Positions 1 to 64,000 of a stretch of 64,000 nt of DNA are shown in pieces. Both the position numbers and the translations under genes were made by a program. Under the pieces are notes generated by a model that searched no databases, was not told the DNA's origin, and worked only from the letters and a program-made list of their open reading frames with translations. This DNA is from Candidatus Binatia bacterium (lineage in GTDB: Bacteria > Desulfobacterota > Binatia > Bin18): positions 100,525 through 164,524 of the forward strand of contig CAXXHG010000047.1 in NCBI GenBank assembly GCA_963666315.2, read 5' to 3'. Numbering within the stretch: the stretch's first letter is position 1; the number at the start of each line of letters is the position of its first letter.

Positions 1-1
1 C

Positions 2-1435
2 GACGCCACGATCTTCGCGCCTATTTTCTGGAACGGGAAACGCGTCGGGTTTACGGCAACACGCGCGCACTGGCTGGACGTCGGCGCCAAAGATCCCGGC
101 TCGCCCATGGACTCCCACGAGATTTATCAGGAAGGCATGCGCTGGGGGCCAACAAAAATCTATGACGGGGGCAGGCCCCGCGACGACATTATTGATTTCC
201 TGCGACGCAACAGTCGTTTTGGCTACGGGCTGGTCGGCGATATGAACGCGCAGGTCGCCGCGTGTCGAACTGGCGAGAGTCGGCTGCATGCGCTGCTGGA
301 CCGCTTTGGCTACGACACTGCGCTTGCCGCCCGGGATGAGATCTTTCGTCAATCAGAACAGTTGGAATGTGAGGCCGTGGCCGCCATCCCCGACGGCTCG
401 TACACGGCCGAAGGATATTTGGATAATGACGGGTTGGGCAGTGAGCCGGTCCGCGTTCAAGTGCGCATCGATGTGTCCGGCGACCGCATGATGGTTGATC
501 TGGCAGGCTCAGACAAACAAACCCGGGGCCCGGTGAACTGTGGGTTTGTGCAAACCATCTCGGCCGTCCGGGTGGCCTTCAAGCTATTGGTCAGTCCGAC
601 TCGTCCGGTTGACGGCGGGACCTTTAAGACGCTCTCGGTCACCGCGCCCGAGGGCACGCTCTTCCGGGCTCAGGAGCCGGCGGCGTGTGCCTGGTATTTT
701 TCTTCGTTGGGCTTGCTGATTGATCTGATCCCCAAAGCGCTGGCTTCGGCCATACCGGAGAAAGTTGCCGGGGCGCACTATGGCGACTCCATGGTCATTG
801 CGCTGGCTGGAACAGATCCGCGCAAAGGCGATATCCCGTATTTCGCTATTGAACCAACGACGGGCGGCTGGGGCGCGTTTAATACTGGTGACGGCCAGGA
901 TGCGCTGATTAACAACGTCAATGGCGCGTTCAAAGATTTGCCCATTGAGGTGTATGAAAATAAATATCCAGTCACGCTCACCAAATACGGCTTTCGTCCG
1001 GATACGGGCGGTCCGGGCCGTTTTCGTGGCGGGACCGGCGTCTACCGCGAGTATCACACCGAAGCGGCCTCCATCCTGTATCTCTGGTTTGAGCGTTCAG
1101 TGACACCCGCCTGGGGATTGTTTGGCGGCAGAGACGCTGCTCCACCAGCTGTGGTCGTGAATCCTGGTTGTAAGACTGAACGCCATATGCTCAAGGCGAA
1201 CGCGCTGCCACTTGAGGCAGGAGACGTGGTCAGAACCCAGACCGGTGGCGGAGGGGGCTTCGGCCCGGCTTGGGAACGCGATCCGATGCGGGTGCGTGAG
1301 GATGTCCTTGACGGGTATGTCACCCGCCAAGGTGCTGCGTACGATTACGGGGTGGTATTAAGAGACGATTTAAGCCTGGACGAGGCAGCGACAGCGAAAC
1401 ACCGCGCGGCATTGCAGCAAGAGACCGTCGATTGA
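2..1435 (+). CDS. Hydantoinase B/oxoprolinase family protein (5'-partial)
   Basis: Frame is open from base 2 (DATIFAPIF...RAHWLDVGAKDPGS); EIYQEG, DTGGPGRFRGG and TGGGGGFG..ERDP..V.EDV.DGYVT motifs. Confidence 0.9.
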   Translation, partial: DATIFAPIFWNGKRVGFTATRAHWLDVGAKDPGSPMDSHEIYQEGMRWGPTKIYDGGRPRDDIIDFLRRNSRFGYGLVGDMNAQVAACRTGESRLHALLDRFGYDTALAARDEIFRQSEQLECEAVAAIPDGSYTAEGYLDNDGLGSEPVRVQVRIDVSGDRMMVDLAGSDKQTRGPVNCGFVQTISAVRVAFKLLVSPTRPVDGGTFKTLSVTAPEGTLFRAQEPAACAWYFSSLGLLIDLIPKALASAIPEKVAGAHYGDSMVIALAGTDPRKGDIPYFAIEPTTGGWGAFNTGDGQDALINNVNGAFKDLPIEVYENKYPVTLTKYGFRPDTGGPGRFRGGTGVYREYHTEAASILYLWFERSVTPAWGLFGGRDAAPPAVVVNPGCKTERHMLKANALPLEAGDVVRTQTGGGGGFGPAWERDPMRVREDVLDGYVTRQGAAYDYGVVLRDDLSLDEAATAKHRAALQQETVD

Positions 1436-1445
1436 GAGAATTTTT

Positions 1446-1727
1446 GTGGAATGTCGAGTAGGCTGCGGCGCGTGCTGCATCGCCCCGTCGATTTCATCAC
1501 CCCTCCCTGGGATGCCGACCGGCAAGCCTGCCGGAGTACGCTGTCTCCATCTCAGCCCTGAAAATCGGTGTCTACTGTTTGGCCGACCTGAACGTCTGGC
1601 GGTATGCCGCGACCTGCAACCCAGTGCAGACATGTGTGGGCAGAGTAACGAATACGCACTCGCCTATTTGACACGACTGGAAAAACTCACGACGCCGTCA
1701 CGAGAATTTCAGAAAGGAGACGTATAA
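1446..1727 (+). CDS. YkgJ family CxxCxxCC cysteine-cluster protein
   Basis: CRVGCGACCIAPSISS...KPAGVRCLHL...C.LFG.PER..VC. Confidence 0.9.
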   Translation: MECRVGCGACCIAPSISSPLPGMPTGKPAGVRCLHLSPENRCLLFGRPERLAVCRDLQPSADMCGQSNEYALAYLTRLEKLTTPSREFQKGDV

Positions 1728-1729
1728 GC

Positions 1730-2137
1730 ATGACTAACCAAGAAGAGGCAATCAGACAATTCTACGCGAGCTATCTCGATACTTTTCATACCGGTAAGGC
1801 CAAGGCGGTGGTGCCTTTTTACCATGCCCCATGTCTTTTCATCACGGACCAGGGTGTCACATTGCTTTCCAATGAAATAGAGATTGAGAACCTGTTTGCG
1901 CAAGTTATGGAAGGACTCAAGGGCCGGAATTACAGTCACACTGAAGTCACCGATGTTCAGATCAAAGAACTCAGCGCAGAAATGGCTTTATTCAGCGGCC
2001 TTGCCGTCCGCTACACCAAAACGGGTGAAGAACTCGAACGCTTAAGCGCAACATATACGACGCGCAAGTCCAACAATGCGTGGCAATTCGTCACTGTTGT
2101 GGCTCATAGCCCGGAGACGCTGGTGCGGTTTGCGTGA
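1730..2137 (+). CDS. NTF2/SnoaL-like fold protein
   Basis: 135 aa, RBS AAGGAG; N-terminal helix, FY..P, and C-terminal strands (ATYTTRK..W) typical of the NTF2-like fold. Confidence 0.65.
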   Translation: MTNQEEAIRQFYASYLDTFHTGKAKAVVPFYHAPCLFITDQGVTLLSNEIEIENLFAQVMEGLKGRNYSHTEVTDVQIKELSAEMALFSGLAVRYTKTGEELERLSATYTTRKSNNAWQFVTVVAHSPETLVRFA

Positions 2138-2166
2138 GTGGATATAGATCCGTTCAAAGAGAGATT

Positions 2167-2195
2167 TCCGGATTTTAAGATCCGGATTTTAAGAT
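2167..2195. repeat. 14-bp tandem duplication (TCCGGATTTTAAGA x2)
   Basis: Read directly from sequence. Confidence 0.9.
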
Positions 2196-2225
2196 ATGGA
2201 CGGGGGGATGTATAATATAAGTCCC

Positions 2226-2255
2226 GTAGGTCGGATTAGCGGAGCGTAATCCGAC
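2226..2255 (+). repeat. GTAG-family REP hairpin
   Basis: GTAG-GTCGGATTAGCGGAGCGTAATCCGAC; lies 20 bp upstream of a RAYT start; identical copy at 31070. Confidence 0.85.
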
Positions 2256-2275
2256 ACCTCCTATGGACTCACGAC

Positions 2276-2383
2276 ATGCAATATCGACGAGCTTTTGTCC
2301 CAGGGGGAAGCTACTTCTTCACCGTAGTAACCGCACGCAGACAGAAGCTGTTCGTCGATGAGAGGGCCGTTGAGGTATTGCGC
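2276..2383 (+). pseudogene. REP-associated tyrosine transposase (RAYT/TnpA-REP), N-terminal remnant
   Basis: MQYRRAFVPGGSYFFTVVTARRQKLF is the typical RAYT N-terminus; similarity ends after ~36 aa; no HUH motif or catalytic Tyr follows. Confidence 0.8.
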
Positions 2384-2626
2384 ACCCGACCTCTTGTCAG
2401 TCAAGCACTGGCCTCGCGAGTGACAACCAAAGGCTATTTATACTACCCAGCCGGCGCGTACGTTGGAGCGCAAGGCTATCTGACCGAAGTCTACAGCCAA
2501 GAACGGGCCGGGTTTCAGATTGAGTTTTCGAGCGGGCCTCATTCGGATCCGTCTGATTGGCGTCTGTCCTTTTCTTTGCTACCGTCTTTCATGTTGTTGG
2601 ACACAGAGACACAAAAGGGAGGGACT

Positions 2627-3006
2627 ATGTATTCGATCTGTAAACTTGATTCCATCGAAAAATACATTCACCCAGCAGTCGTTCATCAGACCTTGGTGAA
2701 GGAGCAGTCTAAAAATGTCGAGATTTGGATGCAGACCTCAAAGCCGAGCAAACCCACGCCCACGCATTGTCATTCGGGCGAGGAAATTCTTATTGTGTTA
2801 AAAGGCACGGGGTGGTGTCAGGTTGACGGCAAACAGGTCGATTTTGGACCGAATAGTGTGCTGACCGTGGGCCCGCCTATACGCAGCATAAAGTCTGCAC
2901 TACAGGAGAAGAGGATCTGCTGGTAATTGCAGTTCTGGAGACGCCGGTGGAGATTTTCAATAAAGCGGCGAGCCGATACAGTTGCCGTGGGCGCATGGGA
3001 AAATGA
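2627..3006 (+). pseudogene. Cupin domain protein, frameshifted near 2870
   Basis: RBS GGAGGG then ATG 2627; TPTHCHSGEEILIVLKGTG in one frame; AYTQHKVCTTGEEDLLVIAVL (second cupin motif) in another frame, ending at TGA 3006. Confidence 0.7.
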
Positions 3007-3321
3007 GCGGGATGCTGGAGCCGACTTCGGCTCAGGCAGGCTGATATTCACTCAGCAGGTCGTGTGATCACGCCAAGGCATCCAAGAGGGCTTTGGCTTC
3101 TTGAAGATCGGCTACGTCAAAGCCTTCCGTATACGATGCATAGATTTTAGAGAGGAGTTGATACGCGGCTTGTGCTGCGCTTGCAACGGTTTTCCCAGTA
3201 GTTTCTACGACTGTCTGTTCGCCTGCTGACTTTTGATTGTGTCTTTATCTCAGCTTCCCCACTCCCGTCCGTTCACCTTTCTCTGCTACGCTAGTATAAG
3301 AACAGTTCAAGGGAGGATGGT

Positions 3322-5094
3322 ATGCGAAAATTCTTTGGACGGATGCTGATGCTCATTGGCGCGTGGGTCGTCGTTATGGCCGTTGTCGGCACGATCTCCG
3401 CGCTGATGAGTCAAGAGAGTATCCCTGACAAAGTTGTTGTCGAGATCGACTTTGAACGCGAATTTGCCGAGTATATCCCGGACGACCCACTGGCCAGTAT
3501 CCTGATGGAACAAACCGCCTCGGTGCGGGATCTGGTTGAGGCACTCCAACAGGCGACGGACGACGACCGCGTGGTGGCTCTGGTTGCTCGGGCGGGCAAT
3601 CCGCGCATGGGGTTGGCTGAGATCCAAGAGGTCCGGGATGCGGTGCTTGCCTTTCGTGAAAGTGGTAAGCCGGCCATTGCGTATGCCGAGACCTTTGGTG
3701 AGTTTGGGCCAGGAAACGGTACCTATTATTTGGCTTCAGCCTTTGATGAGATCTATCTCCAACCCTCGGGTGATATCGGCCTGACCGGGCTGATGGCGGA
3801 ATCTTCGTTTGTGAGCGGGACGTTTGAGAAGCTGGGGATTACGCCACGCATGGATCACCGCTACGAGTACAAAAATGCGCTGAATATGTTTACCGAGAAA
3901 AAATACACTCCGCCGCATCGTGAGGCCATCCTGCGCATTATCGAATCGCAGTTTGGACAAATCGTTCAGGGTATTGCTGACGGGCGCGGACTTGAGGTCG
4001 GGCACGTTCGCGCGCTTATTGATCGTGGGCCTTTTCTGGGACCACAGGCGCTGGCAGAGAAACTCGTTGACGGGCTCATGTACCGAGATGAAGTCTATGC
4101 CCGGGTCGAAGACACGGTTGGTGATGATGCTGAGCAACTCGGCCTGCTGACTTATCTGCGGCGCATGGGGCGACCGCATACTGAAGGCGATGCGATTGCT
4201 CTTATTTACGGCGTGGGCGGGGTCCAGCGCGGCAAAAGCGAATATAGTGCCGCCTTTAGCGGCCCCACCATGGGCGCGGATTCTGTTTCCGCAGCGTTCC
4301 GCGCGGCTGTTCAAGATGAAGCGGTCAAGGCGATTCTCTTTCGGGTGGATAGTCCGGGCGGCTCATACGTGGCCTCAGACACGATTTGGCGCGAGACCAT
4401 TCGGGCCAAAGAGGCCGGGAAACCCGTCATTGTGTCTATGGGCAATGTGGCAGGCTCGGGCGGCTACTTCGTGGCTATGGCTGCGGACAAGATTGTGGCC
4501 CACCCCGGAACGATTACTGGCTCCATCGGCGTGCTTGGCGGAAAAATGCTGACCGCTGAGCTTGCGGAGAAAATTGGCTTGACGTCGGATGAGGTCCATA
4601 CTAGCACCAATGCCAACATGTGGTCGAGTTCGCTGGATTATACTCCGGAACAATGGCAGCGGATCACCGCGTGGCTAGATCGCGTATATGAAGATTTTAC
4701 CGGCAAGGTTGCTGAGGGACGCGGTCTCAGTCAGGAACAGGTTCATGCCGTGGCGAGAGGACGGATTTGGACCGGTGAGGATGCCAAAGACATCGGGCTG
4801 GTTGATGAACTCGGCGGATTCCCCATGGCGTTGCAATTGGCCAAGGACGCGGCTGGGATTGCTGAAGATGCCGATGTCCATCTCAAACTCTTTCCTGCCT
4901 CAAAGACTCTGTTTGAGACTGTCCTGACAAGTCTGCAAGGCGGCGATGACGCGACGGCTCGGACAACCGCGACGGGAGTTGCCCTGCGTCAGGCCGTACG
5001 GGCGCTCCAACCTCTGGCGCAAATGGGACAACGCCTGGGATTATGGTCTGAGCTTGGGGTGCTCACCATGCCGGAGTGGGAGATGGTGCGCTAG
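3322..5094 (+). CDS. sppA: Signal peptide peptidase SppA, long (67K) type
   Basis: N-terminal TM, YYLAS..DEIYL, YKNA, RVDSPGGS, SMGNVAGSGGY, TITGSIGV, GRIWTG..A..GLVDELGG. Confidence 0.95.
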   Translation: MRKFFGRMLMLIGAWVVVMAVVGTISALMSQESIPDKVVVEIDFEREFAEYIPDDPLASILMEQTASVRDLVEALQQATDDDRVVALVARAGNPRMGLAEIQEVRDAVLAFRESGKPAIAYAETFGEFGPGNGTYYLASAFDEIYLQPSGDIGLTGLMAESSFVSGTFEKLGITPRMDHRYEYKNALNMFTEKKYTPPHREAILRIIESQFGQIVQGIADGRGLEVGHVRALIDRGPFLGPQALAEKLVDGLMYRDEVYARVEDTVGDDAEQLGLLTYLRRMGRPHTEGDAIALIYGVGGVQRGKSEYSAAFSGPTMGADSVSAAFRAAVQDEAVKAILFRVDSPGGSYVASDTIWRETIRAKEAGKPVIVSMGNVAGSGGYFVAMAADKIVAHPGTITGSIGVLGGKMLTAELAEKIGLTSDEVHTSTNANMWSSSLDYTPEQWQRITAWLDRVYEDFTGKVAEGRGLSQEQVHAVARGRIWTGEDAKDIGLVDELGGFPMALQLAKDAAGIAEDADVHLKLFPASKTLFETVLTSLQGGDDATARTTATGVALRQAVRALQPLAQMGQRLGLWSELGVLTMPEWEMVR

Positions 5095-5105
5095 GGAGAA
5101 TCGGT

Positions 5106-5330
5106 TTACCAATCCTCTAAATCCGGATCCATATCTCCGGTCGTTGGACCGTGGAGGCGGACGACTCTGTGCTCAGGATCATTGCCGAGTGGGCTGACTG
5201 TCACTTCCGTAATGGGCAGATCCGCCCCAGTCTCCGCGACAAGATAGACCTCTATATCTCCCTGTTGATCGTAGATCTCTTGGAGATTCTGCAGCAGCTG
5301 GGAAAGGGCTATGGATGTGAGCTGAGGCAT
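5106..5330 (-). CDS. Hypothetical protein (74 aa, acidic)
   Basis: Compact ORF between converging sppA and the osmC-like gene; protein-like composition. Confidence 0.55.
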   Translation of the reverse strand: MPQLTSIALSQLLQNLQEIYDQQGDIEVYLVAETGADLPITEVTVSPLGNDPEHRVVRLHGPTTGDMDPDLEDW

Positions 5331-5397
5331 TCTTGTATCTTTCTTGCTTGACCGACGAGCAGGCGAGAATAGATCTGAAGAGCGGGTGCGCTCCGTG

Positions 5398-5862
5398 TTA
5401 GAGTGCCGCAGCCTCGGAAGACTCAGCAGGCGCCGCGTGTGTCGAAACCGGCGTCAGATTCATCAGGTTATCCGATACCGGACACCGGGATTCGATAGTT
5501 GTCAGCCAACGATCAAGCGTAGCCCGGTCAACATCGGCATCGACGTTGAGTGTGACCTCAATGCTTTTATAACCCGCCCGATCATCCGTCGGTTGGCCGA
5601 GTAATTTTGCCGGATTGAGTGGACCCGCTGCGTCGATCTTGAGGGACCGGATGGTGAAGCCCATTTCCTTTGCAATAATATGGCCCATTACGTTGAGACA
5701 ACCGGCGAGCCCGGCAAGGATATATTCAACGGGATTCGGACCTTCATCATCTCCACCCAGACTAGGGGGTTCATCAACAATCAGCTCGAAGTCTCTCACC
5801 TGCACGGCAAGACGGGTCGGTGATTCAGACTGTCCTGAGACTGTGAATAGCGCATCCGACAT
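5398..5862 (-). CDS. OsmC/YhfA family protein
   Basis: DEPPSLGGDDEGPNPVEYILAGLAGC...ESRCPVSDNL; ATG at 5862 preceded by GGAGG. Confidence 0.9.
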   Translation of the reverse strand: MSDALFTVSGQSESPTRLAVQVRDFELIVDEPPSLGGDDEGPNPVEYILAGLAGCLNVMGHIIAKEMGFTIRSLKIDAAGPLNPAKLLGQPTDDRAGYKSIEVTLNVDADVDRATLDRWLTTIESRCPVSDNLMNLTPVSTHAAPAESSEAAAL

Positions 5863-6065
5863 AGGCGTCCTCCCTGTATTGGCGCATACCCTGCCAATAC
5901 CGTACAGGCCGCGGCATGAGCTTAGCAAGAGGTGGGGCTGGCGTTGATATTTTCCTGAGAGGCAGTCAGAAACTACATTTCCCCTGGGGGGCTCATAGCG
6001 ACACAATCGGCATAATCGACACAAGGGGATCCTCTCAGCAAAGCTTGTACAAAGAGGGGAGACTA

Positions 6066-6094
6066 TTGACATTTATTCAACCATATGGTTGAAT
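6066..6094 (+). promoter_or_regulatory. -35 box plus perfect 20-bp palindromic operator
   Basis: TTGACA at 6066-6071; ATTCAACCATATGGTTGAAT at 6075-6094. Confidence 0.75.
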
Positions 6095-6146
6095 TTTGAA
6101 CTAAGACTTTGAACTAAGACTTTGAACTAAGACTTTGAACTAAGAC
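6095..6146. repeat. Perfect tandem repeat, 13 bp x4 (TTTGAACTAAGAC)
   Basis: Read directly; lies between the operator and the RBS of the DUF899 gene. Confidence 0.95.
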
Positions 6147-6164
6147 AAAGTAAGGAGGTCCAGT

Positions 6165-6872
6165 ATGGAAAGCCATGCCGTTGTATCGAGAGAAGAGTGG
6201 GGTGCTGCGCGTAAGGAATTTCTTGTCAAGGAAAAAGAATTTACCCGATCACGTGATCAATTAAGCCAGCAGCGGCGTGCGCTGCCATGGGTCAAGGTTG
6301 AGCAGGTCTACGCATTTGATGGAACGAATGGCCCGGAGTCCCTGGCCGATCTCTTTGAGGAGAAAAGCCAGCTGCTCCTATATCACTTCATGTTTGGCCC
6401 GGACTGGGAAGAGGGCTGTAAGAGCTGCTCGTTCTGGGCGGACAACTATAACGGTGTGAGCATCCATCTCGCGCATCGTGACGTCTCGCTGGTTACTATT
6501 GCCAGAGCCCCGCTAGACAAGCTGACAGCCTATAAAAAACGTATGGGCTGGGACTTTAAATGGGTGTCGTCATTCGGCAACGATTTTAATCGGGATTATC
6601 ATATTTCCTTCACTCCCGAGGAGATGGAGAAAGGAGATATATACTACAACTATCGGATAGGCAAGTTTCCGAGTGAAGACGCCCCTGGTATCAGCGTTTT
6701 TTATAAAGATGAGAAAGGCAATATTTTTCACACCTACTCGTGCTACTCACGTGGTTTGGACATGCTGAATGGGGCCTATCATTATCTGGATCTGGTGCCG
6801 AAGGGGCGTGATGAAGCGGGCTTAAGCTATTCCATGGAATGGCTGTATCGGCACGATCAGTACGCGGACTAG
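6165..6872 (+). CDS. DUF899 family thioredoxin-like protein
   Basis: VVSREEW..ARK..L.KEKE.TR, YHFMFGPDWEEGCKSCSFWAD, FHTYSCYSRG.D, YLDLVPKGRDE. Confidence 0.92.
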   Translation: MESHAVVSREEWGAARKEFLVKEKEFTRSRDQLSQQRRALPWVKVEQVYAFDGTNGPESLADLFEEKSQLLLYHFMFGPDWEEGCKSCSFWADNYNGVSIHLAHRDVSLVTIARAPLDKLTAYKKRMGWDFKWVSSFGNDFNRDYHISFTPEEMEKGDIYYNYRIGKFPSEDAPGISVFYKDEKGNIFHTYSCYSRGLDMLNGAYHYLDLVPKGRDEAGLSYSMEWLYRHDQYAD

Positions 6873-6909
6873 TATTGGTTGGCCGAAGTTTCTCTCCGGT
6901 TCCGCTTGC

Positions 6910-6980
6910 TGTCATTCCTGCGCAGGCAGGAACCCATCCACCGGCGCTGGACTGGATTCCCAATCAAGTCGGGAATGACA
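6910..6980. repeat. Palindromic intergenic repeat (GTCATTCC...GGAATGAC doublet)
   Basis: TGTCATTCCTGCGCAGGCAGGAACCCA ... TGGATTCCCAATCAAGTCGGGAATGACA: two hairpins in inverted orientation. Confidence 0.75.
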
Positions 6981-7226
6981 GGGGAAGGTGGGAACGGCTG
7001 GCTGAGGGAGCTGTCTTTCGCATAACAGGCGAAGAACTTCCGCCGCAGTGTACTCGGACTAGGACCGGCCTCGCTCTGGGAGCAGCCTCTGGAGAGGGCG
7101 TCGTCCGCGGGAGCAGCCGGCTTGCCGAGTACTAATGCGGATTAAGACGACGTTGGCGCCACCTGGCATTTTGTATTTTCCGTCCGTATGTTAGCGAACT
7201 GTTCGAAGAAACAGGAGGAAAATACT

Positions 7227-8105
7227 ATGTCCCAGCCAGATAGACCGTTCGCCGTCTCGCATGCCTTAGGTGTCTTGCGCGCGGCGTTTGTCGCTTTGAC
7301 CGTGACTCTGTGGGCCGTAGGGCCGAGCCTCGCGTCCGATGTCGCCGACATGCATGTCGGCGACGTGCTGCACGACACGGCTGCCATCCAAAAATTCACC
7401 ATCTGTTATGCACACGGAACGGACGCCATCGGCAGGGGCGATCTCGAAGCCGGGCAGGCGCTGTATCAGGCCTGCTTTACGAAAGACGCCACCATTGCGG
7501 CCGTCTTCCCTGACGGTCGGGGTGAGAAGAGAACCAGCCCAGAAGCGTGGGCGAACTTTGTGTTATCCGTGTTCAAAAATGCGGGATATACTGTTACGCA
7601 GCATCTTTTGGGTACGATAGATATTGAGGTCGCAGGTGAGACGGCAACCATGAATACCTATCTGCATGCGACCCATGTGCTCCCGAACGGCAGCATCGAT
7701 GTTGCGAACGGGACATATGTGGATGAGGTTGTGAAGACACCGGACGGCTGGCGCATCCGCAGCCGCACGCTCACACTTATTACTTTTTTGAATCTTGCTC
7801 CGCCGAAACAATCAGATTCGACTGCAAGCGCCCAGCGAGCAAGGGCGGATAATCACCGGCCGCCCGAGAGCCAAAGAGATAAGATTTTCTTATCCTCGTT
7901 TCCATGTACTACCGCGCCTGCTCTTAAATTGTGTGTTACTCTGCCACCGTCCCCCTTCGACGGAGCTGAGCATGAACGAGCGGGCATGCCCTATTTTAAG
8001 CTGGACGTGCCAATGCGCTCCGCGCTGTTGACAAACGCCGGGCGGAAGTGTCACATATTTTGCTATCATCAACAAAATCATTCGCTAGACGTTTGCTTCG
8101 GATAA
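7227..8105 (+). CDS. Exported SnoaL-like (NTF2 family) protein; C-terminal ~90 aa probably read-through
   Basis: RBS AGGAGG, signal-peptide-like N-terminus, YAHGTD, TQHLLG, G.Y.DEVVKTPDGWRIRSRTL. Confidence 0.75.
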   Translation: MSQPDRPFAVSHALGVLRAAFVALTVTLWAVGPSLASDVADMHVGDVLHDTAAIQKFTICYAHGTDAIGRGDLEAGQALYQACFTKDATIAAVFPDGRGEKRTSPEAWANFVLSVFKNAGYTVTQHLLGTIDIEVAGETATMNTYLHATHVLPNGSIDVANGTYVDEVVKTPDGWRIRSRTLTLITFLNLAPPKQSDSTASAQRARADNHRPPESQRDKIFLSSFPCTTAPALKLCVTLPPSPFDGAEHERAGMPYFKLDVPMRSALLTNAGRKCHIFCYHQQNHSLDVCFG

Positions 8106-8114
8106 GGAGGGGGA

Positions 8115-9824
8115 ATGCAGTACGATCTGATCATTAAAAACGGAACGGTCATTGACGGCTCTGGGTTGCCGCGTTTTCGGGCCGATGTGGGTGTGGTGGA
8201 TGGCAAGATTGCCTCGATTGGCAGGATTCGTGCGGGGGCAAAAGAAACGATCGATGCTGAGGGCCATGTTGTCACCCCGGGGTTTATTGACGGCCACACG
8301 CATATGGATGCCCAAGTCTCTTGGGACCCGTTGGGGACCTGCTCCTGTTGGCATGGCATTACCAGCGTGGTGATGGGTAACTGCGGCTTTTCGCTCGCGC
8401 CATGTAAAGAGAGCGAAAAGGACATGGTCATGCGCAATCTGGAGCGAGCCGAAGATATTGCGCCTGAGGCGATGAATGCCGGCATCAAGTGGACCTGGGA
8501 GACCTTCCCCGAATATTTGGATGCTGTTGAGCGGCTGCCTAAAGGCATCAATTACTCTGCCTATGTGGGTCACTCTGCGCTGCGCACCTATGTGATGGGT
8601 GAGCGGGCGTTTACGGATACGGCGACCGAAGATGATATAGACCGCATGCAGCATGTGGTGCGTGAAGCGATCCAGGCCGGCGCCATGGGCTTTACGACCT
8701 CACGCACGCGCAATCATCAGACACCTCAGAGACAACCCGTTGCCAGTCGCCTGGCGACCTGGGACGAAGTGCGGCAACTTGTCGGCACCATGGGTGAGAT
8801 GGGCGCAGGCATCTTTGAGATTGCCGGCGAAGACACCGGCCGTGATCCCCAGCGCGTCCGCGAATATATGGACCGTTTGAAAGCGCTTGCCGTTGATACC
8901 GGCGTGCCCGTGACTTACGGCATGTTCAGCATGCGGCGCGCGCCAGACTGCTGGCAGCCGTATTTAGACCTGGCTGACGAGACGGCTGCGGCGGGCGGTC
9001 GGATGTTCCTCCAGGTGCATAGTCGTGCACTCAACCTGCTGCTGTCTTTTGAAACAGCGACCCCGTTCGACAGGCTGCCGGTGTGGCGCGATCTGAAAAA
9101 GCTGTCGCTGGCAGAAAAGGAAGCCGCACTGCGGAACCCGGAAATGCGCCGCGCATTGGTCGAGGCGGCTCACCAACAAGCCGACGACGGAAACCGCGGA
9201 ACGGGCCCTGAAGCCCGTTCCGCTGATTTCAAATGGTTGTTTCTGTTGGACCAGCCTAACCCGCCGCACCGCTCGATTGAGGACATTGCCGCCGAGCGCA
9301 ACCAAGACCCGGTGGAGACCTTTATTGATCTAGCACTGGAGAAAAACCTCAAGCAATTTTTCCTCCAACCGCTGGCCAATGAGAACCAGGATCATGTGTT
9401 GCAGATGGTCAAGCATCCGCGCTCGGTCGTCACGTTCTCCGACTCTGGAGCCCACGTGTCTCAGATCATGGACTCGTCTCTGCAAAGTCATCTGCTGAGC
9501 TATTGGGTGCGTGATAAGCAAGAAATCACACTCGAAGACGCGGTCCAGCAGCTGACCTTTGTGCCGGCCTCACATTGGGGCCTGAACGAGCGCGGGTTGC
9601 TGCGCCCAGGGATGGCTGCAGACATCGTGGTCTTCGACCCCGAGACGGTTGGTCCGATGATGCCCGAACTCACGTATGACCTGCCGGCCGGTGCGCGGCG
9701 GCTCAAGCAAAAAGCGTCCGGCTTCTTGGCCTCTGTGGTGAATGGGGAAGTTGTGCTGCGTGAAAACGAGCATACCGGCGCCCTGCCTGGGCAGTTGTTG
9801 CGTGGTCCGTTGGCCCACCGATAA
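8115..9824 (+). CDS. N-acyl-D-amino-acid deacylase family amidohydrolase
   Basis: YDLIIKNGTVIDGSG, PGFIDGHTHMD, VVMGNCGF, SDSGAHV, G..ADIVVFDP. Confidence 0.92.
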   Translation: MQYDLIIKNGTVIDGSGLPRFRADVGVVDGKIASIGRIRAGAKETIDAEGHVVTPGFIDGHTHMDAQVSWDPLGTCSCWHGITSVVMGNCGFSLAPCKESEKDMVMRNLERAEDIAPEAMNAGIKWTWETFPEYLDAVERLPKGINYSAYVGHSALRTYVMGERAFTDTATEDDIDRMQHVVREAIQAGAMGFTTSRTRNHQTPQRQPVASRLATWDEVRQLVGTMGEMGAGIFEIAGEDTGRDPQRVREYMDRLKALAVDTGVPVTYGMFSMRRAPDCWQPYLDLADETAAAGGRMFLQVHSRALNLLLSFETATPFDRLPVWRDLKKLSLAEKEAALRNPEMRRALVEAAHQQADDGNRGTGPEARSADFKWLFLLDQPNPPHRSIEDIAAERNQDPVETFIDLALEKNLKQFFLQPLANENQDHVLQMVKHPRSVVTFSDSGAHVSQIMDSSLQSHLLSYWVRDKQEITLEDAVQQLTFVPASHWGLNERGLLRPGMAADIVVFDPETVGPMMPELTYDLPAGARRLKQKASGFLASVVNGEVVLRENEHTGALPGQLLRGPLAHR

Positions 9825-10050
9825 GAACCTGTCTATTGGGTCAGATATGGGAATCTCCCGTATCTGACCTGTCTTCCCGTCGTCCCATCTTTTGATCCCC
9901 GTCGGCAATTCCCACCGCCGTATCAAACGCGTCCGACTAAAACGGAAAGACCCTTGCTTGTGTCCCTTGTCAGCAGGAAAGGAAACAGAGTAAAGGAGAG
10001 AAGGTTTTAGTCCACGAAACCATATAGGAAATCCAGTGACAGGAGGGAGT

Positions 10051-11417
10051 ATGGCCCAAACGACACTTTTTAAAAATGCACGCCTCATCGATGGCCTGGC
10101 CGATCACCCCGCGAAGGAGTTTCCCTCCTAGTCGATGGTGAACGGATTACACAGGTTGAAGACGGCGATCTGCCTACACCGGCAGGTGCGCAAGTCGTCG
10201 ATCTCGGGGGAAAGACGGTGCTACCGGGTTTGATCGACACCCATGTGCATGCCACCTTTATGGACAGCGAATGTCTGCCGCTGTTTCTGGCCGCTGGTGT
10301 GACCAGCGCGCGCGATGTGGGCGGCAAGTTAGAGAAGGTCAAACAGCTCAAAGCTGAGCTGAACAGTGGCCAGAAGCTGGGCCCTCGGCTGTGGATCCTT
10401 GGTCCGTTGCTTGATGGCTCAGAGAGCAGCTTCGACTACAGTGGCCCTTTGGGCGAGATGCTCGACAGCGTGCCTTCCCCTGAAGCCGTACCCCAAAAGA
10501 TTGGCGATCTACTCAAGGAAGGCGTAGACGGGATCAAGTTATACTTCACTATGCCGCCAGAAACGGCCAAGGCCATTATCCGCTTTGTGGACAAACGTGT
10601 GCTCGTCACCGGCCACCTGGGCTATACTCATTCACTTGATGTGATTAACGCTGGAATCGACGGTCTGGAGCATATATGGATCTCTCCGTATAATGAATTT
10701 TGCGCGCTGGAGCGGCAATTTGGTTCTGGGGCTTCCATGATGAATCCTCATTTCTGGACCCAGATCACCCAAGGCTGGGAAGACGCGGACCTCGAAGGAG
10801 AAGGTGCTAAGACGTGGTTTGGCGCCATGGTCGAGAAACAAGTCAATCTGGGCACCACCCTGGATCTGCTGTGGCTGGCGAAATTTGGAGTCGAAGCCGC
10901 TCTGGAAGACCCCGACCGCCAGTATATTCCGCCGATGGCCTTAGCCCGGCAGAGGGCGATGATTGCGCATATGGGCGAGCGGCCGGACTGGGATATATAC
11001 CCTGGCTTTTTCGATCCGGCCCAAGGCGTACGGGCGCTCGAAAAACATCAAGAATCGACCCGCATTTTACATGAAGCCGGTGGTTTGGTCGTGGGCGGGA
11101 CGGACTGTGGTGGGCTGTCCTATCCGCCGCCTGGATTTGCCCTTCTGCATGAGATTGAGCTGCTGGCTGAAGCGATTGGTGCGATGGCTGCGTTCAAGGC
11201 GGTCACCTCTGTTGCCGCGCGCTACCTGCGACAGCAAGATGATATCGGGAGTATTGCGCCCGGCCGGTATGCGGACTTTTTGGTTGTTGATGGGGACCCG
11301 CTGCGTGACGTGCGTGAAATTCGTAATCTCACGACTGTCTACCGGGGTGGGGTAGCACATGAGCCCCACACGCTCTTGGCTCAAGTACCCAAGTCCGACC
11401 TTGTACCGTCCCATTGA
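10051..11417 (+). pseudogene. Amidohydrolase family protein with a 1-bp frameshift at the C4 run 10107-10110
   Basis: RBS+ATG 10051 gives MAQTTLFKNARLIDG; continuation REGVSLLVDGERI...DLGGKTVLPGLIDTHVH is in another frame; GTD and GSIAPGRYADFLVVDGDP at the end; could be a sequencing error. Confidence 0.8.
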
Positions 11418-11556
11418 GAAGGAGTCTTGTAAGAGTCGAGGGAGAGTCTCAGCCACGGCCTATCGGGACAGAGGCGGGCATCTCGCGCATCTGCCCCTGC
11501 GTAGGCAGCCAGCGTAGGCAGGCGCCCCAGCGTATACCGGGGGCTGTCCTTACAAG

Positions 11557-12279
11557 TTATTCTACAAGCGCCGGTTGCCCCTGAGTAGCGTAAATTTGGG
11601 GGTCCAAGCCGACTTTTTCCCCGGCGATCTGCCCTGCCACATAGCCGTTAGAGTCGACTTTGAGAGAGCGTGTCGTCCCCGCCTGTTTACGGATAGAGGT
11701 CCCTTGGTCAGCAAGGAAGGTGTACACCTCGTCACGGTAGGTTTCCCGCACGGCGGGCAGAGTGGTCTCGTGTTGCGCTGGTTGCCTGGCAGTAATGAGT
11801 TCCTGAATCTTGTCGTTAATGGACTGGGCACAGCCATACGCAAAGGAATCCAAGTATCGCCGTCCTTTGCCGTAGTGAGCCTTGCGCAAGCGCTGGACCG
11901 TCTCAATGAGATATGCCAGCATCTCTTTGGCCACTATCACATTGTGTGACCGGCCGATGATAAACGATCGGCCCACAGACAGCGTGGAACAACAAAAATA
12001 GAGCTTACACGTGCCAAACCACAAAAGACGTTCCCACGGTAACAGTCGGCCCGTTTTCCAGCCTTCGACGCGCATTGCCTGGTCGGACTCTACATTTTGC
12101 GCCTCTACCTCGGTTAAGGAGAGGTTGTAGTCAGCTAAGAGCTGATGCACCTTAGCCGCAGCCAGGGCGGCCTCGTGCTCGGTTGCAGCCTCGTCGCGGC
12201 TGAGGGTCAATAATTTTTGGATCTTAGGAATAATGGGAATAACAGGAATTTGGTCCATAGGCAGATTTCTTGCTCCCAC
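11557..12279 (-). CDS. DUF2786 domain protein (typically phage/mobile-element associated)
   Basis: KIQKLLTLS...ATEHEAALAAAKVHQLLADYNLS, SFAYG, GY.AG..AGEKV.L. Confidence 0.8.
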   Translation of the reverse strand: MGARNLPMDQIPVIPIIPKIQKLLTLSRDEAATEHEAALAAAKVHQLLADYNLSLTEVEAQNVESDQAMRVEGWKTGRLLPWERLLWFGTCKLYFCCSTLSVGRSFIIGRSHNVIVAKEMLAYLIETVQRLRKAHYGKGRRYLDSFAYGCAQSINDKIQELITARQPAQHETTLPAVRETYRDEVYTFLADQGTSIRKQAGTTRSLKVDSNGYVAGQIAGEKVGLDPQIYATQGQPALVE

Positions 12280-12339
12280 TCTATGTGACTCTCTGCGAAC
12301 TGACTAGCCCTATCGTATTTTCCTCTCTCTTATGTGATT

Positions 12340-13158
12340 TCAGACACCCAGCTCACCTATCCCCCAGCGAATGCCGCGCCTCAGCAGCTCGTAATAGACG
12401 GGCACATCCCACGAGCAGCGCTCTACGGAACACACGGGCATGAACGGCTGCATGTCGTATTTGCCGCGACAGTGTCCGAGCGTCAGATACAGGACCTCGC
12501 CCGCAGCATAGGGGTGCAGATAGAGCTGTGGCCGGGGTGCATCCTGCCCTAAGTCTTCCCCCAAGTCCTCGCGCACATAGCCCTCGGATTTGGCTGTATA
12601 GCGCGACTCCAGCAGGGTATGGATTTTGCCGTAAAATTCGCAGTAATAAGGCTCATCAATAACGTCGAACGGCTCGACGCCCTGCACCAAGGGATGGGCT
12701 GGATCAGAGACCGTAACGTGTATGGGTTGAATTGGCGGGTGGGACACAAAGTGATTGCCTAGCATGTCCGAGAATGCCGGTGCTTTCTTGGGCGTATCGA
12801 CCTTGCCTGGAATAACAATGCCGTCGGTCTCCAGACTTTCTCCGACAAACTCCAACAACGCGCTCGTTCCGTGTAGGGCAAACCAGCGCTTGCCGCTGGT
12901 GAGGAACTGTTTGAGCCCCTCCTGTTGATCGGGAGTTGGGCACACATCGCAGGTGTAGGTGATGAGGAGCTTGGACTGGTTGATGGCTTCAATAGCCTGG
13001 TAGTCTTCTGCCACGCGGACAACAACATCCTCGTGTTCGGCCAAGAGCTTGAGCAATTCGAGCCGTACAAAATTGGTGTCGTGATATTTGGCGTTGCAAA
13101 TCAGATACACGTCAATCCGATTATTTTCGCGAGTATTTTCGCCATTATGCTCTGCCAT
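12340..13158 (-). CDS. ThuA-like (class I glutamine amidotransferase-like) domain protein
   Basis: G.RWFALHGT, F.SHPPI, HPLV.GV..F.V.DEPY, GEVLYLTLGH. Confidence 0.8.
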   Translation of the reverse strand: MAEHNGENTRENNRIDVYLICNAKYHDTNFVRLELLKLLAEHEDVVVRVAEDYQAIEAINQSKLLITYTCDVCPTPDQQEGLKQFLTSGKRWFALHGTSALLEFVGESLETDGIVIPGKVDTPKKAPAFSDMLGNHFVSHPPIQPIHVTVSDPAHPLVQGVEPFDVIDEPYYCEFYGKIHTLLESRYTAKSEGYVREDLGEDLGQDAPRPQLYLHPYAAGEVLYLTLGHCRGKYDMQPFMPVCSVERCSWDVPVYYELLRRGIRWGIGELGV

Positions 13159-13349
13159 GGTTTCTCCCCCTTATGTGGCTAGTGCAGCCTCAGTCTCATT
13201 ATCCAGTCCGCAGCACAGAAAGATATACCTATTGCCTGCCCCATTGCCTGCATACAGGAAATGGACAGCTCTCATACGTCTTTGCAGCACGGCGTAGGAG
13301 TGCTATGCCGTAATCATCAAAAAGCATTCTCCATACAAGGAGGGGAAAC

Positions 13350-14348
13350 ATGGAAAACGGACACACGATTTGTTTAGGAACCGTTGGCGCGGGGGTATGG
13401 TATAGCTCTGACAGTGGCGAACGCTGGCGACGAAGTCGGATGAATCTGCCGTTTGATGCTGAGCCTGGGGAAGTCCAGATTCGTTCGCTGGTTGTCTCTC
13501 CGCATGACGCCAACGTCGTGTATGCGGGCTCTGAGGTGGGGCTGTATCGGAGCAAGGACAAAGGCGCGATCTGGGACCTGATAGAATCTCCCGCAGACGG
13601 GAAACAAATTTGGTCGCTTGCCGTTCATCCGGATGATCCAGACATAATTCTTGTCGGAACCAAACCGCCGTGCGTATTGCGTACCAAGGACGGCGGCAAG
13701 AACTGGCAAGAATTGCCTATCAATGCTGCTGAGCGCTGCCTTGCCGGAGCGCCCAAGGTCACCAATATCCTTTTTGATCCACGCGACTCCGGCACGATCT
13801 GGGTGAGCGTTGAGATCGACGGTATCCATCGGAGTACAGATGGCGGTGATAGCTGGCAGCGTCTTCCCGCGCTGGGCGAAAACGAGCTGAACCAGGATAT
13901 CCACGGTCTGACGATCAGCCCTGATCCGCACAGAAAAATCATAGCTACCACCCCGGACGGCATTTGGACCAGCACGGACGAAGGGCAGAGCTGGTCGCTG
14001 CACGGTTTCCCGCGTTTCTTCGAGCGGGGCATCTCGTATTGTCGTGGTGTAGCGCTGAAAGCCGATGATTCGGACGTCATGTTTGTGGGCAACGGCGATT
14101 TTATCCCGGGCAAGGTCGGTGCTATCCAGCGTTCGACTGATGGCGGGCAAACGTGGCAGGCCGCTCCTTTACCCGTCGTCCCCAATTCCACCATTTATTG
14201 GTTTGCCACGAATCCGGCGGATCCTGATTTTATTGTGGCCAACAGCCTGCATGGTTATGTCTACACCAGTTATGACGCTGGCGTATCGTGGAATAAATCA
14301 GAACGGGAGTTTGGTGAGGTGCGAGCCTTAGCTTGGACGCCGAATTAA
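13350..14348 (+). CDS. BNR/Asp-box beta-propeller protein (YCF48/sortilin-like)
   Basis: Seven S.D.G..W repeats (SSDSGERW, SKDKGAIW, TKDGGKNW, STDGGDSW, STDEGQSW, STDGGQTW, SYDAGVSW); no signal peptide. Confidence 0.88.
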   Translation: MENGHTICLGTVGAGVWYSSDSGERWRRSRMNLPFDAEPGEVQIRSLVVSPHDANVVYAGSEVGLYRSKDKGAIWDLIESPADGKQIWSLAVHPDDPDIILVGTKPPCVLRTKDGGKNWQELPINAAERCLAGAPKVTNILFDPRDSGTIWVSVEIDGIHRSTDGGDSWQRLPALGENELNQDIHGLTISPDPHRKIIATTPDGIWTSTDEGQSWSLHGFPRFFERGISYCRGVALKADDSDVMFVGNGDFIPGKVGAIQRSTDGGQTWQAAPLPVVPNSTIYWFATNPADPDFIVANSLHGYVYTSYDAGVSWNKSEREFGEVRALAWTPN

Positions 14349-14380
14349 GCTCTCGCCCGCCACAAAAAGTCTACCAAAAT

Positions 14381-14506
14381 CCCTTCTCTCCAGGTAGGAG
14401 AGGGGCAGGGTGGGGGGATAGCAGTTGTATAGGATGCAGCCCATGCACCGTGCTCTCTTAGAAAATCTCTTCTAGGGAGGGGTGGCGCGTAGCGCCGGGG
14501 TGGGTT
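14381..14506. repeat. Degenerate CCC/GGG-type intergenic palindromic repeats
   Basis: CCCTTCTCTCC-AGGTA-GGAGAGGGG-CAGGGTGGGGG and GGGAGGGGTGGCGCGTAGCGCCGGGGTGGG. Confidence 0.55.
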
Positions 14507-14552
14507 GCCCTTCCTTTTCCGAAGGTGAAGGAGACTAAGAAAGGAAAAACCC

Positions 14553-15086
14553 ATGGCCAGAATTCCATACGTCGAAAAAGACACGGCAACCGCAGAGGCA
14601 AAAGAGTTGTACGATAGTTTTGCCCAGCAGTTTAACCTAGACGATGTGCCCAATGTCGTGAAGGCATTGTCAAATAACCCCAAGCTGGCCAAGCGAATTT
14701 TTCCACTCGCCGATTACTTTATGCATCAATCCGCCCTGGATCCCCGGTTGCGCGAGTTAGCCGTGCTCATTCTCATGAAGCGACTCAACTGCAATTACGG
14801 TTTCGTGCGGCACATCTCAATCGCTGAAGGCACGGGGATTTCCCGCGAACAGATCGACACCATTGGTTCGTATCAAACGAGCTCGCTGTTTAATGATGAC
14901 GACAAGTTAATCCTGCGCTACGCTGACGACCTGACCCAGAAGGGCACGGTCGATGACGAGCTATTTCAACAGGTCCAAGACTGCATAGGACAGCAGCATA
15001 TTCTCGATCTCACCGCAGCCACCTCATTCTGGAATATGATGGCCCGCAACCTCAACGCCTTACGGGTTGATTTAGAAGACTGGTAA
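14553..15086 (+). CDS. Carboxymuconolactone decarboxylase/AhpD-like protein
   Basis: MARIPYV, LDPRLRELAVL....L.C.Y...H, ILRYADDLT. Confidence 0.85.
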   Translation: MARIPYVEKDTATAEAKELYDSFAQQFNLDDVPNVVKALSNNPKLAKRIFPLADYFMHQSALDPRLRELAVLILMKRLNCNYGFVRHISIAEGTGISREQIDTIGSYQTSSLFNDDDKLILRYADDLTQKGTVDDELFQQVQDCIGQQHILDLTAATSFWNMMARNLNALRVDLEDW

Positions 15087-15147
15087 GCTTTGCTCAGAGC
15101 CTGTAGGGAGATGAGGTGAGGGTCGTAATGCCGCGAAAAGGGGATCG

Positions 15148-18100
15148 TTAGAGTTTGAGTTGTTTCCTGTCACCACAGGAACCACGGATACGCCCCTGCT
15201 GCTTTTCAAGAAGGCACTTCTCCGACATCTTCATGACTGTTCTTCCGTTCGCCTCGATCCGTCTGACGAGTGAGACTTGGGCGCGCTTCTCTATCTGAGA
15301 GACCGAGACCTCGTCTTGCACTATAACCCGGTACTCCTGCTCACAGGCCAGCCTTTGAAAACCTATTCTGGCGCCGTTATTTACCGCTCCAAGTTCGACT
15401 AAAGTCGCCACGTTTTGACATGGATTTTGGTAGGCTAGGCGGACTTTTCTGACCCAATCTTTGGCCTCTTCAATCGTCACGGTGCTGCTTGCCTCATCCT
15501 GGGCCTTCCCTCTGGCTTGCTCAAAGAATACTGCAGCCTCACGGTATCGAGTTCTTGCAGTTGTATACTGCCGACTATCACGCAGTTGGTTCGCATTTGC
15601 TTGGGCCGATATTCCATCCTGAAATAGTGCTGAAGCATATTGGCGGGCACTAGCTTTTTCGGCTTCTTGTTTCCGTGCCTCTGCCGTGTCCTGGGCGCCT
15701 TGCATCGTCGTTTGGTTTCTCTTACCCGCTTGTTGTTTTGCCCTTGTAGCTGCATCGTTAAAGAAACGGGTTGCTTGGGCATAGTGTTGTCGTGCTTCCA
15801 GATATCGTTGCTCTTGGCTAGATCCGTCGGCTTGGGTCAGGGCATACTGCGCCTTTTGGAGGAGGTCTCGAGCATCGTTTTTTGCACCAGCCTTTTCAGC
15901 TTTTACACGGGCTTGGGCGGCTTGATTTTGTATTGTGTCAACCAGCTTGAGCTGCTGGGTGCGTGCTTGATCTAGCGCTTGTGAAAAGAGATCTTGGGCA
16001 CTCCGATATTGCTCGGTGGCCAGTGCGTACTGTTTGTTGGTACCCAGCCGATTCGCCTCTCGGAGCGCATCCATACCCTGACTCCAGGAGCGTTCTGCAT
16101 ATTGGGGTGCCTCAATCTGTTTGGCTTGCTGCTGAATGTCGCTCACGAAGGCTGCAAGTTCTATGGCCGTGTTGTTCTCTTGCGTTGCTGTAGCGAGCTT
16201 CTGCTCGGTTCGCTTCCGCGCCTCTTCTTCAGCCTTGCCCTGCGCCACCGCCGCTGCCCTAGCCTCTGCCGCTGCTTCGCGTCTAGCTTCCTCTTCTGTT
16301 ACCAGTTGGACCTGTTCCTCGACTTTCCGCTGGGCCGCTACGTCCTCGATTCGCTTTTGCGCTTCTTCTCCTTCGCGCTGGGCTTCCTCCGTTTTCCGTT
16401 GTTCGGCCTGTTGGCGGGCGCCCTCGGTTTGTTGGGCGAGTGTTTTGCTTTGGTCGACCAACGGGGTGGGGACGGGCGGTGGAGGCCGCTTTGCGACCAC
16501 TTGCACTGGTTCGTCTGGAATCGGGCCGGTTTCTGTATCGGGCGGCTCAAGAAATCGAACCAGAATTGTGGCAGCAATAAGAATACTAGCGGCAGCGGCA
16601 AGACGGGGGGCATACTGCTTGAACAGAGCGCCTCTACGGGCCTGCTCGGCAATGCTCAGGGCATCTTTATATGCCCGGATGGCCGCTGAGTACTGGGCGG
16701 TTGCTCGGGAATAGTCCGCGTCAGCCAAGAGCGGTGCGGCTTGCTGGGAGGCTTGCTCACCGTCAGTATAGCGCGCTTGGGCGCTCGGCCACTGAGCGAG
16801 GCCAAATGCCTCCGCCTTTGCCCTGGCTTGCTCTGTCGTAGCCTGGGTCTGGACGGCAGCCCGACGGGCGGCCTCGCGCTCGGCCTGCGTTACCGCTTTG
16901 ACATACAGCTCCGCTGCCTGTGCAAATTGTTCCTTGGCCTCGGTGTATGCTTGTGTGTCAAACTCGGCCTGCGCGCTGCTCAGCGCTCTTGTCGCCTCGC
17001 GCCACGCCGTCTCCGCCAGCCCCTGAGCTTGGGCGTCGCGTGCTGTCTGTTGGCCGGCTAGCGCTGAGGCCTGAGCCTGGAGGGCAGCCTGACGGGCGGC
17101 CTCGCGCTCGGCCTGTGTTACCGCTTCGGCATACAGCTCCGTTGCCTGTGTAAATAGATGCGCCGCCGTGGCGTAGGCTGCAGAAGCAGGGGTCGCCTGC
17201 GCTGCCTGGAAAGTCTCTGATGCTTGGGTAAGACTATCCTCCGCAGCCGTCCAGGCGGTCGGAACAAGTGCCTCAGCGTCACACGCTTGCGCCTTTACCC
17301 TGGCTTTCTCTGCCGCCGTCTGGGCTTGTTCCGTCGCTTGGCGGGCGGCCTCGAGCTCTGCCTGTGTAGCCGCTTTGGCATACAGCTCCGCTGCCTGCGT
17401 CAATAGATGCGCCGCCGTGGTGTAGGCTGCAGAAGCAGGGGTTGCCTGCGCTGCCTGGAAAGTCTCCGTTGCTTGGGTAAGACTATCCTCCGCGGCCGTC
17501 CAGGCCGTCGGAACAAATGCCTCAGCGTCACACGCTTGCGCCTTTGCCCTGGCTTTCTCTGCCGCTGTCTGGGCTTGTTCCGCCGCCCGGCGGGCTGTTT
17601 CCTGTTCCGCCGTCGTCTGGGCCGCCTCGTACTGAGTGGTCGCTGCCGCGAACTGCCCCTGGGCGGTCGTATACCTGGCCGCGTCGTCTTCCTCCCCTGC
17701 ACGCGTAAACGTTGTCGTCGCTGCTCCCAACGCAGCCTCTGCTGCCGTCCAGTCTTCTCTCGCCAGGGGCTCCGCTTGGGCGGCCTGGGCCTGGGCTCGG
17801 GCGTGTGCGGCCGTTTCCAGCGCCGCTGCCGCTAGGTCTTGAGCCGCCTGCACGCAGGCGAGGGTCTCCGCAGCCGCAAAGCATTCCGCGGCCGCCTGAA
17901 ACTGTGTCGCGGCTTCGGTATAATCGTGGGCTTCCCATGCCGCCTGCGCCCGCCCAAGCACGGCTTCTGCTTGCTCCCACTCCGTGGGTGCAAGACCCGC
18001 CGCCTGCGCGCCCGCCGCTTGTCCCTTTGCCCTGTCAGCCTCGCCCTGTGCTGCCTGCGCTGCCGCTCCCTGCGTCCCGCGTGTGGCGATGCTCAGCGCC

Positions 18101-21100
18101 TCTTCATACGCCTGGGTTGCCGCTGCGTACAACGGGCTGGCCTGACGATACTCCGTCCTGTCCCAGTGGTCGGCTGCTTGGCCGTAGGCCGCGTCGCCAG
18201 CCGTCACGCGGGCTTGGGCTTGTGGCCAGGAACGGATATCCGTGGCCTCAGTTCGTTCCTTCGCGCTCTTGGTGGCTTGCTTCGCAGGCTCCGCCTCTCG
18301 GCGGGCTGCTTCCTGGTCAGCGGCTATCCGGGCCGCCTCGTAGAGAGTGGTTGCCGTCTCAAACTGGGCGATTGCGGTCGTACACCCCGCTGCGTCGTGT
18401 TCCTCCTCCGCGCGCTCAAATGTGGCGCTGGCTTCTCCCCACGTCGCTTCCGCGTCGTCCCAGTCGCTCGGTGCTAAGGTGGCTGCGTGCGCCGCTTCGG
18501 CTCCCTCACGGGCAGCCAGCGTCACACGTTGGGCCGTCTCGGCGCTGCGCCGTGCCGCCTCCCCCTCCGCGCTTGCCTGCGCCTCCCCATAGAGTGCGGT
18601 CGCCGCCTGAAACTGCGTCTCCGCTAGCGTATAGTCGTGGGCCTTCCATGCCGTCTGCGCTTGCCCAAACTCTCCTCCCGCGGCTATCCACTCCGCCTGC
18701 GCCAAGGCTACCGCCTGCGCCGCCGCTGCCTGGCCCCTCGCCCGATTAGCCTCGCCCTGTGCTGCCTGCGCTGCCGCTCCCTGCGTCCCGCGTGTGGCGA
18801 TGCTCAGCGCCTCTTCATACGCCTGGGTTGCCGCTGCGTACAACGGGCTGGCCTGAAGATACTCCGCCCTGTCCCAGTGGCCGACGGCTTGCCGGTAGAC
18901 CTCGTCCGCGGCCGTCACGCGGGCTTGGGCTTGTGGCCAGGAGCGGATATCCGTGGTCTCAGTTTGTCCCTTTGCGCTCTGGGCGACTTGCTTCGCTGTC
19001 TCCGCCTCCCGGCGGGCGGTCTCTTGGTCAGCCGCCGTCCGGGCCATCTCGTAGTGAGTGGTTGCCGTCTCAAACTGGGCGATTGCGGTCGTACACCCCG
19101 CTGCGTCGTGTTCCTCCTCCGCGCGCTCAAATGTGGCGCTGGCTTCTCCCCACGTCGCTTCCGCGTCGTCCCAGTCGCTCGGTGCTAAGGTGGCTGCGTG
19201 CGCCGCTTCGGCCTGCGTGTGCGCGTGTTGGGCTGCTCCCTGTGCCGCCTGCGCCGCTTTATGAGCCGCCTGCAGCCGCGCGGCCTCCGCTGCCGTCGCG
19301 AAGAATTCTGCTGCCGCCTGAAACTGCGCCTCCGCTGCGGTATACGTGGCGGCAGCCGGGGTCTCCTCTGCCTCTTGGAAGACGGCCTCGGCTGACTCTG
19401 CCTGCGTGACGGCCTGCTGCCACGCAGGAGCAACGAGTCTTTCCGCGCTGGCCGCCTGTGCCTGCGCGTGGGCGGCGGCGACGGCGTTACGGGCAGTCGC
19501 CGCCGCACTGGCCGCCGCTCTGACGGCCCGTTTCGCTTTCCGCCGCTTATCTTCTTCTAGTGCTTGTTCCTGAAGGGCCCCAAACTCCTGGTTAGCTTGC
19601 GTGTAACAGGGGAGCGCGGCAGTCCAGTCTTGGGCTTCTGCGTGCGCGAGGCCCGTACTGAGCCGTTGCGCCACTTCTGCGAACTCCTGAGCAGAAAATA
19701 TCTTTGCGCCAGCTAACTCTGCCCCTTCTTGAGCGCGCTGCGCGTCTTCGCACGCGACTTGGGCTTTTTCCTTATTGGCTAGAGAGAGCAGTAGCTCAAA
19801 AGCGGAAATAACGGTAGTGTACGCACTCAGCGCTGTTTCATAGTCTTCCTGGTCGAAGGCCTCTTCTGCACGCCGCCACTGCTCTTCCGTAGCGGTTGAC
19901 TCGTTTGGAACGAGGTCCTGGGCTCCCTCCCCTATGACTCGGTCCCGTAGCTGCTGGGCCGCTTCCTGGGGCACCAGATCTAAGGCTTCCCTGAAAGAGG
20001 CCGCCGCTTTCTCATAGCCTAATCCGTCCTGCGCCTGCGTTTGGTGGGCTACCCCGTCGCGGTAGGCCTTTGCAGCACGTGGCCAGTTTTGCACACCCCG
20101 TTTATCCGCTTCTTGTCGAAGCCGTTCGGCCTGCTCGGGGGCGGCCGCAGCCCAGGCCGCTTGGGCTGCCTCTCCAAAAAGTTGCCGGGCTTCTTCGTAA
20201 GCCGTTACGGCCTTCGTATAGGAGCGCGCCGCGATCAGCTGCCCGCCCTCTGCTTCCCGCTCTCCTGCCCGATTCCAGAGGTCGGCTGCCCAGTGTCCCG
20301 CCTCTTTTTCTTCCGCCTGCTGTTTGGCATTCCCTAGCTCCGCTCGGACTGCCAGGGCCTGCTCGAATGCCGGCAACACCTCCCGGCACTGATCAATCGC
20401 TTGCAGCAGGGCCTGCATGTCTGGATAGCGATCATCGGGACGCCAGGTGATCGCTTGTCTCAGCAGATCCTCGAATTCGGGTAAGCCTCCAATGTCGAGA
20501 GTCCGAATGGCCTCGCGGTTTGGGTACGGATGCACCCGCTCGCCCGTATAGAGCTCGGCCATCACCAAGCCGAGGGAATAAATATCGCTCCGGTGGTCAA
20601 GATTTTTCAGACCATTGAATTGCTCTGGAGAGGCATACGCTCCCGTGAACACCATAGTCCCGGTATGGCCGGTGTCACCTTCTTGGACCTTCTTGGCAAT
20701 GCCCAGGTCCATGACTACCACCCGCTCCGTGTCGTCCTCGATCATAATATTGGGCGGTTTGATATCCCGATGGACCAGCTGCTGGCCGTGCATATACGAC
20801 AGTGCGTCGGCGACCTGATCCGCAATATCGAGCACACGGCGAAGGGGGAGTCCTGCAGCGGAAGCCAACGGTTGGGTTGTCTCGGTGAACTTGACCGTTT
20901 CGTCGAGTTGGTTGAGTACTTCCCGCAGCGTTTGGCCTCGGATGTACTCCATCAGGATGTAATTGCAATCCTTCTCCTCGTCGTACTCCGCATCGAAGAC
21001 TTGGACGATGTGATCGTGCTTGCCGAGCTGCGCCATCCTTTGCGCTTCATTCTGGAAGCGCTCAACCATGGCTCCATCTGCCGCAAATTGAGGCGAGAGA

Positions 21101-21243
21101 ATCTTTAAAGCGCGATGCACATTCAGTCTGCGCTGGAGCACTTCGTACACCTCTCCCATGCCGCCGACGCCGACCAGCTTGAGGACGGTGTAGCGACCAT
21201 CGATGATGTCGTCCTGGGAAAGGGTTTGTTTCGCCTCAGACAT
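15148..21243 (-). CDS. Giant Hanks-type Ser/Thr protein kinase with Ala-rich helical repeats and one TM segment
   Basis: GVGGMGEVY, ALKIL, HRDIKPPN, DLG, YASPEQ, SDIYSLG, RYPD; TM-like LAAAASILIAATILVRFL near nt 16550-16605. Confidence 0.92.
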   Translation of the reverse strand: MSEAKQTLSQDDIIDGRYTVLKLVGVGGMGEVYEVLQRRLNVHRALKILSPQFAADGAMVERFQNEAQRMAQLGKHDHIVQVFDAEYDEEKDCNYILMEYIRGQTLREVLNQLDETVKFTETTQPLASAAGLPLRRVLDIADQVADALSYMHGQQLVHRDIKPPNIMIEDDTERVVVMDLGIAKKVQEGDTGHTGTMVFTGAYASPEQFNGLKNLDHRSDIYSLGLVMAELYTGERVHPYPNREAIRTLDIGGLPEFEDLLRQAITWRPDDRYPDMQALLQAIDQCREVLPAFEQALAVRAELGNAKQQAEEKEAGHWAADLWNRAGEREAEGGQLIAARSYTKAVTAYEEARQLFGEAAQAAWAAAAPEQAERLRQEADKRGVQNWPRAAKAYRDGVAHQTQAQDGLGYEKAAASFREALDLVPQEAAQQLRDRVIGEGAQDLVPNESTATEEQWRRAEEAFDQEDYETALSAYTTVISAFELLLSLANKEKAQVACEDAQRAQEGAELAGAKIFSAQEFAEVAQRLSTGLAHAEAQDWTAALPCYTQANQEFGALQEQALEEDKRRKAKRAVRAAASAAATARNAVAAAHAQAQAASAERLVAPAWQQAVTQAESAEAVFQEAEETPAAATYTAAEAQFQAAAEFFATAAEAARLQAAHKAAQAAQGAAQHAHTQAEAAHAATLAPSDWDDAEATWGEASATFERAEEEHDAAGCTTAIAQFETATTHYEMARTAADQETARREAETAKQVAQSAKGQTETTDIRSWPQAQARVTAADEVYRQAVGHWDRAEYLQASPLYAAATQAYEEALSIATRGTQGAAAQAAQGEANRARGQAAAAQAVALAQAEWIAAGGEFGQAQTAWKAHDYTLAETQFQAATALYGEAQASAEGEAARRSAETAQRVTLAAREGAEAAHAATLAPSDWDDAEATWGEASATFERAEEEHDAAGCTTAIAQFETATTLYEAARIAADQEAARREAEPAKQATKSAKERTEATDIRSWPQAQARVTAGDAAYGQAADHWDRTEYRQASPLYAAATQAYEEALSIATRGTQGAAAQAAQGEADRAKGQAAGAQAAGLAPTEWEQAEAVLGRAQAAWEAHDYTEAATQFQAAAECFAAAETLACVQAAQDLAAAALETAAHARAQAQAAQAEPLAREDWTAAEAALGAATTTFTRAGEEDDAARYTTAQGQFAAATTQYEAAQTTAEQETARRAAEQAQTAAEKARAKAQACDAEAFVPTAWTAAEDSLTQATETFQAAQATPASAAYTTAAHLLTQAAELYAKAATQAELEAARQATEQAQTAAEKARVKAQACDAEALVPTAWTAAEDSLTQASETFQAAQATPASAAYATAAHLFTQATELYAEAVTQAEREAARQAALQAQASALAGQQTARDAQAQGLAETAWREATRALSSAQAEFDTQAYTEAKEQFAQAAELYVKAVTQAEREAARRAAVQTQATTEQARAKAEAFGLAQWPSAQARYTDGEQASQQAAPLLADADYSRATAQYSAAIRAYKDALSIAEQARRGALFKQYAPRLAAAASILIAATILVRFLEPPDTETGPIPDEPVQVVAKRPPPPVPTPLVDQSKTLAQQTEGARQQAEQRKTEEAQREGEEAQKRIEDVAAQRKVEEQVQLVTEEEARREAAAEARAAAVAQGKAEEEARKRTEQKLATATQENNTAIELAAFVSDIQQQAKQIEAPQYAERSWSQGMDALREANRLGTNKQYALATEQYRSAQDLFSQALDQARTQQLKLVDTIQNQAAQARVKAEKAGAKNDARDLLQKAQYALTQADGSSQEQRYLEARQHYAQATRFFNDAATRAKQQAGKRNQTTMQGAQDTAEARKQEAEKASARQYASALFQDGISAQANANQLRDSRQYTTARTRYREAAVFFEQARGKAQDEASSTVTIEEAKDWVRKVRLAYQNPCQNVATLVELGAVNNGARIGFQRLACEQEYRVIVQDEVSVSQIEKRAQVSLVRRIEANGRTVMKMSEKCLLEKQQGRIRGSCGDRKQLKL
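17101..17598. repeat. Intragenic tandem duplication, 249 bp (83 aa) x2
   Basis: Near-identical blocks offset by 249 bp (ATAGATGCGCCGCCGTGG at 17154 and 17403). Confidence 0.85.
17891..19326. repeat. Intragenic tandem duplication, 711 bp (237 aa) x2
   Basis: GCCGCCTGAAACTG at 17891, 18602 and 19313; long identical stretches between 18040-18501 and 18751-19212. Confidence 0.9.
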
Positions 21244-21296
21244 TATACGTCAGACGTGAGGAGCTACAGCATCCCTGTGCTTTTCGTGCATGCTTA

Positions 21297-21458
21297 GAGG
21301 GCGTCCAAAAAGTCCATTCCGGGCGTCGCCCGGCTGCAATCAGCGTGTCCAGCGTTGCCCTGCATCTCCATATCCCAGTGGATATGGCTGCTTCGAGCGC
21401 CTCGGTCACACCGTTTTCGCGCGGGCTTTGGCCGCAGAGACACTTATTAGACATCCTC
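21297..21458. mobile_element. MITE-like element, 162 bp, imperfect 17-bp TIRs, flanking TTA direct repeat
   Basis: Left end GAGGGCGTCCAAAAAGT vs reverse-complemented right end GAGGATGTCTAATAAGT (13/17); TTA at 21294-96 and 21459-61; internal hairpin CCATATCC-CAGT-GGATATGG. Confidence 0.65.
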
Positions 21459-22238
21459 TTAGCGCGCGGCGGTCTCCTCGTAGGCCAGGACAATCACCGT
21501 GCTATTATCTGGACCGCCCCGTTCGTTGGCTAAATCCACCAGACCATCACACGCGGTTTGTAAATCCTGCCCTTCTGCTGTCACTATCTCTAGGAGTTCC
21601 TGATCGTTTATTACCCCGTGGACACCATCACTGCACAGAACAAATAGATCTCCAACTTGTGGTGTTTCCATACGGATATCGGGGCGCACCATGGCACTCG
21701 TCCCTACGGCTTGGGTGAGCATATGTCTGGAGGGGTGTGTGCGCATCTCCTCCTGCTCTATTTCGCCCTGCCGAAAGAGCTGTTGGACGATGGAATGATC
21801 TTCGGTGAGCTGATCAAGTTGGCCGTCTCGAACACGGTAGACGCGCGAGTCTCCCACGTGGCTGATACACACGACTTTTTCCTGTAGGTCAAATAGGATG
21901 GCCGCGATCGTCGTGCCCATGCCCTCCAAGGCTGCGTCTTGCTTGCTCCGTTCGAACACGTCGTTGTTGGCTTGATGAACGGCCATTTCGAGCCGGCGTC
22001 CGCCAGTAGAATAGTGTCCACTAGAGTCTGCCATGGGGGTCAGGTCCTCTGCTTGAGTATTTCCGAGAGAGCGTCGCATGGTCTCTACCGCCAAAGCGCT
22101 GGCAACGGCTCCACCCTGGTGCCCACCCATGCCGTCAGCGACTATGTAAAAGGCCAGCTCCGAACAACAGCCAAAGGAGTCCTCGTTCTTTTTACGGACC
22201 TTTCCTATATCGCTCCGGACTGCAGATTGAATGATCAT
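21459..22238 (-). CDS. PP2C-type Ser/Thr phosphatase (Stp1/PrpC family)
   Basis: SDIGKVRKKNED, VADGMGGH, GMGTT, HVGDSRVY, LTEDHS, LCSDG, GGPDNST; RBS AGGAG before ATG 22238. Confidence 0.95.
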   Translation of the reverse strand: MIIQSAVRSDIGKVRKKNEDSFGCCSELAFYIVADGMGGHQGGAVASALAVETMRRSLGNTQAEDLTPMADSSGHYSTGGRRLEMAVHQANNDVFERSKQDAALEGMGTTIAAILFDLQEKVVCISHVGDSRVYRVRDGQLDQLTEDHSIVQQLFRQGEIEQEEMRTHPSRHMLTQAVGTSAMVRPDIRMETPQVGDLFVLCSDGVHGVINDQELLEIVTAEGQDLQTACDGLVDLANERGGPDNSTVIVLAYEETAAR

Positions 22239-22340
22239 GAGACACTCTCCTATCTGGACGAGAGCAACGTTGCAGGTAACCACAATACTGATTTTCTTTA
22301 TCTATGTCGCCTACTTAGTGGCTGTCAAGCTTCTTATTGT

Positions 22341-23216
22341 TTATCTGAGGGCTCCACGCAGCGTGAGGTCTTGCAGCGGGCTGAAATAGGCGTCGTCGCT
22401 CCGATCACGTGGAACCGGCATATGCACCCAGTCAACGCGTCTGCCCGTCTCAGCAACTGCAGCATTCGCCATGCGCACGCTGAGCCCGAGATCCTGTGGC
22501 TGTTTCATATGCTGATGGCCCAGGTCTGCATAACAAAAATGGTAGCCTAACAAGACCTCGTCCGGAATCTGAGCGGAGAGACGCTGGATCTCGGTCACAT
22601 AGCGCTGCCACGCATCTCCTGGCGGAGCCCAAGGGAAAATGCCCTCAATCTCTAAGACCTCCCAGCAGACGTCCCACTGCAGCGCCAGATCCTCAGCCGG
22701 AATCTGCTCGACTATTTTCTCGACCTCGTGCAGCATGGCTGCCTCATACGGCGGGATTATGCGCGCCAGGTTGCCCGGCTGCTGAAAGAACCAGCCTGAA
22801 CCGCCCAGAGGAGTGGGTAGGCTGACTTGAAACCGAACGGACTGGGGAATGACCCCTTGGTCACGCAGACGACAGAATGTGCGGTACGAATCGACAGCCG
22901 CACTCGCATATTTGAGATCCGAAAATTGGATCTCCTGCGTCCACTCTTTTATTGTGAAGCGCCACGCATCCTCCAGGTCGCCCGGCATCCAGGGTTCTGG
23001 TCCCCGTTGGAGTTGATGCAGGTTGACGAGTTGTGCGTGCTCATGAAATATCCGATACGCCTGGAAGATGACCCAGATGGTGCGGTCGCCGACTTCCCCA
23101 TCAGGCAGACAGGTGACATGCGCACCCAGCTCTCGGGCACACGTGCTGAAGACCTCTGCGGCGGTATCCAGCGGGACACTGCCAACCAGCAGAACTGAAC
23201 CGGTCAAGTCTGACAT
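22341..23216 (-). pseudogene. UROD/MetE-like TIM-barrel protein, apparently truncated at the C-terminus
   Basis: LVGSVPL, LPDGE.GDR, RFQVSLPTP, QWDVC.E, GYHFCYADLGH.H, W.HMPVP; stops before the expected last strands and the Cys-containing ECG motif. Confidence 0.6.
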
Positions 23217-23234
23217 GATTTCAACTTCACACTC

Positions 23235-24848
23235 TTACGATGGTGCAATCAAAAATGATGCGAGGTAGCGCTCAAGCAAGGCGTATTCGTCGATGTTGCA
23301 CCGAAAACCGATATATCCATCCGGGCGCACCAAGACAAACTCGCCGTTGGCCGACACGTTCAGAGTGTGTGCGACCTTGCCCTCCGGATCTGCTATCGGC
23401 AGCAAGGCGGGCCACGGATGGGGCACGGTGGGTGCGATCAACTCGAATTTTACGCAGGCAGCGTAGCCTGCTTGAATCGCACTCAGGGCGGCGGCGGCGT
23501 CAGCTAATTGCTCATCTTGTGCCTGTCCCAACACGCTCAGGAGGGTAAAGCGGGTGTGGCTAAACAGTTGGTGCAAGCGCAGATGCTCGGAAATGGCCAC
23601 ATCGGGGGCGCGGTCACCGATAGCCGGATCCCAGTGGGTTGCAGTGCCTGCCGGCAACTCGATAAGTCCGCGGTAGTTATAGCTGAGTCCGGATATGCGG
23701 GCCACGGCATTGTCCTGCCAATTCTCGCTCTGGGTAAGCGCCATGCGGTCTGCCAAGCCCTGGCCGTGGGCGAGAATAATTTCATGCACGGCTGAGCTGC
23801 CTTCGATCACTTGATCGGTCACGGGCTCGCGTTCGCGCTCATAGGTGTCGAGTAACGCAGGCTTTGCATACCCTTGAATCACCAAAGCGATTTTCCATGC
23901 CAGGTTGTAGGCATCTTGGATGCACACATTCCAGCCTTGGCCGCCGGCGACCGAGTGCACGTGCGCCGATTCCCCACACAGAAAGACATGGCCTTTGCGG
24001 TAGGCGTCGGCTTTGCGGATCCAGATCTCCCAGGTTGTTTTCCATTCCGGCTCGCCGATTTTTACGGCAGGCAGATGGTCTGCGACTATCGGGCCGACGT
24101 GATCTTCTTGCGCAAATTCTCCGCTATCCCCCTGGCTGCTGACCAGCACGCGATGATTGGGGCCGGCCAGCTTGCCGATCATGAGGAAGGTATCTTTGGC
24201 GATATAGTAATGCAGCATATGATCCGAGCCCTCGAAATTCTCAAGCTCGGCGTCAACCATCTGCATGACCAGGCCCTCATATTCCGAGCCCTCATACTTG
24301 AATCCCAGGCATTCGCGAGTGGGACTATGCAGGCCGTCACACGCGATCACCCAATCCGGCTTGATGATCTCTTCGCTCTCGCTGTCCCCCGTCTTGTGCG
24401 TCTCGTGATTGACGCTCACCGTCACCGTGCCGTCGGCGCTCTCCTCGATATTGGTGAGTTCCGTACTCCACTCGATGGGCAAACCCAGATCGTGTTCCAG
24501 ATGATCGCGTAAAACCTTTTCGGTCTCATTTTGATTAAACATGCACACGAACGGATAGCGCGTAGGCAAGCGCGTGTAGTCCAAGCCGGCTTTCATATCG
24601 CTGCCCTTGAAATTAAAGACATACCCGTCGTTTCTGACACCGCCATGTAAAAAGCGCCCGACTATGCCGATGTCTTCGAGCATCTCCAGCGTTCGGGCAT
24701 GTACGGTAATCGCGCGCGAGGTGTCGGACGGGCCGGGCCGTCTCTCGATAATGCGGCACTAAATGCCGCGCCGGCGTAGCTCGATGGCAGTCCCGAAACC
24801 CGTGGGTCCTGCCCCCACGACGAGAACTTGTGGATGGTTATCGTTCAT
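23235..24848 (-). pseudogene. FAD-dependent aromatic monooxygenase (PheA/TfdB-like) with an in-frame TAG at codon 30
   Basis: ATG 24848 gives MNDNHPQVLVVGAGPTG...RRRGI*CRIIERR..SRA..VHARTLEML, in frame with the 482-aa ORF (CDGLHS, GESAHVHS..GGQGWN..IQDAYNLAWK, LVRPDGYIG); stop at 24759-24761. Confidence 0.85.
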
Positions 24849-24870
24849 ATTTATACCTGTTATATCGCAA

Positions 24871-25926
24871 TCAGAGATTCCGGACATGCGGCAGCACGTG
24901 CTTGGCGAAACGTTCGAGTGACCGCAAAATCTTGTCCTGCCTCATGCCCCCGAAGTTCACTTCAAGCAGCATATAGGTGAGGCCCAAGCCGTCCTTGATG
25001 TTCTTGATGCGTTGCACGCAGCGCTCGGGGCTGCCAAAGATCAGTCCATCGCCTTTGTCCATAATGTCATAGCTGAGCTGGGCGAAGATGTCGCCGAGTC
25101 CTTTGCCATATGCCTTATACTGTGCGGACTGCCACGGTTTATCCAGACCGGCGAAGAACTTGAGATAGCGATCTAATTCTGTTTCGGCTTCACGCCGCGC
25201 CTGGCCGTCGTCTTCGGCTATATACATGTGGTAGGCGCCCTGTACTTCTCGTTGGGCCGGATCGTATCCGTTGTCGACTAAGGTTTGCCGATATAAATCG
25301 ACCCGCTCGCGCAGCGGTCCAAAGGTCGGATAAGCGAACGGCACGAGCATGATGTTATAGCCGCGCTCTCCAGTCCACATGAACGACTCGGGTGACGCCA
25401 CGGCAGCGGCCCAGATGGGTGGGTGGGGTTGCTGCACCGGCGTGGGCAGGGTTTTGACCGGCTCGATGTTGAAATGGGTGCCGGCATACTCGACCTCGCC
25501 CTGGGTCCAGGCTTGGAGAATGATATCCAGGGCTTCATGGTAGCGGCCTTGGCTGTGGTCGGGGTTGACCCCGAACAGGTCGTACTCGTGGCGCAGAATA
25601 CCCCGGCCGATACCGAAATCGAGCCGTCCGCCGCTGAGAACATCCAGCATCGCATATTCCTCGGCCGTCTTGATCGGATGCGTCAGGGGTAACAGCGTCA
25701 CCCCAGTCCCAAAGCGTATGCGCTTAGTGCGCTGTGCGGCTGCGGCGGCAAAGATAGGCGGTGAGGGAAACGCATAGCCGCCGACGTAGTGCTCGGCAAA
25801 CCAAACGCCATCGATGCCGATTTCTTCACACAGATCGATTTGCTCTAATATCTCACCGTAGTAATGGCTGGACGATTTGTGGCGTTCTTCGTAGTAGTCG
25901 GGAATATACAAAACACCGAATTTCAT
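24871..25926 (-). CDS. LLM class (luciferase-like) flavin-dependent oxidoreductase
   Basis: MKFG, WFAEH, RIRFGTGV.LLP..HP...AEE.A.LD.LSGGRLDFGIGRG, P.PVQQPHPPIW. Confidence 0.93.
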   Translation of the reverse strand: MKFGVLYIPDYYEERHKSSSHYYGEILEQIDLCEEIGIDGVWFAEHYVGGYAFPSPPIFAAAAAQRTKRIRFGTGVTLLPLTHPIKTAEEYAMLDVLSGGRLDFGIGRGILRHEYDLFGVNPDHSQGRYHEALDIILQAWTQGEVEYAGTHFNIEPVKTLPTPVQQPHPPIWAAAVASPESFMWTGERGYNIMLVPFAYPTFGPLRERVDLYRQTLVDNGYDPAQREVQGAYHMYIAEDDGQARREAETELDRYLKFFAGLDKPWQSAQYKAYGKGLGDIFAQLSYDIMDKGDGLIFGSPERCVQRIKNIKDGLGLTYMLLEVNFGGMRQDKILRSLERFAKHVLPHVRNL

Positions 25927-25963
25927 TGTGTCTTCCTTGTGATGCGCCTACGTTTACAGATTT

Positions 25964-27025
25964 TTACGGACCTTGCGGCCGCCGGCCATGAAAGGCGTTG
26001 TCCAGCAGCGTTCGGATCGACTCCTGGTTGAACGGACGTGGATTATAGTATGGGTTTTGGGTGGCGAGCTGCGCGGCGCGATCCAAATCCGCCTCTTGCA
26101 AACCCAGGTCTTTGAGCGCGACTGGAATCTGCAACGTCACGGCCAGGTCGTAGAGTCCTTGCGCGGCGTCTTCCGTGCCCAGCGCGCGGGCTACGCGCGC
26201 GTGCGCGTCCGCTGCGGCCGGAAAATTAAACGCTGCGGCATGGGGCAGAACTATCGTATGGGTTTCTGCATGGGGCAGATTAAACGTCCCGCCTAACGTG
26301 TGACACAGCTTGTGGTGCAGGGCCATGCCCACTGATCCCAAGGTCACTCCGGCCAGCCAGGCTCCGTACAGGGCCTGCGCTCGGACGTCAATATCTTGGG
26401 ACGCCTCCCTAAGCTGAGGCAGGCTGTTGGCCAAGGCGCGAATGCTTTCTTCCGCCATAAGCGACGCAATCGGATTGGCATCTTCGGCGTATAGTCCCTC
26501 AACACTATGCGCGATAGCATTCATGCCGCTCGTCCCCGACAGCTGAGTGGGTAAGCTGAGGGTCAGCGTTGGGTCGTAAATAACAGTCCGAGGCCGGATG
26601 CGCTCATTTCTTCCCGTTTGTTTGACACCCTCGGCCGTCAGTCCCCAGATCGGCGTCATCTCAGAGCCGGCATACGTAGTCGGAATGGCAATAAAAGGAA
26701 AGTCGAGTTTCAGGGCGATGGCTTTGCCCAAACCGGTTGTTGATCCTCCGCCTATGGCGACACCGCCATCGATGTCCGCGTCTTTGACCACCTGTATGGC
26801 TGCGCTTTGGGTGGCAACCGGCACGTGCATGACCGCCTGGTCAAAGATGGTCACGGCCCGTGAACCTATGAGGGTGGCAACCCGCTGTCCCTGATCCTGC
26901 TGTTCCGGCGTGGACAGGATGACCACCCGGGATAAGCCGAGTCGGTCCAGCTCATCAGGCAGTTGGTCGAGACTGCCCGCGCCAAAGACTACGCGGCTGG
27001 TCAGCATCTCACACGTGAATTTCAT
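25964..27025 (-). CDS. Maleylacetate reductase (HapF/PnpE-like)
   Basis: RVVFGAGS, AVMHVP, AIGGGSTTGLGKAIAL, IPTTYAGSEMT, MALHHKLCHTLGG.FNLPHAETH, NPY.NPR. Confidence 0.95.
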   Translation of the reverse strand: MKFTCEMLTSRVVFGAGSLDQLPDELDRLGLSRVVILSTPEQQDQGQRVATLIGSRAVTIFDQAVMHVPVATQSAAIQVVKDADIDGGVAIGGGSTTGLGKAIALKLDFPFIAIPTTYAGSEMTPIWGLTAEGVKQTGRNERIRPRTVIYDPTLTLSLPTQLSGTSGMNAIAHSVEGLYAEDANPIASLMAEESIRALANSLPQLREASQDIDVRAQALYGAWLAGVTLGSVGMALHHKLCHTLGGTFNLPHAETHTIVLPHAAAFNFPAAADAHARVARALGTEDAAQGLYDLAVTLQIPVALKDLGLQEADLDRAAQLATQNPYYNPRPFNQESIRTLLDNAFHGRRPQGP

Positions 27026-27410
27026 GACGGTCTCTCCTCGCTGATGCGGATCTGATCCGGATCATGCCGTTGTGTTGGCTGACTGGGACCAGATCGAGGG
27101 AGGCAGCTCTGCACGGTCCGTCGATGCAATAACCATCGTCATACTGGAACAGGGCGGTATGGTTGGCACACATAATCAGGCTGTGATTTGAGGTCACAAA
27201 ACGATCCTGCTGTACGTTGATGGGAATAGAAAAATGCGGACAGCGATTGGGATAGCCCCAGACCTCTGCTCCGCGCCGCACCACAAACATCCGAAACGCG
27301 TGGTAGCCGCTACCAAAGACAAACTCCTTACCCTGTCCATCGGGGATATCGTGCAGCTGACACAGAGGGGTGCCCAGGGCGGGGGCATTACGCTGTGTTT
27401 GCCATTCCAT
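27009..27410 (-). CDS. Rieske [2Fe-2S] ferredoxin-like protein
   Basis: NRCPH ... CANH.ALF...DG.CIDGPC. Confidence 0.9.
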   Translation of the reverse strand: MEWQTQRNAPALGTPLCQLHDIPDGQGKEFVFGSGYHAFRMFVVRRGAEVWGYPNRCPHFSIPINVQQDRFVTSNHSLIMCANHTALFQYDDGYCIDGPCRAASLDLVPVSQHNGMIRIRSASARRDRHEIHV

Positions 27411-27423
27411 AATGACAGCTCAA

Positions 27424-28413
27424 TTACAGATCGATGGGATACGGCGAGAGTTCGCCGCTGTCATATCGGTCGGGCAGGCCGGGTGTCGCGTTTTCCCAGA
27501 CCAGCAACATGGCGCGCTTGGGCGAAAAGCCCTGGTGCCGGATATCGGCCGGCATAGAGGCCACATCGCCTGGGTTCATGATGACTCTGGCCCGCGGCCG
27601 GCCTGTTTCCTTGTCGCCGACCTGCCAGGTGATCTGGTCACTGAGTTGGATAAACCACTCAACCCGGTCGTTGCCGTGAATAATGGGCAGCATATGTTCC
27701 TCGGTTGTCGGGCAGAACAGGCTGTTGCGACACACCGAGGTAACGGACGGATTCCACGTCACGTCGGAGCGAGACAAATATTTAAACAGGTTAATGGCGT
27801 GGACCTCGTTCTCAAAGCCGGGCTCGGCCTGAACCTCCGGCTCGTCTTGGTCGACATCGGGAAACGCCCGATTGATGGGATAGCCGTTGTCGTCTGAGCG
27901 TAGCGCGGCATCATTGGGCAGCCCCGGCATGCGCCGGCACGTTTCCCGGTTGCGCTCAATCGCCGCGATATTGTCGCCGTTCTTTTTTCCAAAAACCGTT
28001 GTGCCGGTCTCTGCGGGAGCCGCAAACGGATCAAAACCGGCGTTGGTCCAATCGGTCAGCACGGCTTTGAATGTTGCCAGGATATGCGGCGTCCCAAATG
28101 TTTCCACATAGTCGAGAACCGAGTCGTGATACCCGTCGTTATAGCGTCCGGCATACAGCTCCACGCTGCCGTATCGATTCCGCGTCCCCAGCACCGCATC
28201 GAAATTGACCCAGCCGTAAAAGAAACCCCACGACACGTCGCGCATAAGCGCTTTGAGAAAGGCATCCACCGGCATGGTGTGGGAGAGTTTCGCCTCTCTG
28301 GCCGGCCAACTAACGGTGACAAAATATTCATCCCGCGAAAAAGAAAATGCGCCCAGTTCAAAACTTTTATAACCCGTGTGCGGATGGGGGGCGGATGCCC
28401 GTATGGTACTCAT
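27424..28413 (-). CDS. Hydroquinone 1,2-dioxygenase large subunit (HapD/PnpC2/HqdB type)
   Basis: RDEYF, ALMRDVSWGFFYGWVNFD, DWTN.GFDPFAAP.ETG, LSRSDVTWNPSV, LFCPTTEE..LPIIHGNDRVEWFIQLSD, MPADIRHQG. Confidence 0.92.
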   Translation of the reverse strand: MSTIRASAPHPHTGYKSFELGAFSFSRDEYFVTVSWPAREAKLSHTMPVDAFLKALMRDVSWGFFYGWVNFDAVLGTRNRYGSVELYAGRYNDGYHDSVLDYVETFGTPHILATFKAVLTDWTNAGFDPFAAPAETGTTVFGKKNGDNIAAIERNRETCRRMPGLPNDAALRSDDNGYPINRAFPDVDQDEPEVQAEPGFENEVHAINLFKYLSRSDVTWNPSVTSVCRNSLFCPTTEEHMLPIIHGNDRVEWFIQLSDQITWQVGDKETGRPRARVIMNPGDVASMPADIRHQGFSPKRAMLLVWENATPGLPDRYDSGELSPYPIDL

Positions 28414-28448
28414 GTTATGTCTCCTTCTTTGCTGTAGAGAAAATATTC

Positions 28449-28949
28449 CTACGACTCACAGATGTCTGCCCACTTCTCGACGGTGAGTGGGCCTTTGAGC
28501 GTTTGCAAGAGAATGACGCCTGGTTGTTCTGCAATGAATTGATACGCCGCGCCCGCGGGCAGCAGGGCTTGATGACCGCGGCGCAGCTTCATGCGTCCCA
28601 TCTTGCGCCCCACGGGTGTCCCCGGGACTCGCACTGAGCCGTGCGCATCATCAGACACAATCGAGGCGGGGTCATCAAGCTTGACCAAATGTATTTCCAG
28701 CTGGCCATCCATGACAACGGCAAACTCATCGTGGGCGGCGCTAAACCAGTCCGAGCGGCCCTCGGTGCGCAGGACCTCGATAACGTATTCGAGGTTTTTC
28801 GCGACCGCAATTTTTTCATACGGCCGCGCATCAGAAGCCACCTCAAAGATATTGGAGAAGGCATAGTGTTGGGCCTGGTCATTAATGATTTCCAGCCTGC
28901 CTTTCTCGTAGTGTTCAAGTGAACCAAACACGGTGGTGTACTCAGACAT
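28449..28949 (-). CDS. Hydroquinone 1,2-dioxygenase small subunit (HapC/PnpC1/HqdA type)
   Basis: TVFGSL..YEKG, YAFSNIFEVA...PYEK.AVAKNLEYVIE, HDEF, GHQALLP, LTVEKWADIC. Confidence 0.92.
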   Translation of the reverse strand: MSEYTTVFGSLEHYEKGRLEIINDQAQHYAFSNIFEVASDARPYEKIAVAKNLEYVIEVLRTEGRSDWFSAAHDEFAVVMDGQLEIHLVKLDDPASIVSDDAHGSVRVPGTPVGRKMGRMKLRRGHQALLPAGAAYQFIAEQPGVILLQTLKGPLTVEKWADICES

Positions 28950-28976
28950 GATGATCCCTCCCTAGGCTGACAACGA

Positions 28977-30263
28977 TCACACGTCCCACTCCGCATACAG
29001 CGAACCCGGGCCGCGAAAAGAAACGTTGGGCACATAGTGCAATGTCTGTCCGGGCACCAAGCGCAGACTCGGTAGTCGGGTACTCAATTCTTCAAGGACA
29101 AGGCGGACTTCGAGTCGTGCCAGGGGTGCGCCTAAACACAGGTGCGCGCCATGTCCAAACGCCAGGTGGTCTTTGGCGTTTGCGCGCCGAATATCAAAAC
29201 GGTCAGGTTCAGGAAAGATTTCCGGATCACGGTTGGCCGAGCCGAGCAGGAGCAGCAATTTCGCCTGGGCCGGAACCGGGACGCCTCCAATCTCGACGGC
29301 CTGGGTGGTTTGTCTCCGCCAGGTGATGACAGACGAATCGATTCGCAGCACTTCTTCGATGGCATTCGGAATACGTGCCGCGTCGTCACAAATCTCCTCC
29401 CAGGCGTGGCGATGCGAGAGGAGTTGGTAGAACGTATTTCCCAGCAGATTGGTTGTGGTTTCATGTCCGGCTAAGAGCAGACCAAAGATGATCGTGGCCA
29501 CCTCTTGCGCATTGAGCGCCGGCATGCCTCCATCCCGTGCCTGGATCAGATCACTCGTAAAATCGTCGCGCGGCTCGTGGCTGCGTTGTCTGACTAATTC
29601 TTCGGCGTAACGCCAAAAGGTCGCCAAGCCGTGGGCTAAGCTGGACTGCTCTGCATCTGTCGGACGCCCAAACATAAACAGGAGTCGGCTCTGTGAGCCG
29701 GCTTTGACCCGGGCAACATCTTCATCCGGTACCCCCAGGACGCGGAAGATGACGCGCGCGGGCAGCTCCCAGGCAAAGTCGCGCACCAGGTCGGCCCGCC
29801 CGCTGGACAGCCGCTGGGTGATAAACTGCACAGTCAGGTCGCGCACAAACGGTTCCATCGCCGCCACTCGGCGCGGCGTAAACGCGATATTGGCTAACCG
29901 CCGCGCGCGGGTATGCGCCGGTGGATCGGTGTTCGTCAACGTGGGAACCGGTCGGAAGCCGCCCGCGGACAGTTGCCGCGTAGCAGCCGGACAGACCGGT
30001 CGAATCGGGTCCAAGGCGTTGACAGCAGAAAACAGTTTGGGGCTCTGGAAGATGCGCCGGATATCGCTATGGCGCGTGACCAGCCAATAGCCCAGATCAG
30101 CGCTATACAAGACGGCTGCGGCCGTCCGCGCTGCGCTGAAGTAAGGATATGGGTCGGCAAGATAGGCGTCGCTAAATGGGTCAAAGGCTCGAAGCTGCTG
30201 CTGGAGGTCGGCGGGACGGTCTCTTTCCTGGCACGTGCCTGCGTGCTGAGTAGTGTGAGTCAT
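28977..30263 (-). CDS. Cytochrome P450, CYP116-like stand-alone heme domain
   Basis: AGHETT I-helix, EEVLR, FGHGAHLCLG heme Cys; LGYWLVTR and SVITWRR segments resemble CYP116. Confidence 0.92.
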   Translation of the reverse strand: MTHTTQHAGTCQERDRPADLQQQLRAFDPFSDAYLADPYPYFSAARTAAAVLYSADLGYWLVTRHSDIRRIFQSPKLFSAVNALDPIRPVCPAATRQLSAGGFRPVPTLTNTDPPAHTRARRLANIAFTPRRVAAMEPFVRDLTVQFITQRLSSGRADLVRDFAWELPARVIFRVLGVPDEDVARVKAGSQSRLLFMFGRPTDAEQSSLAHGLATFWRYAEELVRQRSHEPRDDFTSDLIQARDGGMPALNAQEVATIIFGLLLAGHETTTNLLGNTFYQLLSHRHAWEEICDDAARIPNAIEEVLRIDSSVITWRRQTTQAVEIGGVPVPAQAKLLLLLGSANRDPEIFPEPDRFDIRRANAKDHLAFGHGAHLCLGAPLARLEVRLVLEELSTRLPSLRLVPGQTLHYVPNVSFRGPGSLYAEWDV

Positions 30264-30910
30264 GCGACCTCCTCATTGCTGCATTCCGTCAGTATGTCAT
30301 ACAGCGATGTGCGTACGGCTCTCGAAACGATCGTCACAAGTTGCCGTTCGCTCAGATCTCCCGGCTCGACTTGCCTGGATACAAACACCCCATCCAGCAG
30401 CATCATCACCAGATAGGCCAGCTGGCGTGCGTTGGCTCGGCGGCGCGTACTATCTTCGAGAGGAATACATTGTTCAAGTCGACGGACCAATGTGTCCCGC
30501 GCCTGCTTACGAGCCCGCTGAGCAGCGGCAAGGATCTCCGGGTCTCCGTCCCGACGCTCCAAGGAGAGCACTAGCAGCAAGCGCAAAAACTCCGGCCGCG
30601 CGCTGATACTAGCGGTCCAGCGCTGCAGGGCCCTTTCCATGTGGGCTGGGCTGTCCGTTGGCGCTGGCTCTGATTCAGTCGCAAACCAGCGCTCGGCCGC
30701 GCGCTCCATGACTGCGGCCAGCAAACCTTCTTTGCTGCCAAAGGCCCAGTAGATCGACGCCGGCTGGACGCCGGCCACCGTGCTGATCTTGGCAATGCTG
30801 GTGGCTGAATAGCCGTTGCTGGCAATGAGATCTAAGGCTGCGTCGAGTATGCGCTGGCGTGTCTCCGCGCCCTCGCGATACCGTCCCACCTTTTTTGTTG
30901 CACACTGCAC
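30260..30910 (-). CDS. TetR/AcrR family transcriptional regulator
   Basis: TRQRILDAALDLIASNGYSATSIAKIS..AGV..ASIYWAFGSKEGLL; stop overlaps the P450 start (ATGA). Confidence 0.93.
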   Translation of the reverse strand: MQCATKKVGRYREGAETRQRILDAALDLIASNGYSATSIAKISTVAGVQPASIYWAFGSKEGLLAAVMERAAERWFATESEPAPTDSPAHMERALQRWTASISARPEFLRLLLVLSLERRDGDPEILAAAQRARKQARDTLVRRLEQCIPLEDSTRRRANARQLAYLVMMLLDGVFVSRQVEPGDLSERQLVTIVSRAVRTSLYDILTECSNEEVA

Positions 30911-30963
30911 GCCGACCGCCTTTAAGGCTGGTGGATTAGATTTAAGCCAATCTATGGCTCATT

Positions 30964-30991
30964 ACTAGAACGATCATTCTAGTTTTGTCAA
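30964..30991 (-). promoter_or_regulatory. Candidate TetR operator and -35 box of the P450/hydroquinone operon
   Basis: ACTAGAA-N6-TTCTAGT at 30964-30983; TTGACA on the minus strand at 30986-30991. Confidence 0.6.
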
Positions 30992-31069
30992 GGGAAATCT
31001 TCTTATTACGATAAGGGTGAGCGAGAATGGGCGTGTGTGGATAGCCCCGTTCGTGCTGAGGAAAATCCC

Positions 31070-31099
31070 GTAGGTCGGATTAGCGGAGCGTAATCCGAC
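31070..31099 (+). repeat. GTAG-family REP hairpin
   Basis: 31066-31102 is identical over 37 bp to 2222-2258. Confidence 0.88.
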
Positions 31100-31273
31100 A
31101 CCACAAGGCTGAACTAACCCGAGACCTCAATACTGCTCCTAATAGCTTGTGACTACTGCTCTTTCTCGGCCCGTCGTTTTTGGATGGGGTTGCAAAAAAG
31201 CAGGATATTTTGAGATGTATTCTATCTCTCGTCGACTATTGGCAAGCGGTTCGGACAGGCAGGACAGGAGAGG

Positions 31274-31532
31274 AGCATCGCGATCCAAGGTGAAGTAATT
31301 GGGTCCGCCAAAGGGATCCTGGAGCGGAATGTATTTGACGATTAGGGTTACGCGCTGAGCCGCAATGCCGTTCGTATTCATAGCTGCGGAACATATAGAA
31401 GTCGGTGGCGTCGACCTTAGGATGCACGGCCACGAACGGCGCCTCACGGTGGCTAGAGGCCCAGACTGACGTTGCGCCTGCAAGAACGATGCCCATGCTG
31501 TAGACTAGTCGCCAAGCGGCTCGCAGATACAT
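31274..31532 (-). pseudogene. DUF4331 family protein, N-terminal remnant
   Basis: Signal peptide then ASSHREAP....PKVDATDFYMFRSYE; continues in another frame as VTLIVKYIPLQDPFGGPNYF, then similarity is lost. Confidence 0.8.
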
Positions 31533-31834
31533 ATTCCCCCTTCTTTCGCCGTGTCCGGTCTGGAGGCCGGCTTGTGCCTGGACGTCCCTATTGCCCCAGG
31601 ATTTTCACTCATGACAATCGCGTGTTGGATCAAGACTCCTACAGCGAATAAAACCGAAGCGATGATAGAGTAACTCCCGACTAGAAATCTAGGTTGGGGA
31701 TCTGTTACATCCGTTAGGAATAAGGAGGTCTGTTTTATGCCAGGCCCGTTTTCTGGAGACTCCAGAGCTCCTGTTCCGAACGAAACACCAGCATGAAATA
31801 GAAAAATTCTCATACAAGAAAGGACTAGACCCCT

Positions 31835-32986
31835 ATGCTGAGCGAGCAAATAGGACCGATTGTCGATGCCGATGGGCATGTTTTAGAGCCCTTGGATACG
31901 TGGCAGAAATATATTGACCCACAATATCGGGACCGGGCCGTACGCTTGGAACACGACGACAATGGCTGGGAGTTGTTGCTGATAGACAATAAGCCGTGTG
32001 AAGTCGTCCGCGGTACGCTGGGCGCTATCGGTGGCGTGGGCGCTGATGCCGAAGAGCTTGCCGCGTTCTTTACGCCGGGCAAGCGGACGTATGCCGACGG
32101 TGCTCCCCTGGGGAGTTACGATCCTACGGCGCGCATTCAAGTGATGGATGAGGAGCAGATCGATATTGCGCTGCTCTACCCGACTATAGGGATTTTCTGG
32201 GAAGGCTGGGTGCATGAGGCCAAGCTGGCCTCGGCCTATACCAGGGCGTATAACCGCTGGATTATCGACTTCTGCAGCGACCATCCCAAGCGCCTGTTTC
32301 CGGTCGCTCATGTTTCCTTGCTCGATCCGGAAGGGGCGGTCGCAGAGGTTCAATGGGCCAAAGAGCAGGGCTGTGTGGGCGTGTATCTCTCTCCGGATAT
32401 GCCGGCGCGGGGCGGCAAGCATTTTGACGATCCGGCTTTTGTGCGTTTTTGGGAGACGGTGCAAGACTTAAAAATGCCGATCGGCCTTCATGTCGTCGTA
32501 CGCGATCAACCTTCGTTTCAAGAGTGGATCGGACCCGGTGCCGAATTCGGGTTGTTCAGTTTCGCCTTTCTGGCCATTGATGTCATGGCCGCGTTTACGC
32601 AGATGATGTCGCTCGGCATGTTTGAAAAGTATCCGCGTCTGCAATGCACCATCCTGGAAACCGGGGCGAACTGGATCTCCGCCTGGCTTGACCGACTCGA
32701 TCACAAGTATCGCCCCATGGCCAGCCGGACCAGCCTGAAGATGCTCCCGAGTGAGTATTTCTACCGGCAATGCCTGGTGTCAGTGGACCCGGACGAGACT
32801 CTGACTGCCCAGGTCATCGAACATATTGGAGCCGACTATTTTCTGTGGGCGTCGGACTATCCGCATATTGATGCGGACTTTGGCGTGGTGAGAGAACTCA
32901 AGGAACGCATTGCGCCCTTGCCCCAGGCAGACCAATACAAAGTACTGGGTGAGAACGCCATTCGCTTCTATGGTCTGGACGTCTAG
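31835..32986 (+). CDS. Amidohydrolase_2 family protein
   Basis: VDADGHVLEP, R...MDEE.ID..LLYPT, RAYNRW, ILETGA.W, WASDYPH.D. Confidence 0.92.
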   Translation: MLSEQIGPIVDADGHVLEPLDTWQKYIDPQYRDRAVRLEHDDNGWELLLIDNKPCEVVRGTLGAIGGVGADAEELAAFFTPGKRTYADGAPLGSYDPTARIQVMDEEQIDIALLYPTIGIFWEGWVHEAKLASAYTRAYNRWIIDFCSDHPKRLFPVAHVSLLDPEGAVAEVQWAKEQGCVGVYLSPDMPARGGKHFDDPAFVRFWETVQDLKMPIGLHVVVRDQPSFQEWIGPGAEFGLFSFAFLAIDVMAAFTQMMSLGMFEKYPRLQCTILETGANWISAWLDRLDHKYRPMASRTSLKMLPSEYFYRQCLVSVDPDETLTAQVIEHIGADYFLWASDYPHIDADFGVVRELKERIAPLPQADQYKVLGENAIRFYGLDV

Positions 32987-33006
32987 TGCCTAAGCAGAGG
33001 AAAATA

Positions 33007-34953
33007 ATGCGTGAACACAATACAAAAGACGGTCAAGAGGAAGCGCTAGACTTCGCCCAAGCCATTACCACCGCGAACATCCCGACGCTGCTGATGGTCT
33101 TGGTGCAGTTCACTGGTGAGCTGCATTGGTTGGCAGAGCCCTACCGTTGCTCTCGTGCCCGAGGCCTGGGTGATAATGACACGGGCGGGCTTTCTGCCGA
33201 GCTCCAACAGGAGATTCGTCAGGCCGCGCTCGGGGCGATCTTGGCCTGGCGGGCGGGTAAGCCGGTGGCCATTCCTGAGCCCTCTTCGGAACTGCGGCTC
33301 AAGATGCTGAGTTGGGCGATGGCCGAGAAAGTCCCAGCCGAATATGATCCGATCATCGCAGCAGAACTGGCTGCTTCATCCGACAACGGCGACAATGGCA
33401 CCCACAAGCTGCCCGTCCCTGACGGATTCGAAATCCTCATTATCGGGGCTGGTGTCTCCGGCATGTGTACGGCGATCAACCTCCAGCGGGCGGGGATTCC
33501 TTTCACCATATTAGAAAAAAGCGCCGGCTTGGGCGGGACGTGGCGCGACAACCATTATCCTGGGGCGGGTGTGGATACCCCCAACCATTTGTACTCGTTT
33601 TCCTTTGCGCCCTACGATTGGTCGATGTATTTTGCCTTGCGGGACGAACTCAAAGCCTATCTGGAGCACGTGGCCGATCAGTTCAAGCTGAGACCCCATA
33701 TCCGCTTCGAGACTGAAGTCGAGTCTGCGGACTATAATAACGAGACCCAGCAGTGGATGGTCGCGGTGAAGCAGGCCGATGGCTCGTCTCAGACCCTGCG
33801 ATCCAACGTCCTCATCAGTGCGGTGGGCATTTTTAATCCGATGAAACTGCCCAATATCAAAGGGCTGGATCGTTTCGCTGGTCCATCCTTCCATACCGCC
33901 GAGTGGCCCGCTGACCTCGACCTCAGCGGCAAACGGGTGGTGATGATCGGCAACGGTGCAAGTGCTCTGCAGGTTGGTCCCGAGATCCAGCATAGAGTGG
34001 CGTCGCTCACCATCTTCCAGAAATCGGCGCAGTGGATAGCCCCGAATGAGAAGTTCCGCAAGCCGATCCCGGACCCGATGCGTTTCATGCTGCGCGAGGT
34101 GCCCTTGTACCGGATCTGGTACCGTCTGCGCTTGGGCTGGACGTTTGGCGACCGGGTCCACGCGACCTTACAGAAGGACCCGAACTGGCAGTATGCCGAC
34201 CGGTCGCTCAACAAGGTCAACGATTCGCATCGCGGCTATTTCACTCACTATATTGTCTCAGAGATCGACGACAAAACCGAGCTGCTGGATCAAGTTGTGC
34301 CGACCTATCCGCCGTTCGGCAAACGCATGCTGATGGATAACGGCTGGTACCGCATGCTGCACAACGAAAAGGTGGAGCTCGTCTCGAACCCCATTGTTGA
34401 GATCGGCTCTGATCGGGTTATCACCGAAGACGGCACTGAGTATGAAGTCGACGTACTAATCATTGCCACGGGTTTCGATGTCCTCCGATTCCTCACCTCC
34501 TTTGAAGCCCGCGGGCGCTCGGGTCGCAGTCTGCGCGAAGTCTGGGATGATGATAACGCGCGCGCCTATCTCGGTCTCACCGTACCTGATTTCCCCAATT
34601 TCTTTTGTTTGTACGGCCCCAACCTGCAGCCCGGCCACGGGGGAAGTTTTATGTTCATCGCTGAGATGCAGGTACGCTATATCATGGACATGTTGAAGAA
34701 GATGTTGGTCCAGGAGCTCGGCTCGGTCGAATGTCGCCAGGACGTGCACGACGCCTACAACGAGCGTATTGACCAAGCGCATGAAAAGATGGTCTGGACG
34801 CACCCCGGGATGGAGACCTATTACCGGAATGCACGGGGGCGGGTGGTTGTGAACTCTCCGTATCGCAATGCCACATACTACGACATGACGCACACGGCAA
34901 ACTTAGCCGACTTTCTTGTCGAGCCGCGTCATTCACAACCAGCACAACCATAA
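33007..34953 (+). CDS. Baeyer-Villiger monooxygenase, 4-hydroxyacetophenone monooxygenase (HAPMO)-like
   Basis: GAGVSG, GGTW..N.YPG..VDTP, FAGPSFHTAEWP (type I BVMO fingerprint), GNGAS, P.YPPFGKRML.DNG; ~140-aa N-terminal extension (ANIPTLLMVLVQFTG) as in HAPMO-type enzymes. Confidence 0.88.
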   Translation: MREHNTKDGQEEALDFAQAITTANIPTLLMVLVQFTGELHWLAEPYRCSRARGLGDNDTGGLSAELQQEIRQAALGAILAWRAGKPVAIPEPSSELRLKMLSWAMAEKVPAEYDPIIAAELAASSDNGDNGTHKLPVPDGFEILIIGAGVSGMCTAINLQRAGIPFTILEKSAGLGGTWRDNHYPGAGVDTPNHLYSFSFAPYDWSMYFALRDELKAYLEHVADQFKLRPHIRFETEVESADYNNETQQWMVAVKQADGSSQTLRSNVLISAVGIFNPMKLPNIKGLDRFAGPSFHTAEWPADLDLSGKRVVMIGNGASALQVGPEIQHRVASLTIFQKSAQWIAPNEKFRKPIPDPMRFMLREVPLYRIWYRLRLGWTFGDRVHATLQKDPNWQYADRSLNKVNDSHRGYFTHYIVSEIDDKTELLDQVVPTYPPFGKRMLMDNGWYRMLHNEKVELVSNPIVEIGSDRVITEDGTEYEVDVLIIATGFDVLRFLTSFEARGRSGRSLREVWDDDNARAYLGLTVPDFPNFFCLYGPNLQPGHGGSFMFIAEMQVRYIMDMLKKMLVQELGSVECRQDVHDAYNERIDQAHEKMVWTHPGMETYYRNARGRVVVNSPYRNATYYDMTHTANLADFLVEPRHSQPAQP

Positions 34954-34966
34954 GGAGGTGTATTGT

Positions 34967-35383
34967 ATGCTAGTCCCGTTTTCTGGTGGCTGCGCCTGTG
35001 GCGCGATTCGTTATACCTGTGCGGCTGAACCCAGTTATATGGGCAACTGTCATTGTCGCGATTGTCAACGTGCAACGGGCAGTGCCTATTTTGCGGCGGT
35101 ATTGGTGAAAGAGACGGACTTCTCGCTCACCAGCGGCGAGCCTACTTGGTATGAAAAACCGGCTGATAGAGGCCATCCCATGCGCCGCGCGTTCTGCCCC
35201 AGCTGTGGCTCACCGGTCTTGTTAATTAACGGCGCGCGCACGGAATTTATCGTATTGTATGCGGGTAGTTTAGACGATCCAAGCTGGTATCAGCCTGACC
35301 GGGATATTTATGTCGCCAGTGCGCAGCCGTGGGATATCATGCACCCAGATATCCCCAAAGTGGACGGGATGCCGGAGCTGTAG
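34967..35383 (+). CDS. GFA family (Zn-binding) protein
   Basis: GGCACGAIRY...CHCRDCQRATGS...FCPSCGS; RBS AGGAGG. Confidence 0.93.
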   Translation: MLVPFSGGCACGAIRYTCAAEPSYMGNCHCRDCQRATGSAYFAAVLVKETDFSLTSGEPTWYEKPADRGHPMRRAFCPSCGSPVLLINGARTEFIVLYAGSLDDPSWYQPDRDIYVASAQPWDIMHPDIPKVDGMPEL

Positions 35384-35401
35384 AAATTTACGTACAGGAA
35401 T

Positions 35402-35424
35402 TTGACAATCCGTCGCAAACGGAT
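35402..35424 (+). promoter_or_regulatory. Candidate promoter/dyad upstream of the merR-family gene
   Basis: TTGACA followed by ATCCGT-N5-ACGGAT. Confidence 0.35.
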
Positions 35425-35470
35425 GGAAAACCTGTTCCCGCACGTCTACCGGAGTGCTAGCTTGTCCAGC

Positions 35471-35899
35471 ATGGCTATATTCCACACGATTGGACGGGTC
35501 GCACGAGAGGCCGGAGTGCCGGCCTCTACGGTCCGTTATTATGAGCACATAGGGCTTCTCCACGCCGACGGACGGACGGGTGGCAATTATCGTTTTTATA
35601 GCGCGACTGCCTTGGAACGGCTGCGTTTTATCCGCGCGGCGCAGGCAAGCGGCTTTACCCTTGATGATGTGACCGTGTTGCTCAACCTACGTGACGGCGA
35701 AAGCGCGCCGTGCCAAGAAGTACAGTCGCTCATTGAAGACCGCCTGAGCGACACCGCCCAACGCCTCAAAGACCTCCAGCACGTACAACGGGTGCTCAAG
35801 TCTTCACTCAAATTATGTCGGGAAGTCGAGGCTTCCGACCACTGTCACGTCATAGACGACCTGACTGAGGTTTCTTCGGTCTCCGCATCTCCCGCCTAA
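35471..35899 (+). CDS. MerR family heavy-metal-responsive regulator
   Basis: TIGRVAREAGV..STVRYYE..GLL...RT.GNYRFY; three Cys (PCQEV and C-X8-C) as in divalent-metal/Hg sensors. Confidence 0.93.
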   Translation: MAIFHTIGRVAREAGVPASTVRYYEHIGLLHADGRTGGNYRFYSATALERLRFIRAAQASGFTLDDVTVLLNLRDGESAPCQEVQSLIEDRLSDTAQRLKDLQHVQRVLKSSLKLCREVEASDHCHVIDDLTEVSSVSASPA

Positions 35900-36056
35900 A
35901 AATTTGTTAGAAGCTGGTGGAAAATTGTCGCGAGCGCAGGGAGAACGAGGCGTGAGGGGACGAGAAACCGGAGGGTACAGACCGGTACAGGAGGATTTCG
36001 AGTCACCGCACAACGCCAATATCTCAAGCGTAGTAGATTTTCAACAGCTTCTCTAC

Positions 36057-36088
36057 TTGACCTTACGCCTAGGTGCGAGGTGTAGACT
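36057..36088 (+). promoter_or_regulatory. MerR-type promoter with elongated spacer and dyad
   Basis: TTGACC-N20-TAGACT; imperfect 22-bp dyad ACCTTACGCCTAGGTGCGAGGT at 36060-36081. Confidence 0.75.
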
Positions 36089-36120
36089 TCTCTTTATACC
36101 GAAACGAAAGGAGGCTGAGG

Positions 36121-36426
36121 GTGCGCATTCAGGTGCTTTATTTCGAGGGGTGTCCGAACCATGCGCCGACCGTAGCGCTGGCGCGGGATGTCATTGCCGA
36201 CCTTGGACTCGAAGCCGAGATTGAGGAAATCGAGGTCACGCAGCCCGATGACGCCGAACGTCTCCGGTTTTTCGGCTCGCCTACGGTTCAGGTCAACGGA
36301 GTTGACATCGACGCCAGCGCGGCCTCACGCTCGGACTACGGCATCAGCTGTCGCATGTATAACGGCTCGGGTATCCCGCCCCGCGACTGGCTTGTGACTG
36401 TTTGCCAAAAGCAGGGTAGCCGCTAA
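36121..36426 (+). CDS. Thioredoxin-like protein (DF/DUF2703-like family, Cys form)
   Basis: RBS then GTG 36121; LYFEGCPN, F.GSPTVQVNGVD, SCRMY. Confidence 0.8.
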   Translation: MRIQVLYFEGCPNHAPTVALARDVIADLGLEAEIEEIEVTQPDDAERLRFFGSPTVQVNGVDIDASAASRSDYGISCRMYNGSGIPPRDWLVTVCQKQGSR

Positions 36427-36458
36427 CAGGAGCAGCACAGCCATAAACAGGAGCTTGT

Positions 36459-37067
36459 ATGACCATGATTCCCCAAGGCGGCCCGATCCATCGATTCATT
36501 TTGCAGACCTTTGCAACAACGGGCCAGGCGCCGACCCTCGAAGCTATTCAGGCCCGGTTTGATTTAGCCAGCATAGACGAAGCTGACGCACGCCTCAGAG
36601 ACCTCGAAGAACGGGGCTGTATTCACCGCACAGCGGGTGACTGCCTGGTGACGCATGCCTATCCGTTTTCCAATGAGCCCACACCGCACCGCGTCTCCTT
36701 GGCCGATGGCCCACAGGTGTATGCTATGTGTGCAATCGATGCCCTAGGCATGCCGTTTATGCTCAAACGAGATGCGCAGATTCATTCCCTCTGCACCCAG
36801 TGTCAGGGCGAGGTGACGGTCCACATTCAGCATGAGCAGGTCATACAGCACAGCCCCGTAGGTCTGGTGGTCTGGTTTCCGACCGTGCAAGGCTCGTGTG
36901 TGGCCGCAACGGATTTATGTCCCTCGGTTAATTTTTTTTGCTCGGCCACACACCTCGACCAATGGTGTGCCGCCCATCGTCAGAACCAGGGCGAGCAAAT
37001 GAGCTTGGAGCTGGCAGTCGCCGGCGGACGCAACACTTTTGAGCCGCTGCTGCACGACGCGGCATGA
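36459..37067 (+). CDS. merB: Organomercurial lyase MerB-like protein
   Basis: N-terminal wHTH-like segment, AYPFS..PTPHRV, YAMCAIDALG (Cys96/Asp99 equivalents), LCPSVNFFCS (Cys159 equivalent). Confidence 0.8.
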   Translation: MTMIPQGGPIHRFILQTFATTGQAPTLEAIQARFDLASIDEADARLRDLEERGCIHRTAGDCLVTHAYPFSNEPTPHRVSLADGPQVYAMCAIDALGMPFMLKRDAQIHSLCTQCQGEVTVHIQHEQVIQHSPVGLVVWFPTVQGSCVAATDLCPSVNFFCSATHLDQWCAAHRQNQGEQMSLELAVAGGRNTFEPLLHDAA

Positions 37068-37080
37068 ACGGATACGAACT

Positions 37081-37440
37081 ATGGTACGTGGAGAAAAACT
37101 GCCCATGCAGAAAGGATTTCTGAGCACGCTCGGCTCGCTCATCCCGTCTTTTTTGGTGAGTACCTGCTGTCTTGGTCCCACTCTGTATGTGTTGTTCGGG
37201 GTGAGTGTGGGCGGGCTGAGTGTGTTTGCTCCGCTCGAACCCTACCGACCGGTGTTCATGCTCGGAGCCGTGGTGTTACTGGGTTATGCGTTTTATCATC
37301 TCTACGTGCGGCTGCCGACATTTGAATGTGTCGAGGACGGTCGCTCCCCACTCAAAACACAGCGTTTTTTGTTTTGGATGGCGAGCGTGTTGTTTATGCT
37401 TGCGGCCTTATACCCGGTGGTGCTACCACATTTCTTGTGA
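37081..37440 (+). CDS. merT: MerT family mercuric transporter
   Basis: STCCLGP, LEPYRPVF, three TM segments. Confidence 0.85.
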   Translation: MVRGEKLPMQKGFLSTLGSLIPSFLVSTCCLGPTLYVLFGVSVGGLSVFAPLEPYRPVFMLGAVVLLGYAFYHLYVRLPTFECVEDGRSPLKTQRFLFWMASVLFMLAALYPVVLPHFL

Positions 37441-37506
37441 TGACGAGTCAAGTTTCAAGTCAAGTTTCAAATTGGGTATAACTTTAACCAACGGGAGGAA
37501 GAGAAC

Positions 37507-37800
37507 GTGAAGAAATATATTGTAGCCGTCGCCGGCGTGTGTGCCTTGCTGCTGAGTGCGCCGAGCTGGGCAGGTGATCGAACCGTTGACCTCAAAGTTG
37601 GTGGTATGACGTGCGCGATGTGTGCCCCAGCCGCGGAGAAAGCCTTGAAAAAGGTGGACGGGGTCAAGTCGTGTGAGATACAGGGCGGTCAGGCCAGCGT
37701 GGTCGTGGCAGAGAACGTCAGAGACACGGACTTAGTACTAGCCATTGAGGGCGCGGGTTTCACCGCAACCGTGGTGAGCACCGCAACCGTGGTTAATTAA
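37507..37800 (+). CDS. MerP-like periplasmic HMA-domain protein
   Basis: Signal peptide, GMTCAMC, ALKKVDGV, AIEGAGF. Confidence 0.85.
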   Translation: MKKYIVAVAGVCALLLSAPSWAGDRTVDLKVGGMTCAMCAPAAEKALKKVDGVKSCEIQGGQASVVVAENVRDTDLVLAIEGAGFTATVVSTATVVN

Positions 37801-37811
37801 AACTAAGGGCG

Positions 37812-38483
37812 ATGCTCAGCGTCGAGCTGGTATATGATGCGCGCTGCCCACGGGTCGAGGACGCGCGTCGGAACGTACAGCGTGCGCTGAAAAACCTTGA
37901 GCTGCCTGCAACCTGGACGGAATGGGAGCGGTCCTCGCCGTTCGCCTCCTGGGCGGCTCAGTTTAGCTCGCCGACCATCCTGGTCAATCGCGACCCCGTG
38001 CCCGGCACAGGGGTGGCGAATTCCAGCTTGAGCTCTCCAGTCGAATTGGAACAGACAGCCGTACCTTCGGTCAAGACGATTGAAGTGGCGCTTGCCCGGG
38101 CTCTCGCCCGCTCTCGTGCCGGAGCGCACTCCGGGATGGCCAAGGGAAAAGGCATAAGCCCTATTGTGATCGTCCTGGTGCCGCTGTCTTGCTGCCTGCC
38201 GCTTGTGCTCGCCTCGCTCTCCTCTCTCAGCCTGGGGGGTCTGCTTTCCCTGGACTCTGCGTTTTCTCTGGTCGCTTGTTTCCTTGCAGTCGTGCTTATC
38301 GGCCTCGGCCTTTTTGGCCGAAGAACGAGAAGGTATGGACCATTCGCAGCTGCGCTCGTGGCGGCTGCGGCTATCATGCTGGATACCTTTGCACTGTCGT
38401 ACAGCCCAGTGACGTATGGGGGAGTCGCCGTGCTGCTGGGTGCTTCGGTGTGGGGTCTCGTCTCCTCGCGCGTCTCATTTTAA
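37812..38483 (+). CDS. Thioredoxin-like domain fused to a MerC-like membrane domain
   Basis: VELVYDARCP...SPTILVN, then four TMs with a CCLP pair and RRYGPF. Confidence 0.7.
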   Translation: MLSVELVYDARCPRVEDARRNVQRALKNLELPATWTEWERSSPFASWAAQFSSPTILVNRDPVPGTGVANSSLSSPVELEQTAVPSVKTIEVALARALARSRAGAHSGMAKGKGISPIVIVLVPLSCCLPLVLASLSSLSLGGLLSLDSAFSLVACFLAVVLIGLGLFGRRTRRYGPFAAALVAAAAIMLDTFALSYSPVTYGGVAVLLGASVWGLVSSRVSF

Positions 38484-38573
38484 GAGGTGATAACGTCCTA
38501 TGAACGAAACCGCTGCGCGGTAGTTTGCTTGTCCCAGCCTTTCTCTTCAGTCCTCTTTCTTCCACAGGCAGAG

Positions 38574-39060
38574 TTACTCGTCTGGAGGGGTGACTTTCAC
38601 CCCTGTCATCGAGGTAGGCTTAATCCGCCAAGCAACCATCTTCCCGGCGGCGAACAACTTCTCGACATTGGCTATGAGCCGGACAGGTGCGTCAGCAAAA
38701 CGACCGTTCACTAGGTCGCCTATTTTCTCTGTAACGGTGTTGTCTTCCGATAACCTCAAAGCGACCAACTCCTGTGACGCTCGACCACACGAAGTGGCCG
38801 GTTGTTGCGGAGGTGTCCACTTGAAAGGACACACGCGGGTTGGCCTGGGCCATTCTGGTTTTCCGCCCTCGGGAGGTCAAGCCGCAGAGACTTCCGTCAA
38901 ACCAGACGTAGCTTAACGGAATAAGATAGGGTTGGTCGCCCACCGCAAAGCCAACATAAACCGTACACTGCTCAGTCAGCACGCGCTCGATTTCCTCCTG
39001 GCCTATTGCCTGGAGGTCTTCCCGCTCTACCTCTTGGCGGTCTGTGTCTTCTTGAGACAT
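38574..39060 (-). pseudogene. Pyridoxamine 5'-phosphate oxidase/NimA-like FMN-binding protein, frameshifted near 38748
   Basis: PYLIPLSY...GRKTRMAQANPRVSFQVD...WSSV..GRFEV; C-terminus (..WRIKPTSMTG) is in another frame. Confidence 0.8.
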
Positions 39061-39427
39061 GAAGCCTTCATTTCCGATTAGCCGTACCCAATTGCCCACT
39101 ATGGCTCTTTTGAGCGATCGGCGTAAAGCGTCGACTTGATTTTACTGTGGATTTTGTTCTGAGGCAGGGGACGGTTTTAGACTGTTTTGAGCAGTTGGGT
39201 GCGAGACGGAATAACCCTTGTGTCTTATGACGTGAACAGTAAATGGTTTTTTGGCAGAGAAAAAGTTGATAAGGGTCAGAGGAAAGGAGGGTGATCTATG
39301 GGAGCACTGACCCCGCCGATTTTCTTATTGAAGTCTTAGATCGAACTCACGTGAGATGACAACACGTGTTGCCCGTATAGTGCTGGGCTTCAATCTATTG
39401 CGATAAGAAGGACAGGAGAAATTCAGT

Positions 39428-40396
39428 ATGCAATTCGGTGTCTTTTATCAGCTCCCGTGTGCGGCCGGACAGTCCGTTCCGCGCCGTTACCAGGATACGC
39501 TGGAGCAGATCGTTTTAGCTGACAAGCTGGGCTTTGATTCCGCCTGGCTGGCTGAGGCGCACTTTGATCCAGGCTTTTCAACCATGCCGGCGCCCTTGGT
39601 GGTTGCCGCCGCCCTATCCGGCCGGACCCAACGCATCCGGCTCGGCATAGGCGTGAGCCAACTGCCGTTGCACAATCCTGTCAGCGTGGCCGAAGAAGCC
39701 GCGACCGTGGATATTGTGAGCGGTGGACGCTTGGACCTGGGTATTGGCCGCGGGACCTGGGATCATAATTTCAAAGGCTTCGGCATTCCGTGGGAGGAGC
39801 GCACGACCCGACTCGAAGAAGCTGTCGATATTCTTGAGCAAGCCTGGGCGGACAAACCCCTCTCGTACCATGGTCGGCACTACCAGTTCGATTCGATTAA
39901 TATTGTTCCCAAGCCGCTCCAGCGGCCCGGCCCGCCGCTACATATTGCGGCCAATAGTCCAAGCACCGCCGAGTTTGCCGGTCAGCGCGGTCTACGGCTG
40001 CTCATGGCGGCGCCCATTCATCCGTGGCCGGATAATTTTCTGACCCATCTCGCGCTATACCGTGATTCGGCAGCTCAGCATGCTTCGAAGAATGTGTATG
40101 TATCAGCCGTTTTCTTTGCCTTTACCGCTCTTGATCGGGTTGCCGTGCATATGCAGATGGCTGACAGCTTTGCCCGTCATCCCATTGGCCAGCGCACTTC
40201 GTATGAGACGGCGGAAGAGACCATGGCCATCTTTGGCAATCCGCAGGAATGCATAGACCGGATTGCAGAGATACAGCAGCGGGCGCAGCTGGATTGCCTC
40301 ATTTGTTCGTTCAATCCCGGCGGAACCGTCCCACACGAACAAGTGAAGGTCGCGATACAACGCTTTGCGGAAGAGGTGCTACCCAGCGTGCGGTAA
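39428..40396 (+). CDS. LLM class flavin-dependent oxidoreductase
   Basis: MQFGVF, LGFDSAWLAEAHF, RIRLGIGV..LPLHNP..VAEEAATVD..SGGRLDLGIGRG. Confidence 0.93.
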   Translation: MQFGVFYQLPCAAGQSVPRRYQDTLEQIVLADKLGFDSAWLAEAHFDPGFSTMPAPLVVAAALSGRTQRIRLGIGVSQLPLHNPVSVAEEAATVDIVSGGRLDLGIGRGTWDHNFKGFGIPWEERTTRLEEAVDILEQAWADKPLSYHGRHYQFDSINIVPKPLQRPGPPLHIAANSPSTAEFAGQRGLRLLMAAPIHPWPDNFLTHLALYRDSAAQHASKNVYVSAVFFAFTALDRVAVHMQMADSFARHPIGQRTSYETAEETMAIFGNPQECIDRIAEIQQRAQLDCLICSFNPGGTVPHEQVKVAIQRFAEEVLPSVR

Positions 40397-40402
40397 TGCA
40401 TT

Positions 40403-40432
40403 GTCGGCTTACGCTAGGCTAAGCCGACCTAC
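40403..40432 (-). repeat. GTAG-family REP hairpin, variant copy
   Basis: Minus strand reads GTAGGTCGGCTTAGCCTAGCGTAAGCCGAC, with a compensatory stem change relative to the 2226/31070 copies. Confidence 0.8.
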
Positions 40433-40653
40433 GACTCTCCCGGATTTTGCACCTACCCTACCACTGTCGGCAATTTACGGGAATCCCGGCCAGCAGCACT
40501 GGCATAGTGTGAAGACAGACTCAGCTAAAGTTGCTGTCGGCTTTGCCCGGAGTGGGCCTTGACTCCGCACCCTTCAAAAGCGGACGATGAATAAACGCAT
40601 TTGGCGTTGAGAACGATACCATCTGTCTATGGAAGGGAACGCCTAAAGGTTTC

Positions 40654-41088
40654 ATGCTGACAACGACACAACCTATGTTCCGTACTGTCTGCACCTGCTT
40701 GCTCCTCCTTCTGCATCTATTTGCGGGAGCGGGGATGGCCCAGGGGGCAGTCATCTGCGTTGCGCGGGATGGTCACTTTGCCATAGAGAACGCCCACCCG
40801 AATACGGGCTGTGTAACAGTCCAAAAGGACTCCCGTCCTGCACCGCTTGCCTCTGCGCTTGAAAATCCTGCCCGCCGACCTTGTCGGGATACCCCGATTC
40901 TTGGAGTTGGCTCACACTTCACTATTCCCTCGAATGTAGAACTGGACTCCCTAGCTTTCCAACTGCTTACCATTTCCTGTGCGCCTATCGTGACGGGCCG
41001 CTGTCCGCGTCTTGTCCGTTCGCCCGCCACTCGCCTTGGGCTACGCTCCCTCCACGACTCATTGCGTAGCGTTATTCTCCTCGTCTAA
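40654..41088 (+). CDS. Small exported Cys/His-containing protein, first gene of a metal-efflux operon (candidate leader)
   Basis: Hydrophobic N-terminus, VICVARDGHFAIENAH, PCRD, ends LRSVILLV. Confidence 0.65.
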   Translation: MLTTTQPMFRTVCTCLLLLLHLFAGAGMAQGAVICVARDGHFAIENAHPNTGCVTVQKDSRPAPLASALENPARRPCRDTPILGVGSHFTIPSNVELDSLAFQLLTISCAPIVTGRCPRLVRSPATRLGLRSLHDSLRSVILLV

Positions 41089-41218
41089 AGATCTGTCGTC
41101 TTATTGCAGCTTGCTGCTGAGGTTGCGCTGAGAGCGGTTGCGTAGGATATTCGTGCGCCCGCGCGACTATCATTTTCTGTGCCTAGACCCTGCCTGGATG
41201 ATCGACTGGATGACGGAT

Positions 41219-42643
41219 ATGTTACACATTCTCACCGACCTCACTCGACGTTCCACCCGCTATGGCAATATCGGGCTCGGCCTGTGTTTACTGCTTGGGC
41301 TTCCGAGTTGCAGCCTGATGCCCGTTGCAGACAGTACCCTTGAGCCGCGCCGCTTAGGCCGCGAACTTCAGACCTATCACATACCTGCCGAATTTTCCGA
41401 ATCTGGTCCAGACGAACACGCCGCCCTCACGTTTACCCAACCCACTGGCCTACTCACGGTGCCGACTGCCCTGGCCGCCGCCTTACTCAACAGCCCTACC
41501 CTGGCCGCGTTTTCCTGGGAGGTGCGTACGCGTGAAGCCCGCGCGCTTCAAGCCGGCCTGCGTCCGAATCCTGAAGTCGGTTTTGAAGTCGAAGAATTTG
41601 GTGGGAGCGGGGGCCGCACCGCGTTTGATAGCTCAGAAACTACTTTTCTGCTCGGCCAACTGTTGGAGCTCGGCGGCAAGCGGGCCAAACGCCAGCGGCT
41701 GGCGACGTTGGAACGGGATTTAGCCGCCTGGGATTACGAGACCCGCCGGCTGGACGTGCTCACCACCGTTGCCAAAGTCTTTGTCGTAACACTCACCGCC
41801 CAGGAGCGGGTCAGCCTGGAAGAAGAACACGTACAACTGGCGCAAGAAGTCCTTCAAACCGTAGCCCGGCAAGTCAAAGCCGGGGCCGTGTCACCAGTAG
41901 AAGAAATCCGTGCCCAGGTGGCGTTAGCGAGCAGTCGAGTTGAACTCTCGCAACGAAAACGGGAACAGACGGCCGCCCAGCTCCAGCTTGCCGCGACCTG
42001 GGGCAGCACGGCGGTCACCTTCTCTGCCGTCAGCGGTGACTTGGAGACCGTCGTCCCGCCCCCATCCGCTAACGACCTGCTGCCACATCTCATCCACAAT
42101 CCTGACATTGCTCGTTGGAGCGTTGAAAAAGAACAGCGCCACGCCGCTCTTGAACTGGAACAGGCACGCCAGATCCCAAACGTCGAGGTCGGCGCGGGCG
42201 TGCGCTATTTCAACGCGGACACCAGCGCCGCCTTAGTCTTTGAGACCCGCATGCCGCTCATGCTGTTTAACCGGAATCAAGGCGGCATTCAGGAAGCTCA
42301 CGCCCGCTTAGCGAAGGCCGAGGCTGAACAGCGGGCGGCACAAGTACAGACCCGGGCCACATTGGCCGCTGCGCATCAGGCCCTCGTATCTGCCTTTGAG
42401 CAGGTCAGCGCGCTACGAGACAGCATTATCCCCCAAGCCCAATCCGCTTTTGTAGGGGTCAGCCTAGCCTACCAGCGCGGACGCTTGCGCTACTTGGACG
42501 TATTAGACGCTCGGCGCACGTTGTTTACACTGCGCGGCCAGTATGTTGAGGCATTGGCCAGCTACCATACCGCAGTGGCAGACGTGGAACGCCTCATTGC
42601 TGAGCCGCTGGCTGCACTCGACCATACCGACGGGACACACTGA
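41219..42643 (+). CDS. TolC family outer-membrane protein (CzcC-like); start uncertain
   Basis: LQAGLRPNP, Q.LELGGKR.KR, LFNRNQG.I, Y..GRL.YLDVLDARRTL; lipobox-like LPSC. Confidence 0.92.
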   Translation: MLHILTDLTRRSTRYGNIGLGLCLLLGLPSCSLMPVADSTLEPRRLGRELQTYHIPAEFSESGPDEHAALTFTQPTGLLTVPTALAAALLNSPTLAAFSWEVRTREARALQAGLRPNPEVGFEVEEFGGSGGRTAFDSSETTFLLGQLLELGGKRAKRQRLATLERDLAAWDYETRRLDVLTTVAKVFVVTLTAQERVSLEEEHVQLAQEVLQTVARQVKAGAVSPVEEIRAQVALASSRVELSQRKREQTAAQLQLAATWGSTAVTFSAVSGDLETVVPPPSANDLLPHLIHNPDIARWSVEKEQRHAALELEQARQIPNVEVGAGVRYFNADTSAALVFETRMPLMLFNRNQGGIQEAHARLAKAEAEQRAAQVQTRATLAAAHQALVSAFEQVSALRDSIIPQAQSAFVGVSLAYQRGRLRYLDVLDARRTLFTLRGQYVEALASYHTAVADVERLIAEPLAALDHTDGTH

Positions 42644-42644
42644 C

Positions 42645-43631
42645 ATGAAAATAGACATGAGAAATCGCCAATTCATTCATGTGCTCAGCACTCTCTTGCT
42701 GGCACTCCTGTTTGCCTGTCAGGGAGTAGAAGGCGAAGCGCCACGCAGCCAAGAAGAACAGACAGAAGAGCAGGAGCGCGGATATGAAGTAGGCCAAGCA
42801 AGCCAAAAGGAGAGTGTCCAAATCTCCCCGGAAGAACTCACCGAGTTCGGTATCGAGCTGGCCGTAGCTGGACCTGGAACAATCACACACGTGGTGGAGC
42901 TCCCAGGTGAAGTCCAGCCGAATGAGGACCGCTTAGCCCATATTGTCCCGCGCTTTCCCGGCATTGTGACCGCGGTACACAAACAGACCGGCGACATCGT
43001 TCGTGCCGGCGAGGTCCTGGCGATTGTCGAGAGCAGTGTCAGCCTGGCGCCGTATGAACTCAAAACGCTCACGACTGGCACAGTCATCGAAAAGCATATC
43101 ACCCGCGGGGAAGCCGTGACCCGAGAAAGTCAAGCGTTTGTGATTGCCAACCTGAAGAGCGTGTGGGTCAATCTGAGTGTGTATCAGCGAGACTTATCGG
43201 CGGTACGCGTAGGCCAGTCCGTCACAATCTCTGCCGGCCACGGTCTGCCCGAAGCCACAGGAAAAATCTCTTATGTGACTCCGACAGTCGATGAGGAAAC
43301 GCGTACGGCGACCGCGCGCGTAGTCCTACCCAATACAAAGAAGCGCTGGCGGCCGGGCATGTTTGTCACCGGTCGGGTCATCGTCAAGCGCACGGACGTG
43401 CCGCTCGCGGTTCCCCTAGCGGCTCTGCAGACGCTGGCTGAGCAGACGGTGGTGTTTGTCGAAACGGACGCGAGTTTTCAACCCCGGTCGGTGACGACGG
43501 GAGACGCCGATGACAGCCAGGTCGAAATCCGTGCGGGTCTCGCGCCAGGTGAGCGTTACGTCAGCCGTGGAGGCTTTACGCTCAAAGCGGAACTGTCCCG
43601 TGAGCAGTTTGGGGAAGGCTACGGCCATTAA
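42645..43631 (+). CDS. RND periplasmic adaptor (CzcB-like)
   Basis: Lipoprotein-like LFAC, IVPRFPGIV, VDEETRTATARVVLPN...WRPGMFV, G.FTLKAEL. Confidence 0.92.
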   Translation: MKIDMRNRQFIHVLSTLLLALLFACQGVEGEAPRSQEEQTEEQERGYEVGQASQKESVQISPEELTEFGIELAVAGPGTITHVVELPGEVQPNEDRLAHIVPRFPGIVTAVHKQTGDIVRAGEVLAIVESSVSLAPYELKTLTTGTVIEKHITRGEAVTRESQAFVIANLKSVWVNLSVYQRDLSAVRVGQSVTISAGHGLPEATGKISYVTPTVDEETRTATARVVLPNTKKRWRPGMFVTGRVIVKRTDVPLAVPLAALQTLAEQTVVFVETDASFQPRSVTTGDADDSQVEIRAGLAPGERYVSRGGFTLKAELSREQFGEGYGH

Positions 43632-43643
43632 GAGCGCGCAGTC

Positions 43644-46600
43644 ATGGACCGGATCATTCAGCTCAGCCTCTCAAACCGCTCGCTCATAGCCGTCCTCGGA
43701 GTCTTGTTGACGGTGGCCGGCTATCGCAGCTATGTGCAACTTCCGGTTGATGCCTTTCCGGATGTCTCGCCTAATCTGGTGCAGGTGTTTACCGAGACTG
43801 AGGGCCTTGCGCCCGAGGACGTGGAGCAGTACGTCACCTACCCCATTGAAGCCGTCATGACCGGACTGCCCAACCTGGAGCGAATTCGCTCCGTATCAAA
43901 TTTTGGGCTCTCAGTCGTCAATATCTATTTTGAAGACGGAACAGATATCTATTTTGCCCGCCAAGTGGTGAGTGAACGGCTGCAAGAAGTACGCGAACAG
44001 ATTCCCCCCGGCTTCGGTGACCCACGGCTAGGCCCGATTTCCACCGGTATGGGATTGGTCTTGTTTTACTACTTAGCAGACGAGACCGGTCGGTATTCTC
44101 TGCAAGAGCTGCGCAGCATGCAGGATTGGCTGGTCAAGTTTCATCTGCAAACGGTACCCGGGGTGACTGAAGTGCTCGGCATTGGTGGTTATGAAAAACA
44201 ATTTCAGGTCGCCGTACACCCGGAACTCTTACTGCGCGCCGGGGTCACTATCAGCGGGGTGATTACCAGTATCCAAGAGAATAACCTCAACGTCGGGGCG
44301 CAATTCATCGAGAAGAACGCCGAAGAGTTTGTGGTCCGTTCGGTCGGGCTGGTCGCAAACATTTCCGATCTTGAGAATATCGTCATCAAGGCCAAGGACG
44401 GCACCCCCGTCTTTCTGCGCGAACTCGCAGACATCGCGGTCGGCGGCGCGATTCGACGCGGGGTGCAAACCCGGAACGGTCTCGAAGAAGTCGTCGCCGG
44501 GATGGTGGTCAAGGTCTTTGGAGCCAATTCGTCGACGGTCATCGAACAGGTCGAAGCCAAGATGGCCGAGATTAACCGGATTCTACCGAGTGGAGTCAAA
44601 CTTGTTCCCTATTACGAACAAAAGACCCTCGTAGCGGCGTGTGTGGCCACGGTCACGAATGCGTTGATGCAAGGCATAGGCTTAGTCGTGCTGGTGCTGA
44701 TGGTCTTCATGGGCGGGGTGCGGGCCAGTCTGGTCGTCGCGCTGGCTATTCCGTTCTCGGTCTTCTTTGCCACGCTGTGGATGGGCTATTTCGGTATTTC
44801 AGCCAATCTCATGTCACTGGGTGGGCTGGCCATCGCGATCGGCATGCTGGTCGATGGCACGATAGTCATGGTGGAAAACGTGGACCGGATGCTGCGCGGG
44901 GCCGACCCGGATGAAGCCCGCAGTCAGGTGGTCGCCCGGGCGTGTACGGAAGTCGCCCGGCCGATTGTCTTTGCTATCACGATTATTGTGATTGTCTTTC
45001 TGCCCCTCTTTCTGCTGCAAGGGGTGGAGGGCAAAACATTTCGGCCGCTGGCCTACACCGTGGCACTCGCCATGGGCGGCTCGCTCGTCTTTGCGATCTT
45101 TCTGGCTCCGGTCCTGGCCGTCACCGTCATGCGCCGGCCACAGCGCGTCCGTGCAGACCCTGTCTCATCAGAAGGACTGATCGTGCGGAGCCTCATCCGT
45201 CTCTACCGGCCTGTGGTGGTGCTGTTTGTTCGGTGGCGCGTGATGGCAGTCCTCAGCGCGCTTCTTTTGGTCGTACTTGGCGGCACGGTTTTTTCCTATC
45301 TGGGCTCAGAGTTCACCCCGCGTCTGCAGGAAGGCACTATCGTGCTGCGGCTCACTATGGCCGCCTCGATTTCGCTCCAAGAGAGTCAACGCGTCACGAT
45401 GATAGTCGAGCGGCGGCTCATGCAGATTCCGGAAATCGCTGGGGTAGTGACGCGCATAGGCCGGGGTGAAATCGGCGCGCATACCGACCCGATTAATAAT
45501 GCCGAGATGTATATTCTCTTGCAGCCTCAAGAAGAATGGCGCACGGCGCAAAACCAAGAGCAGCTCGAAGGCGTCATCCGTACTGCGTTGGGCCGCATTC
45601 CTGGCGTGCTGACGAATTTTACCCAGCCCATCGCCATGACCATAGACGAACTCTTAGAAGGCGTACGGGCGGAGCTGGCGATTAAACTCTTTGGCGATGA
45701 TCTCGGGGTTCTACTCGAAAAGGGTAATGAGATTGCCGCCGTGACGCAGCGTATCCGAGGCGCAACAGACGTGCAGGTAGACCAAGTCTCAGGTACACCC
45801 CAGCTCGTCATCCGCGTCAATCGGCAAGCGGTGGCTCGGTATGGGATGAATGTCGCGGACGTGCAACACACCATTAGTGCCGCAGTCGGCGGTGAAGTCG
45901 CGGGGCAGATTTTCGAGGGTATCCGCCGCTTTCCGATCCTAGTGCGGTTTGCTCCGGAATATCGGAGCACGCCCCGCGCAATCGGCAATATTCTCATTCC
46001 TGGTCCTCACCACGTGCGCGTGCCGCTGTCCGAGCTGGCGACGATTAAAGAAGTGGTCGGCCCGCGCCAAATCACGCGCGAAAATAATCAGCGCTTCCTG
46101 ACCATTCAGTGCAATGTGGTCGGGCGCGATATCGGGTCGTTTGTCCAGGAAGCCCGAGCGGCCATTGACTCGCAGGTGGCCCTCCCACCGGGCTATCTCG
46201 TCACTTGGGGCGGGCAGTTTCGCTTGCAAGAGGAAGCCAATAGACGCCTGGCTATCGTGATTCCCATTACTTTGATTATTGTTTTTTTGCTGCTGTTCTC
46301 CAGCTTCCAGTCGCTCAGCAATGCGCTGCTCATTCTGCTGAACATTCCGCTTGCCCTTGTCGGCGGCGGGGTCGCATTATGGCTGACGGACCAGAACCTG
46401 TCCGTGCCAGCCTCGGTCGGCTTTATTGCACTGTTCGGCATTGCCTTAGAGAACGGCATGGTGTTAGTGACCTATCTCAATCAACTGATGCGTGCAGGGA
46501 TCCCAGCCGATGAGGCCGCCGTACGGGGCGCGTGTTTACGCTTCCGGCCGGTACTGATGACTGCCGTCACGACCGCCTTGGGACTGATACCCTTGCTCAT

Positions 46601-46742
46601 CTCGCACAGCACGGGCAGTGAGGTGCAGCGCCCGCTGGCAACGGTGGTGGTCGGCGGACTGGTTTCTTCGACGGCGTTAACCCTCCTGATCCTGCCGGCC
46701 TTATATGCCTGGATTGAGAACCGACGGACAGTCCCCGCCTAG
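43644..46742 (+). CDS. Heavy-metal efflux RND permease (CzcA/CusA family)
   Basis: LPVDAFPDV, GLAPEDVEQ, ANLMSLGGLAIAIGMLVDG.IVMVEN, GSEVQRPLATVV.GGL. Confidence 0.95.
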   Translation: MDRIIQLSLSNRSLIAVLGVLLTVAGYRSYVQLPVDAFPDVSPNLVQVFTETEGLAPEDVEQYVTYPIEAVMTGLPNLERIRSVSNFGLSVVNIYFEDGTDIYFARQVVSERLQEVREQIPPGFGDPRLGPISTGMGLVLFYYLADETGRYSLQELRSMQDWLVKFHLQTVPGVTEVLGIGGYEKQFQVAVHPELLLRAGVTISGVITSIQENNLNVGAQFIEKNAEEFVVRSVGLVANISDLENIVIKAKDGTPVFLRELADIAVGGAIRRGVQTRNGLEEVVAGMVVKVFGANSSTVIEQVEAKMAEINRILPSGVKLVPYYEQKTLVAACVATVTNALMQGIGLVVLVLMVFMGGVRASLVVALAIPFSVFFATLWMGYFGISANLMSLGGLAIAIGMLVDGTIVMVENVDRMLRGADPDEARSQVVARACTEVARPIVFAITIIVIVFLPLFLLQGVEGKTFRPLAYTVALAMGGSLVFAIFLAPVLAVTVMRRPQRVRADPVSSEGLIVRSLIRLYRPVVVLFVRWRVMAVLSALLLVVLGGTVFSYLGSEFTPRLQEGTIVLRLTMAASISLQESQRVTMIVERRLMQIPEIAGVVTRIGRGEIGAHTDPINNAEMYILLQPQEEWRTAQNQEQLEGVIRTALGRIPGVLTNFTQPIAMTIDELLEGVRAELAIKLFGDDLGVLLEKGNEIAAVTQRIRGATDVQVDQVSGTPQLVIRVNRQAVARYGMNVADVQHTISAAVGGEVAGQIFEGIRRFPILVRFAPEYRSTPRAIGNILIPGPHHVRVPLSELATIKEVVGPRQITRENNQRFLTIQCNVVGRDIGSFVQEARAAIDSQVALPPGYLVTWGGQFRLQEEANRRLAIVIPITLIIVFLLLFSSFQSLSNALLILLNIPLALVGGGVALWLTDQNLSVPASVGFIALFGIALENGMVLVTYLNQLMRAGIPADEAAVRGACLRFRPVLMTAVTTALGLIPLLISHSTGSEVQRPLATVVVGGLVSSTALTLLILPALYAWIENRRTVPA

Positions 46743-46743
46743 G

Positions 46744-46821
46744 AGATGGAGAGTCTCCCCGAATGCCATCCATCCAGCAGGCGGGCAGGCGAGGGGGCCA
46801 GAAGCAGAGACTCTTCCATCT
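46744..46821 (+). other. Long intergenic inverted repeat between the two RND operons
   Basis: AGATGGAGAGTCTC (46744-57) pairs with GAGACTCTTCCATCT (46807-21) with one bulge. Confidence 0.5.
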
Positions 46822-46829
46822 GCTGAGAG

Positions 46830-47309
46830 ATGCATGATATGCTGCATACATTTCTCATGCTGAAAACGCCCTCTCCCATACTACGCACGACCATGCTGGC
46901 TGTGCTCCTGCCAGTCTTGTTGCTGTTGCCGACCTTCCACACGCACCCTGACCATCGGCATACACACGGACACGCTAGCACGCACGGCCACTCGGCTGTC
47001 ATTCATGCCGATTTCTTCGCCATCTCAGTCCACAACGCGCATGATGCGCATGACCAGGGTCACGGCGTCCCAACTGAAAACTCCTCGCAAACTGATTTTC
47101 GCATAAGCCTGTTCACCCTGCTCCCGCGAAGTCTTGTGCTGCTCACTCCCGCGCCCGAATGCGCGTCACTTGCTTTCCTCACCACATTTCTTGTCATCAT
47201 TCCGCTCTCGGTCATCCAGTCGCGGCTGCACTCGTCTAACCATCCACCGCCTGTTCAATCCGTCTCTTTCCCGGCCATTTCTCCCCGTTCCCCGCCCCAC
47301 CTCGTGTAG
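46830..47309 (+). CDS. His-rich exported leader protein ending in a RAPP-like RSPP motif (DUF2946/CruR-like architecture); start uncertain
   Basis: Hydrophobic stretch, HTHPDHRHTHGHASTHGH...HNAHDAHDQGH, C-terminal ISPRSPPHLV*. Confidence 0.7.
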   Translation: MHDMLHTFLMLKTPSPILRTTMLAVLLPVLLLLPTFHTHPDHRHTHGHASTHGHSAVIHADFFAISVHNAHDAHDQGHGVPTENSSQTDFRISLFTLLPRSLVLLTPAPECASLAFLTTFLVIIPLSVIQSRLHSSNHPPPVQSVSFPAISPRSPPHLV

Positions 47310-47417
47310 TTCTCAACGGCTTTTCATTTTTTTCCTTCAATAACGAGACGGTTTCCGCACGGCGTTCTTTCCCTGTGTGTCCAGGAAGCCGTGTATCTAT
47401 TGCGGAGGACCGCGCCC

Positions 47418-48989
47418 ATGTTGCGGAATTACTGTGTGGGCCTCGGTGCGCTGATGTTACTGGCAAGCTGCCAGCTGGGCGATACAGGTCTGCCCCAAGA
47501 CCAGAAAGACCTTGCCCCTGAGCCTCTCAGCATCACCAAGTGGACCACTAAGACCGAACTCTTTGTAGAATTTGCGCCGCTCATAGTTGGCAAAGCAACG
47601 CCTTTTGCGGCGCATCTGACCGACTTGCATACATTTCAGGCTGTCTCTCAGGATGTAGTCATCACGACACTGCAGGGCCAAAACGGCCAAATCATAACCG
47701 TGCGCTCGGAATCGACAACGCCAGGCATCTACCGTCCCGTCCTCACCCCCAAAGAACCCGGCACCTATCGCCTTCTTTTTACGCGGTCTCATCCCGGCAG
47801 TCAGACCATGCTGGATACGATTGACGCGGGGGAAGTGGAAGTTCTGACAGTTGTGGCAACAGACAAAGACCTCCCGAGTCCAGAAAAAGAGCCAGAGGGA
47901 GACGGTATTATCTTTCTCAAGGAGCAGCAGTGGCAGATGGCATTTGCCACACAAGAGGTCAGTGCTCGGGAACTGGAGACCACCCTGCACCTCCACGCAG
48001 AAGTCAAACCCGTAGCCGGTGGAGAGGTCCACGTCACCGCGCCCTTCAGCGGGCGCACCTTGGCCGTCGAGAACGGTGTCCCCACGCCGGGCCAACGTGT
48101 TGAGCAGGGCGAGCCACTCGCGCTGCTGCTCCCCCTGCCAACCAAGAGTCGGGCTGAGCTCGCGTATGACGTGCATGCGACTACGGCTGAACTTGCGGCC
48201 GCTCAGCACGAATTGGCGCGGGTGCAGGACCTGTATGCGAACCGTATTGTTCCGAAACGCCGCTTCGAGCAGGCGCAAAAAAACGTGGCGGTGTTCACGG
48301 CGCGCTTGTCGGCCTCCCGCTCTGAGCTGTCTCTGCTGAATGTAAACCCAGCAGACGCCACGAAAATCCGAAAACGCAGCCCTGAGCACTTTCTTCTGCG
48401 GGCTCCGATGACCGGTACGGTGGTTACGGTCAACCTCACACCGGGCGCACTCATTGAGGCGGGTTATGACCTGTTCACCATTATGAACCTGGAGCAGGTC
48501 TGGATTGAAGGCCGAGTGTTTGAGGCCGACATCTCCAAAGTGCGACACGTTGAGCAGGCCCGATTTAGTGCTCCTGCCCTCAGCATGCCGCTGCTCCTCT
48601 CTCAACCGGATGCGCGGCTGGTCACCATCGGCAGTGTCCTGGACCACCGGACTCGTTCTGTCCCACTTATCCTCGCGGTCAACAATGCGCACAGACGGCT
48701 AAAAATCGGCATGCACGGCGAGCTGAGCGTGCCGACCGGAGAAGTCGTGCACGCTATTGCCATCCCAGCAAATGCCATCGTGTACGACAAAGGGATTCCG
48801 CTTGCTTTTGTCCAAGTAAGCGGAGAGACGTTTGCGCGGCGAGAACTGGAACTTGGCGTACGAAATAACGACTTCGTGCAGGTGCGGGCAGGCCTCGTCG
48901 CGGGCGAACGGGCGGTGACACAAGGCGCGTATCGGGTGCACTTGGCATCCCTCTCAAGCACGCTGCCTGAACATGGGCATGCGCATTAG
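47418..48989 (+). CDS. RND periplasmic adaptor with an N-terminal extra domain
   Basis: Lipobox LASC, T.WT.KTELFVEF..L.VG....FAAHLT, FLKEQQW, C-terminal HGHAH; RBS GGAGG. Confidence 0.92.
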   Translation: MLRNYCVGLGALMLLASCQLGDTGLPQDQKDLAPEPLSITKWTTKTELFVEFAPLIVGKATPFAAHLTDLHTFQAVSQDVVITTLQGQNGQIITVRSESTTPGIYRPVLTPKEPGTYRLLFTRSHPGSQTMLDTIDAGEVEVLTVVATDKDLPSPEKEPEGDGIIFLKEQQWQMAFATQEVSARELETTLHLHAEVKPVAGGEVHVTAPFSGRTLAVENGVPTPGQRVEQGEPLALLLPLPTKSRAELAYDVHATTAELAAAQHELARVQDLYANRIVPKRRFEQAQKNVAVFTARLSASRSELSLLNVNPADATKIRKRSPEHFLLRAPMTGTVVTVNLTPGALIEAGYDLFTIMNLEQVWIEGRVFEADISKVRHVEQARFSAPALSMPLLLSQPDARLVTIGSVLDHRTRSVPLILAVNNAHRRLKIGMHGELSVPTGEVVHAIAIPANAIVYDKGIPLAFVQVSGETFARRELELGVRNNDFVQVRAGLVAGERAVTQGAYRVHLASLSSTLPEHGHAH

Positions 48990-49004
48990 CGAGGGAGTAC
49001 GTGT

Positions 49005-52000
49005 ATGAATCGTCTGATTAGCTGGTCGTTAGCCAATCGCGCCATTGTCCTGGCGCTCGCGCTTGCAGTCTTACTCGGCGGGACGGTTGTTGCCGTCCGC
49101 ATGCCGGTCGATGTCTTTCCAGACCTGACCGCTCCCACAGTAACGGTCATTACTGAAGCCCACGGGATGGCACCGGAAGAAGTTGAGACCTTGGTCACTT
49201 TTCCCCTGGAAGCGGCGGTGAATGGGGCTCCCGGCGTGCGGCGCGTCCGCTCGTCTTCTGCCACCGGTATTTCTGTGGTGTGGGTCGAGTTTGCCTGGGG
49301 CACAGATGTGTATCAGGCCCGGCAAGTGGTGAATGAAAAACTGCAACTTGCTCGTGCCGTTCTCCCGCCAGAAGTCGCATCGCCCGTTCTTGCTCCCATC
49401 TCCTCCATTATGGGCGAAATCATGCTGATTAGCCTCACCAGTGAGACCCACTCACCGCTAGAACTCCGCTCTACAGCGGATTGGGTTATCCGCCGGCGTC
49501 TGCTGTCCGTCCCGGGCGTATCCCAAGTCATCCCCATCGGGGGAGGCGTCAAACAGTATCAGGTCCTCCTGTCTCCAGAGCGGATGGCTGCGTATGGCGT
49601 GAGCCTCACCGAAGTCACCGAAGCGGTCCACACCACGAATCAGAACACCTCAGCCGGCTTCTACGTTGAGGGTAGCCAAGAATACCTCATTCATGGCGTT
49701 AGCCGTGTCCGTCAGCCAGCGGAGATAGCGCAAACCGTAGTCGCCCTGCACGACGAGCAGTTCGTGTTTGTGCATCAGGTCGCCGATGTGCAAACCGGTC
49801 CTGCGCCCACACGAGGCGCAGGCGCAGCCCAAGGCAAGCCCGCCGTGATTCTCAGTCTTCAGAAACAGCCGGGCGCAAACACGTTGACGTTGACCCACGC
49901 ACTGGACCAGACGCTTGCGGCCATTCAACGCACCCTGCCAGCAGGAATGACCATCAATGCCCATATCTTCCGCCAGGCCGATTTTATCGCAGTGGCCATT
50001 GAAAACGTGGTCGATGCCCTGCGAGAGGGGGGGCTGGTGGTGGTGGGCATTCTACTCCTGTTCCTCATGAATATTCGCGCCACACTGATTACGCTGGTGG
50101 CTATTCCGCTCTCCTTGCTCGTCGCCGTGCTCTCTTTGCAACTCTTGGGCGGCACGATGAACACCATGACCCTGGGCGGCATGGCCATTGCCATTGGCGC
50201 ATTGGTCGATGACGCCATTATTGATGTCGAAAACGTCTTGCGGCGACTCAGGGAGGATGCGGCGTTACCGCAGGCAGAGCGCGCCAATCCGATCACGGTG
50301 ACGCTTAAGGCCTCACTGGAGATTCGTCCGTCTATCACGTTCGCAACCTTTATCATTGCGCTCGTCTTTATCCCGCTCTTCTTTCTCAGCGGTGTCGAAG
50401 GACGATTACTCATGCCCTTGGGCCTAGCCTATATTGTGGCGCTTTTTGCCTCGCTCGTGGTTGCTATCTCGGTCACCCCCGTGCTGTGCTCGTTGGTGCT
50501 TCCTCACTCAAAGGGAGTCGGAGTGAGCACAGACAATCCGCTGGTCCGTCACTTACAGCACGCCTACCACAAGACGCTCGGATACGTGCTTCCCCGCCCT
50601 GGTCTCGTTATCACCACGTCTGCTGTGCTGTTTGCGGGAACGCTGGCTCTCATCCCGCTGCTCGGTCGGTCGTTTCTTCCCGAGTTTAATGAAGGTACGC
50701 TCACGATTAATACTGTCACTCTGCCAGGGACCGCCCTCGCTGAGTCTGACCGGCTGGGTCAGATGGTCGAAAACATTCTCCTGTCGTTTCCCGAGGTGAA
50801 AACGACGGCTCGGAGGACCGGGCGGGCGGAGCTGGACGAGCACACCCAGGGGGTTGAAGCCTCAGAAATCGATGTCGGACTTCAGATGCAAGAGCGTTCG
50901 AAAGCGGAGTTCCTCGACGCCCTACGCCGAGCGCTCACCATTGTGCCAGGGATGAACATCACTATTGGGCAACCGATATCCCACCGCATTGACCACATGT
51001 TGTCTGGCACGCGGGCCAATATCGCGGTGAAAATCTTTGGTGATGATTTACAGCGCCTACGCCGTCTGGGCCTTGCCGTTCGGGATGCGATGGCGCAAGT
51101 TCCCGGCGTCGTGGACCTGGCCGTTGAGCAACAAACCGACCTGCCGATTCTCCACCTGCAACTCAACCGGGAACAGATTGCCCGGGTAGGGCTCACGGTG
51201 GGGAACGTAGCGGAGGCGTTAGAGACGGCGTTCTGGGGGAAGACCGTCTCGCGCGTATTGGAAGGCCAGCGGAGTTTTGACCTGGTCGTCCGCTACGAAG
51301 ATGCGACCCGGCGCGACCTGACCGCGATTCGCTCCACGCTGATTGATACGCCGCGCGGGGGAAAGGTCCCGCTGGGTCTGCTGGCCACCGTGAGCCGTGC
51401 CCTCGGCCCAAACAACATCGGACGCGAAAATGTGCAGCGCCGCATTGTGGTGAGTTGCAATGTGGCCGGACGCGCCCTCCAGGACGTCGTGCACGAGATG
51501 CAGCAACAGGTGACAACACGCGTGTCCCTGCCCCAAGGGTACTACATCGTCTACGGCGGTCAGTTTGAAAGCGCCCAGGAGGCGTCGCGCACTATCGGCG
51601 TGTTAAGTTTTTTCGTGCTGGGGGCCATTATTCTCCTACTCACCACGGCACTGCGGTCTTTGCGCGACGCCCTTATTATCCTGGTTAATCTCCCCTTGGC
51701 GCTAATTGGCGGAGTCATTGGGGTGTTTGTGTCTGGCGGGATACTGAGTGTCGCTTCGCTGGTGGGACTGATCACGCTCTTTGGCATCGCCACCAGAAAC
51801 GGCATCATGCTGGTCACGCATATTCGTCATCTAATGGAGGAAGAAGGGGAGCGGTTCCGAGCAGCAGTGGAAAGAGGCGCGTTGGAGCGCCTCTCGCCCA
51901 TTCTCATGACCGCGCTCTCATCAGGGCTTGCGCTCCTGCCGCTTGTGTTTCGGGCCGGCCACCCGGGGAGCGAGATACTCACGCCGATGGCTATCGTCAT

Positions 52001-52103
52001 TTTGTGTGGCCTGGTGACTTCAACCGTACTGAACATAGTTGTTGTTCCCGCCTTATACCTGAAGTTTGGTCGGTCATTGACTGAGCAGGGAGGAGAGCGA
52101 TGA
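49005..52103 (+). CDS. Heavy-metal efflux RND permease (CzcA/NrsA-like)
   Basis: MPVDVFPDL.AP.V, GMAPEEVE, NTMTLGG.AIAIG.LVDDAI.DVEN, ARRTGRAELDEH, ISHRIDHMLSG. Confidence 0.95.
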   Translation: MNRLISWSLANRAIVLALALAVLLGGTVVAVRMPVDVFPDLTAPTVTVITEAHGMAPEEVETLVTFPLEAAVNGAPGVRRVRSSSATGISVVWVEFAWGTDVYQARQVVNEKLQLARAVLPPEVASPVLAPISSIMGEIMLISLTSETHSPLELRSTADWVIRRRLLSVPGVSQVIPIGGGVKQYQVLLSPERMAAYGVSLTEVTEAVHTTNQNTSAGFYVEGSQEYLIHGVSRVRQPAEIAQTVVALHDEQFVFVHQVADVQTGPAPTRGAGAAQGKPAVILSLQKQPGANTLTLTHALDQTLAAIQRTLPAGMTINAHIFRQADFIAVAIENVVDALREGGLVVVGILLLFLMNIRATLITLVAIPLSLLVAVLSLQLLGGTMNTMTLGGMAIAIGALVDDAIIDVENVLRRLREDAALPQAERANPITVTLKASLEIRPSITFATFIIALVFIPLFFLSGVEGRLLMPLGLAYIVALFASLVVAISVTPVLCSLVLPHSKGVGVSTDNPLVRHLQHAYHKTLGYVLPRPGLVITTSAVLFAGTLALIPLLGRSFLPEFNEGTLTINTVTLPGTALAESDRLGQMVENILLSFPEVKTTARRTGRAELDEHTQGVEASEIDVGLQMQERSKAEFLDALRRALTIVPGMNITIGQPISHRIDHMLSGTRANIAVKIFGDDLQRLRRLGLAVRDAMAQVPGVVDLAVEQQTDLPILHLQLNREQIARVGLTVGNVAEALETAFWGKTVSRVLEGQRSFDLVVRYEDATRRDLTAIRSTLIDTPRGGKVPLGLLATVSRALGPNNIGRENVQRRIVVSCNVAGRALQDVVHEMQQQVTTRVSLPQGYYIVYGGQFESAQEASRTIGVLSFFVLGAIILLLTTALRSLRDALIILVNLPLALIGGVIGVFVSGGILSVASLVGLITLFGIATRNGIMLVTHIRHLMEEEGERFRAAVERGALERLSPILMTALSSGLALLPLVFRAGHPGSEILTPMAIVILCGLVTSTVLNIVVVPALYLKFGRSLTEQGGER

Positions 52104-53416
52104 TGCGGAAACGCTCTGTATGGTTTCCGACCGTGTGGGTGTTCCTTCTGGTCGGGCAGCTTGGGCAAATTGGGGAGGCGAGGGCGGAGGATGCGACCTC
52201 CGCCTTTCACGTAGATTTGCCGACCGCTGTGACGCGGGCCTTGCAGGAGAATCCCGATGTGCAGGCGAAGCGCCACGCACTCGGGCTGGCAAAGGGTCGT
52301 GTCCAGTACGCCGAGTTGTTGTTTCAAACAAATCCCCTTATCAGCATTGAGGCCGATTACCGTAACCGGCGGTTTCGTGAATCGACCGGAAGGTCAACCA
52401 CTGATGCCACAGTCCTGCTCTTGCAAGAAGTCGAAATTGCCGGGCAGCGCGGACACCGACGGCGAGCAGCCGCCACACATCTGGCATATGCCGAGCGGGT
52501 AATTGTGAATGCGGAACGACTACTCCAACTGGCAGTCATGCGCGCTTTTTACGAGCTGCTGGCGGCGCAGGAGCGCATCCAAGCGCAACAGCACATCGTG
52601 CAGACTCGCGAAGCACTGCTGCGAGCGGGCCATGAACGCTTTGCGGGGGAAGATATTTCCGTGCTGGAGTTCGACACCTTGCAACTCGATACAGACCAGG
52701 CACACACCCGTCTGCTCACCAGAAAACAGGAACGCGTGCTTGCGGAAAAACAGCTGCTGTTACTCCTTGGCCCCGGTGTAGGGAAACCGCTCGTTGCGGT
52801 CGGTGACCTCTTCAAGGTCTCTGCGCACTACTCCCTACCAGAACCCCTTCGGCTACGAGAGGAACTCACGGCCTGCGCCCTGGAGCATCGGCCCGACTAC
52901 CAAGCCGCGCGTCTGAAAGTGGCAACCCGGGAAGCAGAACTCCGCCTCGCGCAGGCGAACAGAATACCGAATATTTCCCTTGGTCCGATGTATAAGCTCG
53001 ACGATGAAGACCAGGTGGTAGGGGGAGCGCTCACAATTCCGCTGCCCCTCTTTAACCGCAATACGCACGAAATAACGGCCGCGACGGCAAATGTGGAGAT
53101 TGCGCGCCGAGAGCTGCAAGCCCGAGCTCTCGCCGTACGGCACGAGGTTGTTGCCGCCTCTGAACGCCTTCGGCTCGCACTGCAGCAACGCGCTGTGTAC
53201 GGAAAAAACTACCGTGATAAACTCGCGCAGAGTGAGAACTTCACGCAGCAAGCCTACGAGGCAGGAGAGGTGAGTATTTTTGAGTTTAGTGTGGCACTAG
53301 AACGGCTCACTCAGGCCCGTTCGCGGGGCCTGGACGCAGCCCTCAGTGCGCTCCAAGCCGGTGCAGAGTTAGCCGCACAGCTGGCCTTCCGCTGCCTCGA
53401 TACAGTCCACAAATGA
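52100..53416 (+). CDS. TolC family outer-membrane protein
   Basis: Signal peptide, EIAGQRG.R, A...RPD, IPLPLFNRN, AYEAGE. Confidence 0.9.
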   Translation: MMRKRSVWFPTVWVFLLVGQLGQIGEARAEDATSAFHVDLPTAVTRALQENPDVQAKRHALGLAKGRVQYAELLFQTNPLISIEADYRNRRFRESTGRSTTDATVLLLQEVEIAGQRGHRRRAAATHLAYAERVIVNAERLLQLAVMRAFYELLAAQERIQAQQHIVQTREALLRAGHERFAGEDISVLEFDTLQLDTDQAHTRLLTRKQERVLAEKQLLLLLGPGVGKPLVAVGDLFKVSAHYSLPEPLRLREELTACALEHRPDYQAARLKVATREAELRLAQANRIPNISLGPMYKLDDEDQVVGGALTIPLPLFNRNTHEITAATANVEIARRELQARALAVRHEVVAASERLRLALQQRAVYGKNYRDKLAQSENFTQQAYEAGEVSIFEFSVALERLTQARSRGLDAALSALQAGAELAAQLAFRCLDTVHK

Positions 53417-53562
53417 GAAATGTAAGATACATACGACACACACCCTTGATCCTATCTGCCCTATTCATCTGGGCGGGGCATGGTATAGAGGGGCAGTGTG
53501 ACTCGCCCGACAAATAACGCAGAGCCGGACTGCTCCGTCGTGGCCCGAACAGGAAGCAGGCT

Positions 53563-54267
53563 GTGGAACCACTCTCGATCCTGATCATTGGGTTTCTTCT
53601 TGGCGTAAAACACGCCTTTGATGCGGACTACCTCGTGGCAGTCTCTACGCTGCTGACGCACAACCGATCCGCGTGGCATACCGTACGGCTCGGGCTGTGG
53701 TGGGGCGTCGGGCACACCCTGACCTTAGTGCTTGTCGGGCTTACTGTCCTGACTCTCAAGCTGGATATTCCGCCTGCAGTCAGCTCGTCGATGGAATGCC
53801 TGGCCGGTGCCATGTTGATGGTATTAGGGCTGACCACCTTGTTCGACTGTTGGCGCCGCCGCTTGCACGTCCACCGCCACGTTCACGCTGAGACTATGCA
53901 CCTCCATTTTCATACCCATGCGACACATGCCGGACATCAGCACGGGCATCGTGTCCCGACCGGTTGCAAGCCCATCGTGCTAGGCATGGTGCATGGCCTC
54001 GCCGGGAGTGCGGCTCTTATGCTGCTGGTTGTCGCAAGCAGCCCGTCTATCATGACCGGACTGGTGTATGTGCTTACTTTTGGGTGTGGTTCCATACTCG
54101 GTATGGGAGCCGTCAGTGTACTGATGAGTGCCTTCTTCTCACTCGCAGCACCCAGGACCCAAGGGCTCAATCCGTCTGTCCACGTTGCCGTAGGCGGTGC
54201 GAGTCTGGCGATGGGGCTCTGGATTATTTTCGAAGTCGGTTTTGTAAACGGCTTATTTCTGACGTAA
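53563..54267 (+). CDS. NiCoT/UreH-like nickel/cobalt permease
   Basis: G.KHAFDAD(Y)L.AV, WG.GH, His-rich loop HVHRHVH...H.HFHTH, G.VHGLAGSA. Confidence 0.85.
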   Translation: MEPLSILIIGFLLGVKHAFDADYLVAVSTLLTHNRSAWHTVRLGLWWGVGHTLTLVLVGLTVLTLKLDIPPAVSSSMECLAGAMLMVLGLTTLFDCWRRRLHVHRHVHAETMHLHFHTHATHAGHQHGHRVPTGCKPIVLGMVHGLAGSAALMLLVVASSPSIMTGLVYVLTFGCGSILGMGAVSVLMSAFFSLAAPRTQGLNPSVHVAVGGASLAMGLWIIFEVGFVNGLFLT

Positions 54268-54405
54268 CGAGTCCGCAGGCGGCTTGCTCCTATCCTGTAT
54301 AGGCCGCCCTTCTTTCGTCTTTCGAGTATCTGTCTTACGCTGCCGATGATGTGCGATGATGGCTGTTGCCGTATGCCCGGCTGTCCGGCAAGCTGAGAGC
54401 AGACA

Positions 54406-54819
54406 ATGACAAAGAGAGTCTTGATTTCTAGTGTTGTGTGGTTCCTGCTGTGCTGGCCGCCGGGAGTGGCTCGTCCGTTCCGGCCACAGCCACACGTTTT
54501 CCCTGAGGGTTCCTCGGAAGAGGTGGCGTTCGAAGGGACGCTGATTTGTTACCGCTGCGATATCCCCTCCGAGCGTCGCCGGCTGGGCAAGTGCGAGAGA
54601 GACGCCCACCTCTCGCTGCTCAAACTCGCTGATGGGCATACGTATCGACTCTACGGCAGCACCCACTCTATTTCGGCCAAGCTCTCCTCCGAAAAGTTTC
54701 ACGGCAAGAAGGTCCACCTTGAGGGAGTCTACGACTCAACCACAAATTGGCTCCACGTCCATAGGGCAAACCTCACCGGGGATGACAGTCCGTCGCGCGG
54801 TTTTACTGGCAAAGAGTGA
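54406..54819 (+). CDS. Exported hypothetical protein with CxxC and further Cys/His
   Basis: Signal-like N-terminus; FEGTLICYRCD...KCERDAH...DGHTYRL...GKKVHLEG. Confidence 0.6.
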   Translation: MTKRVLISSVVWFLLCWPPGVARPFRPQPHVFPEGSSEEVAFEGTLICYRCDIPSERRRLGKCERDAHLSLLKLADGHTYRLYGSTHSISAKLSSEKFHGKKVHLEGVYDSTTNWLHVHRANLTGDDSPSRGFTGKE

Positions 54820-54873
54820 CCTATACAGCAGTCACGTGTACGGACAGGCTCACCTATCTCGCACTTCTCTCGG

Positions 54874-55575
54874 CTATAATACAGCCAAATGCGCCGCTAA
54901 CTCTCCAGGCGCGGAGAAAAAGGGCGAGTGGCTGGTGTCCAGCGTAATCACTTGCTGACACGGCTGGGCCGTATACAGCTGCTTCTGCATCCATGGTGTC
55001 AGCGCCCGGTCTTGCAGACATTCGATGTAGACCCGAGGGACCCGCCCAAAGTTGGCGGCACTCGTCTGGACGGGTGTCTCAAGTGGAACCAGCGGCAGCG
55101 GGACCAGCAACGCCTTGGCCAGGGCCACATCCGCATCAGAACAATCGCCGTAGAAGACCTCGCGCAGCGTCTCCGCGCGAAAAGCCCCAGAGGTTTTGTC
55201 GTCCGACACCACAAAATTGGGGAAGACGAGCGATTCGGTGTCTTGCTGCAAACCTTCCAGCATGCTCTCGCCATTCAGCGGCAGCTCCGCCGTCAGATAG
55301 ACCAAGACTTTCACCTTGTCCGGGCGGTCTTCGGCCACCTGGGCGATAATGCCGCCGCCCGTACTATGGCCGACCAGCACCACGGGCTCCGGCTGCGCAT
55401 CGACCACGTGGCAGACGCTGTCCACATACGCCGCGAAGGTGACAGCAGACAGCGGCGTCTTATCCTGGCCATGACCCGGCAAGTCCGGCGCCACGACCGT
55501 ATGCCCCTGCTGCTCCAGTAAGGCCACGACCTTGTACCAACACCAGCCGCCATGGATCAGGACAAATGTACTCAC
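54874..55575 (-). CDS. Alpha/beta hydrolase (methylesterase-like), probable 4-aa deletion in the oxyanion loop
   Basis: APDLPGHG, LVGHSTGG, YIECLQDRA, TSHSPF; IHGGWCW instead of the usual HGAWHGGWCW. Confidence 0.88.
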   Translation of the reverse strand: MSTFVLIHGGWCWYKVVALLEQQGHTVVAPDLPGHGQDKTPLSAVTFAAYVDSVCHVVDAQPEPVVLVGHSTGGGIIAQVAEDRPDKVKVLVYLTAELPLNGESMLEGLQQDTESLVFPNFVVSDDKTSGAFRAETLREVFYGDCSDADVALAKALLVPLPLVPLETPVQTSAANFGRVPRVYIECLQDRALTPWMQKQLYTAQPCQQVITLDTSHSPFFSAPGELAAHLAVL

Positions 55576-55657
55576 GCCTCTCCTCCTTACTCGTTCACGG
55601 CTGTAGCACTTTGGAGTACGGAAAAGAAGCGTTCATGCACTGTCATCACATGACAGC

Positions 55658-55750
55658 TGTCGGTTTGCGCCCAAGGACATTCAGGGCGTAAGAAAGATCC
55701 ATAAACAGCTTGACGCGGCCATTCGTCTGTACGACAAGCTCGTGCTCGTA
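55658..55750 (+). pseudogene. TIR-domain remnant (N-terminal part)
   Basis: Translates to CRFAPKDIQGVRKIHKQLDAAIRLYDKLVLV, resembling the CWFAP.D...G.K...QID.AIR.YDKLLL segment of pentapeptide-TIR proteins. Confidence 0.7.
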
Positions 55751-55811
55751 GCGGAGGGACTGGGGGTGAGGCTGAAGGGAGTTGGTCAAGGCAAAGGAAA
55801 ACTGGAAACGC

Positions 55812-56251
55812 TTAATCTGCATCTCTCAGACTTTTTAAAACGTCGAGAAAAGCCCGTGGTGTGACGACTCGAATATCTTCATATTCCTTCAGATCCAGGA
55901 GATTCCTATCGCCACTCACAACAAACTCAGCCTTTCCGTCTAAGGCTGCTGCGATATACGTATCATCATCTGGATCAGCTCTGACGACACGATGTCGGAT
56001 CGCCCCCTCTACTGGGATAGCGATCAATCCAATCGCGGCGACCCACGCCTCAAGTTCGTGGTGTGATGCGGAAATGTACTTCTGGACGGCGGATACGCTA
56101 AACTCCGCCGCAGCTCCTCAAGAATTGAATCCGACACCACGAGTTCAAACGCTTGCTCTTCAATACACAAACGCAGGAGCCGCCCCGGCGGTCCATTCGG
56201 CCGTATGACCGCACTCACGAAAACGTTGGCATCAAGGACAGCGCGGAGCAC
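55812..56251 (-). pseudogene. PIN-domain toxin (type II TA), 1-bp frameshift near 56091
   Basis: LRAVLDANVFVSA...ILEEL.R.L.YP in one frame; AVQKY...DPDDD.YIAAALDGKAEFVVSGDRNLL in another. Confidence 0.85.
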
Positions 56252-56254
56252 GGC

Positions 56255-56527
56255 TTACTTACGGCGAGGCTTGCGTGCTTTGTGCTTTGCCTCATCAGCA
56301 ATGCGGTCAGCCTCACGTTGAGACAACAGCCCCGGCTGCAGATCAAGCGTTTGCAGTAACTGCCGACGAGCCGCTTGCTGCATCTGCTCTAATTTCTCAA
56401 TCGGAACCAGTGCGGCGAGGGGCTTTCCCTTGCGCTCTATAATGAATTGATCTTGCCGCAGAGCAACACGGTTGAGCAAGTCACCAAGTTTTCGCCGTAC
56501 TTCCAGAGTTGATACCCGCTCCATCAT
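56255..56527 (-). CDS. Phd/YefM family antitoxin
   Basis: VSTLEVRRKLGDLLNRV....FIIERKGKPLAALVP; directly upstream of the PIN gene. Confidence 0.9.
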   Translation of the reverse strand: MMERVSTLEVRRKLGDLLNRVALRQDQFIIERKGKPLAALVPIEKLEQMQQAARRQLLQTLDLQPGLLSQREADRIADEAKHKARKPRRK

Positions 56528-56705
56528 AACTTCCTTCAAATCCCTCAACTATGATACTTCGTATAGTTCTATAATCAATCACACCCACAAGCCAAGTAGC
56601 CATGTAACCTGGATGGAACGGAGTGGAATCCCGGGAATCCGGGCGCACGCCTCAGGGTGCAGCAGCGTGGGCAAGCCGACGACAAGTCCTAGAAACGCCT
56701 ACTGC

Positions 56706-56840
56706 GGGAAGGATTCGGCACGTGAGATCCGAGAATACTTCATCCCCGACTTCTCAGATTGGAAAAATCACGACGCGTATCAGGAAGGCTTTCAGCGCTT
56801 GCTCCGAGACCTCAAAGCAGGCGACAAGAAGGGCAAATAG
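56706..56840 (+). pseudogene. TIR-domain remnant (C-terminal part)
   Basis: GKDSAREIREYFIPDFSDWKNHDAYQEGFQRLLRDLKA*, resembling the C-terminus of pentapeptide-TIR proteins. Confidence 0.72.
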
Positions 56841-56952
56841 CCCTCCAATCCACCTCTCAACGCCTGCCCTAGAGTAGTTCTCTCATAGCCCCAGTTACTC
56901 CGCCTGCTCGTCCACAATCACTAACCGCATCGCCTCCGCGCTCGCTCGTACG

Positions 56953-57417
56953 GCCACGAACCTCACCGGGGCGACCCTCACTAAGGCAAACCGCTTTAGA
57001 GCCGACCTCACCAGCGCGGTCTTGGCTAGAGCCAACCTCAGCTTGGCGGACCTCAGCGGCGTGAGTTTCACGGACGCAAGAATAGACGACATACTCCGGG
57101 CATACTTAGAAGGAAAAACTTTCGATTACATCGTAATTCTCTTAGACGACAAATTCGATGAGAGGGTTAGCCTTTCTCCACTCGGCATTGATACTAATGC
57201 GCTTGTCCGCGTGCGGCATAAATTCGGGAGAAGTTTACATATTGTTAAGAACACATGGCCCATCCACAGTGATAAGTCCTCGAAAGAGGTAAGCGAGGAG
57301 ATTTTCCCCTCAGCTTCTGATGGGTTCAACATTCGTCATGTGGTCCTTCGCATTGATGCGTGGTGGGGTTTCGCTCAAGGCGAAATTTGGGAATGGCTCG
57401 ACCACCTGAGAGGCTAA
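56953..57417 (+). other. Pentapeptide-repeat remnant running in frame into an unrelated hypothetical C-terminal segment
   Basis: ATNLT GATLT KANRF RADLT SAVLA RANLS LADLS, then more AT-rich sequence ending WWGFAQGEIWEWLDHLRG. Confidence 0.55.
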
Positions 57418-57419
57418 CA

Positions 57420-57899
57420 ATGGCAGACCATGCTGGGCCGCCTCCGGAGGAGGGCAGGTTTCCTCCTAGGGAGAGCCCGTCAGAGACGATTCTTGCGCGG
57501 GTGGTAGGAAACCTGGAGTCGCAGATAAGTCACCTCCGTGAAGACGTTGGAGACCTAGAGAAAAATACCCTCAGCCGCGAAGTATTCGAAGAACGTTACA
57601 ACGGATTAGCAACAAAAGTCGAGGAGACAAGTTCAATGAGGATCACCCGGCGAGACGTGAAGGCCGTTTGTGGGACACTCGTAGCAGTCGCGGCACTCGC
57701 TGACATCCTGACATACTTCAACGCGTTCGGCGACGCTGTGACAACTCATGTATCTACAGAAGAGCGCCCTCCAGATGAAAATGTAACGCATAAGGCAGCT
57801 ACCGTCACGGACACAATGTCGCCAGGACAGCGGAAGCCGACTACCAAGATACATACATCGAGCGCGGCAACAAAAGCCAACGAAAAGCAGGACGAATAA
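57420..57899 (+). CDS. Hypothetical protein (coiled coil plus one hydrophobic segment)
   Basis: ATG 2 bp after the previous stop; VGNLESQISHLREDVGDLEK heptads; AVCGTLVAVAALA. Confidence 0.5.
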   Translation: MADHAGPPPEEGRFPPRESPSETILARVVGNLESQISHLREDVGDLEKNTLSREVFEERYNGLATKVEETSSMRITRRDVKAVCGTLVAVAALADILTYFNAFGDAVTTHVSTEERPPDENVTHKAATVTDTMSPGQRKPTTKIHTSSAATKANEKQDE

Positions 57900-58003
57900 C
57901 CCTTCCAATTCCCCCAAATCCCGGCCCAAAATCTCGACTTTCAAACAGCAGCCTACTCGGTATAAAAATTTCTCGGCAAAAGTCTACACCTTTTTTCGGC
58001 ATT

Positions 58004-61000
58004 CTATTCATCTGCAGCAACAGTTTCCCCCTCCCCCTCCAACGTGCGGCTTTTCCAGACGGCGAAAATCGCGGGATAGACCGTCAGTTCCAGCAAAAAC
58101 GACGTGATGAGCCCGCCGACCATCGGCGCGGCAATTCGGCGCATCACATCCGCACCCGTGCCGGCACTCCACATAATAGGCAGTAGTCCGATAAACGTAG
58201 TGAGCACAGTCATAAGTTTAGGCCGAATACGCTGAGCCGCCCCCTCAACAATCGCCTCTTCCAGCTCTGCTGCTGTGCGGAGTCGTCCCTCTTCCTCGCG
58301 CTTTCTGTAGGCTAGCGTGAGATATAGCAGCATCACCACCCCGGTCTCGGCATCGAGCCCGGCCAGCGCAATCATGCCCACCCAGACGGCAACACTGAGG
58401 TTATAATCCAGCAGAAACAAGAGCCACACCGCCCCGATGAGAGAAAACGGCACGGCCAGCAACACGATACTGGTTTCAGTGACCGAGCGGGTATTTAGGT
58501 AGAGCAGCAAGAACACGACAACGAGCGTGATGGGCACGATGATCTGGAGCCGTGCTTTCGCCCGCTCAAAATAAGTAAACTGGCCTGCCCACTCGATCCG
58601 GTATCCAGGGGGGAGAGTGACCCGCTCGGCAACGACTTGCCGCGCGTCAGCCATGTAATCGGCAATGCCTCGGTCTGTGACGTCCACGAACACAAAGCCG
58701 ACCAGTTGACCGTCTTCACTGCGCACCATGGGTGGCCCAGTCGTCAGCTCTATCTTCGCTACTTGGCTGATAGGAATCTGCGCACCCATCGGGGTTGGAA
58801 TCAGCACGCGCTTGAGCGCTTCGAGGTCTTCGCGAAACTCGCGTGCATAGCGCACGTTAATGGGATAGCGCTCGCGGCCCTCAAAGACTTCGGCAATGTT
58901 AGTCCCGCCGATAGCCGACGTCATCACGTCTTCAATATCCGCTACGGCCAGACCATGCCGGGCTGCCTCGGCACGCTGCACATGAAAGTCAATGAAGTAG
59001 CCGCCCGTGACCCGCTCAGCAAAGGCACTCCGAGTATACGGCTGGGTGCGAATATCTTCCTGAAGCGCGCGCTCAATGCCGACCGCGACTTCTTCAATGG
59101 TCGTGAGGTCAGGCCCAAAGACCTTAATCCCGAGCGCACTGCGAATCCCGGTGGCGAGCATCTCGGTGCGCGTCTGGACCGGCATCCACCAGATGTTGGG
59201 CATGCCGGGGTAGCGCAGGGCTTGATCCATCTCGGCGATGAGGCCTTCCCAGGTGAGCCCGGGCCGCCACTCTGATTCAGGCTTGAGCACCACCACGGTT
59301 TCTACCATCGACAGCGGCGCGGGGTCAGTCGCCGTGCGTGCCCGCCCGATTTTCCCGAACACGGACTGCACTTCAGGGAATTTCTTGAGTTCGCGGTCCA
59401 TAGACTGCAGCACGGCTGACGCTTCGGTAATCGACATGCCGGGCGGTGCGGTGGGCATATATAAGATAGTCCCTTCGTTGAGCGGCGGCATAAACTCATT
59501 CCCCAGCCGGAAAAAGACGGGAATAGTCGCGCCCAACATGAGCACGGCAATAGCGATGACAATAAAGCGCCGGCGCACGACCCAGCGCACCACGGGCGTA
59601 TAGCCGGCGATGAGCCAGCGGTTGAGTGGGTTGGCGTCTTCGCGCCGGATGCGCCCACGGATGAAGAGCACGGCCAGGGCCGGCGTGAGCGTTATCGCCA
59701 GCAGCGCGGCAAATCCTATCGCATACGTTTTGGTAAAAGCCAGCGGCTTAAACAGCCGGCCTTCTGCGCCTTCCAGCGTAAAAATGGGCAGAAAAGAGAC
59801 CGTGATAACGAGCAGTGAAAAAAAGAGGCTCGGCCCGACCTCCTGCATGGCCCGAATGACCACGGCGGTGCGTTCCTCCGCACGTCCGCCGTCTTCCCAC
59901 ATTTCGAGTTTGTGGTGGACGTTCTCAATAATGATAATAGCCGCATCCACCATCGCCCCGACGGCCACCGCAATCCCACCCAAGGACATAATATTGGCGG
60001 TAAGCCGCTGGCCCAGCATTGGGATAAAGGCCAGCAGCACGGCACACGTAAGGGTAATGACAGGCACCAGGGCCGAGCGGGCATGCAACAGAAAAACAGC
60101 GATGATCAGACTCACCACCAGCATCTCTTCGATGAGCGTACGCCGCAGCGTATCGATGGCGCGCAGGATGAGTTCAGAGCGGTCATACGTGATAACCAGC
60201 TCAACGCCCTCGGGTAGAGAATCTGTGACCTCGGCCAGCCGTTTCTTGATGTTGTCGATAACGGTCAGTGCATTCTCACCGTAGCGCATGACCACGATGC
60301 CGCCGACCGTCTCGCCTTCGCCGTTGAGTTCGGCTAGACCCCGGCGCTGGGCCGGCCCAAGCTGGACGGTGGCCACATCGCGCACCAGGATGGGCACGCC
60401 CTTGGCGTTCACCCTGAGCGGAATGATTTCCAGGTCCTGAGTGGTCTGAATATAGCCCCGACCGCGGATGAAATGTTCATGCCCGGCGATTTCGAGGACG
60501 CGGCCACCCACATCGTTATTGGAGCGACGGATGGCGCGTAGCACGTCACTCACCGGAATGCCGAAGGCGAGTAGCTTATTGGGGTCAAGGTTGACCTGGT
60601 ATTGTTTGACAAAGCCGCCGACGGCGGCTACTTCGGCCACGCCCTTAACGCTCTCCAGCCAGTAGCGGACGGTCCAGTCTTGTAGGCTCCGCAGCTCAGC
60701 CAAGTCGTGTCTGCCACTCTTGTCCACCAAGGCATACTCAAACACCCAGCCCACGCCGGTTGCATCTGGGCCGAGCATGGGCGTGACGCCGGCCGGTAGC
60801 TTGCCTTGCCCTCTGTTCAGATATTCCAGCACCCGCGAGCGGGCCCAATAGATATCCGTGCCGTCTTCGAAAATAACGTAGACGAACGACAGGCCCATGA
60901 AGGACTGGCCGCGCACGAATTTGACACGTGGGGCAGCTAGGAGCGTGGTCGAGAGCGGATACGTGATTTGATCCTCAACCAGGTCGGGGCTTCTGCCCGG

Positions 61001-61189
61001 CCACTCGGTCAAGAGTATGACTTGAGTGTCCGACAGGTCAGGCACGGCATCCAGCGGGATGTGACGCACGCAGTAATAGCCCCACAGCGCCAGCGCGGCC
61101 ACCGTGAAAATCGTCAGAAACGGATTGCGCGCTGAGGTGGCGATAACGCGTTGAATGAAACCCGGCTGTGCTGAGGCGGCGTTTACCAT
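58004..61189 (-). CDS. cusA: Cu(I)/Ag(I) efflux RND permease CusA/SilA
   Basis: LDAVPDLSD.QVI, YWARSRVLEYL, LGPDATGVGWV.EY, AVGAMVDA; Met triad positions EFMPP, APLSMVET, RTEML. Confidence 0.93.
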   Translation of the reverse strand: MVNAASAQPGFIQRVIATSARNPFLTIFTVAALALWGYYCVRHIPLDAVPDLSDTQVILLTEWPGRSPDLVEDQITYPLSTTLLAAPRVKFVRGQSFMGLSFVYVIFEDGTDIYWARSRVLEYLNRGQGKLPAGVTPMLGPDATGVGWVFEYALVDKSGRHDLAELRSLQDWTVRYWLESVKGVAEVAAVGGFVKQYQVNLDPNKLLAFGIPVSDVLRAIRRSNNDVGGRVLEIAGHEHFIRGRGYIQTTQDLEIIPLRVNAKGVPILVRDVATVQLGPAQRRGLAELNGEGETVGGIVVMRYGENALTVIDNIKKRLAEVTDSLPEGVELVITYDRSELILRAIDTLRRTLIEEMLVVSLIIAVFLLHARSALVPVITLTCAVLLAFIPMLGQRLTANIMSLGGIAVAVGAMVDAAIIIIENVHHKLEMWEDGGRAEERTAVVIRAMQEVGPSLFFSLLVITVSFLPIFTLEGAEGRLFKPLAFTKTYAIGFAALLAITLTPALAVLFIRGRIRREDANPLNRWLIAGYTPVVRWVVRRRFIVIAIAVLMLGATIPVFFRLGNEFMPPLNEGTILYMPTAPPGMSITEASAVLQSMDRELKKFPEVQSVFGKIGRARTATDPAPLSMVETVVVLKPESEWRPGLTWEGLIAEMDQALRYPGMPNIWWMPVQTRTEMLATGIRSALGIKVFGPDLTTIEEVAVGIERALQEDIRTQPYTRSAFAERVTGGYFIDFHVQRAEAARHGLAVADIEDVMTSAIGGTNIAEVFEGRERYPINVRYAREFREDLEALKRVLIPTPMGAQIPISQVAKIELTTGPPMVRSEDGQLVGFVFVDVTDRGIADYMADARQVVAERVTLPPGYRIEWAGQFTYFERAKARLQIIVPITLVVVFLLLYLNTRSVTETSIVLLAVPFSLIGAVWLLFLLDYNLSVAVWVGMIALAGLDAETGVVMLLYLTLAYRKREEEGRLRTAAELEEAIVEGAAQRIRPKLMTVLTTFIGLLPIMWSAGTGADVMRRIAAPMVGGLITSFLLELTVYPAIFAVWKSRTLEGEGETVAADE

Positions 61190-62712
61190 TTATCCACCCC
61201 CGCCTTGAGCTTGCTCTCAGCTGCAATGAGGAAATTGCCCGAGGTGACTACGCGGTCGCCTGCTTGCAGCCCATCGAGGACCACATATCCATCAGGTCCA
61301 GCAGGTCCAGCAAACTCAGCTTGCACCTTCCTCCCGAGCGTTATTTTTTGCGGCTGCAAGCGACCATCACCACGGTCCAGAAAAACCAGATTCGTCTTGC
61401 CAGCCATAATGACCGCTTCCTCGGGTACGATGAGTTGCTCACCAAAGGGAATCTGGCACTCGACATTGACATACATGTTCGGCTTGAGCGCGCCGTTGGG
61501 ATTGGGCACGTTAATACGCACGCGGCCGGTGCGCGTGGTGGCATCCAGGTAGGGATAGATGTAAGCAACCTGTCCCCTAAATGTTTTGCCGGGCAGGTAG
61601 GAAAGCGTCAGCGCCACAGGTTGTCCAACCTGCACCAGCGGTACGTCAGTCTCGTACAGGTCTGCTTCGACCCAAACGTGGCTGAGGTCGGCGATTCGGT
61701 AGAGGCGCATGCCGGGCTCGACTGCGCTGCCGGCCACGACCTGCTTCTCAATCACCGTTCCCGTCACCGGGGACAGAATCGGGACGTATTCAGCCGGTTT
61801 TCGCGTTTGTGCGAGATGGGAGATTTGCTCTGCCGTCAGATCCCAGAGACGCAGACGGCGGCGCGTAGTTTCCAGCAACGTACGCTTGCGGCCGTTGCTT
61901 GCACCTGCTCGCCGCAAACTCTCCAGAAACTCTTCTTGCGCGGAGAGTAATGCAGGGCTGTAAATGGTGAAGAGCGGCTTACCCTTTGTGACGCTGATGC
62001 CGGTGTAATTGGCAAAGACCTTGCCCAGCCAGCCCCGATATTTGAGACTGATGTCGGTCAGGCGGGTTTCATCGTAGGCCACGCGTCCAACGGCGCGGAT
62101 TGCTACGACCACCTCCTTGCGGACCACCGAGCCGGTTTTGACACCAATGAGCTGCCGTCGGGCAGCGTCAAGGATGACGGTCCCGGCTGGGTCTTGGTCC
62201 CCTGTTGCAAGCCTCATGATCGTAGCGGCATCGGTACGTCGGACAGGCAGGCCGGTCACAAAGTTGAACTGCATTGCGGCCTGGCGTCCGTCTGGAGCAC
62301 GAACACCGAGGCTAAGCGGCCACGACCCAGCCATAGGCAGGTCAAACTCTACGCGGTAGTGGCCCTTGCCCACAACCATCACTTGACCCTGGCCGCGCAT
62401 CTCGGGCATGGCGCCCATGGCCGGCATGTTGGCGGTGGCGTCAATTGTTAAACCTTCGACTAGTGCGCCGTTTGTGTCCAGGATGAAAAGAGAGAGGGTA
62501 TTCTTTCCCACCCGTGGCGGGTCGGGTTGGAAGGTTGCCGCTATCTGAAACGGACCGACCGTGGCGGTGGCGTTCTCCGCGGCGATTTCAGTCTGAACCG
62601 CGGACCACGATCCAAACAGTCCAAACAAATTTGTACGCCAGAGCCACGCCCCGCCGAACACAAGCAGGATGACGCTACCGAGGCTCACAGCACGTCTGTG
62701 TTTCTTTTTCAT
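61183..62712 (-). CDS. cusB: CusB-like periplasmic adaptor with an N-terminal YtkA/FixH-like Met-rich domain
   Basis: PDPPRVGKN, MPAMGAMPEM, G.Y....LPMAGSW; then IYSP.L.SAQEE, VTSGNFLI.AES. Confidence 0.85.
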   Translation of the reverse strand: MKKKHRRAVSLGSVILLVFGGAWLWRTNLFGLFGSWSAVQTEIAAENATATVGPFQIAATFQPDPPRVGKNTLSLFILDTNGALVEGLTIDATANMPAMGAMPEMRGQGQVMVVGKGHYRVEFDLPMAGSWPLSLGVRAPDGRQAAMQFNFVTGLPVRRTDAATIMRLATGDQDPAGTVILDAARRQLIGVKTGSVVRKEVVVAIRAVGRVAYDETRLTDISLKYRGWLGKVFANYTGISVTKGKPLFTIYSPALLSAQEEFLESLRRAGASNGRKRTLLETTRRRLRLWDLTAEQISHLAQTRKPAEYVPILSPVTGTVIEKQVVAGSAVEPGMRLYRIADLSHVWVEADLYETDVPLVQVGQPVALTLSYLPGKTFRGQVAYIYPYLDATTRTGRVRINVPNPNGALKPNMYVNVECQIPFGEQLIVPEEAVIMAGKTNLVFLDRGDGRLQPQKITLGRKVQAEFAGPAGPDGYVVLDGLQAGDRVVTSGNFLIAAESKLKAGVDKW

Positions 62713-64000
62713 GGCAGTACCTCCAGATGTTCCAGCCGAAGTCCCACGGCTCTTTCAAGCGCGGCGCGTCCTTTATGATAATTAGCCAGCGCCTGGTGGT
62801 AGTTGAGGGTTGCGAGCGTCAGAGATTTCTCTGCGGTGAGCAGGGTCAGGAAATCCGTGATGCCCGTCTCATAATCCGAACGCGCAGCGGCAAGATTTTC
62901 TTCTGCGGCTGGGACTAGCGTAGCGACGTACAGCTGTACGACGTGCGCGTTCTCCAACACGTTCTGCGTGGCAAGACTGACTGCGAACGCCACCTGAGCA
63001 CGGTGTTCTTCGAGGCGGGCTTGGGCCTGCTGCTGTTTCGCCTGCGCTTCACGTAGCGCAGCGTCTCTGCGTTCCGACTGGAGCGGGAAGTTGAGACTCA
63101 CACCGACAACGGGCCGGAGTTCGTCGGCCTGCCAGAGGCTGTTATACCCAGCCGAGATGGTCGCCTGCGGGAAATAAGCAAGCCGGGCGAGATGCACGTC
63201 AGCACGACGCGCCGCGACCTGGAGCGCAAGGGCGCGCAAGGCCGGCTGGTCTTGAATGGCCGCAGCTTGCAGCGCCTCGATACGAGGCAGGGCGCGCACG
63301 CTGGGAAGCGTTTGTGGGGGCGGTGGGAGAGCGGTTTCCGGCGGCAGGTGTAACAACGTATTGAGCCGAGCAGCGGTCACAACTTGGGCGTGGTCTAAAA
63401 CAATCCCGCGATGGACTATATGCTGATGCTCGACTTCGGCCTGCAGCGCGTCCTGTTTGGAGACCAGCCCGGCACCATAACGTGTTTCTGTCGTGCGCTG
63501 AAACTCCAGGAGCAAGTCTTGATTGACCCGGTTGATGTCGAGCGCGCGCTGAAAAAAATAGTACTCGTAAAAGGCGTGCTCGGTCGCTTCGATGAGCTGT
63601 AGGCGGGTCGCATTCACGTCCTCGCCAGCGGCTTGGGCCTGGCTGCGTGCAGCCTCTCCTCTGAGACGCAGTGTTCCCGGCCACGGGAAACGTTGTGAGA
63701 GCTCAAACCGTTGTCCAAAGTCTAGGTCGCTTGCCCCAATCGTTGCCGGGGCGAGACCATACGAAAACGTGGCGTCATCCAGCGCGCTGACTTGCAGCGG
63801 GCGCTCCAGCGCCGCTTGCCACGTACGCTGCATTGCGGTCAAACTCGGGTTACGCTGCAGCACAGCTTGGCGCAGCGCTACGAGGTTAAGCTCAGCCTGC
63901 CCTTCGAGTGGATGCGTCGTATGCGCCGAAGACGGCCGAATGTCTGGAGTATCTGGAGTGTCTATTGACGGCGGACGAAGGAGTCTGCGTGCATACGGTA
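62709..64000 (-). CDS. TolC family outer-membrane protein of the cus-like system (5'-partial)
   Basis: Frame is open to the window end; SQRFPWPG, Y..G....QDALQA, YETG.TDFLTLL; stop overlaps the cusB start. Confidence 0.9.
   Translation of the reverse strand, partial: PYARRLLRPPSIDTPDTPDIRPSSAHTTHPLEGQAELNLVALRQAVLQRNPSLTAMQRTWQAALERPLQVSALDDATFSYGLAPATIGASDLDFGQRFELSQRFPWPGTLRLRGEAARSQAQAAGEDVNATRLQLIEATEHAFYEYYFFQRALDINRVNQDLLLEFQRTTETRYGAGLVSKQDALQAEVEHQHIVHRGIVLDHAQVVTAARLNTLLHLPPETALPPPPQTLPSVRALPRIEALQAAAIQDQPALRALALQVAARRADVHLARLAYFPQATISAGYNSLWQADELRPVVGVSLNFPLQSERRDAALREAQAKQQQAQARLEEHRAQVAFAVSLATQNVLENAHVVQLYVATLVPAAEENLAAARSDYETGITDFLTLLTAEKSLTLATLNYHQALANYHKGRAALERAVGLRLEHLEVLP

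Follow-up and report, generated by a model that had tools for sequence, protein, structure and literature searches.

A conserved His-rich leader ORF ending in RSPP as a candidate nascent-chain metal sensor for RND efflux genes in Candidatus Binatia

The characterized ribosome-arrest leaders that sense metals, CruR and CutF, respond to copper through cysteines. In the CruR family, an export signal is present in more than 95% of members, the arrest motif RAPP lies three residues from the C-terminus at a conserved spacing from the metal motif, and a long spacer precedes the next gene (PMC9426467). Arrest at RAPP has been demonstrated in vitro, and toeprinting shows a ribosome halted with the motif's third residue at the P site and its fourth at the A site (PMC12992588). 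In Rhodobacter capsulatus, copper enhances stalling on CutF and thereby turns a detoxification gene on (PMC9973294; bioRxiv 10.1101/2025.02.05.636593). A 2023 catalogue lists CutF-like ORFs ahead of OEP, HlyD_D23 and ACR_tran genes; two of its clusters (14 and 17), His-only and found beside HupE/UreJ, were proposed to sense Ni/Co (PMC9973294). The RSPP variant of the arrest motif is reportedly arrest-permissive and under-represented in proteomes (PMC12992588, PMC7897499), ranking among the most avoided tetrapeptides of bacteria (PMC12992588); in ApdA and ApdP its arrest competence is only partial (PMC7897499).

Here we describe a small His-rich ORF ending in RSPP, located in a 64,000-nt stretch of a Candidatus Binatia contig (the window). 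With moderate confidence, we read it as a translated regulatory leader that acts in cis on the adaptor-RND efflux genes downstream, its nascent chain sensing metal in the manner of CruR and CutF. Its motif, stop distance, His block, spacing and gene order are conserved and the spacer hairpin covaries; stalling, export, metal binding, the sign of the response and the output step are what we infer. The leader is organized as follows.

46830..47309, + strand: longest ORF in the leader's frame, 159 aa; residue numbers follow this numbering
46857..47309, + strand: leader ORF, 150 aa from the conserved ATG CTG AAA start (MLK...)
46884..46931, + strand: putative export signal or signal anchor, residues 19-34: R, then LAVLLPVLLLLP
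46932..47063, + strand: His block, putative metal-binding sensor, residues 35-78, xxHxHP..HxH..HxH..(V/I)xHADF..H
47064..47237, + strand: variable linker, residues 79-136, length kept and sequence not
47241..47252, + strand: H-P-P-P, residues 138-141, second conserved proline element, 12-15 residues before R153
47280..47297, + strand: S-P-R-S-P-P, candidate ribosome-arrest motif, with RSPP at 47286-47297
47298..47309, + strand: tail and stop, three variable, mostly non-polar codons and TAG

The leader is a real gene under protein-level selection, with a whole-ORF dN/dS of 0.26-0.44. Both its homologues and a DNA alignment of the upstream region identify the ATG at 46857 as the conserved start. 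Homologues numbered 34 in a direct search, 35 representatives in a representative search and 101 in a profile search; the family comprises at least 115 members, most of them 144-152 aa long, and is without a Pfam, NCBIfam or source name. Neither the leader nor sets of 38 and 94 family members scored above cutoff against any Pfam or NCBIfam family, an ESM Atlas look-alike search was uninformative, returning unnamed hypothetical clusters (DUF6769 occurred in 13% of one cluster's members), and tblastn of 72,556 plasmids gave zero matches. The search for related loci was based on the closer family alignment (A3), and DNA context comes from 8 loci in Candidatus Binatia, representing two clades of one class. 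Two entries from the representative search, P0054 and P0066, were discarded as relatives, both being repetitive sequences, and the small ORF before the window's first pump (P0002) was rejected as a paralogue of the leader (hhalign probability 0.15%).

The N-terminal segment is putatively an export signal or anchor, judged by hydropathy, a modeled helix and conservation. Residues 21-35 are hydrophobic (Kyte-Doolittle mean 2.27) and come after K and R, residues 16-32 form a helix in the AlphaFold2 prediction (pLDDT 77-90), and LLLP is kept across the family (L31-L33 95-96% conserved, P34 invariant). Of the leader's 18 His, most are concentrated in residues 37-78, where all 94 sequences compared share H37, H39, H59 and D61, and where H44, H52, H54, F62 and H71 are 84-99% conserved; AlphaFold2 places four short strands at residues 35-61 (pLDDT 72-78), and dN/dS over residues 10-62 is 0.06-0.19. 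This His/Asp set stands in place of an invariant CxxC (CruR) or CxxxC (CutF) motif, which is absent from the family; 59 of 94 members are Cys-free and the median Cys count is 0. The linker is near neutral (dN/dS 0.46-0.89) and predicted to be disordered (pLDDT below 50 for residues 81-130; whole-model pTM 0.29), with a mean column identity of 0.36-0.48. Its length is held all the same: HxDF and RxPP are 93 residues apart in 60 of 94 members and 91-94 residues apart in 81 of 94.

Conservation of the C-terminal motif extends to its exact distance from the stop codon. R[S/A/G]PP occurs in 115 of 129 pooled proteins (107 RSPP, 7 RAPP and 1 RGPP), three residues from the stop in 102 of the 115 and five residues in 7. 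R153, P155 and P156 never vary, and conservation stands at 93% for P152 and S154; codons for R153, S154 and P155 show synonymous changes, and dN/dS for residues 137-159 is 0.07-0.37. Replacement of S by A or G, the only kind of substitution seen, occurs in distant members, where it yields the RAPP and RGPP arrest motifs; all of these variants are found among about 120 metagenomic homologues, outside the 8 context loci. The H-P-P-P element is also well kept (H138 85%, P140 90%, P141 96%), with PP lying 13 residues before the R in 80 of 107 members. Across six frames of the 64 kb, R[SAG]PP occurs 11 times, and the leader's is the only occurrence in a conserved ORF. By analogy with the CruR toeprint, the stalled ribosome would be expected to hold Pro155 (47292-47294) at its P site and Pro156 (47295-47297) at its A site.

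A preliminary description of this DNA had pointed to an ORF of about 150 aa with a hydrophobic stretch, a His tract and RSPP three codons before the stop, all of which are present. It had also proposed that homologues should keep the position of R[AGS]PP while the linker diverges. Both expectations hold, the former in the counts given above and the latter in a comparison of linker and xSPRSPP identities (0.36-0.41 versus 0.82) and of linker and N-terminal dN/dS (0.46-0.89 versus 0.06-0.19).

An ordinary His-rich chaperone or buffer for the pump, membrane-anchored or periplasmic, in which SPRSPP would serve the mature protein, or nothing, rather than stall ribosomes, could share several of these traits, but we consider it unlikely. 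A mature metal binder would account just as well for the strong selective constraint on the His block (dN/dS 0.06-0.19), and would suit the predicted N-terminal helix and small His-lined beta-meander (pLDDT 72-90); however, more than half of the protein is predicted to be disordered (pTM 0.29), and the near-neutral middle nevertheless keeps its length. The leader gene always accompanies the adaptor-RND pair, and CutF was itself first conjectured to be a copper chaperone (PMC9426467), yet an invariant R-x-P-P fixed three codons from the stop and open to A/G swaps only is unexplained in a mature protein. The strong avoidance of RSPP in bacterial proteomes (PMC12992588) and a start codon without a Shine-Dalgarno (SD) sequence argue in the same direction. 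The ORF may also serve in both capacities, as accessory protein and as regulatory leader.

The nascent-chain reading gains from the genes that follow the leader stop, beginning with an adaptor whose ATG (47418) lies 108 nt downstream.

47418..48989, + strand: periplasmic adaptor (MFP) lipoprotein, 523 aa; HlyD_D23; lipobox LLASC
49005..52103, + strand: HME-RND permease; ACR_tran 5.6e-263; TIGR00914 CusA/CzcA 795.8 bits against a cutoff of 701.45
52100..53416, + strand: outer-membrane factor (OEP); PF02321 3.6e-32
53563..54267, + strand: NicO/DsbD_2-like membrane protein; NicO 23.3 bits, below the 27.7 cutoff; His-rich loop

The adaptor, which scores 120.6 bits against TIGR01730 (cutoff 94.9), has a long N-terminal extension and the C-terminus HGHAH. 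The order leader, 103-111 nt spacer with covarying hairpin, adaptor is found at 8 of 8 loci, and an RND gene follows the adaptor at all six loci that extend far enough, in keeping with the earlier expectation that the downstream HME-RND gene would be conserved. An OEP gene follows the RND gene only in the window and at locus L002 (two of the six). The preliminary description of an adaptor-RND-TolC-NiCoT series 108 bp downstream is borne out, with a fourth gene that is NicO/DsbD_2-like and scores below the Pfam cutoff for NicO (23.3 versus 27.7 bits); the L002 copy scores 27.8 bits. At four loci the leader-pump cassette lies among unrelated metabolic genes.

On the usual view, RND metal exporters depend on two-component or ECF regulators. 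Among ORFs of at least 110 aa scanned over 36-64 kb of the window, no metalloregulator was matched and no two-component system, the latter as the preliminary description had noted for the genes beside the operon, and the neighboring ORFs scanned at related loci gave zero regulator matches. One of the scanned ORFs, MerB-like and located at 36459-37067, has an N-terminal DNA-binding domain of the LexA type.

The Ni, Co or Zn put forward in the preliminary description would be a tentative assignment, drawn from His chemistry and from the weakly NicO-like neighbor. That a leader of the CruR/CutF type here senses copper (or silver) instead is possible, though doubtful. Every class member whose experimental study is described in PMC9426467 and PMC9973294 responds to Cu, and Cu(II) is also bound by His-rich sites, but a Cu(I) motif of the Cys or Met-rich kind is lacking, and Cys is absent altogether from 59 of 94 members. 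LpqS, an NCBIfam family of putative copper-homeostasis lipoproteins, is weakly matched by 4 of 38 members (best E=0.0067); against this, a NicO/DsbD_2-like gene with a His-rich loop shares the operon in both the window and L002, and His-only CutF-like clusters are linked to Ni/Co genes (PMC9973294). The pump itself can be read either way. Its TM4 segment, AIGALVDDAIIDVEN (AIG...VDDA...DVEN), departs from the HME1/2 divalent-cation signature DFGX3DGAX3VEN as defined in PMC3637150 (DFG-DGA-VEN), which favors copper; however, three residues of this TM4 are acidic (VDDAIIDVEN), which sets it apart from the window's CusA-like third pump (VDAAIIIIEN).

Several nucleic acid features around the leader bear on how a stall could be converted into expression of the pump.

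46806..46856, + strand: conserved block directly 5' of the leader start, promoter-like position; no SD before the ATG
47137..47334, + strand: C>G bubble, candidate Rho-loading (rut) region, covering the leader 3' end and the first 25 nt of the spacer
47350..47390, + strand: spacer stem-loop (RNAalifold), ending 13 nt before the SD
47404..47420, + strand: adaptor SD and ATG (GGAGG 47404-47408, ATG 47418)

Alignment of the 8 upstream regions shows invariant columns in the block before the leader, although the gene upstream differs by clade (RND in one, FAA hydrolase in the other). The block's location suggests a promoter role; scans of the region for sigma-70 consensus promoters and for terminators each returned 0 sites.

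The G-poor composition of the leader's 3' half and spacer, remarked on in the preliminary description, is evident in a GC skew of -0.28 to -0.46 across 46850-47374. Within the C>G bubble the 78-nt C/G ratio is 2.3-4.0, at or above the 99.4th percentile of the window, and its peak of 4.0 at 47226 falls in the top 0.1% of 127,846 78-nt windows on both strands of the 64 kb. Leader GC skew is -0.26 to -0.34 at 8 of 8 loci, with a third-position skew of -0.14 to -0.22. Neighboring genes mostly have a GC skew near 0 (two are at -0.07 and -0.17), and two of them have a third-position skew similar to the leader's. The C-richness is largely due to amino acid composition (His, Pro, Leu, Ser, Thr), and the C>G bias is compatible with Rho involvement, the bubble being a putative rut region.

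The spacer hairpin comprises 13 pairs, with 91-98% of cells paired and three pairs changed on both sides between clades, whose hairpin sequences are merely 54-61% identical. It folds with an energy of -15 to -29 kcal/mol, and z is at or below -2.3 at 6 of 8 loci. The hairpin is without a terminator-like T run and may act as an attenuator or make RNA polymerase pause. Farther downstream, the 24 nt from hairpin to ATG are 71-100% identical across loci, and GGAGGACCGC, in the adaptor SD/start region, is invariant at 8 of 8. This SD is predicted to be mostly paired at all 8 loci (P unpaired 0.01-0.17), with partners that vary by locus. In partition-function folding of the 8 loci, forcing open the footprint of a stalled ribosome raised SD accessibility from 0.01-0.17 to only 0.01-0.24, so that masking of the SD by leader RNA is not a robust prediction; the helix that could sequester the SD (47279-84 with 47404-09) is invariant and thus offers no covariation. 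A single-sequence fold of this region of the window gave z=-0.98.

Conservation of the spacer raises the question of whether the regulator is the RNA itself, a metal riboswitch or protein-binding attenuator hairpin within the 108 nt that translation of the ORF would merely modulate, the peptide sensing no metal of its own. The conserved spacer length (103-111 nt), the compensatory changes in the stem-loop at 47350-47390 and the 71-100% identity of the 24 nt from hairpin to ATG would all suit such an element. We nevertheless find it rather improbable: the hairpin forms a simple stem that lacks conserved internal loops, Rfam, including the metal riboswitches of Rfam 15, gave 0 matches over 46700-47500 on both strands (E<=10), and an RNA element leaves the protein-level conservation of the His block and R[SAG]PP unexplained.

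If the leader is instead a nascent-chain sensor, as we favor, its N-terminal hydrophobic segment would target the nascent chain to the Sec translocon. By the time S-P-R-S-P-P is being translated, about 120 residues would have emerged, and the invariant His block would therefore already be outside the membrane. The ribosome would then stall at Pro155 (P site) and Pro156 (A site), with H-P-P-P, about 14 residues upstream, deeper in the exit tunnel, for a time set by divalent metal occupancy of the His block. In all characterized relatives a lasting stall means that the downstream genes are on, and an exporter therefore needs metal to prolong the stall, which would give the CutF rather than the CruR sign. 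Metal-induced folding of an exported domain normally creates a pulling force that releases an arrest. Release of this kind by metal would be the wrong sign for an exporter and would count against a nascent-chain sensor.

The output step could take either of two forms, or both. A stalled ribosome may cover the C-rich, G-poor RNA of the leader 3' end and so prevent Rho termination at the spacer hairpin; alternatively, it may hold CU-rich anti-SD segments, freeing the adaptor GGAGG. We put forward only tentatively the most specific version, in which the leader is the pump's only regulator, a Cys-free His sensor that reads periplasmic Ni/Co/Zn/Cd through the translocon during the pause on RSPP, and a longer RSPP stall blocks Rho termination at the hairpin.

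If this reading is correct, the His-only leader would be the first metal-sensing arrest leader for a metal other than copper and the first in front of an RND exporter, and would form a CruR-like circuit of inverted sign, extending the arrest-leader principle to other metals, to the main Gram-negative class of metal exporter and to a phylum-level lineage known only from metagenomes. The open-access literature searched contained no description of a His-rich/RSPP leader before RND genes and yielded nothing described on metal resistance in Binatia. The family also adds a group of sequences undetected by the DUF2946 model, in the uncultured class Candidatus Binatia, and unnamed small ORFs of this kind can flag metal-regulated operons in metagenomes. 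With 150 codons and a 108-nt spacer, the leader would be a compact test system for how ligand binding outside the membrane alters the force on the stalled chain, and the family bears on why an arrest motif should sit exactly three codons from the stop.

Among described systems, the leader most closely recalls CruR (Bp2923 of Bordetella pertussis, DUF2946; PMC9426467). Both are small first-gene ORFs with an N-terminal export signal, putative in the leader, and a ligand motif at a conserved distance from R-x-P-P, which lies three residues before the stop and is followed by a non-polar tail, and both are poorly structured, with a 3' region richer in C than in G. The differences lie in the ligand motif (CxxC in CruR, a Cys-free His block here), the arrest motif (RAPP versus RSPP), the spacer to the regulated transporter gene (162 nt versus 103-111 nt), the hosts (Proteobacteria versus Candidatus Binatia) and the distance from ligand to arrest motif. 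This distance is 45 residues in CruR and 93 in the leader family, which would put the His block past the membrane and not at the exit of the tunnel. Since CruR controls a TonB-dependent uptake system and the leader precedes an efflux pump, the effect of metal on stalling must be opposite to that in CruR. The likeness to CruR proposed in the preliminary description is thus upheld for the C-terminal R-x-P-P layout and the conserved spacing, and does not extend to membership of Pfam DUF2946. The leader (P0001) has no match to that profile (PF11162, gathering 23.7 bits) even at E<=10. One of 94 members (P0028, 18.5 bits, E=0.0035) matches at E<=1, below cutoff and colinearly (residues 13-147 versus profile positions 5-117 of 117), and 2 of 38 members match at E<=10. 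With the DUF2946 threshold failed and no CxxC present, the resemblance may be one of convergent architecture rather than homology.

CutF supplies the regulatory logic that the leader would need, in which periplasmic metal leads to more stalling and turns a detoxification gene on. The earlier statement that no characterized case was known is accordingly too strong, given that CutF is a copper-induced detoxification leader (PMC9973294; bioRxiv 10.1101/2025.02.05.636593). [quoted passage not shown] CutF, however, has an EF-P-sensitive PPP and a CxxxC with disulfides and melts a stem-loop over the cutO SD, whereas the leader has R[SAG]PP with an upstream HPPP, no Cys and no consistently predicted SD-masking helix. 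Likewise, the published His-only clusters adjoin HupE/UreJ, and the leader family adjoins RND adaptors.

A comparable arrangement is found in SilD of Cupriavidus metallidurans (pMOL30, NC_007971.2, 170023-170418), a CutF-like ORF before silCBA. Like the leader, SilD is a small ORF whose N-terminus is signal-like and whose C-terminal region is Pro-rich, and it lies 72 nt upstream of an HME-RND operon, but it is Cys-rich (CQAHC), carries RPPPRP twelve residues from its end, and precedes genes in the order OEP-MFP-RND. SilD was rejected as a homologue of the leader, with no Pfam match and an hhalign probability of 0.2%; the first 50 kb of pMOL30 held nothing relevant.

ApdA, ApdP, SecM (RAGP) and the RQH family (PMC7897499, PMC10987492, PMC10951233) are described as having the same R-[AGS]-P-P C-terminal core and share with the leader family-specific tunnel residues, an N-terminal localization signal and cis control of the next gene. 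They differ in monitoring Sec or YidC, in lying before secA, secDF or yidC and in having no metal-ligand block. The leader family is probably a relative of the CruR/CutF class, expected in kind but undescribed in the open-access literature searched.

The reading frame upstream of the adaptor gene (the leader; 46830–47309, + strand, conserved start at 46857) translates to 159 residues, numbered here from 46830, and contains the signal-like hydrophobic stretch, His tract and RSPP reported in the preliminary description:

Residues 21–35, + strand: hydrophobic stretch in the leader translation
Residues 37–78, + strand: most of the leader's 18 His residues
Residues 138–141, + strand: H-P-P-P
Residues 151–156, + strand: S-P-R-S-P-P, followed by H-L-V and TAG
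47286–47297, + strand: RSPP, where the preliminary description placed it

R[SAG]PP occurs just 11 times in the six reading frames of the window. AlphaFold2, run on the family alignment (pTM 0.29), predicted an N-terminal helix at residues 16–32 and four short strands across the His block (residues 35–61, pLDDT 72–78), with residues 81–130 at pLDDT <50.

The leader belongs to a real gene family that has no name. Relatives numbered 34 by word-indexed search (33–99% identity), 35 at E≤0.001 when 1.84 billion cluster representatives were searched exhaustively, and 101 by profile search; none of those retrieved carried a precomputed Pfam domain, and their sole source name was "hypothetical protein". 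In the pooled set of 129 retrieved proteins, fragments included, 115 had R-x-P-P (RSPP in 107, RAPP in 7, RGPP in 1), exactly three residues before the stop in 102 and five in 7; in the other six the tail was longer or shorter, as is typical when a call reads through or is frameshifted. The motif was missing from 14 proteins, of which two were repetitive false hits, one resembled a frameshift product and the rest were truncated. The family alignment comprised 94 of 107 full-length members, after exclusion of 13 fragments or sequences with long N-terminal extensions. P34, H37, H39, H59, D61, R153, P155 and P156 were invariant, and L31–L33, H52, F62, P140, P141, P152 and S154 were at least 90% conserved. 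Mean column identity varied along the peptide:

x-S-P-R-S-P-P: 0.82
H-P-P-P: 0.68
His block: 0.62
Linker: 0.36–0.41

The distance from H-x-D-F to R-x-P-P was 93 residues in 60 of the 94 members and 91–94 in 81; this constant spacing, with low linker identity, indicates that linker length is kept while its sequence drifts. The preliminary description had proposed asking whether the R[AGS]PP position and the downstream heavy-metal efflux (HME)-RND gene were conserved while the linker diverged, and all three patterns were found.

Seven related loci (L001–L007) were recovered from 185,579 species genomes, six of them titled Candidatus Binatia or Binatota; with the window, the DNA context is thus eight loci in two clades. 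The seventh, L002 (CAZBUD010000049.1), is titled an "uncultured Enterobacteriaceae bacterium" MAG, but its gene order is that of the window, with complete two-operon synteny with the window and Binatia MAGs and a leader 74% identical, and the title probably reflects a mistake in binning or labelling. Selection on the peptide was estimated between the window and five related loci (Nei–Gojobori dN/dS):

Leader residues 10–62: 0.06–0.19
Leader residues 63–136: 0.46–0.89
Leader residues 137–159: 0.07–0.37

Codons vary synonymously at R153 (CGT/CGC), S154 (TCC/TCT) and P155 (CCG/CCC/CCT), so it is the amino acids that are constrained there. In 8/8 loci P156 is encoded by CCC and S151 by TCT, amid synonymously varying neighbouring codons; in this small sample, the fixed codons at Ser151 and at Pro156, the A site of the proposed stall, may reflect tRNA- or RNA-level constraints.

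The genes behind the leader encode a lipoprotein adaptor (HlyD_D23), an RND permease (TIGR00914 CusA/CzcA, 795.8 bits; cutoff 701.45), an outer-membrane factor and a NicO/DsbD_2-like protein whose match is under the Pfam cutoff, the order that the preliminary description had given as adaptor-RND-TolC-NiCoT:

47418–48989, + strand: adaptor gene, ATG at 47418, 108 nt past the leader stop, with GGAGG at 47404–47408
53563–54267, + strand: NicO/DsbD_2-like membrane protein with a His-rich loop of ~28 residues around residues 101–129

The His-rich loop is of the kind known from RcnA-type Ni/Co exporters. The adaptor has an N-terminal extension of ~190 aa without assignment and ends in HGHAH. The leader is followed after 103–111 nt by the adaptor gene in 8/8 loci, the window among them, and the invariant GGAGGACCGC precedes the adaptor ATG in every one. 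An HME-RND gene follows in all six loci that extend past the adaptor (L001 and L006 stop within it). The outer-membrane factor and NicO-like gene are confined to the window and L002. In L003, L004, L005 and L007 the leader-adaptor-RND cassette has an FAA hydrolase gene on one side and other genes on the other, with acyl-CoA dehydrogenase genes farther upstream in L003 and L004. In the second clade, a conserved ORF of ~110–141 aa, with no Pfam match, takes the place of the outer-membrane factor after the RND gene:

L003 13252–13677; L005 13348–13677; L007 13252–13674: post-RND conserved ORF

As the preliminary description held, no two-component system adjoins the operon: of the ≥110-aa ORFs scanned from 36 to 64 kb none matched such a system or a metalloregulator, and in L003 and L004 the scanned neighbours matched no regulator. 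A LexA-type DNA-binding domain is present at the N-terminus of a MerB-like ORF (36459–37067). Other metal-related and neighbouring genes in the window are as follows:

36073–37440, + strand: metal island upstream of the pumps, with a DF-family (seleno)protein-like ORF, MerB-like organomercurial lyase and MerT-like transporter
40654–41088, + strand: second small conserved ORF, 144 aa (counterparts L001 1697–2131 and L002 1841–2275, 78–83% identical)
41138–46742: first HME-RND operon (OEP-MFP-RND), headed by ORF 40654–41088
56024–56548, − strand: PIN_3/PhdYeFM type II toxin-antitoxin pair between pump operons
58004–63863, − strand: third HME-RND system (OEP, CusB-like adaptor, CusA/CzcA permease at 1129.8 bits), its upstream end past the window edge

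The third-system permease carries VDAAIIIIEN in TM4, which we take to be CusA-like. In ORF 40654–41088 the N-terminus is signal-like and both Cys and His residues are conserved; a C-terminal PP motif and any Pfam or NCBIfam match are lacking. By hhalign it is no relative of the leader (0.15%), and it could be an element resembling CzcI, a kind counted as CutF-like but lacking the proline motif (PMC9973294).

How a stall in the leader might reach the adaptor gene was considered from its RNA. Both clades share a conserved stretch of approximately 50 nt before the ATG CTG AAA start, despite differing upstream genes. No Shine-Dalgarno sequence (SD) precedes the leader start in the upstream regions of the loci, consensus scans revealed no sigma-70-like promoter or intrinsic terminator, and no Rfam family matched 46700–47500 even at E≤10. 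A structure is predicted in the spacer:

47350–47390, + strand: stem-loop in the spacer (RNAalifold)

In the eight-sequence alignment 91–98% of its cells are paired, with folding energies of −15 to −29 kcal/mol and z≤−2.3 in 6/8 loci. Stem sequences are only 54–61% identical between the clades, and three pairs are changed on both sides, representing few independent events. RNAalifold also pairs UUCUCC (47279–47284, Ile-Ser-Pro codons) with the adaptor SD, a helix that gives no covariation signal because it is invariant. Partition-function folding leaves the SD mostly paired in 8/8 loci (P unpaired 0.01–0.17), with partners varying by locus; second-clade loci pair it within an adjacent CUCC-UAU-GGAG mini-hairpin that is absent from the window's clade. 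When the region covered by a ribosome stalled at Pro155 is held open, SD accessibility rises to just 0.01–0.24. With inconsistent partners and a small modeled effect of the stall, SD masking is no more than a possible output.

Alternatively, the output could be Rho-dependent termination, as for cruR. The G-poor composition noted in the preliminary description is evident, with GC skew of −0.28 to −0.46 throughout 46850–47374 and a C/G ratio (78-nt windows) peaking at 4.0 at 47226–47303, a value in the top 0.1% of the 127,846 such windows that the two strands of the 64 kb give. Further stretches reach a ratio of at least 3 (+ strand: 56481–56610, 56841–56926, 57892–58043; − strand: 35898–35977, 39136–39312), and ORFs at these five have no His-rich or PP-terminal features. 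Leader skew is −0.26 to −0.34 in 8/8 loci, where most neighbouring genes are near 0. This extreme, conserved excess of C over G and the downstream hairpin would fit Rho-dependent termination. However, third-position skew of the leaders is −0.14 to −0.22, which two neighbouring genes equal, and amino-acid composition accounts for much of the leader skew.

We favour a model in which the leader is a nascent-chain metal sensor: metal would prolong a stall on S-P-R-S-P-P, and the lasting stall would turn on the adaptor-RND genes. The regulatory sign is the least secure part of this model. Ligand-induced folding of an exported segment ordinarily pulls on the chain and releases arrest. CutF handles this problem with disulfides, which the Cys-free leader family is unable to form (59/94 members have zero cysteine). 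A divalent cation may be the metal sensed, given His-only chemistry, the NicO-like neighbour and a TM4 segment that is acidic (VDDAIIDVEN). Weak resemblance to a copper-homeostasis lipoprotein model is seen in 4/38 members. The HME1/2 signature DFGX3DGAX3VEN (PMC3637150) is absent from the RND gene.

By every architectural criterion testable here, the family would work like the copper-responsive arrest leaders CruR and CutF. CruR of Bordetella pertussis, from the DUF2946 family, carries an export signal and a CxxC motif, the latter at a conserved distance of 45 residues from RAPP; stalling at RAPP shields the cruR transcript, with its C>G rut region and 162-nt spacer, from Rho, a stall that is lifted by copper (PMC9426467). 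CruR was subsequently demonstrated to arrest at RAPP in vitro, the third and fourth RAPP residues occupying the P and A sites (PMC12992588). Rhodobacter capsulatus CutF is exported co-translationally, periplasmic copper enhancing its stall at a C-terminal PPP motif and the stall melting a stem-loop over the cutO SD, inducing copper oxidase (PMC9973294; bioRxiv 10.1101/2025.02.05.636593). RSPP itself was recovered in random arrest screens, and few tetrapeptides are as strongly under-represented in bacterial proteomes (PMC7897499, PMC12992588). The preliminary description of a CruR-like sensor using His for CxxC stands as to architecture and the absence of CxxC from the family. The family does not belong to Pfam DUF2946 (PF11162): the window leader has no match even at E≤10, and only one of the 94 aligned members (P0028) scores at E≤1, end to end, at 18.5 bits (cutoff 23.7). 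The leader's sensor block lies ~75–118 residues from the arrest site, beside the signal anchor, whereas CruR's is at the tunnel exit; this geometry would favour sensing outside the cytoplasmic membrane.

The 2023 CutF list has 5,334 CutF-like proteins, with OEP, HlyD_D23 and ACR_tran genes among those found behind them, SilD, CusD, CopL and CzcI as named examples and two His-only clusters adjoining HupE/UreJ genes, for which Ni/Co sensing was suggested (PMC9973294). SilD of pMOL30, 72 nt before silCBA, is Cys-rich with RPPPRP twelve residues from its end, and has neither a Pfam match nor profile similarity to the leader family. "CutF-like" is therefore an architectural class across several sequence families, of which the leader family is one more; no description of it was found in the open-access literature searched, though one may exist elsewhere. 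Overall, the original observation is confirmed and its interpretation partly supported: the family is a putative new variant of the CruR/CutF metal-sensing arrest leaders, Cys-free and RSPP-bearing, which in Candidatus Binatia stands ahead of an HME-RND pump. Such an extension of the CruR/CutF kind might be expected, here in a family that is well defined and experimentally tractable.
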